Assembly: GCA_024679065.1 (NCBI GenBank) | Contig: JAGIQG010000024.1 | Location: 2,976,001-3,040,000 of the forward strand | DNA length: 64,000 nucleotides | Origin: Sphyrna mokarran | Taxonomy: Eukaryota | Direction of reading: 5' to 3' | In this document: piece after piece, positions 1 to 64,000 of the stretch | Layout of the letters: every line of letters starts with the position of its first letter | Position numbering within the stretch: position 1 is the stretch's first letter | The notes under the pieces: model-generated | Seen by the model: the letters and a program-made list of their open reading frames with translations, nothing else | Database searches by the model: none | Told to the model about the DNA's origin: nothing | Made by a program: the position numbers and the translations under genes

Positions 1-12046: not shown

Positions 12047-15000
12047 AATACACTGGGAACACAGGTATCACAGCACAGGTATTAATACACTGGGAACACA
12101 GGTATCACAGCACAGGTATTAATACACTGGGAACATAGGTATCACAGCACAGGTATTAATACACTGGGAACACAGGTATCACAGCACAGGTATTAATACA
12201 CTGGGAACATAGGTATCACAGCACAGGTATTAATACACTGGGAACATAGGTATCACAGCACAGGTATTAATACACTGGGAACACAGGTATCACAGCACAG
12301 GTATTAATACACTGGGAACACAGGTATCACAGCACAGGTATTAATACACTGGGAACACAGGTATCACAGCACAGGTATTAATACACTGGGAACACAGGTA
12401 TCACAGCACAGGTATTAATACACTGGGAACATAGGTATCACAGCACAGGTATTAATACACTGGGAACACAGGTATCATACACTGGGAACATAGTATCACA
12501 GCACAGCTATTAATACACTGGGAGCACAGGTATCACAGCACAGGTATTAATACACTGGGAGCACAGGTATCACAGCACAGCTATTAATACACTGGGAGCA
12601 CAGGTATCACAGCACAGGTATTAATACACTGGGAACACAGGTATCACAGCACAGGTATTAATACACTGGGAACACAGGTATCACAGCACAGGTATTAATA
12701 CACTGGGAACACAGGTATCACAGCACAGGTATTAATACACTGGGAGCACAGGTATCACAGCACAGCTATTAATACACTGGGAGCACAGGTATCACAGCAC
12801 AGGTATTAATACACTGGGAACACAGGTATCACAGCACAGGTATTAATACACTGGGAACATAGGTATCACAGCACAGGTATTAATACACTGGGAACATAGG
12901 TATCACAGCACAGGTATTAATACACTGGGAACACAGGTATCACAGCACAGGTATTAATACACTGGGAACACAGGTATCACAGCACAGGTATTAATACACT
13001 GGGAACACAGGTATCACAGCACAGGTATTAATACACTGGGAACACAGGTATCACAGCACAGGTATTAATACACTGGGAACACAGGTATCACAGCACAGGT
13101 ATTAATACACTGGGAACACAGGTATCACAGCACAGGTATTAATACACTGGGACACAGGTATCACAGCACAGCTATTAATACACTGGGAGCACAGGTATCA
13201 CAGCACAGGTATTAATACACTGGGAGCACAGGTATCACAGCACAGGTATTAATACACTGGGAACACAGGTATCACAGCACAGGTATTAATACACTGGGAA
13301 CACAGGTATCACAGCACAGGTATTAATACACTGGGAACACAGGTATTAATACACTGGGAACATAGGTATCACAGCACAGGTATTAATACACTGGGAGCAC
13401 AGGTATCACAGCACAGGTATTAATACACTGGGAACACAGGTATCACAGCACAGGTATTAATACACTGGGAACACAGGTATCACAGCACAGGTATTAATAC
13501 ACTGGGAACACAGGTATCACAGCACAGGTATTAATACACTGGGAACACAGGTATCACAGCACAGGTATTAATACACTGGGAACACAGGTATCACAGCACA
13601 GCTATTAATACACTGGGAGCACAGGTATCACAGCACAGGTATTAATACACTGGGAGCACAGGTATCACAGCACAGCTATTAATACACTGGGAGCACAGGT
13701 ATCACAGCACAGGTATTAATACACTGGGAACACAGGTATCACAGCACAGGTATTAATACACTGGGAACATAGGTATCACAGCACAGGTATTAATACACTG
13801 GGAGCACAGGTATCACAGCACAGGTATTAATACACTGGGAGCACAGGTATCACAGCACAGCTATTAATACACTGGGAGCACAGGTATCACAGCACAGCTA
13901 TTAATACACTGGGAGCACAGGTATCACAGCACAGGTATTAATACACTGGGAGCACAGGTATCACAGCACAGCTATTAATACACTGGGAGCACAGGTATCA
14001 CAGCACAGCTATTAATACACTGGGAGCACAGGTATCACAGCACAGGTATTAATACACTGGGAGCACAGGTATCACAGCACAGCTATTAATACACTGGGAG
14101 CACAGGTATCACAGCACAGGTATTAATACACTGGGAACATAGGTATCACAGCACAGGTATTAATACACTGGGAACATAGGTATCACAGCACAGGTATTAA
14201 TACACTGGGAACACAGGTATTAATAACTGGGAACATAGGTATCACAGCACAGCTATTAATACACTGGGAACATAGGTATCAGAGCACAGGTATTAATACA
14301 CTGGGAGCACAGGTATCACAGCACAGCTATTAATACACTGGGAACATGGTATCACAGCACAGGTATTAATACACTGGGAACATAGGTATCACAGCACAGG
14401 TATTATACACTGGGAACAGGTATCACAGCACAGTATTAATACACTGGGGCACAGGTATCACAGCACAGGTATTAATACACTGGGAGCACAGGTATCACAG
14501 CACAGCTATTAATACACTGGGAGCACAGGTATCACAGCACAGCTATTAATACACTGGGAGCACAGGTATCACAGCACAGCTATTAATACACTGGGAGCAC
14601 AGGTATCACAGCACAGGTATTAATACACTGGGAGCACAGGTATCACAGCACAGCTATTAATACACTGGGAGCACAGGTATCAGAGCACAGGTATTAATAC
14701 ACTGGGAGCACAGGTATCACAGCACAGCTATTAATACACTGGGAGCACAGGTATCACAGCACAGCTATTAATACACTGGGAGCACAGGTATCACAGCACA
14801 GGTATTAATACACTGGGAGCACAGGTATCACAGCACAGCTATTAATACACTGGGAGCACAGGTATCACAGCACAGCTATTAATACACTGGGAGCACAGGT
14901 ATCACAGCACAGCTATTAATACACTGGGAGCACAGGTATCACAGCACAGGTATTAATACACTGGGAGCACAGGTATCAGAGCACAGCTATTAATACACTG

Positions 15001-15080
15001 GCAGCACAGGTACCAGAGCTCAGGTATCAATACACTGGGAGCACAGGTATCAATATACTGGCAGCACAGTTACTAATACT
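12047..15080 (+). repeat. 37-bp minisatellite, about 80 copies (AATACACTGGGAACACAGGTATCACAGCACAGGTATT)
   Basis: Direct tandem units without spacers; variant positions gaacac/gaacat/gagcac and ggtatt/gctatt. Confidence 0.98.
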
Positions 15081-15097
15081 CTTTTTAATTTTTTTTT

Positions 15098-18000
15098 AGA
15101 GCAACACAGCACGGGAAACAGGCCCTTCGGCCCAACGAGCCCGCGCCACCGTCATAACTATTTAGTAGCAATTCCATTATCATAATATAAAATTAGGTTA
15201 TTCCTAATATGGAAGACTCTCACTATAGGGACAATTTGTTTCCCAATCAGCCTAAGAGCGAATTTTTGGGTTGTGGGAGGAAACCGGAGCGCCCGGAGAA
15301 AACCCACTCAACCACGGGGAGAACGCGCAAACTCCCGCAGACACCGGCCCAATTCCAAGTGTCTGCACAGCCACATCGATCGTCTCTGAGCTGTCATGGT
15401 GCCCTTCAGATGGTCCACATAAAGCACTCATTTACGACATGAGGTACCAGGCAACCCATGAATCAACATCCAAGAGCTGTCCTCGCACCACCTGCCGAAT
15501 GCATGCTCATTGTTGGTCAAGTATGGACCGAATTACCTGTGGAAAAAAAGCCGTAGTTAAACAGTCCTACTATATCCCTCTATCTGCATAACGCTCATGT
15601 GGCTGTCCAAGAGACCCTTAAACAGCCCTAGCGTGCCTGTTCCCACCACCTTACTCGGCAGTGCATTCCACACCCCCACTACCCTTTGTGTGAAAAACTG
15701 CCCTCTAATATTCGTCTTATACTTAGCCCCCCTCACCCTAAGGCCATGACCCCTCGTCCTATCCATTTCTGAAAGTGGAAAAAGTTTACCTCCATTTACT
15801 CTATCTATACCCCTTATAAGCTTATACACCTCTATGAGATCCCCTCTAAGCCGACGTCTTTCAAGGGAAAACAACCCCAGTCTATTTAATCGTTCCTCAT
15901 AAGACAGTCCTTCCATACCAGGCAGCATCTTGGTAAACCTCCTCTGCACTCTCTCCAAGGACTCCACATCCTTCCGATAGTACGGCGACCAGAACTGGAC
16001 GCAGTATTCCAAGTGAGGCCTAACCAAATTTCTATACAACTGCAACATCAAACTCCTACTCTTGTATTCTATACCCTTTTCTATGAAAGCTAACATACTA
16101 TACGCCTTCTTTATCACCTTCTCCACCTGTGAGGACACTTTCAGAGACTTGTGAACCTGCACCCCCAAGTCTCTCTGCATCTCTATGCTACGTATAGTTT
16201 TACCTTTTATCCTATAACTCTCCTCTACATTTTTCCGGCCAAAATGCATCACCTCGCATTTATCCGGATTAAATTCCATTTGCCATCTATCTGCCCAGTC
16301 TACCAACCTATCTATGTCCTGTTGTATTGCCTGGCCCTGCTCCTCTGTACCCGCCAATCCAAGCATCTTAGTGTCATCAGCAAATTTGCTGATCTCCCCA
16401 CCTACCCCAACTTCCAAGTCGTTTATGTAGACCACAAATAGAAGAGGACCTAGTACTGAGCCTTGTGGCACTCCACTAGTGACAGGCTTCTAGCCGGAAA
16501 AAGAGCCTTCCACTACTACCCTCTGTCTCCTCCTCCCGAGCCAGTTCTCGACCCATCTACATACCCGACCCTGTATCCCATGCGCCTTCACCTTCTCTAT
16601 CAGTCTACCATGAGGAACCTTGTCAAACGCCTTACTGAAATCCATGTAGACGCCATCAACAGCCTGTCCTTCATCAACTGTTTTTGTCACTTCTTCAAAA
16701 AATTCCACCAGATTCGTAAGACAAGACTTCCCCTTGACGAAGCCATGCTGCGTATCCCTGATCAGATCGCAGCGCTCCAGATGCTCATACATCCTGTCCC
16801 TAAGTATCCTCTCCATTAGCTTACCTATAACTGAAGTCAAGCTCACCGGCCTATAGTTCCCTGGGTTATCCCTCTGACCTTTTTTAAACAACAGTACTAC
16901 ATTTGCTATCCTCCAGTCCTCTGGGACCTCACCTGTGTCCAAGGAAGAGACAAAGATTTGCGTCAGAGGCCCAGCTAGGTCTTCCCTCAACTCCCTTAGC
17001 AGCCTGGTGTAAATGCCATCAGGCCCCGGAGCTTTATATGTCTTTAAGCTGCCTAACAGCCCCAACACCTCTTTCCTCGTAATCTTTATTTCCCTCAACT
17101 GATCCTCAACTTTGTCAACATCAGCAACAGACATCTGGCCAGTCTCCTGTGTGAATACTGACGCAAAGTATTCATTCAGGATATCCCCCATTCCCTCAGG
17201 CTCTAAGCATAGATCCCCTCCTCTGACACTGAGAGGTCCAATCTTGCCTCTAACCATCCTTTTGCTCCTTACATAGGTGTAAAATGCCTTTGGATTTTCC
17301 TTAATCCTACCTGCCAGAGCCACCTCGTGGCCCCTTTTTGCCTTTCTAACACCCCTTTTAAGATCCCGTCTACCCTCTCTATAAGCTTCCAGCGCTGTCT
17401 CAGTCCCCAGTTGCCTAGATCTAATGTAAGCCTCTCGCTTCTTCCTGATCAAGTCCTCAATATCCCTGGTAAGCCACGGTTCTCTAATCCTACCTTTCCC
17501 ATCCTTCCTCCTTGCCGTCACGTATCTTTCCTGCAGAGCGTTTAGTTTTCCCTTGAAAGACTCCCACATGTACCTCATCGACCTGCCCTCGAAAAGCTTA
17601 TCCCAGTCGGTATCTTTAAGATCTTGCCTAATCTGGCTGTATCTAGCCCTCCCCCAGTTAAATACCTTCCCTTTTGGGCCAGTCTCATCCTTTTCCATTA
17701 ATATCCTAAAGCAGACAGAGTTGTGATCACTATTTGACACCTGCTCTCCAACCTCGACGTCAACCACCGGCCTGGCTCATTCCCCAGAACCAAATCCAGT
17801 ATAGCCCCCTCTCTAGTCGGGCCATCCACATACTGCTCCAAGGACCCTTCCAAAACACACTGTACAAATTCCTCCCCGTCCACTCCTACAGCTCTGGGCA
17901 CTCTCCAATCTACTCCAGGAAAATTGAAATCTCCCACTACTACTACCCTATTTTTCCTACACTTATCTAAAATGTCCCTGCATATCCCTTCTTCCACGGC

Positions 18001-18462
18001 CCGCGGGCTGTTGGGCGGTCTGTAGTAAACACCCAACAGAGTAACCACTCCCTTCCTATTCCTCAACTCCACCCATAGAGACTCAATTCCTAAATCATCC
18101 ATACCTCCCTCCCTCTGCACTGCTATGATGTTGTCCTTAACTAATAAAGCCACTCCCCCGCCTCTCCTCACACCAACTCTGTCATGCCTAAAACACTTAT
18201 ATCCTGGAATATTCAATTGCCAGTCTTGCCCCTCCTTCAACCACGTCTCGGTCACCGCCACCACTTCTAAACTCCTCGTGAACATTATTGCCTTCAGTTC
18301 ATCTGTTTTGCCAGTCACACTCCTCGCATTAAAACACATGGACTGAAGACCCTCAGCTCTCAGATATTCCTTTCTACCTTCTGGTGTTACCCTATCATCC
18401 CTCTCTCTCCCACTCCCAGTTCCCTCTCTCTCCCCACCCTCTCTCCCTATTAGTTTAAACAC
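15098..18462 (-). mobile_element. CR1 LINE: whole ORF2 (APE endonuclease + RT, frameshifted) with SINE-containing 3'UTR; truncated at the end of ORF1
   Basis: ORFs 17698-18462 (CFNARS, VTETW, GDFN), 16490-17767 and 15557-16471 (KFADD). Confidence 0.97.
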
Positions 18463-18540
18463 TTCTAATATTCTCTTTAGTAATTCTCTGGAAGCACAGG
18501 TGAGAGTGCTCTAGGAGGACAGATATAAATTATAGTTCTC

Positions 18541-18948
18541 TTTTGATTTGATTTATTATTTGATTTATTATTTATTTTGAAATTGAGTGTAGAATGTAAT
18601 GTTACGGTCATAGGGTGTAGAGAAAGATCAACTTACTGCAAGGTAGGTCCATTCAAAAATTTGACAGCAGCAGGGAAGAAGCTGTTTTTGAGTCGGTTAG
18701 TATGTGACCTCATCTTTTGTATCTTTTTCCTGACGGAAAAAGATGGAAGAATATCCAGGGTGCATGGGGTCCTTAATTATGCTGGCTGCTTTGCCAAGGC
18801 AGTGGGAAGTGTAGCCAGAGTCAATGCATGGGAGCATGATGTAGTTATTTTGTAGTCTTTTTGCGCCTTTTGTAGTTGTTTTGTGGCCTTGGGCAGAGCA
18901 GGAACCAGACTAAGTTGTGATACAACCAGAAAGAATGCTTTCTATGCT
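18541..18948 (-). mobile_element. Rex1/Babar-type LINE 3' fragment
   Basis: Same sequence family as 51700-52570; (atcaa)n tail. Confidence 0.75.
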
Positions 18949-19056
18949 TTCAAGTATTAATAGTCTTAGAGCACAAGTATTAATTATAATTCTCTGGCAG
19001 CACAGGTATAAATGATCTTGCTTTGGGAGGCCAAGTATTAATTATAATGTGTTGGG

Positions 19057-19160
19057 AATATTGCAGCAGGCTAAGACAGACATGTGGGCATGAGAGCAAG
19101 ATGCTGAGTTAAAATGGCAAGAAACAGCATGAGTTCATGCTGATGGACTGAGTGAAATGA
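19057..19160 (-). mobile_element. Penelope GIY-YIG region fragment
   Basis: Resembles 56595-56680. Confidence 0.4.
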
Positions 19161-19559
19161 CTTTGACAGATTTCACCACTTCTTATCTTTTAAGATAAAG
19201 TACTTGAAAACTGGAGATCTGGTGCAAAAGCACTGACCAATAAGAACCAGACTTCAAAATTACCATTTAAAAGCAACAAGCCTTAATTGTTTCTGAAATT
19301 GTAATTGATAAAATGACTCAACAAGAGTTGCTATTTCAAGTATTCAAATACATATTTAAGGGAATAAACAAAAATCCAACTTGCAAAAGAAAAATTAATG
19401 GAAAAGCAGTCTTTCTCAAAAATATGTAAAGTTTGTTTTGGAAGAAAGTAATTGAATAGCAACAAATCTGTCAACAACACTGCGATTTGAAATTGGGATA
19501 ATGTTAAAGTGAAAAAACCTCACGCACAGTTGAGAACATAAAGTGTTGTTTAAGGGGAA

Positions 19560-22297
19560 AGAACAAGTAAGAACATAAGAAATAGGAGCAGGAGTAGACT
19601 ATCCAGCCCCTCGAGTCTGCCCCACCGTTCAATAAAATCATGGCTGATCTGCAATGGTTCAGTACCACTTTCTCGCTTTCTCCCCGTAATCCTTAATTCC
19701 CTTGTCAGTCAAAAACTTATCCACACTTCACTTAAATATATTCAAAGAACAAAGATGAAAAAACAAAACAGTACGGGAAACAGGCCCTTCGGCCCAACGA
19801 GCCTGCGCCGCCACCCCGATGTTCCTACCTCTACCCACGATCCCTGTCTATGTGCATAGATCTATGGATTAAGAACCAAATTTGAGACAATCTAGAGAGA
19901 ATTTGTTTTGCCAATTAGCCTAAGAGCACATTTTTGGGATGTGGGAGGAAACCGGAGCACTCGGAGAAAACCCACGCAAGCACGGGGAGAATGTGCAAAC
20001 TCCCACAGACACAGGCCCAAATCCATGTATCTCCACAGCACAGCGATAGTCACTGAGCTGTCGTGTTGCCCATCAAATGGTCCAAGTCAAGCATACACTA
20101 ATGACGTGAAGCACTAGAATACTCTCGAAAAAATCCAAGAGCAGCCCTCTCACGACCCATCGCGTGTATGCCCCTCGTTAGACAACGAGGTGGACCAAAG
20201 CACCTGTAGGATAAAAACAAGTACATCAATATCATCATCTATTTACACACTTCCCAGGGACTCCCAAGGCTCATGATCCCTATTTTAAATCAGATTTCTA
20301 TACCCCTCCATTCCCATTCTGTTCATGTACCCATCTAAGTATTTCTTAAATAACTCCAGAGCGCCTGCCTCCACCACTTTACTTGGCAGCGCATTCCATA
20401 CCCCCACCACCCTCTGTGTGAAAAAACTCTAACATCCAAATTATATTTTACCCCTCTCACCCTAAGCCCGTGACCCCTCGTGCTATTTGAGTCCATCCTA
20501 AGAAAAAGCTTAAGCCTGTTTACTCTATCGATACCCCTCATAATCTTGTACACTTCTATTAGATCTCCTCTACATCTACATCTTTCTAAGGAAAACAGTC
20601 CCAATTTGCCTAACCTCTCCTCGTAACTCAGACCTTCCATACCAGGCAGCATCCTGGTAAACTTCCTCTGCACTCTCTCCAGAGTCTCCATGTCCTTCCA
20701 GTAGTAAGGCGACCAGAACTGGACGCAGTATTCCAAATGAGGTCTAACCAGCGTTTTATACAACTGCAACATTAAAGGCCAGTCTTGTACTCTGTACCCC
20801 TTCCTATAAAGGCTAACATACCATATGCTTTCTTCACAACCTTCAGCACCTGCTCTGCCACCTTCAGAGACTTGTTCATCTGCACCCCCAGGTCCGTCTG
20901 CGTTTCTATACTCTTAATAGGTCTACCCTTTATCATCTACCTCCCCACTACATTCTTTCTCCCAAAATGCATCACCTCACATTTATCAGGATTGAATTCC
21001 ATCTGCCATCTATCTGCCCAAGCTACCAGCCTATCTGTGTCCTGCTGCATCGCCTGACAATGCTCCTCACTATCCGCAAGTCCAGCCATCTTTGTATCGT
21101 CTGCAAACTTGCTGATCACTCCACTTACTCCCTCTTCCAAGTCATTTATATATATTACAAATAGAAGAGGTCCCAGTACCGAGACCTGTGGCACACCACT
21201 AGTGACTGATCTCCAGCTAGAAAAACACCCTTCCACTATTACTCTCTGTCTCCTATTATTAAGCCAGTTACTTATCCACCTAGCTACCTGTCCTTGTATC
21301 CCATGAGCCTTGACCTTTTCAACTAAACTCCCATGCAGGACTTTGTCAAACCCTTTCTGAAATCCATATAGACGACATCAACGGCTCGCCCTTTGTCGAC
21401 TGTTTTTGTCATCTCCTCAAAAAATTCTACCAGATTTGTAAGGCACGATCTCCCCTTAACAAAGCCATGCTAAGTATCCCTAATCAGATCGCAACGCTCT
21501 AAGTGCCTACACATCCTATCTCTAAGAATCCCCTCCAACAGCTTCCCTACCACTGACGTCAAACTCACCGGTCTATAATTTCCAGGGTTATCCCTACTAC
21601 CCTTTTTAAACAACGGTACAACATTCAATGAGGAAGCCTCCACCACTTCATCAGGCAGAGAATTCCAAAGATTCACCACCCTTTGAGTGAAGAAATTCCT
21701 GCTCAACTCTGATCTGAACCGCATCGCCACCTCCTCCCTCCCCCCCCTCTCTATTTTGAGGCTGTGCTTTCTAGTCCTGCTATCTTTGCTAAGCGGGAAG
21801 AGTCTCTCATCGTCTACCCCATCCATCCCCTTCATTATCTTATACGTCTCTATAAGATCCTCTCTCAGCCTTCTAAACTCCAACGAGTACAAACCTAGCC
21901 TATTCATTCTCTCCTCATAATCCAACGCCCTCATCTCTGGTATCACCCTAATGAACTTTCTCTGCACCCACTCCAAGGCCAATATATCCTTCCTCAAATA
22001 CGGCAACCATAACTGCACACAGTACTCCAACTGCGGCCTCACCAGTACCCTGTACACCTGCAAAAGTACCTCCCTACTTTTATATTCTATCCCCCTAGCT
22101 AGAAAGGCCAATATTGCATTCGCCTTCTTGATCACCTGCTGCACCTGCAGACTGGATTTTTGCAATTCGTGCACAAAGACCCCCAGATCCCTCTGCACCG
22201 TCACATGCTGCAGCTTTTTGCCAGTTAAATAATAATCCTTCCTACTGTTATTCCTACCAGAGTGGATAAGCTTGCTAACATTATACTCCATCTGCCA
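19560..22297 (-). mobile_element. Host CR1 3' fragment (19560-19745 and about 21618-22297) split by a younger CR1
   Basis: ORF 21470-22291 N-part; (ttcttatg) tail at 19560-19580; approximate TSD a(t/c)attcaa. Confidence 0.85.
19746..21620 (-). mobile_element. 5'-truncated CR1 with SINE-containing 3'UTR
   Basis: RT ORFs 20937-21236 and 20335-20772; 3'UTR near-identical to 26960-27485. Confidence 0.95.
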
Positions 22298-22839
22298 TTA
22301 ATGCCTGGAATCAAGTGGAATTGTTTCATTTCTGTTTTGAAGATATTATGAAAACATTTTATTGAATTGTAGGTTCTCCAGGGCTCATGAAGAATAAAGT
22401 GATAACTTTTTCAAAGATATTTGTGTCTTTTCCTATGAACTTTTTAACAGAGCTAAATTTGATAATCTGGTCACCGTCTGAGAATTGAGATCATAAAGGG
22501 GGAGATAAGCAAAGATCCTGAGACAGAGATACCCTTTGATCTTTTGAGAAGATTACCACAAAGCATGCTGTGTGAAGGAAATTTTAAAGAACCACCGAAT
22601 GGGGAAAGGTGTGAAGTAACTAATATACATAACGTGACACTGTAATAAGGAGTGAGGCCCATCTACTTGACAAACAGTATAACATGTAATGATTAACATG
22701 ACCTGGAGTGTAAGAAAACACTAGTAAATGATCACATAGTCCTTGGAGAAACTGGTTGTGAGACAATTAAAATATTTAGGGTCAAAGAGAATGAAATTAA
22801 AGCAAAAGTACTAGGAACTTTGTATTAGGATAACAATCA

Positions 22840-24135
22840 TGAACATATGTTGTAGGATCAGAAATAGGCCATTTGGCCCCTCAAACCTGCTCTATCATTC
22901 AATGAGATCTTGGCTGATCTGTTTCTGTCAAGTTCTACATTCCCATCGAGCCTGATAACCTTTGGTTTTCTTGCCTAACAAGAATCCAGTTTAAAAATAT
23001 TCAATCACCCCCCCACCTCCACTACATTCGAAGACAGAGAATTCCAAAGTCATGCAACTCTCTGAGAGAAAACATTTCTCATTTATCTCCTCTGCACTGC
23101 CTGTCATTTTTTTTTGTTCAGGCAACTTATTTTTTCTCTGTAGCTTTTCCTTTACTCTGCAAATTTTTCCCACTATTCCATCTGCTTTTTTAAATAGTTA
23201 TTTTTAACTTGTGATTGTGTTCTGGCTTCCCTATTTTATTGCAACAATGCCCAGCTCCCAGAAATGCATTTAAAAAAATCATGCTTTGTGCACAGATTTT
23301 TTAAATGTCAATGAAAGTTTATAAGATTGGTTCCAGGGATGAGAAACTTCAGTTGTGAGGACAGATTGGAGAAGTTGGGTCTGTTCTCCTTGGAGGTAAA
23401 GACTAAGAAGAGATTTGACAGTTTTCTAAATCATGAGGAACCTGGACAGGATGGGGGAAAAACCATTCCTGCTCATAAAAAAATGAGAATTACAGGGCAC
23501 AAATTAGGATGATAGGAATTAAGGGCAGAAGTAGACAAGTTCAGTCCTTCACGCTTCCTCCACTATTCAATCAAATCATGGCCAATATATTCCTGGTCTC
23601 AAATCCAACTTCCCATCTGTTCCCCATTTCTCTCTTTCCCTATTTTTGTTAAAAATATATCTATCTCCCTCTTGAAACTATTCAATGATTCAGACTTGAC
23701 TGCATTATGGGGCAATGAGTTCAACAAATTCATCCGCTCTCGAGAAATAGTTCATCCTCATCTTAGTTTTAAATCCACCATCTTGCAACCTATACCTGTG
23801 ACCTCTTGTTCTAGATTGTTCCTTAACAGAAATATTTGTTCTACATTTACTTTATCAATCCCTTTTAACATTTTACATACCTCAATCAGATCCACCCTCA
23901 TTCTTCTAAGCAAGTATAAGTCCAAATTGTTTAATCCCTTCTCAAACATCACCTCTGGAATCAATCTGGTAAATGTCTTCTGAACTGTATCCAATTCCAC
24001 CACATCCTTCCTGAAATAAGGAGACCAAAACTAGACACAATACTCCAGATGTGGTTTCACCAATGCCCTATACAACAACACTTCTCTATTTCTATACTCC
24101 AGTCCTTTTGAGATAAATGCCAATATTCCATTTGC
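22840..24135. mobile_element. Several degenerate CR1 3' fragments in both orientations
   Basis: ORFs 23327-23512 (+) and 23758-24003 (-) with decayed LEKLGLFSLE / DLIEVCKMLKG. Confidence 0.7.
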
Positions 24136-24956
24136 CAACAGCATTAAGTCATGATGTTGATCTGGAGAACTGATGCAGACACAATGAGCTGAATGGTCTC
24201 CTGCTACACTGTAACAATTATGTGATTAAACTAAGCCTGTAGAACTGCCACCTATTCTACAATACAAGGACAGCTTTGTATTTTTGTGCACCATCGGGTT
24301 CTTGCAAATTTTGTAGTGAATTTCCACTCTGGTGGATTCCTCACTTCCAAGTCTGCAGTGAAACATCTTCAACTTTTTCTCTAAGGTTTCTTTTTAGCTG
24401 CACATCTCTCTGATAAGTCTTCAGTTTTCATTCTTTGGGATGTTGTTCCGGGTTAATGCATGAGATGTTATCCTTCATATCTGTTGATCACCACAACTGA
24501 TCACCATGATATTATTGCCATTGATCATCATCACCAATGTGATATTCTTTAGAAGATGCCACTGTTGCCAATCATGTTGTGTTATGATGCACTGTGGCCT
24601 CTCAATGATGAGAACCAGTATCTTTTAACTAATAGCAATTCTCTAGTTACTGCCTTACAGGAAAGCTGTTTACTTAGTGTTCTTTACAAACTGTTTTGTG
24701 TTTATTACCATGTAATTGTATGCGTCATACTGACTGATGTCTCACCTTAGCCCTTGTTTTGCTGAGTACCTTTCTGTTAGGATGGCACACACACAGCAGG
24801 TGGTTAGATTGTCTCTTGTTGGTGATGACTATTGCCTGACTTTTGTGTGGCACTAATATTACTTCTCAATTATCAACTCAATGAAGAGTAAAATAGAAGT
24901 GGACAATACTGAAATACTCAGCAAGTTAGGAGGTATCTCCAGAGAGAAATAGCTAG

Positions 24957-27485
24957 GCACGTGGGACTCTTTCAAGGCAATACTGAAAATATTGCAAGAA
25001 AGATATGTGCCGGCTAAGATGAAAGATGGGAAAGGTAGGATTAGAGAGCTGTGGATTACTAGGATATTGAGGACTTGGTTAGGAAGAAAAGAGAAGCATA
25101 TGATAGGTCAAAGCAGCTGGGAATGGAGACAGCGTTAGAGGAATATAGACAGAGTAGGAGGGAGCTCAAACGGGGAGTTAGAAAGGCAAAAGGGGGCATG
25201 AAATGATTTGGCGAATAGGATTAAGGAAAATCCAAAGGCTTTTTACTCCTATGTTAGGAATAAAGAGTGGTTCGAGGAAAAATTGGACCTCTTAGGGACA
25301 GAAGAGGGGAACTGTGCTTAGAGCCTGAGGGAATGGGGGAGATCCTGAATGAATACTTTGCGTCGGTATTCACGAAGGAGAGGGGCTTGTTGACAGCTCC
25401 TGTCTCTGAGGGAGCTGTAGACCAGTTGACAGAAATATCCATACTGAGGGAGGAAGTGTTAGAGCTTCTAGATAGCATTAAAACTGATAAATCTCCGGGG
25501 CCTGATGGCATTTATCCCAGACTGCTTAGAGAGGTGCAAGGTGAAATTGCTGGGCCTCTGACGCAAATCTTTGTCTTTTTGGATACAGGTGAGGTCCCAG
25601 AGGACTGGAGAATAGCTAATGTTGTACCGTTGTTTAAAAAGGGTGGTAGGGATAACCCTGGAAATTATAGACCGGTGAGTTTGACGTCAGTGGTAGGGAA
25701 GCTGTTGGAGGGGATTCTTAGAGATAGGATGCATAGGCACTTAGAGCGTTGCGATCTGATTAGGGATACACAGCATGGATTTGTTAAGGGGAGGTCGTGC
25801 CTTACAAATCTGGTAGAATTTTTTAAGGAGGTGACAAAAACAGTGGACGAAGGGCGAGCCATTGATGTCGTCTATATGGATTTCAGTAAGGCATTTGGCA
25901 AAGTTCCTGATGGGAATCATGAGGTTAGTGGAGAAGGTCAAGGCTCATGGGATACAAGGACAGGTAGCTAGGTGGATAAGTAACTGGCTTGGTAAAGGGA
26001 GACAGAGAGTAATAATGGAAGGGTGTTTTTCTAGTCGGAGGTCAGTCACTAGTGGTGTGCCGCAGGTCTTGGTACTGGGACCTCTTCTATTTGTAATATA
26101 TATAAATGACTTGGAAGAGGGAGTAAGTGGAGTGATCAGCAAGTTTGCAGATGATACAAAGATGGCTGGACTTGCGGATAGTGAGGAGCATTGTCAGGCG
26201 ATGCAGCAGGACATAGATAGGCTGGTAGCTTGGGCAGACAGATGGCAGATGGAATTCAATCCTGATAAATGTGAGGTGATGCATTTTGGGAGAAGAATGT
26301 AGCAGGGAGCTATATGATAAAGGGTAGGCGTATTAATAGTATAGAAATGCAGACGGACTTGGGGGTGCAGGTGAACAAGTCCCTGAAGGTGGCAGAGCAG
26401 GTGGAGAAGGTTGTGAAGAAAGCATATGGTATGCTAGCCTTTATAGGAAGAGGTATAGAGTACAAGAGCTGGCCTTTAATGTTGCAGTTGTATAAAACGT
26501 TGGTTAGACCTCATTTGGAATACTGCATCCAGTTCTGGTCGCCTTACTACTGGAAGGACGTGGAGACTCTGGAGAGAGTGCAGAGGAGGTTTACCAGGAT
26601 GCTGCCTGGTATGGAAGGTCTGAGTTACGAGGAGAAGTTAGGCAAATGGGGCTGTTTTCCTAGAAAGACGTAGACTTAGAGGAGATCTAATAGAGGTGTA
26701 CAAGATTATGAGGGGTATAGATAAACAGGGTTAAGCTTTTTCCTAGGATGGCTCGAATAGCACGAGGGGTCACAGGCTTAGGGTGAGGGGGGTAAGGTAT
26801 AATTTGGATGCTGGAGGGGGTTTTTTCACACAGAGGATGGTGGGGGTATGGAATGCACTGCCAAGTAAAGTAGCAGAGGCAGGCACTCTGGAGTTATTTA
26901 AGAAATACTTAGATGGGCACATGAACAGAATGGGAATGGAGAGGTATAGAAAACTGATTTAAAATAGGGATCATGAGCCTTGGGAGTCCCTGGAAGTGTG
27001 TAAATAGATGATGATATTGATGTACTTGTTTTTATCCTACAGGTGCTTTGGTCCACCTTGTTGTCTAACAAGGGGCATACACACGATGGGTTGTGAGGGC
27101 TGCTCTTGGATTTTTTCGAGAGTATCCTAGTGCTTCACGTCGTTAGTGTACGCTTGACCTGGACCATTTGATGGGCAACACGACAGCTCAGTATCGCTGT
27201 GCTGTACAGATACATGGATTTGGGGCCAGTGTCTGTGGGAGTTTGCGCATTCTCCCCGTGCTTGCGTGGGTTTTCTCTGGGTGCTCCGGTTTCCTCCCAC
27301 ATCCCAAAGATGTGCTCTTAGGCTAATTGACAAAACAAATTCTCCCTAAATTGTCTTAAATTTAGTTTTTTAATCTATAGATCTGTAAACATGGACAGGG
27401 ATCACGGGTAGAGGTGGGAACATCGGGGTGGTGGCGCAGGCTCATTGGGCCGAAGGGCCTGTTTCCTGTGCTGTTTTGTTCTTTA
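24957..27485 (+). mobile_element. 5'-truncated CR1 with SINE-containing 3'UTR, inserted into a Penelope pLTR remnant (about 24885-24955 and 27500-27625)
   Basis: ORFs 25267-25971, 25862-26302 (KFADD), 26314-26673; tail gggccgaagggcctgtttcc...(ttgttct). Confidence 0.95.
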
Positions 27486-27771
27486 TTCAAAGCATGAAGT
27501 GATTTCACCAGGCCAGCCGGGTATTTCCAATTATTCACATCCTGACTGATTTAATTTCTGGCATTTTCCAGAATTTTGTTTTTGTTTCAGATTTCAGCAC
27601 TCACAGTAATTTATTGTATTTTAGTTTCATATTCCCCATTTGCACAATATCTTCCTGGTTTTTGGCTCCGGTTAAATCACAGACAGAGATATCAGTGAAT
27701 TCCACTGTCTGGGCGCCCTGTTTGCTCTCAGATTAAAAACGCCCAGGAAGCTCAGTCAGTGACTCAGAGAA

Positions 27772-28212
27772 GGCCGGCTCTGGGGTTCCGGGCCCGGGTG
27801 CGGGGCTGCTGCCGGCTCTGGGGTTCCGGGCCCGGGGGCGGGGCTGCTGCCGGCTCTGGGGTTCCGGGCCCGGGGGGGCTGCTGCCGGCTCTGGGGTTCC
27901 GGGCCCGGGGGCGGGGCTGCTGCCGGCTCTGGGGTTCCGGGCCCGGGGCTGCTGCCGGCTCTGGGGTTCCGGGCCCGGGTGCGGGGCTGCTGCCGGCTCT
28001 GGGGTTCCGGGCCCGGGGCTGCTGCCGGCTCTGGGGTTCCGGGCCCGGGTGCGGGGCTGCTGCCGGCTCTGGGGTTCCGGGCCCGGGTGCGGGGCTGCTG
28101 CCGGCTCTGGGGTTCCGGGCCCGGGTGCGGGGCTGCTGCCGGCTCTGGGGTTCCGGGCCCGGGTGCGGGGCTGCTGCCGGCTCTGGGGTTCCGGGCCCGG
28201 GTGCGGGGCTGC
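27772..28212 (+). repeat. GC-rich 38-bp minisatellite, about 12 units (GCCGGCTCTGGGGTTCCGGGCCCGGGTGCGGGGCTGCT)
   Basis: Direct tandem units, some with internal deletions. Confidence 0.95.
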
Positions 28213-28214
28213 GC

Positions 28215-28410
28215 CTACGCAGTTGTGGTAATGACGGGAACGAGCTTGCCTATGCCGGCAATGACGGGAATCAGCCTGCGCAGTACCGGTAATGACGGGA
28301 ATGAGCCTGCGCAGTGCCGGCAATGACGGGAACGAACCTGTGCGGTGCCGGCAATGACGGGAACGAGCCTGCGCACTGCCAATTGGCTCTCAGAGTTTTA
28401 GGCGGGGAAT
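28215..28410. promoter_or_regulatory. About 31-bp tandem repeat (about 5 units; GCAGTGCCGGCAATGACGGGAACGAGCCTGC) plus CCAATTGG and GC box; promoter-like
   Basis: Each unit has a TGACG CRE half-site and several have an NRF1-like GCCTGCGCA; CpG retained. Confidence 0.55.
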
Positions 28411-28587
28411 TGTTTTGATGATATTTGTCTAAGTTGCTATGGATGAGACTAAAATATGTCTCTGTCAATAAAATGGACGTGTATTTTTGTCATCTTTTTG
28501 TCATATGTTCTATGTTCTATCTTGCTCAATAGAATAAAATGGTGGTTTGAAAGCTTTGTTTTCCAGACAGATGAATATTTGGCTATT

Positions 28588-29370
28588 TTTGATTTGATTT
28601 ATTATTGTCACATGTATTAATATACAGTGAAAATTATTGTTTCTTGCGTTCCATACAGACAAAGCATACCATTCATAGAGAAAGAACGGAGATAGTGTAG
28701 AATATCGTGTTACAGTCAGAGTGTAGAGAAAGATCAACTTAATGTGAGGTAGGTCCATTCAAAACTTTGATGGCAGCAGCGAAGAAGCTGTGACCTCAGA
28801 CTTTTGTATCTTTTTCCCAACGGAAGAAGATGGAGGAGAGAATGTCCGAGGTGCATGGGGTCCTTAATTATGCTGACTGCTTTGCTAAGGTAGCGGGAAG
28901 TGTAGACAGAGTCAATGGATGGAAGCCTGGTTTGTGTGATAGACTGGGTTTATTTCATGACCCTTTGTAGTTTCTTGCAGTCTTAAGCAGGCAAGGAGCC
29001 ACATCAAGCTGTGATGCAACCAGAAAAAATGGTTTCTATGCCGCATCTGTAAAAGTTAGTGAGAGTCGTAGCTGACATACCAAATTTCCTTGATCTTCTG
29101 AGAAAGTAGAGCATTGGTGGGCTTTCTGAACTGTAGTGTTGGCGTCGGGTGGAGGGGGAGGGGGAACTAGGACAGGTTGTTGGTGATCTAAAAACTTGAA
29201 GCTCTCGACCATTTCTACTTCACCCCCATGACAGGGACATGTCCTCCACCACACTTGTTGAAGTCGATAACTATCTCATCCATTTTGTTGACTTTGAGGA
29301 AGAAATTATTGTCATTGCACCTGTTCAGCAGATTCTCTATCTCTTTCTTGTACTTGTCATTGTTTGAGTC
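28588..29370 (-). mobile_element. Rex1/Babar-type LINE 3' fragment
   Basis: YKKEIENLLNRCNDNNFFLKVNKMDEIVIDF, VEMVESFKFL; (atcaa)n tail. Confidence 0.85.
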
Positions 29371-29714
29371 AGATTGTGATTTAAATACTGTTCCTGTACT
29401 TAGGAAGACTCTCTTTACTGTCTCCAGGATATAACGGAAAAGTTTTTTCTCTCTTTCTTTACCATCTTTGCTTTCCATAGGGTGTATCACCCTTTAGCTC
29501 TTCCAAAATTTTGCTGTTCTTATCCACAGAGCTGCTAACTCTCACCCTGAGTCACTGGTCCATCTTAGTTTCTGGTCATCACAGCACCTTCAATTTAAAA
29601 TTTTCATTCTGGTTTAAGTTCACCTACATCTCTTAAAATTTTTCATAAAATCCACGTCTATGATCAAACTTTTACCAACCCCTCCTAATATCTCTCTTCA
29701 GATATCAGATATAC

Positions 29715-30050
29715 GTCAGTGGTAGAAGGTTGTTGTTCACGACCCACTCCAGAGACTGACAGTCCCATTGCAGTATTTAGGCAGTGCTGAACAGAGGGAA
29801 GGTCCACCACTCTCCGACTCTGTTTCTCATGTGAGTGTAAAGGATGAAAGGGCACTATTTGTGATCAACAGCTGGGAGGTTATCCCCCGTGTCCCAACTG
29901 TTATTGTTATCCAATCATTAAAAAAACAAATTAGCTGAAAATTATCCATTTGGGAGCTAGCTGTGCACACATTGCCTGCTGGTTTCCTATATTACAACAA
30001 TGGCCTCACTTGAAACATCCTTCCTTCGGTGTAAATTGTTTGGAGAGGTA
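29715..30050 (+). mobile_element. Old Deu-domain (SacSINE1/AmnSINE-like) SINE remnant
   Basis: gggagctagctgtgcacacattgcctgctggtttcctatattacaaca resembles the Deu-SINE 3' region; recognised by eye. Confidence 0.5.
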
Positions 30051-30461
30051 CAGGTGCTGTTTGCAGCTGATTTCTGCCAATTCAAGGTGCTTTGGAATGT
30101 GTTGCATTTGCCTTTGTTTCTGATTTAAGCTATTACTACACATGGAAACATAGAAAATATGAGTTGAAGGAGGAGCTTCAGCCTTTCAAGCCTGACGCTC
30201 CATTCATTATGATGACGGCTGATCATCCAACTCATTAGCCTGATCCCACCTTCCCCCGTTCCCCCCCAACATATCCTTTGATCACCTTCGCCTCAAGTAT
30301 AGAAACTTAAAAAATATCAAGTATAGAAGTTATCCAATGTTTTAAAAAAATCATAAATTAAATTCTTAAAACTGGTGACAGTATTTTAATCTATGAACAA
30401 AGAAAATCACATTAACAGTGAAACTACTGTCTTGATATCTGAGTTATTTCCTTTTTCACAG

Positions 30462-30636
30462 AAGTGAAAACTTCAGAAGTACGTATAGGGAATCGATGGT
30501 CACTTGCAGTCTCTCTTCTTGTCTCTGAATTTCTAATGATTTTAATTCTGGTCAGAGCTATGTACAAGAGACATCTTCAATTGAAAATTAAAGATAAACA
30601 CAATATTGCAAGTCTTGATGGATCACTCAAGAAAAT
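30462..30636 (+). CDS. Orphan B7-like transmembrane/cytoplasmic exon, paralog of 40459-40302: (E)VKTSEVRIGNRWSLAVSLLVSEFLMILILVRAMYKRHLQLKIKDKHNIASLDGSLKK
   Basis: Acceptor tttcctttttcacag, donor AT|gtaagt, open phase 1-2 frame, clear nucleotide and protein similarity to the minus-strand gene's TM exon. Confidence 0.75.
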
Positions 30637-30771
30637 GTAAGTAATCAGAAGCTACCACCTCCAGTAACCTTGAGGGCAGATGGAGTTTTTGTTTTTCACA
30701 GCCTTGTCCAAATTCAGATGATATTTTAACCTTTTCAAACTATTGAAAACTATAGTTAACTATTGAAAACT

Positions 30772-31646
30772 ATAGATAGTGAAGAGGGGTGTTATAGTTT
30801 GCAGGGAGACTTGGACATGTTGCAGAGCTGGGCTGAGAGGTGGCAAATGGAGTTAAATGTGGAAAAGTGTGAGGTCATGCACTTTGGCAGGAATAATAAA
30901 TGTGTAGAGTATAGGGCTAATGGTAGGATTCTTAATAGTGTTGATGAACAGAGGGCTCTTGGTGTATTTGTGCATAGATCCCTGAAAGTAGGCAGTCAAG
31001 TCGATAAGGTTGTTAAGAAGGCATACGGAGTCTTAGCTTTTATGGGTAGGGGGATTGAATTTCGGAGCCGCAACGTCATGTTGCAACTGTACAAAACTCT
31101 ATTGCGGCTGCACTTGGAGTATTGTGTGCAGTTCTGGTCCCCACATTATAAGAAAGATGTGGAGGCATGGAGAGGGTACAGAGGAGGTTTACCAGGATGT
31201 TGCCTGGTATGGAGGGCAGGTCTTATGAAGAGAGGCTGAGGGATTGAGGTTGTTTTCGTTAGAAAGGAGGCGGCTAAGAGGAGACCTTATTGAAACATAT
31301 AAGATGATTAGAGGTTTAGATAGGGTGGACAGTGATAGCTTTTTTCCTAGGATGGAGAAAGCTAGCACGAGGGGACACAGCTTTAAATTAAGGGGTGATA
31401 GTTATAGGATGGATATCAGAGGTATGTTCTTTACCCAGAGGGTGGTTAGGGAGTGGAATGCCCTGCCTGTGGCAGTTGTAGATGCGCCAAGTTTGGTGGT
31501 TTTTAAGAGGTTAGTTGATAAGTTTATGGAAGAGAAGGGAATGGTTTAGTTTGGAGGGTCATTGCTTTTTTCATAATTGGTCGGCGCAACATTGAAGGCC
31601 GAAGGGCCTGTTCTGCGCTGTAATGTTCTATGTTCTATGTTCTATC
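30772..31646 (+). mobile_element. 5'-truncated CR1 (same subfamily as 46693-50987)
   Basis: ORFs 30763-31239 and 31244-31549 end in ...DKFMEEKGMV; (tatgttc)n tail. Confidence 0.95.
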
Positions 31647-31829
31647 TGATCAATATTTTTTGTATTTATAATCTGTAGCCAATGTGTCCCTGGTGTGACC
31701 CTGCTAAAGCTCATTTGGAAACAGATCTACCCAGTTCTAAGTAGTCTTGTCATCTGCACTTTGGCCAGTTTGATTAATATGATTTTGGCAATCTTTTTAT
31801 TGCAGCATGAATCAAGACTCAAACTCTAT

Positions 31830-33120
31830 CTTAAGAACATAAGAACAAGGAGCAGCAGTAGGCTATCTGAGCTCTCGAGTCTGCTCCACCATTCAATAAG
31901 ATCATGGCTGATCTTTTCATGGACTCAGCTCGACTACCCACCCACTCACCATAATCCTTACTTCCTTTACTGTTCAAAAATTTATCTTTCCTTGCCTTAA
32001 AAACATTCGAAGAGGTAGCCTCAACTGCCTCACTGGGCAGGGAATTCCAGAGATTCACAACCCTTTGGGAGAAGAGGTTCCTCCTCAAGTCAGTCCTAAA
32101 TCTGCTCCCCCTTATTTAGAGCCATGCCCCCTAATTCTAGTTTCACCTGCCAGTGGTAACAACCTCCAAGCTTCTATCTTATCTAATCCCTTCATCATTT
32201 TATATATTTCTATAAGATCTCCCCTCATTCTTCCAATTCCAATGAGTATAGCCCCAGTTTATCAGTCTCTCCTCATAAGCCCAACCCTTATAACTCCGGA
32301 ATCAACCTAGTAAATCTCCTGTGCACACTTCCCAGTGCCAGTTTATCCTTCCTCAAGTAAGGTAACCAAAACTGTACACAGACCTCCAATGGCCCCACCA
32401 TCACCTACTAATCCCTCTAACCTCTCCTGGGACATTAAGGGGCAATTTAGCACGGCCAATTAATCTAACCCGCACATTTTTGGACTGAGAAAGGAAACCA
32501 GAGCATCCGGAGAAAACCCACACAGACACGAGGAGGATGTGCAAACTCCACACAGAGAGTGACCCAAGTCGGGAATGGAACCCAGGTCCTTGGAGCTGTG
32601 AAGTAGCAGTGCTAACTACTGTGTTACCATGCCTCCCAAACTGTATACAACTGCAAATAACCTCACTGTTTTTAAACTCCATCCCTCTAGCAATGAAAGA
32701 CAAAATTCCATTTGAAATTTTAATTACCTGCTGCACCTGCAAACCAATATTTTGCGATTCATGCACAGGGACTCCCAGGTCCCTCTGCACAACAGCATGC
32801 TGCAATTTTTTAACCATTTAAATAGTCCATTTTGCTGTTATTTGTACCAAAATGGTTGACCTCATATTCATCAACATTGTACTCCATCTGCCAGACTCTC
32901 GCCCATTCACTTAAAACTATCTATTTCCTTTGCAGTCTTCCAATCTCCTCTGCACACTTTGCTCTACCACTCATCTTAGAGTATTCTGCAAATTTTGAAA
33001 CACTGCACTTGTTCTCAACTCCAAATTATCGATGTTAGTTGTAAATAGTTGTGGTCCTAACGCTGATCCCTGAGGCACACCATTAATCACTGATCGCCAA
33101 TCAGAAAAACACCCACAACC
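31830..33120 (-). mobile_element. CR1 3' fragment with a nested HE1 SINE (about 32392-32635, -)
   Basis: ORFs 31831-32088, 32401-32817 (CR1 reading into SINE) and 32971-33186 GVPQGSALGP. Confidence 0.85.
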
Positions 33121-33874
33121 CACGTGGATAGAGAATTCCAAACTTGAGTAAAGGGATTTTTTCTCACTACACTCCCAAATGACCAATTCTTACTCTGAAA
33201 CTCTTGCCACTTCAGCATCTCAACATCGACTGTGTCAATCTTCTAACAATTTTTTATGTCTCCATAAGATCACCTTGTTCATTCTGCTCAATCCTTCCTG
33301 AGAAGATAATTGTCTTATCCCAGGAATCAATCTCATTGATAATACACTGTTTGAACCTTAAACCAGCAAGGCTTAAATGGGCCTGGATAAAACTACAATA
33401 CTACCTTCAGAATGAGCATGTCCCTGAAATTTCTTCCCCAAGTCTTGTCCATATCGACCCTAGTGAGAGGACACTTGATAACTGTGTGCGTCTCAAGAAC
33501 ATTCACAACCAGTGGGCAGCTCAGGCTTCAGAGCATCGAACCAACATTGGCAACTCTTGAGTTTATGGATTTATTTCATCTGATTTTATGTGTAAATTAT
33601 ATTAGTGATGCCAATTTTAAGGGAAGATATTTTGGAGCAGATGTCCACCTGAGGAGTCTGATATAACTCAAACCAAAATATGCAGATCTGTCAGTCCCTG
33701 ATGTTGCTCAATTAAGTGTTGAACTGTGCTAAGTTTCAGGAGTAGCCCAAACTTTGCACATCAATCTCTCCAAATGCTTACAATGCCATCCCATAAAAAC
33801 ATTCAATTGTTCAAAGATTCCAATGCCAACTGTCTAATGCCAACTACATTAAAGAAGACAAGTTCAAAATAAAT

Positions 33875-34915
33875 TAGAATATGAAATAGGAGCTGGAGAA
33901 GACCACATGGATTGTAGACCCAGCCCTGCCATTCAATATGACCTTGGGCTTCAACTTTCACAGCCATTCCCCACATTCACTGATTCCCTGAGAGACCAAA
34001 AATCTACGCCATCTTTAAAATATATTTAATGCTGAGTATTCACAATCCTCTACGATCCTGCACTCCAAGGATTCATAACCCCAAATAAAGAAATTACTCC
34101 CCATCTCTGTCCTACATGATTCATCTCTGGCTCATGCAGTTATTCTCGATCCCTCAGCCAGTGGAAACAACCTCTCAAAGTCAACCCTGTCAGTATCCTT
34201 CAGAATAGGAGTAGGAGTACAGCATTTGGCCCTAATGAGTGTGCTCTTCTATTCAATTAGGTGATCATTAACATCTACCTCAATCCCACTTTCCCACACT
34301 ACCCCCATATTCCTTTCTCTCATAAGTATTCAGAAATCCATTGATTTCCTGTCTTAAAAATGATCATGGAATTTCCTCTAGCATGTTTCAATGAAATAAT
34401 TGCTCATTTTTATGAGCTTGAGAAGGTACATCCAATTTACTCAACCTCTCATCATAAAAGAACTTTCTCTTCCCAGACACCAATTTAGTGAATATTTACT
34501 GCACTGCTTCCAATACAAGTATACCCTCTCTTAAACAAGCTGCAAACAGTATTTCAAATGTGATCTCACTAAAATCCCATATAATTTTAACAAGATTTCT
34601 TTAATCTATCTTCCAATCCCCTTGAAATAAAGGTCAACTTGGCATTTGCCTTCTTGTTGTACCTGCATGCTATCTTTCTACGTGCTTTATACAAGCACAC
34701 CCAAGTCCCTTGAAATGTCAACACTTAGAAGTTTTGAGCCTTTTAAAAAAACATTCTGCTTTTCTTAGGACCAAAATGAATAACCTTACACTTCCCCACA
34801 TTAAACTCCATCTGCCATCTTGTTATCCATTCACTTAACCTGTCTATATCCGTTCACAGCCTCTGTGTCCTCCCAGTTTACATTTTTACCTCATTTTGTA
34901 TCATCAATAAACATG
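33875..34915 (-). mobile_element. Highly degenerate CR1 fragments
   Basis: Decayed 3' tails and ORF2 C-terminal sequence. Confidence 0.6.
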
Positions 34916-34982
34916 AATATATTAGCGCATTTTGTGTTGTTCCATGAGACAAATTTAACTGCTAACTTTGTTCTATTCTAAG

Positions 34983-35010
34983 ATTGACATTCCAGGAACT
35001 GAAGTTTTAA
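34983..35010 (+). CDS. Candidate terminal exon of the + strand B7-like paralog: (I)LTFQELKF*
   Basis: Branch-like ctaac plus pyrimidine tract plus AG (34981-34982); phase-compatible with the donor at 30637; AATAAA at about 35337. Confidence 0.35.
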
Positions 35011-35627
35011 ATGGACAGTGAGAATGAATGGGAAATTTTTAAAAATGTGACTTTTGTTTTTGGGACAGGTACCTCTCAAGCTCAATAGAACATCTCAAGG
35101 CTCGGGAGGTGCTTAACTTTGCAACGGTCAGTTACTGTTTCAGCAGTCGATCAAAAAGAAAACCTGGATCCTGCAACCTGATAATCCACTGGGCATGCAA
35201 AGTATTCCAAGCCAGAGAAGATATGCCACACATAATAGGAATCACCATACACTCAATTTTCATTTTCTTTTATTATAAACTTTATAACCACAGAAATTTT
35301 ATCCTTCAGTTTCGTCAAATGGCTTCAGAACATAAAAATAAAATCAAGTCAGGACTATCGTCTTCTGAACTTTGTAGTGAAATGTTGCTTCTTAACTAAG
35401 TTATCAATAATTATTTTCTATAAAATTTAGTTTTAATGGTTGAGTAGCCAGAGCAGACCATTGATTTCTGATTATGACCAGTTCCTGCCTTCTCCCCTCA
35501 CTATAGTCTCTCTTTTCCAAGTCTGCAACTTGGCAGCTGAGGATACCTTTTGCAAGAATAGGCACCTCTTTCTAGTGATTTATTTTGAGCCATGTTATTC
35601 TCTATTGTCTGTGTTCAGTTTATTAAT

Positions 35628-38600
35628 TAAAGAACAAAGGAGCAGGAGGTCATCGATCCCCTTAACCCTATTGGCTTTGGCTCGCTGGGCTGAGGTGAGA
35701 GCAGGTTTAAGCAGAATGTGCTACTGGTTTTCAGTTGCGTTCACACCTCCAAAGGTGTTCCTGACAATGGCAGGGATTATGGGAAGGTGCCTCACCTGCA
35801 TACGATGTCATATGTGGGAGTTCCTGGAGGCAAGACCTCTCCCGAAAGTCCATTTATGCGTCAAATGTTTGGAGCTGCAGCATCTGAGGGCTCGGGCCAA
35901 GCAACTAGAGCGGCGATTGGAAGATGCATTTTTAGTCAGGAAGGACAGGGCAATCATGGAAGGGAGGCAGAGTAAGGTGGCAGACCCAGAGCCTAAGCAG
36001 GGGGGTAACCTGATCCTTACAGGTGGATTACTGTAAGGAAGGGGAAAAAGGAGAGGGGGAACAGTCCAAAGACTTTCCCAGTGGCAGCCCCCCAAAATAC
36101 CGAGGGCGGAGGGGTAAAAAAGATAAGGCAGAAGGACCTGAGTACCTCAAAGGGGAGGAAAGGGGCTAGAAGAGAGATAGTGGTGGGGAATGGGAGGGTT
36201 AAAGGAATAGATAGACGCTTCTGTGGTCAAAGACGGGACTCCAGGATGGTAGTTTGCCTTCCTGGAGCAGGGTTGCAAGATGTGTCTGACAGGGTAGAGG
36301 GCATTTTGAAGGGTGAGGTGATCCAGGCTGATGTGATTATTCACGTAGGAGAGAAGGATGTAGGAAGGAAGAGCAGGGAGGATATACGAAGGCAGTTCAG
36401 GGAGTTGGGGGGTAGGCTGAAGAGCAGGGCCTCCAGGGTGGCAATCTCAGGGCTGCTTCCAGGGCCAAGTAATAGCGGGGCCAGGAAAAATGAGATCCTA
36501 CAGCTGAATGCATGGCTGAAGGATTGGTGTAGGGCAGAGGGTTTCATATTTGTGGATAACTGGGAATTCTTCCTGAAAGAAGGGCACCTGTATAAAAGGG
36601 ACGGGGAACACTTAAATGGGAAGGGCGTGAATATCTTAGCTGGGAGGTTAGCTGGAGTGCTTCAGCAGGGTTTAAACTAATATGGAGGGGGGAGGGGCTG
36701 AGACTGACAGCTCGGTAGAGAGTGAGATGGGAGATAGAGTAAGCTTGGATGAGAAGAAATACACCAGGGAGAAGGAGGTTCTGAGTAGGCTTGGAGGTCT
36801 GGAGTGTGTCTGTTTCAATGCGAGGAGCGTAACAGGAAAAATAGATGAACTTAGGGCCTTAATGTTTGCGAGGAACTTGGATGTGGTTGCAGAGACGGAG
36901 ACGTGGTTAAAGGAAGGGGAGCAGTGGCAACTGAATATTCCTGGGTATAAGTGTTTCAGGCGTGACAGAGGAGGGTCCAGAAGAGGGGGGGGAGTGGCGT
37001 TGTTAGTTAGGGAGAGCATCACAGCGGTGCAGAGGAAGGACAATTCAGAGGAGTTAGGAGTGGAGTCGCTGTGGGTGGAGTTGAGGAATAAAAAGGGGGC
37101 AATCACTATGCTAGGGATGTATTATAGGCCACCCAACAGCCCGCCGAAGAAGGCATATGTAAAGACATTTTGGATAGGAGCAGAAAGAACAGAGTCGTTA
37201 TAGTGGAAGATTTTAATCTCCCTAGGGTGGATTGGAAGGTATCTAGAGCTGGGGGTTTGGACGGGCAGGAATTTGTAAAATGTGTACTGGAAGGATTATT
37301 GGAGCAGTATGTAGCTAGCCCGACTAGAGAAGGGGCTATATTGGATTTAGTTCTGAGTAACGAGCCAGGGCTGGTTGATGTTGTAATAGGGGAACATGTG
37401 GCTAACAGTGACCACAATTCTGTCTATTTTAGGATACAGATGGAAAAGGATGCTTGTTGCCCTAGGGGCAGGGTGCTGAATTGGAGGAAGGCTAACTATG
37501 GTCGGATTAGGCAGGAATTTATGGAAACTGATTGGGAATGGTTGTTCAAGGGTAAGTCCACGCTTGGCATGTGGGACTTTTTCAAGGGAATACTGAAAAT
37601 GTTGCAATAAAGATATGTGCCAGCCAAGAGGAAAGATGGGAGAGGTAGGATTAGAGAGCTGTAGATTACTAGGGATATCGAGGACTTGGTTAGGAAGAGA
37701 GCTGTATATTAGGTCAAAGCAGCTGGGAATGGAGAGAGCATTGGAGAAATATAGAGAGAGTAGGAGGGAGCTCAAACAGGGAGTTAGAAGGGCAAAAAGG
37801 GGGCATGAAATGATTTTGCCAGATAGGATTAAGGAAAATCCAAAGGCTTATTACTCCTATGTTAGAAATAAAAGGGTGGTTAGAGGAAAAATCGGACCTC
37901 TTAGGGATAGAGGAGAGGAACTGTGGTTAGAGCCCAAGGGAATGGGGGAGATCCTGAATGAATACTTTGCGTCGGTATTCACAAAGGTGAGGAGCTTGTT
38001 GACCGGTCCGATCTCTGAGGGAGCTGTGGACCAATTGAGGGAAATATCCATACCGAGGGAAGTGTTAGAGCTTCTAGGTAGCATTAAAACTGATAAATCT
38101 CCGGGGCCTGATGGCATATATCCCAGGCTGTTTACTGAGGCACAAGGTGAAATTGCTGGGCCTCTGACGCAAATCTTTGTCTCTTCTTTCGACACAGGTG
38201 AGGTCCCAGAGGACTGGAGAATAGCTAATGTTGTACCGTTGTTTACAAAGGGTAGTAGGGATAACCCTGGAAATTATAGGCCGGTGAGTTTGACGTCAGT
38301 GGTAGGGAAGCTATTGGAGGGGATTCTTAGAGATAGGATGCATAGGCACTTAGAGCGTTGCGATCTGATTAGGGATACGCAGCACAGATTTGTTAAGAGG
38401 AGGTTGTGTCTTACGAATCTGGTAGAATTTTTTGAGGAGGTGACGAAAATGGTTGACGAAGGGCGAGCCGATGATGTCGTCTATATGGATTTCAGTAAGG
38501 CGTTTGACAAAGTCCCTCATGGGAGTTTAGTTGAAAAGGTCAAGGCTAATGGGATACAAGGACAGGTAGCTAGATGGATAAATAACTGGCTTAGTAATAG

Positions 38601-40043
38601 GAGACAGAGAGTAATAGTGGAAGGATGTTTTTCTACCTGGAGGTCGGAGACTAGTGGTGTGCCACAGGGCTGGGTACTGGGATCTCTTCTATTTGTAATA
38701 TATATAAATGACTTGGAAGAGGGAGTAAGTGGAGTGATCAGCAAGTTTGCAGACGATACAAAGATGGCTGGACTTGCGGACAGTGAGGAGCATTGTCAGG
38801 CGATGCAGCAGGACATTAGATAGGTTGGTAGCTTGGCAGACGGAATTCAATCCTGATAAGTGCGAGGTGATGCATTTTGGGAGGAAGAATGTAGGGGGAG
38901 GTATATGATAAAGGGTAGACCTATTAAGAGTATAGAAATGCAGAGGGACCTGGGGGTGCAGGTCCACAAGTCTCTGAAGGTGGCAGAGCAGGTGCAGAAC
39001 GTTGTGAAGAAAGCGTATGGTATGCTAGCCTTTATAGGAAGGGGTATAGAGTACAAGAGCTGGCCTTTAATGTTGCAGTTGTATAAAACGCTGGTTAGAC
39101 CTCATTTGGAATACTGCGTCCAGTTCTGGTCGCCTTACTACCGGAAGAACGTGGAGACTCTGGAGAGAGTGCAGAGGAGGTTTACCAGGATGCTGCCTGG
39201 TATGGAAGGTCTGAGTTACGAGGAGAGATTAGGCAAATTGGGACTGTTTTCCTTAGAAAGACGTAGACTTAGAGGAGATCTGATAGAGGTGTACAAGATT
39301 ATGAGGGGTATAGATAGAATAAACAGGGTTAAGCTTTTTCCTAGGATGGACTCAAATAGCACGAGGGGTCACTGGCTTAGGGTGAGGGGGGTAAGGTATA
39401 ATTTGGATGCTAGAGGGAGTTTTTTCACACAGAGGGTGGTAGGGGTATGGAATGCGCTGCTAAGTAAAGTGGTGGAGGCAGGTACTCTGGAGTTATTTAA
39501 GAAATACTTAGATGGGCACATGAACAGAATGGGAATGGAGGGGTATAGAAAACTGATTTAAAATAGGTATCATGAGCCTTGGGAGTCCCTGGGAAGTGTG
39601 TAAATAGATGATGATATTGATGTACTTGTTTTTATCCTACAGGTGCTTTGGTCCACCTTGTTGTCTAACAAGGGGCATATACACGATGGGTCGTGAGAGG
39701 GCTGCTCTTGGATTTTTTTTGAGAGTATCCTAATGCTTCACATCATTAGTGTACGCTTGACCTGGACCATTTGATGGGCAACATGACAGCTCAGTGACTA
39801 TTGCTGTGCTGTGCAGATACGTAGATTTGGGCCTGTGTCTATGGGAGTTTGCGCGTTCTCCCTGTGCTTGCCTGGGTTTTCTCCAGGTACTCCGGTTTCC
39901 TCCCACATCCCAAAGATGTACTCTTAGGCTAATTGGCAGAACAAATTCTCCCTAAATTGTCTCAAATTTGGTTTCAATCCATAGATCTATAAAAAATAGA
40001 TAGGAATCACAGGTAGAGGTAGGATAAATGAGGTGGTAGCGCA
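35628..40043 (+). mobile_element. Near full-length CR1 LINE: 5'UTR, ORF1 (zinc finger/leucine zipper + SGNH esterase-like, about 35767-36680), ORF2 (APE + RT, about 36682-39561, disrupted), SINE-containing 3'UTR lacking the terminal hairpin
   Basis: CIRC...CVKC-LELQHL; VVCLPGA, IIHVG, ISGLLP, DGEHLN; CFNARS/ETW; KFADD. Confidence 0.96.
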
Positions 40044-40301
40044 TAAGCAGGTGAAGGCAAGAGATGTGATGCAGGTTTATTTCATTAAAATAAATATCTC
40101 CAAAAGCTTCTCATGCTACATATCGTGCATTGAGTTGTTTAAATTACAAACACAATTTTCAAAATATAAATAAAGTTAAATTTCTCCTGATCCTGCAGGA
40201 GTTAATGACATTTACATTTGGGCAGAGCTTTAAGAAGCAGTAATTCCATCTTGCTTCATGGCTACTTGGATAAATAATCACACATTTCCCTGAATGGTCC
40301 A

Positions 40302-40459
40302 TCAAGAATTACAGAATCCATTTTGAAATTCTCCTGTTATTTTACGATGATGTTTCTTGCACACAACTGTCACCAGCATTAATATAATGAGAAATTCAGT
40401 GACAAGGAGAGAGACAAGTGACCATCGAATTCTTGTCTGTGCTTCAGGAGTTTCCAATT
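40302..40459 (-). CDS. B7-like gene exon 4: stalk, TM and short tail (E)LETPEAQTRIRWSLVSLLVTEFLIILMLVTVVCKKHHRKITGEFQNGFCNS*
   Basis: Acceptor ttttcctttttcacag, phase 1, hydrophobic helix then basic stop-transfer KKHHRK, TGA at 40304-40302. Confidence 0.85.
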
Positions 40460-40796
40460 CTGTGAAAAAGGAAAATAACTGTTGGTGGTTTCAGCTTTAA
40501 CTTCATTTTTTTTGTTCATGGTTTAAAATACAATGAAAGAACAGTTTTAAGAATCCAATTTATGATTTTCTTTTATACTGGATAGTGTAATAAGACCCTA
40601 AATCAGGAACAATATTTAACAGAATATAACACCTTTAACACTGAAAAAACATCCCAAAGCAGCAAGCAAAGAAAAGCACTTGATGTTATATCATGTCATT
40701 CATGATTGCAAAGCAATTTACAACCAATGAAGTATTTGAAACTCAGGTCATTAGTGTAATGCAGGGAGAACAGAGGCAATATGTGCAAAACAAGCA

Positions 40797-40900
40797 AATC
40801 TCCCACTCATCTGACAAAAGGAGCAGTGCCCCAAAAGCTAGTGGCACTTGCAACCAAATAAACCTGTTGTACTTTAACCTGGTGTTGTGAGACTTCTTAC
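40797..40900 (+). mobile_element. Penelope family-1 pLTR fragment with a decayed hammerhead-like core
   Basis: ctgacaa-aaggagcagtgcccc-aaaagct resembles CTGATGA-stem II-GAAA; continues into the family-1 pLTR. Confidence 0.55.
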
Positions 40901-41262
40901 AACAAGCTCCACCTGACTCAACAAGATTGGTGCTAAAGGGAGACATGAACACACAACCACCTATCACTGACGGATGATATCTGCAAAAGGAAATATTGGA
41001 TGGGAAGGCACAATAATAAAATCTATGTCTTTGACTAATCAAAGGGAAATTTTAAAGGAGAGGGGGGGATAGAAGGAGTAGGGTGATAGGGAAGGAGTTT
41101 GCCAGCAGCCAGAAGTAGTAAGTTAAGAGTAGAATTCTTAGTTTTGAAGGTTCCAGATACAAAGAGAGATAAGGCCACAAAAAAAAGGACTAGAAACAAG
41201 AATGAGAATTTTAAATCTGAGGCACTGTGGTGATGAAGGCCAGTGAGCATTGGGTGAAAGTT

Positions 41263-41518
41263 CATAGAATTATTGAGCCACTACAGTAGAGAATGAGGCC
41301 ATTCGTCTCATCAAGTCTGTACTGTCTCTGAAGACCATCCATCCCAGGCCGTCCCCTTGCACATTTACCATGGTTCATCCACCTAAGCAAGATATCTTTG
41401 AACCATAGAAAGAAAACCATGCAGACAGGGGGAATTTGCAAAGAGACAGACACCCAAGGCTAGAATTTAACTCGGGTCCCTGGCACCATGATGTAGCAAT
41501 GCTAACGACTGTGCCACT
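41263..41518 (-). mobile_element. Degenerate HE1-type SINE
   Basis: Reverse-complement head and tail recognisable. Confidence 0.75.
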
Positions 41519-42030
41519 CATTGGGTCTCAGACCAGGATGGGATAAAGGATAGGAGTTTTGGAAGGGCTGGAATTTATATAGGGAGCAGGATTCCAAATC
41601 GCAAAAAGGAGAGGGAGAGAGAGTGATGGAGAGACAACAACAAGAAACATTGCAGTATTCTAGTCACAATTGTCTAGAGTCAAAAGGTATTTAAAAGCAA
41701 AAAAATTCAAACATGCAGCTGTTCTTTCATGATCTTGGAAACAGATAAATATCAATAAATCTACTGTGCAGCTGTTTAGACTTATGATACTGAAATAGAA
41801 GCTATATGAAAATGAGAATCAATTTGTAGAAGGACTATTTCTGTTTTTAGCAATGAAAACTGTGACACATCACTCACAGAAACCTGGGGGACAAACTAGA
41901 AAAATGCAGCTGGTTCCTACATTTGATGTCAATTCATTGTTCTCCATTAAGGTGTAGTAATTCAGCACTTCATTACAAGACAACATGAGCTTCAGAATAT
42001 AGAGTGTGTCAGATATACAAGTGAACCTAC

Positions 42031-42315
42031 CTTTAGAAAGGCCAAATGTTCGAGAGACTGATTGATGTAGTACATCATTCCTTAATCTAAATGTGTAGTT
42101 AGAACTTCTATTGGCATCACTGACTTCCAGAATACTCTGCAGTGAATAGAGACCATCTCCACTTTGCTGGTATAAAGTCTCAGACAATGGAGAAATATCC
42201 TTGTTTTCGTCATTGTACCAGGAAACGGAAGCTTTGGGATAACCTTGGGATTCAAATTTGAACACTGTCCCAGAAGGTCTCAGTTGAATAGAAAAATCAG
42301 GTTCCTTGTAAAATG
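42031..42315 (-). CDS. B7-like gene exon 3: IgC-like domain lacking both canonical cysteines
   Basis: 285 nt, phase 1-1, ccctgcag acceptor and G|gtagg donor; AFYKEP...FESQGYPKASVSW...DGLYSLQSIL...NYTFRLRNDVLHQ. Confidence 0.9.
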
Positions 42316-43423
42316 CTGCAGGGCAAATGCGGACAAGTCGTCAGAAACAAGAAATAAACAAAATTATGCCAACTAGGGTCTCCCCCATTAATTACCGTAA
42401 TTGAATGCAATAAAAAAACAAAATGTTCAAATGACAAGTCTGAGTACAAACAGATCAGTGACAGTTAGTGATCAATTTGTAAAGATGTTTAAATCACAAA
42501 TTAATAATGTAGCTATAACATTACTATAATATCCAACAGGCTGCTGTTAGAGCAGATTCAGTATTGAGTAGAATACTGTTCAGCAGTTTAGATTGCCACT
42601 GATGGACATTAAGATATAGTCAAACAGGGTTAAAATCAGCTACTCATGTTCAATCGAAACTGACTTTTTATATGGTGACAGCACCCCAGCAGAAGAAATG
42701 ACCTATAACTGCTGAATGGGCTGCCTGTAACTCTTCTTGAAAATAAAGAGAGTCTCTGAGCAGCTGGCTGAGTGTGCTGTTTTTTAATGTTACCCAGTCA
42801 CTCGTTAGACTGATGGGCACAAATATCAACTTGTGATTTCACAACTACTCCCATGACTCCGGATTACTATCCTCCCAGCCAGAACTGGCAGCTTCTGAAC
42901 TCAATTTTATCAATCTAGCAGATGGGAAAATGTAAATGAGTTTTAGGAAATTGGATCTGATCATTAAATCCACAAGATTCACCACATTTCACTGGAATTC
43001 TATCATGAGATTTAGAATACAAATTGAAGCATGTGTTTACTCCTTCCATTCCTGATATTTTCCCTCCCCTTATCCCCTTGCTCCTGTAAGAGTTTGAAGT
43101 TTTGCTGGGGTAAACAGTGTCATGTTCAATTACTTAAATCATCATCATTCATATACGCTACTCTCAATATTCACCTATGATGGCTACATCAGCTTAATGA
43201 TGTCCAATTGGTAAAGTGAACAGCCAATAGAGGAGTTTCCACCTTAAGAGACATGGCAAGGTCAGCCAATACCCTGTTGGGAGTAGAGAGGAGCTAAACC
43301 CTGTGACAATCCACTTGGTCTGTACTGCTTACTTTAGACACTCACTCACTGGATCATTGCAGGTTACCAAGAAGCATGATTTTGATATACAGCACAGAGA
43401 CCCAAAAAAATAGAAAGAAGTAC

Positions 43424-43777
43424 CAGCAAATATTAGAGACAGCGTGTCGTGGCCACCTCCCTTTGTATTACTGACAAAGCACTTGTATTGTCCAGCATCC
43501 TCTGCTCTCACTCCTTCCAGCTTCATTGAGGCATTCCCGTGTTTTAATTCCTCATGGAATAAGCTTGTCCTCCCCGAATAACGAGAGCTTTGGTGACTCA
43601 GTTGCTCTTTCCCATAATAATAACTAAAAACAACTTCCTCAGTCTCGACTCGTTGCCAATTGATGACCAATCCATCGAGTGACGATTTATCCTGAACTGT
43701 AAAGCTACATCCCAGCACTGTATACTGGCCATAGATAGCAGTCACTGGGGTCTCTGAGGTATAAACCCTAAATTCAG
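43424..43777 (-). CDS. B7-like gene exon 2: IgV domain (CD276/VTCN1/HHLA2-like)
   Basis: 354 nt, phase 1-1; LGCSF, INWQR, RYSGRTSLF, GNASMKL, DAGQYKCFVS. Confidence 0.95.
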
Positions 43778-44679
43778 CTGTGAAGAAAAAAAATAAGTGA
43801 ATATAGGAGGTTTATTGCAAAAATCAGTTTAAGGACAGTTAATCTGACCATATTTAACCTTGAACACATCAAAAAAAACAAACAAACTGCAAATTATTTC
43901 TCTGCTTTCTCTCTTCTCTTCTCCCCTTCCTCTGATGGAAGGATATTTCCTGATACGTTGTCTCACCGATTCACTCAACAAGCTCACCTGAACGTTACAG
44001 GAACTGAACTGGTCAAGGTCATTGCCCAGCAATCAGGACAGGACCCAAAATCCATCTTTTTAAACTTACTGTAGCCAGAGGACTCCAGGCTTCCCGTTCC
44101 CTTGCAGTCCAATTCAACCCTGCCCCAATTTAAAATTTGTTAGGACAGACTATGCAACAAGTCTAGTATCTCCTTGTGTGCGTGCCTGGTGTCAAAGCAG
44201 GGTCTCTGTCCATCCTGAGGGAGGACAGAAAGTTTGGAAATTGATGGGAATATTAAAATAAACATGGAATGCTGAGAGAGGACAAGGAGCAGATAAATAA
44301 CTTCCACACATGTGACAGAGGGTACCAAAAGCCCAAATATAAAATCAATATAATAAATATTAGCTGAATAACCATGAATGTACTAACACCATTGAAGGAA
44401 AGAGTAATGATTGAAATGCCTGATACAGGGGGATTGGACTGGATAATTGGTTAAATATTGGTCTCTCAACTCTGCGATTAGGGATGAATCCAATCCAAGT
44501 TGAGAATCTTCATGAATCGATACCATTTGCAGAGTTTTAACAGTTTCCCCTCCAGATCCCACTGACCACGAACGCGATATAAAACGGCCCCAAATTAGCA
44601 ATCTCACTTCAAGTTTCACAGGCTGAGTAAGATCATTGGAGGGAAAATGTTTGAAATGCTCTAGACTGATTAGATTGAA

Positions 44680-44935
44680 CATAGAAAAAACAACAAGATG
44701 CCGGAAAAGCTCAGCAAGTCAGACAGCATCTACTTTTAGCTTGTGTGCCTTTGGTCAGAGTTCCGATGAAAGATCACTCGACCCGAAGTGTTGACTGTTT
44801 TATTCCACAAATTATTCAGAAATTCAGCAACTTGAGTTAAAATGTTCAGCTCCCCTACATAGACCGCCCTCTCCTCAAAATTTAACCACAACATAAAAAT
44901 CAGTAAAAAGCACAGAAAACGCCGAGCTCTTTTAG
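44680..44935. mobile_element. Penelope family-2 pLTR remnant with a decayed hammerhead-like motif (44763-44797)
   Basis: ccgatga-aagatcactcgaccc-gaagtgttgac; flanks resemble 10157-10335. Confidence 0.45.
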
Positions 44936-45141
44936 TAAACACACACCAGGCTGTTTGTTCTCAAAATAATTTGGTAAATTTCCAACACAAGAACAATATT
45001 TGTGGAAAGTACCCACCAAAATTACCAGGCATTACAAATAAACATGTACTTGCTTTGGGCTAATCTGGTGAAAAGGACAGTTTAAACTGTGTAGATTATT
45101 TACTAAAATATGTCAGAGAATTCTTTAATTGAAAGACTTAC

Positions 45142-45214
45142 CAAGAGTTGAACTAAATCCTGCCACGAGCAAAGCAGCAAGCAGGTTTGTCAAAACACTT
45201 TGATCACTTTTCAT
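45142..45214 (-). CDS. B7-like gene exon 1: signal peptide MKSDQSVLTNLLAALLVAGFSSTL(A)
   Basis: ATG at 45214, hydrophobic core, G|gtaagt phase-1 donor; the four exons join into an 870-nt ORF (289 aa). Confidence 0.85.
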
Positions 45215-46199
45215 AATATTTAATCACTTATCGGACAGGGGCACAGCCGCCACCTGTAACTCCACTCACCACCTCCTCTCTCAGCTCTGTTCACTTACCC
45301 AGTTAATGGTTCTAATATAAAAAGTTACAAACTGGGCGGTCCCAGAGTCGTTATATCCCATGACGATTCACGTCATTGTGTGTATCGGAATCTCCATGGT
45401 GATTCTTAATAAGACTGGGGAGAAATGGAACTTCGACTTCCTCCGAAGTTTATCTCTGGTTCTGTCACAGTTTTCAGTGTAAATGCAGCCTCTGTGAAAC
45501 ATCGGACAGACTCCCAACAACATGATATAAAATCACCACAGACAGAAAATGAAAACGAGCTAATTGCCAGCAGCTAAAATCTGTGGAGAGAGAAACAGAG
45601 TTCATGTGCCACATTGTATACATACCAGCTAAAAGATGCATTGTAGCAAGGCTCCTTAGACAGCAATCTCCAACCCCAGGATATCGGGATGTGTTTAACA
45701 CAAACTGCTGGAAACTAGGCATCAAAAACATCCTAATACTTGTTATTGTTTACAATTGTTTACCGGCTTCCATTAGCACATCGCTCCTTCCAGAACCATC
45801 TCGGAGTTTCTGTGATAAGGAAATGATGATGTATGTTAGCATTAGCATAATGAATATTAACCCTTCACAAACTACAGCGTCCAGATAAACTGATCACTGG
45901 ATTTTAAATTTCAATTCAAATTTCATCATCTGCTGCTTTGTGATTCTTACCCTGGTGCTCGGGGCATTAGCCTGGGTCTCTGGATTACTGGTCAGTAACA
46001 ACACTACTGTGCCACTGCCTCCTCCTTCATGTCAGACCCATTCTCCTGATGTTGGGGGGCAGTAACTCTCACTTCACCTTTTTTTTAAGGTCACTGACTA
46101 TTTTTCAGAATAAGGAGGAGTTTGAAATCTAACAGTATTTAACCAAGGGAGCATTGGCTAATATTCACTGTAAATCCACCCAGTAAAAATGTATCTGGG

Positions 46200-46431
46200 G
46201 CCCAGGATTTCAAACTATTGTTTACGAGGTGCAGTGACCTCCCCGCCCCAATAATGTGGACAATCTACAATCACCTAGAAACCTAGTGGTGATCCTCCAA
46301 ATCCAATGTGAAGAAAAGTGGCTCAACAACTACAATGTGCCCAGTATTGCAATGCTAATCAGAACAGACCAGCTTCACTGGGCAGGACATGTCATTCTAC
46401 TGCCAGACACCAGACCCACTGCTCTCTTCGG
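46200..46431 (+). mobile_element. Old RTE-clade LINE fragment (continues at about 51139-51290)
   Basis: ILQIQ...PSIAMLIRTDQLHWAGHVILLPDTRP is typical of the RTE C-terminal region. Confidence 0.7.
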
Positions 46432-46692
46432 GAGGGGATGGTCGGGATGCCGATCTCCTTGTGAACCTGCTCCTGGGCCTGGCGACACGCACTATCAATA
46501 GGTCCAGGCAGCGGGTGATCGGGAGGATGGTCTGTCCCGATTGTCTGCCCCTTTAGCACAGCTACATTTGTGGCCAGGTGTCCCTGGAGAGGGAGCATAC
46601 AGTATCCGTTAGCACAGGCGACACCTTCTGTGCCTGCTGGGCACCGCAGGGGCTGAGGTGTGTTATAGACTCCGACAATCACGTTTTGATTT

Positions 46693-49600
46693 AGAACATA
46701 GAACATAGAACATTACAGCGCAGAACAGGCCCTTCGGCCTTCGATGTTGCGCCGACCATTATAAAGAGCAATGACCCTCCAAACTAAACCATTCCCTTCT
46801 CTTCCATAAACTTATCAACTAACCTCTTAAACGCCACCAAACTTGGCGCATCTACAACTGCCGCAGGCAGGGCATTCCACTCCCTAACCACCCTCTGGGT
46901 AAAGAACCTACCTCTGATATCCGTCCTATAACTATCACCCCTTAATTTAAAGCTGTGTCCCCTCGTGCTAGCTTTCTCCATCCTAGGAAAAAGGCTATCA
47001 CTGTCCACCCTATCTAAACCTCTAATCATCTTATATGCTTCGATAAGGTCCCCTCTTAGCCGCCTCCTTTCTAATGAAAACAACCTCAAATCCCTCAGCC
47101 TCTCTTCATAAGACCTGCCCTCCATACCAGGCAACATCCTGGTAAACCTCCTCTGTACCCTCTCCAATGCCTCCACATCTTTCTTATAATGTGGGGACCA
47201 GAACTGCACACAATACTCCAAGTGCGGCCGCACTAGAGTTTTGTACAGTTGCAACATGACGTTGCGGTTCCGAAATTCAATCCCCCTACCAATAAAAGCT
47301 AAGACTCCATATGCCTTCTTAACAACCTTATCGACTTGACTGCCTACTTTCAGGGATCTATGCACAAATACACCAAGATCCCTCTGTTCATCAACACTAT
47401 TAAGAATCCTACCATTAGCCCTATACTCTACACATTTATTATTCCTGCCAAAGTGCATTACCTCACACTTTTCCACATTAAACTCCATTTGCCACCTCTC
47501 GGCCCAGCTCTGCAACTTGTCCAAGTCCCTCTGCAAACTATAACACCCCTCTTCACTATCTACCACTCCACCGACTTTAGTGTCATCTGCAAATTTACTA
47601 ATCCATCCTTCAATACCCTCATCCAGATCATTTATAAAAATTACAAACAGCAGGGGCCCCAAAACAGACCCCTGAGGCACACCACTTGTCACCGAACTCC
47701 ACGATGAATATCTCCCATCAACCACCACCCTCTGTTTTCTATCTGCTAGCCAATTCCTAATCCAATTAGCTAAATCACCCTCAATCCCATACATCTGCAT
47801 TTTCTGCAGAAGCCTTCCATGGGCCACCTTATCAAACGCCTTACTAAAGTCCATATATACCACATCAACTGCCTTACCCCCATCCACCTCTTTGGTCACT
47901 TTTTCAAAAAACTCAATAAGGTTAGTAAGGCACGACCTACCCTTCACAAAACCATGCTGACTATCCCCAATCAATTCATTTCTCTCTAAATAACTATAAA
48001 TCCTATCCCTAATAATTCTCTCCAATACTTTGCCCACAACAGAAGTAAGACTCACTGGCCTATAATTCCCTGGAAGGTCTCTCTTCCCCTTCTTGAACAA
48101 TGGGACCACATTCGCTATCCTCCAGTCCTCCGGAACCACACCCGTAACCAACGAGGACCTGAAGATCAGAGCCAGAGGCTCTGCAATCTCCTCTCTTGCC
48201 TCCCAGAGAATCCTAGGGTAAATCCCGTCCGGCCCAAGGGACTTATCCAACTTCAAACCCTCAAGAATATCTAGCACATCCTCCCTATCTATTTCAATAC
48301 TTTCCAGTTTGCAACCCTGTACCTCAGTGTTCTCCACAAATACATTTACATCTCCCTGCGTGAATACCGAAGAGAAATATTTATTCAGTGCCTCTCCAAT
48401 CTCTTCAGGCTCCACGCACAACTTCCCACTGCTGTCTATGACTGGCCCTAATCTTGGCCTAACCAATCTTCTACTCTTAACATATCTAAAGAAAGCTTTA
48501 GGATTCTCCTTAATCCTATCAGCCAAAGTCTTCTCGTGTCCCCTCTTTGCTCTCCTCAACTCACTCTTTAGCTCCCTCCTGGCTAATCTATAGCTGTCAT
48601 CAATGTATCTAGTATATAACCTTGGTTGGAGATCTCGTGTGGTGAAGAAGTCTTGTTCGAACCTGTGCATGAAGATGTTGGCATACTGAGGTGAGAATTT
48701 GGTCCCCATGGCTGTTCCGTGTGTCAGGATGAAAAGCTGATTGTTGAAGGTGAAGACATTGTGGTCCAAGATGAAGCGGATGAGTTGTAAAATTGCATTC
48801 GGAAACTGGCAGTTGTTGGCATTGAGTACTGAGGCAGTTGCAGCAATACCATCGTCGTGGGGGATGTTGGTGTAGAGCGCCGAGACATCCATTGTGACAA
48901 GGAGTGTCCCTGGTTCTACTGCTCCATGTGTGCTGAGTTTCTGTAGGAAGTCCGTAGTGTCAAGACAAAAGCTGGGGGTTCTTTGTACAATGGGTTTCAG
49001 GATGCCCTCGATATAGCCAGAGAGGTTCTCACACAGGGTCCCATTGCCAGATACGATGGGACGGCTGGGTATGTTTGCCTTGTGTATCTTTGGGAGGCAG
49101 TAGAGATCTCCAATGCTGGGAGTACGTGGAATGAGAGCCCGGAGGGTGTTCTGAAGGTCCGGATCAAGGGTTTCGATCAGAGTGTTGAGTTGACAAGTGT
49201 GTTCTTTGGTCGGATCTGCTGGTAACTGTCTGTAGTGTTTCTCATTGTTTAGTTGTCGGTACACTTCTTCACAGTAGTCCGTTCTGTTCAGTATGACGGT
49301 GGCGCCTCCTTTGTCTGCTGGTTTGATGACAATGTTGCGGTTGGTCTTGAGAGCACGGATGGCCTTGCGTTGTGCTTGGGTGATGTTCGGGACTGTCTTG
49401 TAAGTGCGGTTGATAAATCTGGTGTTCACGCACCTCCTGATGGCTTGGGCATACATGTCCAGTCGGGGGCAGCGGCCTTCCAGAGGAGTCCAATTGGATT
49501 CATTCCTCTTCGGTTGCTGCACTGCGGATCCCTCTGTCGGCTGTTCTGGTTCATTCGCTGTCTCATTGAGTCCACTATTGGCCTCTTGGGGTTTGTGGAA

Positions 49601-50987
49601 GAACTCTCACAGCCTCATTCTCCTGATGAATTCCTCTGTATCTGCTGCGAGACTGATGGGGTCCATTTTGGTGGTGGGACAGAAATTGAGCCCTCGGCTG
49701 AGAACTTCGATTTCCTCTGATTGAAGTGTGTAGTCTGACAGGTTAACAATGGACCTCCCTGCGGTAGTGTTGTTTTCTACTGTGGTGCCAAGGGAGGTTT
49801 GGTTGTTGCTGGTGGCGATGCCGAGTTTTTCAAGTTTCCTGTTCTTGGTGTGCATGTAAATGGTGTAGTTTCTTTGTCTCATCTGCTTGGCAAAGTTTCG
49901 CAGCTGGTCTGCGTCCTGAGTGCAAGTTGAGAATATGTATTCCATTTTACTTTCCAGGGTGCGGCGTTTGCTATAGAGCTGGTGTATGAGGTGATTGAGG
50001 AGTGTGAGAGAGGTGCGACGGCAAAGCCTCTCAGCGTAGTCCATGTTATAGGTTGATCTGAGTGGGTTCGTGATCTGTAGTCCCTTTGGTATCCTGTCTG
50101 CTTTCTTGCATCTCTGTAGAAACTTGATGTCTGTGTCGATATGTGAAATCCTCTTGGAGATCCTCTCCACTTGGATCCGGCAGTATGCGGTGTCGATAGT
50201 AGTCATGATGTAAAGATGCCTCTTTACATCATAATCTATAGCTATCTATTGCACTAACCGAGCCTTCAAGCCTCATCCTGACATAAGCCTCCTTTTTCCT
50301 TTTAACCAGTGAATCAACTTTTTTCGTACACCAAGGTTCCCTTACTCGACCATTTCCTCCTTGCCTGACAGGGACATACTTATCAAGGACTCGCAGCAGC
50401 TGCTCCTTGAATAAGCTCCACATTCCAGATGTTCCCAGTCCCTGTAGCTTCCTAGTCCAATCTATGCACCCTAATTCTCTCCTGATGGCCTCATAATTAC
50501 CCTTCCCCCAGCTATAACTACTGCCCCCCGCTTCATGCCTATCCCTATCCATCACTAGGGTGAACGTAACCGAATTGTGGTCACTATCACCAAAATGTTC
50601 ACTAACTTCCAAGCCTAACACCTGGTCTGGCTCATTGCCCAGCACCAAATCCAATGTAGCCTCACCTCTAGTTGGCCTATCTACATGCTGAGTCAAAAAA
50701 CCTTCCTGCACACTTTGTACGAAAACTGACCCCTCTAACGAGCTAGAGCTATAGCTATTCCAATCAATATTAGTAAAATTAAAGTCCCCCATAACAATTA
50801 CCCTATTACTTTCACTCCTGTCCAGGATCGACTTTGCAATCCTTTCCTCTACCTCTCTAGAACTTTTAGGAGGTCTATAAAAGACTCCCAACAGGGTGAT
50901 CTCTCCTCTCCTGTTTCTAATCTCAGCCCATACTACCTCAACAGACAAGTCCTCATCAAACTATCTCAACAGACAAGTCCTCATCAA
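46693..50987 (-). mobile_element. Young 5'-truncated CR1 (partial APE + intact RT) interrupted by a Penelope element
   Basis: ORF 50229-50948 and the C-terminal part of ORF 46784-49522 are stop-free; (tatgttc)n tail; short TSD attt. Confidence 0.97.
48596..50231 (-). mobile_element. Penelope-like retroelement: ORF N-terminus through RT motif YIDD; no GIY-YIG part
   Basis: FLQRCK..RIPKGL, LSRGLNFCP, IKPADKG, LPKIHK, RPIVS, TMDVSALYTNIP, GTAMGT, RYIDD; 12-bp TSD taatctatagct at 48584-48595 and 50232-50243. Confidence 0.95.
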
Positions 50988-51699
50988 TTTGACGTTGTCT
51001 TAAGTTTCCTTTGTACTTCTTGTTTTTGTTTGGGCTGTTCCCCTTTCCTTTTGGGGAACTGCCCTTTTCACTTTGTCCTAATGTGATTTGAATTTGTTTA
51101 CTTGGTTTGACCTAAAAGGACCCCCCCGCCCCCACCCTACTGCTCTCTTCGGAATTTGGTCATGGTTTAGACACCACCTGTCCTGCGCATGGCAGAGTTT
51201 TCAGGTCACACACTGGGTGTAATCACCATCATTGAACCCATCAAACCAGAGTGAGTCATATCATGCTCGATCCTGTGAGACTGCCTAAAGTGGATGGATA
51301 AACTGAATCTCAGAGTAACATTGAGTGCAATGCTTGTAAGAATGCTGCCATTCTCTCAGCTTCTCTCTGTGGCATCTGTTCAGAAGTGTAACTTTCTGTG
51401 CCAATGTTTTCTCAACCGAATGTTCTTACCCACACCTGCCGTTACACCGCTACCCCTGCCCATTCAACAGAAACATTTAACCCACGCTCACATCCACAGT
51501 CAGACCCAACCACATCAGTTTAAAGCTTGTTTTTAAGCAAGTTCACCAACTTACAGTTGGTGATTTATTATGGCAACACAGCAAGTTCAGCACGTGACCC
51601 AGATTTTAGAATCGATTTTTATATTTATTTGAGCCAGAAATAATAAAATATCATCTCAATTTTTAATGTATTTAGTTATAGAAACAGTGACCTGAGTAA

Positions 51700-52572
51700 T
51701 ATTTGATTTGTTTTGATGTATTATTGTTACATATATTAGTATACAGTGAAAAGTATTGTTTCTTGCACACTATACAGACAAAGCATACTATTCATAGAGA
51801 AAGAAATGAGAGAGTGCAGAATGTAGGGTGTGGAGAAAGATCAACTTAATGCAGGGTAGGTCCATTCAAAAGTCTGATGGCAGCAAGAAAGAAGTTGCTC
51901 TTGATGCATTTGTTGATACGTGACCTCAGAATTTGAATCTTTTTCCCAACAGAAGAAGGTGGAAGAGAGATTGTCCGGGTTGCATGGGGTCCTTGATTAT
52001 ACAGGTTGTTTTGCTGAGTTGGCGATAAGTGTAGACAGAGTCAATGATGGGAAGCTGCATGATCGATTGGGTTACATTCACGACCTTTTGTAGTTTCTCA
52101 CGGTCTTGGGCAGAGCAGGAGCCATACCAAGCTGCGATATAATCAGAAAGAATGCTTTCTATGGTGCATCTGTAAAAGTTGGAGACAGTTGTAACTGACA
52201 TGCAAATTTCCTTGGTCTTCTTGGAAAGTAGAGGTGTTGGTGGACTTTCTTAGCTATAGTGTTGGTTGGGAGGGGGTCCAGGACTGGTTGATCTGGTTGA
52301 TCTAAAAATTTGAAGATTCCGATCATTTCTACTTCAACCCCATTGATGTAGACAGGGGCATGTTCTCCTCTATGCTTCCTGAAGTTGATGACAATCTCCT
52401 TCATTTTGTTGACATTGAGGGAGAGATTATTATTCCCTGTATCTTTTCTGTACTCTGTCTCATTATTGTTTCAAATCCAACCCATTATGGTGGTGTCATC
52501 AGTAAACTTGAAAATTGAATTGGGGGGGAATTTAGCCACACAGCCATAGGTGTAGAAGCAGGATAGCAGGAG
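51700..52572 (-). mobile_element. Rex1/Babar-type LINE 3' fragment
   Basis: KFTDDTTIMGWI; NFYRCTIESILSDYIAAWYGSCSAQDREKLQKVV. Confidence 0.9.
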
Positions 52573-53589
52573 GAGGGTAAGGGTGGGGATAGAAGACATG
52601 CATTGACAGAAATCGCACTGGCATGAAGCTATCCCACAACATACCAAGCAGTCACACTGAAATAAAACTCTGAAGATCTCATTAATGAGGCCAACGGGTA
52701 GCCCCCGAAACTGATCCCTCCTCCTTCCCATCTTTGAACTATCTGAGATTAAAATTCAGGCTTCCTGATTCCATCCTGTTTCCCATACCAAACAAATTAT
52801 GGTGCCACCACCATATTATTAGGGTCAGCAGGCTTTGTAACAGTATCATGCTATACTTTCATGAAATTATATGACTAATTTGTAATTCTTTCCCATCCTT
52901 GTACTTAATTCTTGTCATGTCCTTGCTCCTTCCAATCTATACAGTGATACCAAACCCTCACCCCCAATTCTCTGAGCATCAGCAGCCAGTCTCCCAGACT
53001 CCATGCTATGGAATTCCATCCCTAATCCAATCCTACTTTCAACTCCCATCCCCCTGTATGACCCTTTTTAAAACACAGAGCTTATCAAAGTTTTTGGTTA
53101 ATGTTAACTTCTCTAGCTCATGTCTATGTGCCTCTGTAGCTACCTTTGTGACTTGTGTTGGAATGTTTATCCTTATTGAAGGCCTGATATACTGGTTCCT
53201 GTTGTACCAGTTTGTGTTGTTTAGTGTCTCACTGCATTGGATGATCCATTTTAGCTAGCCTAACCAATAGGACTCAGACTGGGCAAAAGATATCCCATTT
53301 TGCTCTGTTCCTGTTTATTTTCTGTTGACTTAACAAATTTCCAGACCATCTCACTGCCCTGTTTTAGATAAATGCTGTCAGGCCAAGAACAAACATTCCT
53401 CTCAAATCACCTGACAAGATTAAAGAAAATAGCTGGTCTGCTTTAGACACGTGTACATCAGAAATGACGCAAACTTGAAAATTTGCATGTATAAAGGTCA
53501 GCGTTGAAGTAATTCCAACCCACAATCTACCTTCCCGAACAGAATCAGGGGACATTGATATAAAATAAGGGTCCCCTATTTAAGGCAGA

Positions 53590-55140
53590 CATGAAGTTGT
53601 AAGTTCCCTGGACTGGTATTATGCATTCTCAGAGTTTTGAAAGAGGTTGCTAGAGGTAGTAGATGCATTGACAATCATCTTCCAAAATTCTGGAATGGTT
53701 CCTGAAGATTGGAAGATAGCAAATGTCACGTCACTATTTAAGGGAGGGAAAGAGAAAACAGAGAATTACAGAGTTATATCAGTAGTTAGGGAAATGCTGG
53801 AATCTTTATAAAGGATGTGATAGGTAGATACTTGGATAATCATGATCTGATTGGGTATAGTCAGCATTGACTTACAAATAGGAAATTATGTTTAACTTGT
53901 TGTAAGGTTTTACTAAATAATCTGACAGAGGAGAGTCGACGGATTGATTTCCAGAAAGCTTTTGATAAAGGTCCCACAAGACCTGATTAGTAAAATAAAA
54001 GCACATGGAATAGGGGGTAAGATACTGACATGGAGTGAGGATAGGCTAACAGGCAGAAAAGAGAGAGTAAGAATAAATGGGTCATTCTTGCATGAGCAGG
54101 CTGTGGTGAATGGGGTACTGCAGGGATCAGTACTAGAGTCCCAGCTGTTCACAATATATATCAATGATTTGGATGTGGGAACCAAATGTAATATTTCCAA
54201 GTTCACGGATGATATAAAGCTTGGCAGGAATGTATGGTGTGAGGAAGATGTAAAACAGGTACAGGAGGATTTGGACAGACAAGAACATAGAAAATGAAAT
54301 ATACTACGGAAAGGTGTAAAGTAATCCATTTTGGTAAAAGAAACAGATGTACTTCCTAAATGGTTAGAAATTTAGAATATTAACCTTTTTCACAAGAGGA
54401 TTTGTGTACAGAAGTAGTGTGGTCTTGCTTCGATTGTATAGAAGCTTGGTTAGACCACACGTGGAATACCGAGTGCAGTTTTGGTCCCCTCACTCAAGAA
54501 GGTTCATTATCACCAGATAAGGAAGCGCAATGAGGATTCACCAGGTTAGTCCTGGGGATAACGGGACTATCTTATGAAGAGAGATTGGGCAATCTGGGCC
54601 TGTATTCTCTGGAGTTTTAAAGGTTAAGAGGTGATCTCATTGAAACCCACAAAATACTTTACGAAATAGACAGAGTTCTTGCAGATATTTCCGTAGGAGA
54701 GTCTAGAACCAGGGGAGAGGGAGGCACAATTTCAAAATAAGGGGGAAACAACTTAGGACTGTGATGAGGAGAAATTTCTTTACATAGAGAGTTGTAAATC
54801 TTTGGATTCTCTATCTCAGAGGGTTATGGGAGCTCAGCCACTGAATATGCTTAAGGTAGAGATTGATAGATTTCTGATTATCAATAATGTAAAAGGATTA
54901 GAGGGATTGTGGGCAGTATTACCCCCAGTCCCACATTAAACCTTGCTATTGCCAGATTTGTTTTATATCACACTCTCCCCTACTTTGTTTTCCTCTTTTG
55001 AGAGACTTCTCTATCCAAGCCAATATACTACATCCAATCATGGGCTCTTATCATAAAATTTAATCTTTTGTGAGATACCTTGTTGGAAGCCTTTGGAAGT
55101 CCAAATACAACCAACTACTGGGTCCCCTCTATCCACTCTG
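53590..55140. mobile_element. Degenerate CR1 (+, about 53590-54915) and a small - strand CR1 fragment
   Basis: ORF 53944-54297 GVLQGSVLESQLF...KFTDD. Confidence 0.8.
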
Positions 55141-55967
55141 GTTGAGACCAGAGGGTCTTCAGAAGGTGACATGATACTGTAGGAAGATTAACATCTGACT
55201 TTTTTTGAAAGCTGCAGGTGCCTTTCCTGAGAGACAAGCAGACATTCCTGATCTGAACATTCCAACACACTCCTGTTTAGTCTCCAACATTTCACTCTCT
55301 CTAAACATGACGTCCTCCAGAACAATACTTCCAGTGGGTTTGTTTGCATCAAGTTCAGTTCCTCAGTCACACCTCGTGCTTCCTAGTTTACGTATTAATC
55401 TATCACCTGATTTGTTCAAGTTCCACAAACACTTCCTATTCTAATTACGTGTTTTGATTATAATAAAGGAATTTCTGAATGATGTACTTACGAATTTGAT
55501 GTGACTGTGCTTGGAGTGGGGATTCCTGTCTGACAGCATTTTTAAATGGGCCTAACCAACCGAATATATAATAATGTATTGTTACAGGTAGATTATCATC
55601 CTGTTTAAGACTCTTCAGCACTCAGTATGTCCAATTTGCATTGACATAAATTGCCATGTGTAGAAACATCCCATCTCCCATTTAACCAATACATTCATTC
55701 TGGCTTTGTATTTCATGACCTGATTCTATCAAACTTTTCACTGGTGGAGATAGTCTCTGATTCAGCAAAAGGGGATGTTTACTGTAAATGATCCAACAGC
55801 TGTTCACAGTCCTATAGGAGTTGGGATGGTTTAAAAATAACTGGAAAAGTTCAAATATAAAGCATCATTGGGTTCTTGCTTATTATAGATTTAGGTTAGT
55901 TCTGGATAATTTTTTATGCAATATATATCCTCAAGACAAGACTATTCTCCAGCAGGGCAGACTCCTG

Positions 55968-56870
55968 TATAAAAGCAAATTACAGCGGATGCTGGAATCT
56001 GAACCCAAAAGAGAAAATAGTGGAAAATCTCAGCAAGTCTGGCAACATCTGTAAGGAGTGAAAAGAGTTAACGTTGAGTTAACGTTGGGTTTGTCAAAGT
56101 TAAAAGGCTTTGAAAGTGGGAGATATTTATACTGCAGGGTGAGGGAATGAAAGTTGAATCATAGCCATAGAAACTGGGGGAAAGGCTGCTAATGGCAGCC
56201 CATAGAGAGGATAAAGGACAAACAGCAAAGAATCTGAAATCAGAGGGTTAGCTATGACAGATGAAAATGACAGGGAAGGGGGTGGAATGGTGGTGGTGGG
56301 GGAAGGAGGGAGGACATGGATGGGAGAGAGATCGAATTTAGAAAAAGGTGGAGAGGGAAAGCAAAGGGTGAGAAAAGGTAAGGACGGGAGCGGGAGGGGG
56401 GAAGGAAAATGAAGGAAGACAATGAAAGATAGAGAACAGTAAAAAATTAAAAATAGAATGAAAACAAAGCAGTGGAGATGGGGCAGAGCTCATTATCTGA
56501 GGTTGTTGAACTCAATGTTAAGACAGGAAGACTGTAAAGTGCCGAGCCCAAAAATGAAATGGTGTTCCTCTGGTTTGCGTTGAGCTTCACTGAAACATTG
56601 CAGCAAGCCAAGGACAAACACCTGGGTATGGGAACAGGATCATTAATAAAAGGGCAAACAATGAGAAGGTCAGGGTCGTGTGTCAGGGTCTGTCACAACT
56701 TACTCTCTGATTTCAGCTTTTCTGCCATTTGGCCGTTCACTCCCTTTATTCTCTCTATGGGCTGCCATTAGCAGCCTTTCCCCTGGTTTCTGTGCCTATG
56801 ACTCACCTTCCATTCCCCCACTCTGCAGTATAAATATCTCCCACATTCTATGCCTTTTAGCTTTGACAAG
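55968..56870 (-). mobile_element. 5'-truncated Penelope (family 2): GIY-YIG C-terminus, 3' region/pLTR and inverted partial duplicate
   Basis: Minus strand VLGLLQCFSEAQRKPEEHHFIFGLGTLQSSCLNIEFNNLR* (about 56495-56615); 56090-56246 is inversely repeated at 56704-56869. Confidence 0.85.
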
Positions 56871-57174
56871 CACCATCTCTATAACAAGTCAGGTCATAAA
56901 TACCTAATTATCTGGAGACTATATTAGATAATTACACAATACCATGATGTAGTTTATTGAAAATATTGTAAGAATCGTTACCAGAGTGGAAGGAAAACAT
57001 TGAAAAATTCATATCAGCAAAACCCTCGCTATTTACTCTTTTTAAAAGAGCAGCCTCTATTTTGGGGGTTGGTTTCATTGTGAACCCTCGCCCAAGCGGT
57101 CAATATTCACAGGTGAGTGGGCTTTGAAAGAGATGAAAACAGCTATTCGACTGCATGGGGCATCACAGGGATTG

Positions 57175-57259
57175 GGACCAGGAAGTCATCGCCCGTGACG
57201 TCATCACCCGGAATCGCAGAAGCGCCGCCGGAAGTGCGTCAGCGCCGGGAGCGGGGTGA
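57175..57259 (+). promoter_or_regulatory. TATA-less CpG-island promoter
   Basis: ETS sites CAGGAAGT 57179-57186 and CCGGAAGT 57228-57235; full CRE TGACGTCA 57196-57203. Confidence 0.8.
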
Positions 57260-57465
57260 ATGGCGACGGCACAGGGCCGGGCACCGGGGCCGAGGAGGTG
57301 GGGTGGGGGGACCCGGGGGTGGGGGGTGGGGGTGGGTGGTCCCGGGACTGGGGTGGGGGGGGGGCGGCTGCTCCATGTCTTCGCCTTTGTTTCACTTTGG
57401 GGCTGGAGGCTGCAATTCTGGCTGTTACCGGGGGCGGCGCTGTTTGTGATGTCTGGGCATGTGCA
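57260..57465 (+). CDS. Putative first coding exon of an unidentified gene (Gly-rich N-terminus then hydrophobic segment)
   Basis: ATGGCG start just after the promoter; CA|gtaagt donor at 57466 pre-empts the stop. Confidence 0.45.
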
Positions 57466-58089
57466 GTAAGTGCTCCCCCTGGTGTTGCAGCCGGGGCTGT
57501 GCAGGACTGAGTCGTGGTGGTGAAGAGTTACCCTGCTGGATACTCAGCACTGAGTAATCATTACACTGAGACCCAGGCCAGAAACTTCAAGGTGTTTTAT
57601 AAAGTTAGCCTTCACCTTATATTCTTATCTTTGAATTTGGTACAGGTGAGCTTAAGGTGCTTCAGTCCAGGTATGATTCAAGTGACCCAGTTTTTTAGCT
57701 TTTATCAAATGGAAGTTTATTTATGAACAGTTGAAATGTAATAAAAAGAATTAGCATAATTTTTACCAATTACAAGAATTATACACAACACAGCATAAAC
57801 GTTAACAGCTATGATGTTCCAAGTCAAAGCACCCCACAAACATACAACCCTTTCTAGACTTAGCACAAAAAGCAAATATGCTCACGTGATGCTGCTTTTT
57901 GCAGTTTTTTAACATCTATGAATTGATCCTTTCACTTTGCAAAAGATCTGGACACTTCCCAGTCCTTCAGTAACAGAGAACATCAGCTGAAGATATTCTG
58001 GTGCCAAAATAAAATGTTTAGAGCTCTCCAGAAAAAAAACTGCAAAGGAACTTGATGAAAAGATATTTCTTACAGTGCTGGTATGGTCA

Positions 58090-59372
58090 CAATTGTCATG
58101 TGCTAAGATACAGTGAAAAGTATTGTTTTGGATGCTTTCCATTCAAATTATACCGTACAAAGATACATCAGGGGAGTAGAACAGAGTGCAGAATGTGATG
58201 TTACAGCTACAAAGAAGGCACAGAGAATATGAGTTCGGTATCAGAGATATCCGTTCAAAAGTCTGGACTCAGCGAGAAAAATGCTGTTCTTGAATGTATT
58301 GATTTGATATATATTGTTTCTTCGCTCTGTTGAGACAAAGCATACCATTCATAGAGAAGTAAAGGAGAGAATGCAGAATGTTGTGTTACAGTCATATCCA
58401 GGATATAGCGAAATATCAACTAAATTTGAAGTAGGTCCATTGAATTGTCTGACAGCAGCAGGGAAGAAGCTGTTCTTGAGTCAATTGGTATGTGTCATCG
58501 GACTTTTGCATCTTTTTCCTGACAGAAGAAGGTAGAAGAGTGTATCCGGGGTGCGTAAGGTCCTTGATTCTGCTGGCTGTTTTTCTGAAGCAGCAGGAAT
58601 TGTCGACAGAGTCAATGGATGGGAAGCTGCGTGATGGATTGGGCTCCATTCACAACCCTTTGCAGTTTTTTTATGGTGTTAGAGAGAGCAGAAGCCATAC
58701 CAAGCTGTGATACACCAGAAAGAATACTTTCTATCGTGCACCTATAAACATTGGTGGGAGTTGTAGCAGACATGTCAAATTTCCTGTGTCTTCTGAGAAA
58801 GTAGAGGCATTAGTGGGCTTTCTTAACTGTAGCACTGATGTAGAAGGACCAGGACAGGTTGTTGGTGATCTGGACACCTAAAAACTTGAAGCTCTCCATC
58901 TTTCCTACTTCATCCCACTGACGTAGAGAGGAGCAAGCCCTCCACTATTCTTCCTGAACAATGACAATCCCCTTCATTTTGTTGACTTTGAGGAAAAGAT
59001 TATTGTTGTTGCAACAGTTCACCAGATTCTTCATTTCCTGTACTCTGTCTCGTCATTGTTTGAGATCCGACCCACAACAATAGTGCCATTAGCGAACTTG
59101 AAAATTGAATTGGAGAGGAATTTGACCACACAAAGATGTGTGTGTAAGGTGTATCATAAGGGGCTGAGGACATAGCCTTGGGGCACTGATGTTGAGGATG
59201 ATTGTGGAGACAGTGTTGTTGCTTATCCTTACTGATTATGATTTGTAGGTTAGAAAGTTCCGAATCCAATTGTAGAGGGAGGAGTTGAGCCCCAGGCCAT
59301 GGACTTTGGAGATGAGTTTTATCAAATAGTGGTGTTGAAACCTGAGCTGTGGTCAATAAATAAGAGTCTGAC
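58090..59372 (-). mobile_element. Two adjacent Rex1/Babar-type fragments
   Basis: Same family as 28588 and 51700. Confidence 0.8.
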
Positions 59373-59374
59373 TG

Positions 59375-61258
59375 GTTAGGGCAAGATTTGGGCCAGCCAG
59401 GGACAGTAGTGGGAAGTTGTGTGTGGAGCCTGAAGAGATTGGAGAGACACTGAATGAGTATTTTTCGTCAGTATTCACGCAGGAAAAAGTCAATGTAGCT
59501 GAGGACAATACTGAGATACAGGCTTTTAGAGTAGACAGGATTGAGGTACATAAGGAGGAGGTGTTAGCAATTCTTTGAGGGTATGAAAATAGATAAGTCT
59601 CCTGGGCCGGATGGGATTTATCCTAGGATTCTTTGGGAGGCTAGGGAGGAGTTGCAGAGTCTTTGGCTTTGATCTTCATGTCGTCATTGGTTACAGGTAT
59701 AGTGCCGAAGACTGGAGGATAGCAAATGTTGTCCCCTTGTTCAAGAAGGGGAGTAGAGACCATCCTGGCAATTATAGACCAGTGATCTTTACTACTGTTG
59801 TGGGCAAAGTTTTGGAAAGAATTATAAAAGAAATAAAAGAATTATAAGTCCAACAAGGGGCATACACGCAATGGGTTGTGAGAGGGCTGCTCTTGGATTT
59901 TTCGAGAGGAGCCTTTTGCCTCATGTCATTAGTGTATGCTTAAACAGGACCAGTTGATGGGCAACACGACAGCTCAGTGACTATCACTGTTGCTGTGCAG
60001 ATACAGGAATTTGGGCTGGTATCTGTGGGACTTTGCGTATTCTCCCCATGCTTGCGTGGGTTTTCTCCGGGTGCTCCGGTTTCCTTCCACACCCCAAAGA
60101 TGTGCTCTTAGGCTGATTGGTGAAACGAATTGTCCCTAAATTATCTTTTCAATTTGGTTTCAATGCAGATTTCCATTAACATAGCCAAGGATCATGGGTG
60201 GAAGTGGGAATGTTAAAATGGCGGTGCAAGCTCCTTGGGCTGAAGGGCCTGTTTCCCACACTGTATTGTTCTTTGTTCTTTGATTTATAATCATCTAGAG
60301 AGAAATAAATTGATTAGGGATAGTCAACACAGTTTTGTGAAGAATAGGTCATGCCTCACAAACCTTATTGAGTTCTTTGAGAAGGTGAGCAAAGAGGTGG
60401 ATAAGGGTAAAGCAGTTGATGTGGTGTATATGGATTTTAGCGAAGCATTTGATAAGATTCTCCATGGTAGGCTACTGTGGAAAATACAGATGCATGGGAT
60501 TGAGGATGATATGGCAGTTTGGATCAGGAATTGGCTAGCTGATAGAAGACAGAGGGTGGTGGTTGATGGGAAATATTCAACCTGGAGTTCAGTAACAAGT
60601 GGTGTACCTCAGGGATCTGTTTTGGGGCCACTGCTGTTTGTCATTTTTATAAATGATCTAGATGAGGGTATAGAAGGATGGGTTAGTAAATTTGCTGACG
60701 ACACCAAAGTCAGAGGAGTTCTAGACAGTGAGGATGGATATTACAGTTTGCAGAGGGACACAGATAACCTGCCGAGCTGGGCTGAGAGGTGGCAAATGGA
60801 GTTTAATGCAGAAAAGTATGAAGTGATTCACTTTAGAAAGAGTAACAGGATTACAGAATATAGGGTCAATGGAAGGACTCTTGGTAGTATCGACAAGTGG
60901 AGAGAACTCGGTGTACGGGTGCATAGATCCCTGAAAGTTGGTATCGAGGTTGTTAAGGAGGCGTAAGGTGTGTTAGCTTTTATTGGTAAAGGGATTGAAT
61001 TTTGGAATAGTGAGATCATATTGCAACTGTAGAAAACGCTGGTGCAACTGCACTTTAAGTATTGTGTACAGTTCTGGTCGCCGCATTATAAGAAAGATAT
61101 GGAAACATTAGAAAGGGTGCAGAGGAGGTTTACCAGAATGTTGCCTGGTATGATGGGAAGGTCTTATGAGGAAAGGCTGAGGGACTTGAAGTTATTTTCG
61201 TTAGAGAGAAGAAGGATAAGAGGTGACCTAACTGAGGCATACAAGATGATGAGGGTGG
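59375..61258 (+). mobile_element. CR1 ORF2 fragment interrupted at about 59848-60280
   Basis: ORFs 59611-59847, 60280-60966 (KFADD), 61042-. Confidence 0.9.
59848..60280 (+). mobile_element. 3'UTR-only copy of the SINE-containing CR1 lineage
   Basis: Aligns with 27062-27485; has the terminal hairpin and (ttgttct)n tail. Confidence 0.85.
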
Positions 61259-61267
61259 AGAGTGAGA

Positions 61268-64000
61268 GCAAAGAACAAAGAGCAACACAGCACGGGAAAC
61301 AGGCCCTTCGGCCCAACGAGCCCATGCCGCCGTCCTAATGTCTTAATGACATATCCTTGACTTTAGGCTATGCCTATAGTTGAAGATTCCCATATTGGGA
61401 CCAATATAGGGACAATTTGTTACCCAATCAGCCTAAGAGCACATTTTTGGGATGTGGGAGGAAACCGGAGCACCCGGAGGAAACCCACGCAACCACGGGG
61501 AGAACGCGCAAACTCCCGCAGACACAGGCCCAAATCCATGTGTCAGCACAGCAACAGCGATAGTCTCTGAGCTGTCATGTTGCCCATCAGATGGTCCAGT
61601 TTAAGCATACACTGACGACGTGAAGCACTAGGCAACTCCTGAAGCAACCTCCAAGAGCAGCTCTCGCACGACATGCCGCATGCATGCCCCTTGTTGGTCA
61701 ACAAGGTGGACCGAATTGCCTGCGGAAACAAATAAGACTTAATTAAACATGCTAAAAAAAAACTAAGACATTCCCGAGACGAAACTAAAAGATAGTCTAC
61801 TACTATTTGGTCCTCCCGATATTCAAACAGTCCTGCTATATCCCTCTATCTGCAGACCGCTCATGTGGCTGTCCAAGAGACCCTTAAGCAACCCTAACGT
61901 GCCTGCTCCCACCCCTTACTCTGCAGTGCATTCTACACCCCCACTACCCTTTGTGTGAAAAACTGGCCTCTAATATTCTTCTTATACATAGCCCCCCTCA
62001 CCCTGAGCCCGTGACTCCTCTTTCTATCTATTTCTAATGGTGGAAAAAGCTTACCACCATTTACTCTATCTATACCCCTCATAATCTTATATACCTCTAA
62101 AAGATCCCCTCTCAGCCGACGTCTTTCAAAGGAAAACAACCCCAGTGTTTTCAATCTTTCCTCGTAAGACAGCCCTTCCATACCAGGCAGCATCCTGGTA
62201 AATCTCCTCTGCACTCTCTCCAGGGCCTCTACATCCTTCCTGTAGTACGGCGACCAGAACTGGACGCAGTACTCCAGATGAGGCCTAACCAACGTTCTAT
62301 ACACCTGCAACATCAGACTCCTACTCTTGTATTCTATACCCCTTCCTATGAAGGCTAACATACCATACGCTTTTTTTACCACATTCTCCACCTGTACTGA
62401 CACCTTCAGAGACTTGTGAACTTGCACCCCCAGGTCTCTCTGCATCTCTATACTCCGGATAGTTTTACCTTTTATCCTATAACTCCCCTCTACATTATTC
62501 CGGCCAAAATGCATCACCTCGCATTTATCCGGATTAAATTCCATTTGCCATCTATCTGCCCAATCTACCAGCCTATGTCATGTTGTATTGCCAGGCACTG
62601 CTCCTCAGTACCCGCCAATCCAATCATCTTAGTGTCATCAGCAAATTTGCTGATCACACCACCTACCCCCTCTTCCAAGTCATTTATATACACCACAAAT
62701 AGAAGGGGTCCTAGTACGGAGCCCTGTGGCACACCACTAGTGACAGACCTCTAGTTGGAAAAAGAGCCTTCTACTACTACCCGCTGTCTCCTCTTCCCAA
62801 GCCAGTTCTCAACCCATCTACATACCTGGCCCTGTATACCATGCGCCTTCACCTTTTCTATCAGCCTACCATGAGGGACCTTATCAAACGCCTTACTGAA
62901 ATCCATATAGACGACATCAACGGCTTGTCCTTCATCAACCGTTTTTGTCACCTCTTCAAAAAATTCCACTAGATTCGTAAGGCACGACCTCCCCTTAACG
63001 AAGCCATGCTGCGTATCCCTGATCAGATCGCAGCGCTCCAGATGCTCATACATCCTGTCCCTGAGGATCCTCTCCATTAGCTTACCTATAACTGAAGTCA
63101 AGCTCACCGGCCTATAGTTCCCTGGGTTATCCCTCTGACCCTTTTTAAACAACGGTACTACATTTGCAATCTTCCAGTCCTCTGGGACCTCCCCTGTGTC
63201 CAAAGAAGAGACAAAGATTTGCGTCAGAGGCCCAGCAATGTCATCTCTCACCTCCCTTAGCAGCCTGGGATAAATACCATCAGGCCCCGGAGCTTTATAA
63301 GTCTTTATGCTACCTAAAAGCCCCAACACTTCGTCCCTCGTAATGATTATTTCCTTTAACGGGTCCTCAAATTCCTCAAAGCCGGCATCAGACATCAGGC
63401 CCCTCTCCCGCGTGAATACCGACGCAAAGTATTCATTCAGGATCTCCCCCATTCCCTCAGGCTCTAAGCATAGTTCCCCTCCTCTGTCCCTGAGAGGTCC
63501 AATCTTCCCTCTAACCATCCTTTTGCTCCTTACATAGGAGTAAAATGCCTTAGGATTTTCCTTAATCCTACCTGCCAAAGCCATTTCGTGGCCCCTTTTT
63601 GCCTTTCTGACACCCCTTTTAAGATCCCGTCTACACTCTCTATATTTTTCCAGCGCTGCCTCTGTCCCCAGTTGCCTAGATCTAACGTACGCCTCCCGCT
63701 TCTTCCTGACCAAGTCCTCAATATCCCTAGTAACCCACGGTTCTCTAATCCTACCTTTCCCATCCTTCCTCCTTACCGGCACATGTCTTTCCTGCAAAAG
63801 TTTTAGTTTTCCCTTGAAAGACTCCCACATGTGCAGTGTCGACCTACCCTCGAACAGCTTATCCCAGTCGGTATCCCTAAGATCCTGCCTAATCTGGCTA
63901 TATCTAGCCCTCCCCCAGTTTAACACCCTCCCCTTAGGGCAGGCTTCATCTTTTTCCATTAATACCCTAAAGCAGACAGAGTTGTGGTCACTATTAGACA
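61268..64000 (-). mobile_element. CR1 LINE with SINE-containing 3'UTR (continues beyond the window)
   Basis: ORFs 62751-63959 and 61933-62544; closely related to 15098-18462. Confidence 0.96.

What the first reader, a model, noticed from the sequence alone, without database searches (positions are those of the whole stretch)
26960..27485. A CR1 LINE lineage that has captured a whole HE1-type SINE as its 3'UTR and keeps amplifying as a LINE-SINE chimera
Seen: five ORF2-bearing copies (15098-, 19746-, -27485, -40043, 61268-) and one 3'UTR-only copy (59848-60280) share an approximately 500-nt 3'UTR. Other CR1s here have about 100 nt. Its distal part (27173-27485) reads GGGCAACACGACAGCTCAGT..TATCGCTGTGCTG, which aligns to the tRNA-derived head of free HE1 SINEs (5331, 7984). 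It then has the V-domain GGAGTTTGCGCATTCTCCCCGTG...CCGGTTTCCTCCCACA and the GGGCCGAAGGGCCTG tail. The B box (GGTTCRA) is eroded. The module sits at the same place in at least two divergent ORF2 subfamilies, so it is inherited rather than independent SINE insertion. Established: HE1 SINEs borrow the HER1 LINE tail. Inference: this is the reverse flow, in which an autonomous LINE adopted its parasite (losing the Pol III promoter but keeping the V-domain) as its RT-recognition tail. This suggests the V-domain has a function in cis.
Basis: partly seen in the sequence, partly recalled or inferred. Interest (0 to 1): 0.75.

Follow-up and report, generated by a model that had tools for sequence, protein, structure and literature searches.

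The report
LINE that keeps a captured SINE
One branch of a common jumping-gene family (CR1 LINEs), likely from a shark or ray, carries in its tail region most of a short parasite element (a V-SINE) plus a likely splice site and a predicted branched RNA fold, and these parts stay far more alike between sub-branches than freely mutating sites do, so they likely do a job for the jumping gene itself.

Summary
Six copies share a 459-555-nt 3'UTR, against about 90 nt in three neighbouring CR1s. The five with ORF2 form one clade nested among short-UTR CR1s, and copy B sits as a single insert in an older LINE. The V-domain match to free SINEs is strong. The tRNA head match is real but modest; the B box is lost through a shared ~18-nt shortening. 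Between subfamilies, head and V-domain differ at 3/50 and 4/82 sites versus 23/67 four-fold ORF2 sites, so they look constrained inside an autonomous element.

Corrections: the last ~60 nt resemble sister CR1 tails more than free SINE tails, so 'adopted the SINE as its RT tail' is not supported. 'Keeps amplifying' is not shown.

Limits: one window, six copies, no genome, no reads, Repbase/Dfam and the original HE1 papers unseen. Nine literature searches found no prior description. New variant of a known kind.

The parts
24952..26962 (+). Copy A: 5'-truncated CR1 ORF2 (RT and C-terminal part, frameshifted), stop codon 26960-26962
   Evidence: homologous ORF2 of copy C has Exo_endo_phos and RVT_1
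26963..27016 (+). Proximal 3'UTR, fast-evolving (46-48% between subfamilies, almost wholly deleted in copy E)
27017..27043 (+). 3' splice-site-like signal: branch-point-like motif at -23, pyrimidine run, CAG|G (AG at 27041-27042); splicing untested
   Evidence: top or tied-top crude acceptor score among 177-478 AG sites in each of 5 copies; branch-like motif at -21 to -24 in 5 of 5, background 120 of 1082 AG sites
27049..27166 (+). Predicted three-way-junction RNA module: 7-bp closing stem, short hairpin, long imperfect arm; origin unknown
   Evidence: z -3.8 to -6.0 in 6 of 6 copies; no Rfam family
27173..27226 (+). Remodelled tRNA-derived SINE head: A-box remnant, B box lost
   Evidence: 3 of 50 fixed differences between subfamilies
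27227..27315 (+). V-domain of the captured SINE
   Evidence: a published V-SINE primer matches it by eye; 4 of 82 fixed differences
27316..27356 (+). Post-V segment still homologous to the free SINEs
   Evidence: z 0.9-4.2; covered by the SINE profile hit 27222-27351
27357..27425 (+). Fast-evolving spacer, no detectable match to free SINEs or short CR1 UTRs
   Evidence: 17 of 32 fixed differences
27426..27484 (+). CR1-type 3' tail (stem-loop region and 7-nt microsatellite end), likely RT-recognition site
   Evidence: role inferred from known SINE-LINE tail biology (PMC5499810 passages)
19750..21625 (-). Copy B, same subfamily as A; one insert inside an older CR1 family, 8-bp TSD-like repeat with one mismatch
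35630..40043 (+). Copy C, near full length: esterase ORF1 (36009-36680, upstream Cys-rich frame), ORF2 36676-39561, UTR lacking the tail; 5' boundary approximate
61268..64000 (-). Copy D, second subfamily; runs off the window
15098..18460 (-). Copy E, second subfamily; proximal UTR deleted up to the splice-site-like signal; 5' boundary approximate
59848..60282 (+). Copy F, UTR only, begins inside the module; a third UTR type, inserted in a short-UTR-type CR1
7984..8290 (+). Free V-SINE used as comparison (others at 5331+, 10156-, 32637-, 41520-)

Best explanation
This is a CR1 LINE lineage whose 3'UTR holds the head and V-domain of a V-SINE, likely gained once in an ancestor, lacking the B box and likely kept by selection on the LINE's own RNA, in front of a tail that is likely the LINE's own. 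Shown: one clade, one junction, travel as one unit, low divergence of head, V-domain and tail, and pairing-preserving change in the upstream module. Inferred: an ancestral element took up a cassette (splice-site-like signal, structured module, SINE head and body) by insertion or template switch upstream of its tail. Losing the internal Pol III promoter would have stopped the cassette from making a competing short RNA. The retained parts would act in cis on the Pol II LINE transcript, most likely as a terminal-exon-like and protein-binding platform that raises RNA processing, stability, export or RNP loading, while the tail serves target-primed reverse transcription.
For: ORF2 trees: 5 long-UTR copies on one branch, 100/100 and 94/98 with outgroups, nested among short-UTR CR1s. 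UTR splits mostly follow ORF2: ABCF|DE in 9 of 15 module, 9 of 18 spacer and 2 of 4 V-domain informative sites; ORF2 ABC|DE 131 of 153. Copy B's host LINE rejoins across the insert. Fixed differences ABC vs DE: four-fold 23/67, head 3/50 (p 2e-4), V 4/82 (p 3e-6), tail 4/43 (p 0.003), module 15/94 (p 0.008), spacer 17/32. After insertion V decays freely: 12/89 variable columns among A, B, C versus 93/1064 in ORF2, so the constraint lies in source elements. 17 of 104 informative V/post-V sites separate LINE copies from free SINEs. Module: real substitutions keep the fold better than the same changes placed at random (p 0.005, 0.0025, 0.005); 93% of 247 cells paired, 5 of 44 pairs with two-sided change. 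Tail nearer CR1 tails.
Against: Six decayed copies from one window, four lineages at most; segment borders were drawn after looking. Low head/V divergence could be module exchange between subfamilies; the 3 informative post-V sites group F with D/E. No structure-retention signal in head, V-domain or tail (p 0.11-0.86). Covariation is modest: 6/500 shuffles reach the pairing score, 30/500 the two-sided pairs, on a structure derived from these sequences. Two ORF2 windows of copy D fold as strongly as its module (z -4.9, -6.5). Tail preference is weak for copy F (37/59 to one SINE tail versus 35-40 of 55-57 to four CR1 tails). Splicing, expression and function are untested. The tree's root rests on family-X and distant copies.
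Confidence: 0.62

Rival explanations
1. One reading: the LINE swapped its whole 3' end for a complete SINE (template switch or read-through into a downstream SINE), and the SINE's LINE-derived tail is now the RT-recognition site.
For: SINE and LINE tails are related anyway (tail z up to 4.6 against a free SINE). No remnant of an older CR1 tail lies between stop codon and head (proximal UTR and module z at most 2.0 against short CR1 UTRs). SINEs switch tails often (PMC5499810, PMC4824008 passages), so a donor subfamily with a CR1-like tail may exist elsewhere in the genome.
Against: Tail identity of copy A: 35-39 of 54-56 to four short-UTR CR1s versus 30-32 of 55-58 to three free SINE tails. 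The tail profile ranks three CR1 tails at E 4e-6 and the best SINE tail at E 0.02. The spacer before the tail has no SINE match.
Confidence: 0.15
2. Passenger with module exchange: the SINE part is neutral cargo, and it looks conserved because subfamilies recently exchanged the head-V block by recombination.
For: Conserved SINE bodies have been proposed as recombination hot spots (PMC5499810 passage). Post-V sites group F with D/E while module and spacer group F with A/B/C. No fold-retention signal in head or V.
Against: It needs double crossovers bounded by the module (16% fixed differences) and spacer (53%) across at least three UTR types. The tail, beyond the spacer, is also conserved (4/43). 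It does not explain the module's pairing-preserving changes or the retained splice-site-like signal.
Confidence: 0.12
3. Spliced non-autonomous partner or exon trap: the cassette is a terminal exon; splicing from a donor in the LINE's 5' part or in a host gene yields a short ORF-less RNA that the LINE proteins copy, and its conservation reflects selection on that derivative.
For: Best or tied-best acceptor-like site in 5 of 5 ORF2 copies, with a branch-like motif at -21 to -24 although flanking sequence is unalignable. Copy E's deletion stops just before it. One UTR-only copy exists (F).
Against: Copy F starts inside the module, as a plain 5' truncation would. No copy in the window begins at the acceptor or joins it to an upstream donor. 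The best donor-like sites of copy C lie inside ORF2. The scores are crude and no read data were obtained. CR1s are not among the clades reported to make ORF-less bipartite derivatives (PMC5786205 passage).
Confidence: 0.08
4. Reverse reading: this LINE UTR is the source of the V-domain and free V-SINEs arose from it by gaining a tRNA promoter.
For: It would fit the proposal that SINE bodies come from LINE parts (PMC5786205 passages).
Against: The UTR also holds a decayed tRNA head. The clade is nested among short-UTR CR1s. V-SINEs occur in cnidarians, bivalves and many vertebrates (PMC4824008 passages). 0 of 66 distant CR1 loci hold the V-domain or module.
Confidence: 0.03

Closest known systems
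Canonical vertebrate CR1 LINEs (HER1 LINE of sharks and rays as named in PMC3747384's table)
   Same: Esterase ORF1, endonuclease plus RT ORF2, 5'-truncated copies, stem-loop and microsatellite tail. The highest-identity named ORF2 relatives are from cartilaginous fishes (71% Stegostoma, 55-63% rays and skates).
   Different: 3'UTR five to six times longer, with a SINE head, V-domain, structured module and splice-site-like signal. The HER1 sequence itself could not be compared.
V-SINE superfamily, HE1 family of sharks and rays (PMC4824008, PMC3747384 passages)
   Same: tRNA-derived head followed by the ~80-90-nt V-domain in the same order; 87 of 104 informative V/post-V sites shared with free SINEs of the window.
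   Different: No B box, part of an autonomous element, tail of another type than the window's free SINEs. Known flow is LINE tail to SINE; here a SINE body sits in a LINE.
LINE-derived SINE bodies and bipartite non-autonomous LINEs (Kojima 2018, PMC5786205 passages)
   Same: [quoted passage not shown]
   Different: That Repbase-wide comparison states that no sequence similar to conserved SINE bodies had been found; this is a LINE with one, but acquired from the SINE.
Chimeric L1-BovB element of cattle (PMC6036668 passages)
   Same: One retroelement inserted in another.
   Different: Described as a rearranged copy with little evidence of transcription, not as a lineage that diversified with the insert under constraint.

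Membership tests
CR1 LINE | ORF2 with AP endonuclease and reverse transcriptase | tested here: met
   PF03372 E 4.6e-8 and PF00078 E 3.6e-25 in copy C
CR1 LINE | Esterase-type ORF1 (canonical vertebrate CR1, PMC13343379 passage) | tested here: met
   PF13472 E 4.8e-8 at 36009-36677
CR1 LINE | 3' microsatellite end, no poly(A), 5' truncation | tested here: met
   Sequence of copies A, B, D, F; copy E ends in a short A run, copy C lacks its end
CR1 LINE | RT tree places it in the CR1 clade against named references | tested here: inconclusive
   Trees used window copies only; best named protein hits are cartilaginous-fish, bird and turtle RT-like proteins
V-SINE / HE1 | V-domain | tested here: met
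   Matches free SINEs. The published BivaV-SINE2 reverse primer matches by eye at 19 of 20 nt in A and 20 of 20 in C
V-SINE / HE1 | tRNA-derived head with intact A and B boxes | tested here: not met
   B box 4 mismatches, A box 2-3 mismatches in 6 of 6 copies (box consensus recalled); head homology modest
V-SINE / HE1 | Short, non-coding, amplifies on its own | tested here: not met
   5 of 6 copies are attached to ORF2 at one junction; F could be a truncation
V-SINE / HE1 | Identity to the published HE1 consensus | not testable with these tools
   Ogiwara 2002 not held; SINEBase supplements unreadable; no Repbase or Dfam
Known structured RNA families, including hammerhead and HDV-like ribozymes | Rfam match or catalytic core and nested pseudoknot | tested here: not met
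   No Rfam hit near gathering score for copies A and D. No hammerhead core in 6 of 6; loose HDV descriptor hits in 3 of 6 at discordant places (motifs recalled)

The most novel reading that the evidence does not exclude
The captured cassette is a working terminal exon: a CR1 lineage domesticated its Pol III parasite into a Pol II-spliced 3' module (splice site, new three-way-junction RNA, V-domain, tail) that controls its own RNA and can be spliced onto the LINE's 5' end or onto host exons to make RT-ready, ORF-less RNAs. It would be a case of a SINE conserved domain working in cis for an autonomous element.
Probability: 0.2. Interest if true: 0.82.

Novelty: new variant of a known kind. Interest (0 to 1): 0.6.

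Why it matters
Why SINE central domains such as V stay conserved for hundreds of millions of years is an open question; host benefit, recombination hot spot and help in LINE interaction are the three models listed in PMC5499810. Here the V-domain is constrained between source elements of an autonomous LINE, with no B box, and decays freely after insertion. That points to a role in the element's own RNA cycle and gives a direct assay: the same LINE with and without the domain. The upstream module is a candidate new structured RNA element in a vertebrate retrotransposon.

Tried and rejected
No genome is held for this window. Exact scans for the module-head junction found 0 stretches in viral contigs and 0 in metagenome contigs. 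Run search: 20 of 23 listed runs hold part of the UTR, 3 hold half the words or more (three organism labels, two studies; one may be the window's source). No read or contig layout was obtained, so copy number, expression and splice junctions stay open. Rfam, hammerhead and HDV-like readings rejected. The RNAalifold consensus was distorted by truncated rows and not used. Independent SINE insertion rejected. Earlier-findings look-ups: 0 by sequence, 0 holding all words. Nine literature searches listed no paper describing a CR1 with a V-SINE in its 3'UTR; only listings were seen for most hits, and most subscription papers, Ogiwara 1999 and 2002, Repbase and Dfam were out of reach.

Full report
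Observation. From the ORF2 stops the UTRs are 522, 535, 482, 555 and 459 nt; C has lost its tail. Three short-tailed CR1s have about 87-95 nt. Copy C is near full length, with an esterase ORF1 and an endonuclease plus RT ORF2. The highest-identity named relatives of its C-terminal ORF2 are from cartilaginous fishes, 55-71%; bird and turtle proteins are at 40-54%. No genome is held, so everything below rests on six decayed copies.

SINE homology. Against five free SINEs of the window, the V-domain (27227-27315) scores z 14.8-19.8 in four and 4.0 in the internally deleted fifth; the post-V segment scores 0.9-4.2; the spacer 27357-27425 has no match. A profile of four free SINEs finds all six copies at E 1e-19 to 4e-25. 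A primer printed for a bivalve V-SINE (supplement of PMC4824008, file 2; file 1 could not be searched) matches the segment by eye at 19 of 20 nt in A and 20 of 20 in C, which supports the label V. The label HE1 is recalled and fits the table in PMC3747384 (passages), but no HE1 consensus could be aligned. The head is weaker: z 0.6-3.1 by local alignment, best E 0.54 with a head-only profile, and p<0.05 in 8 of 12 ungapped 42-nt tests. The B box has 4 mismatches in all six copies against 0-3 in the free SINEs, and that stretch is about 18 nt shorter.

Inherited as a unit. The five ORF2-bearing copies form one branch with two subfamilies, ABC and DE, 77-80% alike in ORF2. With older CR1 families added, the branch (94/98) lies among short-UTR elements, so the long UTR is most simply a single gain; the root rests on those older copies. 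The module-head junction is at the same place in all six, and UTR sites mostly split ABCF against DE as ORF2 does; the three post-V sites group F with DE. Copy B interrupts an older CR1 whose halves rejoin around ORF2 piece, UTR and tail together, with an 8-bp repeat carrying one mismatch. Independent SINE insertion is therefore rejected.

Constraint. Counting only sites where at least two of A, B, C agree and D equals E, differences are 23/67 at four-fold ORF2 sites and 67/614 at codon positions 1 and 2. In the UTR they are 15/94 in the module, 3/50 in the head, 4/82 in V, 4/33 post-V, 17/32 in the spacer and 4/43 in the tail. Head and V are far below four-fold sites (p 2e-4, 3e-6) and no higher than protein-constrained positions. 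Among A, B and C the V-domain varies at 12/89 columns against 93/1064 in ORF2, so it is not a cold spot and copies are not protected after insertion; the constraint acts on source elements. Seventeen of 104 informative V/post-V sites separate LINE copies from free SINEs, which argues against conversion by those SINEs. Exchange between LINE subfamilies is not excluded. Segment borders were chosen after inspection.

The tail. The last 59 nt of A score z 8.8-13.1 against four short-UTR CR1s, 4.7 against a fifth, and 0.6-4.6 against free SINEs, two of which lack a full tail. Identities for A are 35-39 of 54-56 against 30-32 of 55-58; for F the gap is small. The tail profile ranks three CR1 tails at E 4e-6 and the best SINE tail at 0.02. 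The simpler reading is that head and body entered upstream of a CR1-type tail. A donor SINE subfamily with such a tail elsewhere in the genome remains possible.

(1) At 27017-27043 lies a pyrimidine run with CAG|G. It is the top or tied-top site on a crude acceptor score among 177-478 AG sites in each of five copies. A branch-point-like motif sits at -23, -24 and -21 in ABC, D and E, against a background of 120 of 1082 AG sites, although the flanking sequence is unalignable, and E's deletion of the proximal UTR stops just before it. Splicing is untested. (2) At 27049-27166 a predicted three-way junction folds at z -3.8 to -6.0 in all six copies, 0 of 200 shuffles each; E and the truncated F keep the closing stem region and long arm but not the short hairpin. 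Real substitutions from B to D, E and F keep the fold better than the same changes placed at random (p 0.005, 0.0025, 0.005 on 400 trials); head, V and tail show no such signal. On a hand-set structure, 93% of 247 cells pair and 5 of 44 pairs change on both sides, with 6 and 30 of 500 shuffles reaching those values; this is modest and partly circular. In B the module is the best-folding of 30 windows; in D two ORF2 windows fold as well. It matches no Rfam family and no hammerhead or consistent HDV-like pattern.

Mechanism. Shown: architecture, single junction, joint travel, constraint. Inferred: an ancestral CR1 gained a cassette upstream of its tail, the Pol III promoter was lost, and the remaining parts were kept because they help the LINE RNA, most likely as a terminal-exon-like and protein-binding platform for processing, stability, export or RNP loading (0.62). 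Rivals: full 3'-end swap with the SINE tail as RT site (0.15), neutral cargo with module exchange (0.12), spliced ORF-less derivative or exon trap as the selected unit (0.08), LINE as the source of V-SINEs (0.03). Present activity is not shown: copies have stops and frameshifts and A, B, C are 94-95% alike in ORF2.

Known and new. Flow from LINE tails to SINEs and module shuffling among SINEs are established (PMC4824008, PMC5499810, PMC11481361, passages). A Repbase-wide LINE-SINE comparison says no sequence similar to conserved SINE bodies had been found, while noting a tRNA-like sequence in one RTE group (PMC5786205, passages). A 2026 survey of vertebrate CR1-group elements has one main-text mention of UTR, about the 5' end, and one of SINE, in its references (PMC13343379, passages; supplements not examined). 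A cattle L1-BovB chimera is a loose precedent (PMC6036668, passages). PMC3531059 was seen in passages only; its supplements were unreadable. Nine searches listed nothing on this arrangement, but Ogiwara 1999 and 2002, Repbase and Dfam were not seen and may hold it.

Verdict. A real CR1 lineage with a constrained, promoter-dead V-SINE segment and a structured module for which no description was found. It is a CR1 by the features tested; the embedded part is V-SINE-derived but no longer a SINE. New variant of a known kind, interest 0.6.

Noticed in passing
window 12047-15052: 3-kb tandem array of a 37-bp unit (about 80 copies, 111-bp higher order), between a predicted tRNA-Gln gene at 11715-11786(-) and the 3' end of copy E.
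   Followed up: no
window 27773-28380: GC-rich 38-bp minisatellite (12 copies) followed by a 31-bp array (4.9 copies), about 290 nt downstream of copy A; possibly a CpG-island or promoter region.
   Followed up: no
window 62560-62740 (-): Inside ORF2 of copy D two 120-nt windows fold at z -4.9 and -6.5 (25 shuffles each); no ORF2 window of copy B does.
   Followed up: partly
window 3252-3571, 19568-19748 with 21620-22297, 31832-32400 (all -): An older CR1 family with a short UTR and a different tail, about 50% amino-acid identity to copy C; used as outgroup and host of copy B.
   Followed up: partly
window 40043: Copy C, the only near-full-length copy, stops just before the conserved tail stem-loop, an unusual 3' loss.
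   Followed up: no
window 28588-29368, 51707-52542, 58312-59132, 18585-18947: A further dispersed repeat family of about 800 nt, 72-76% alike, not classified.
   Followed up: no
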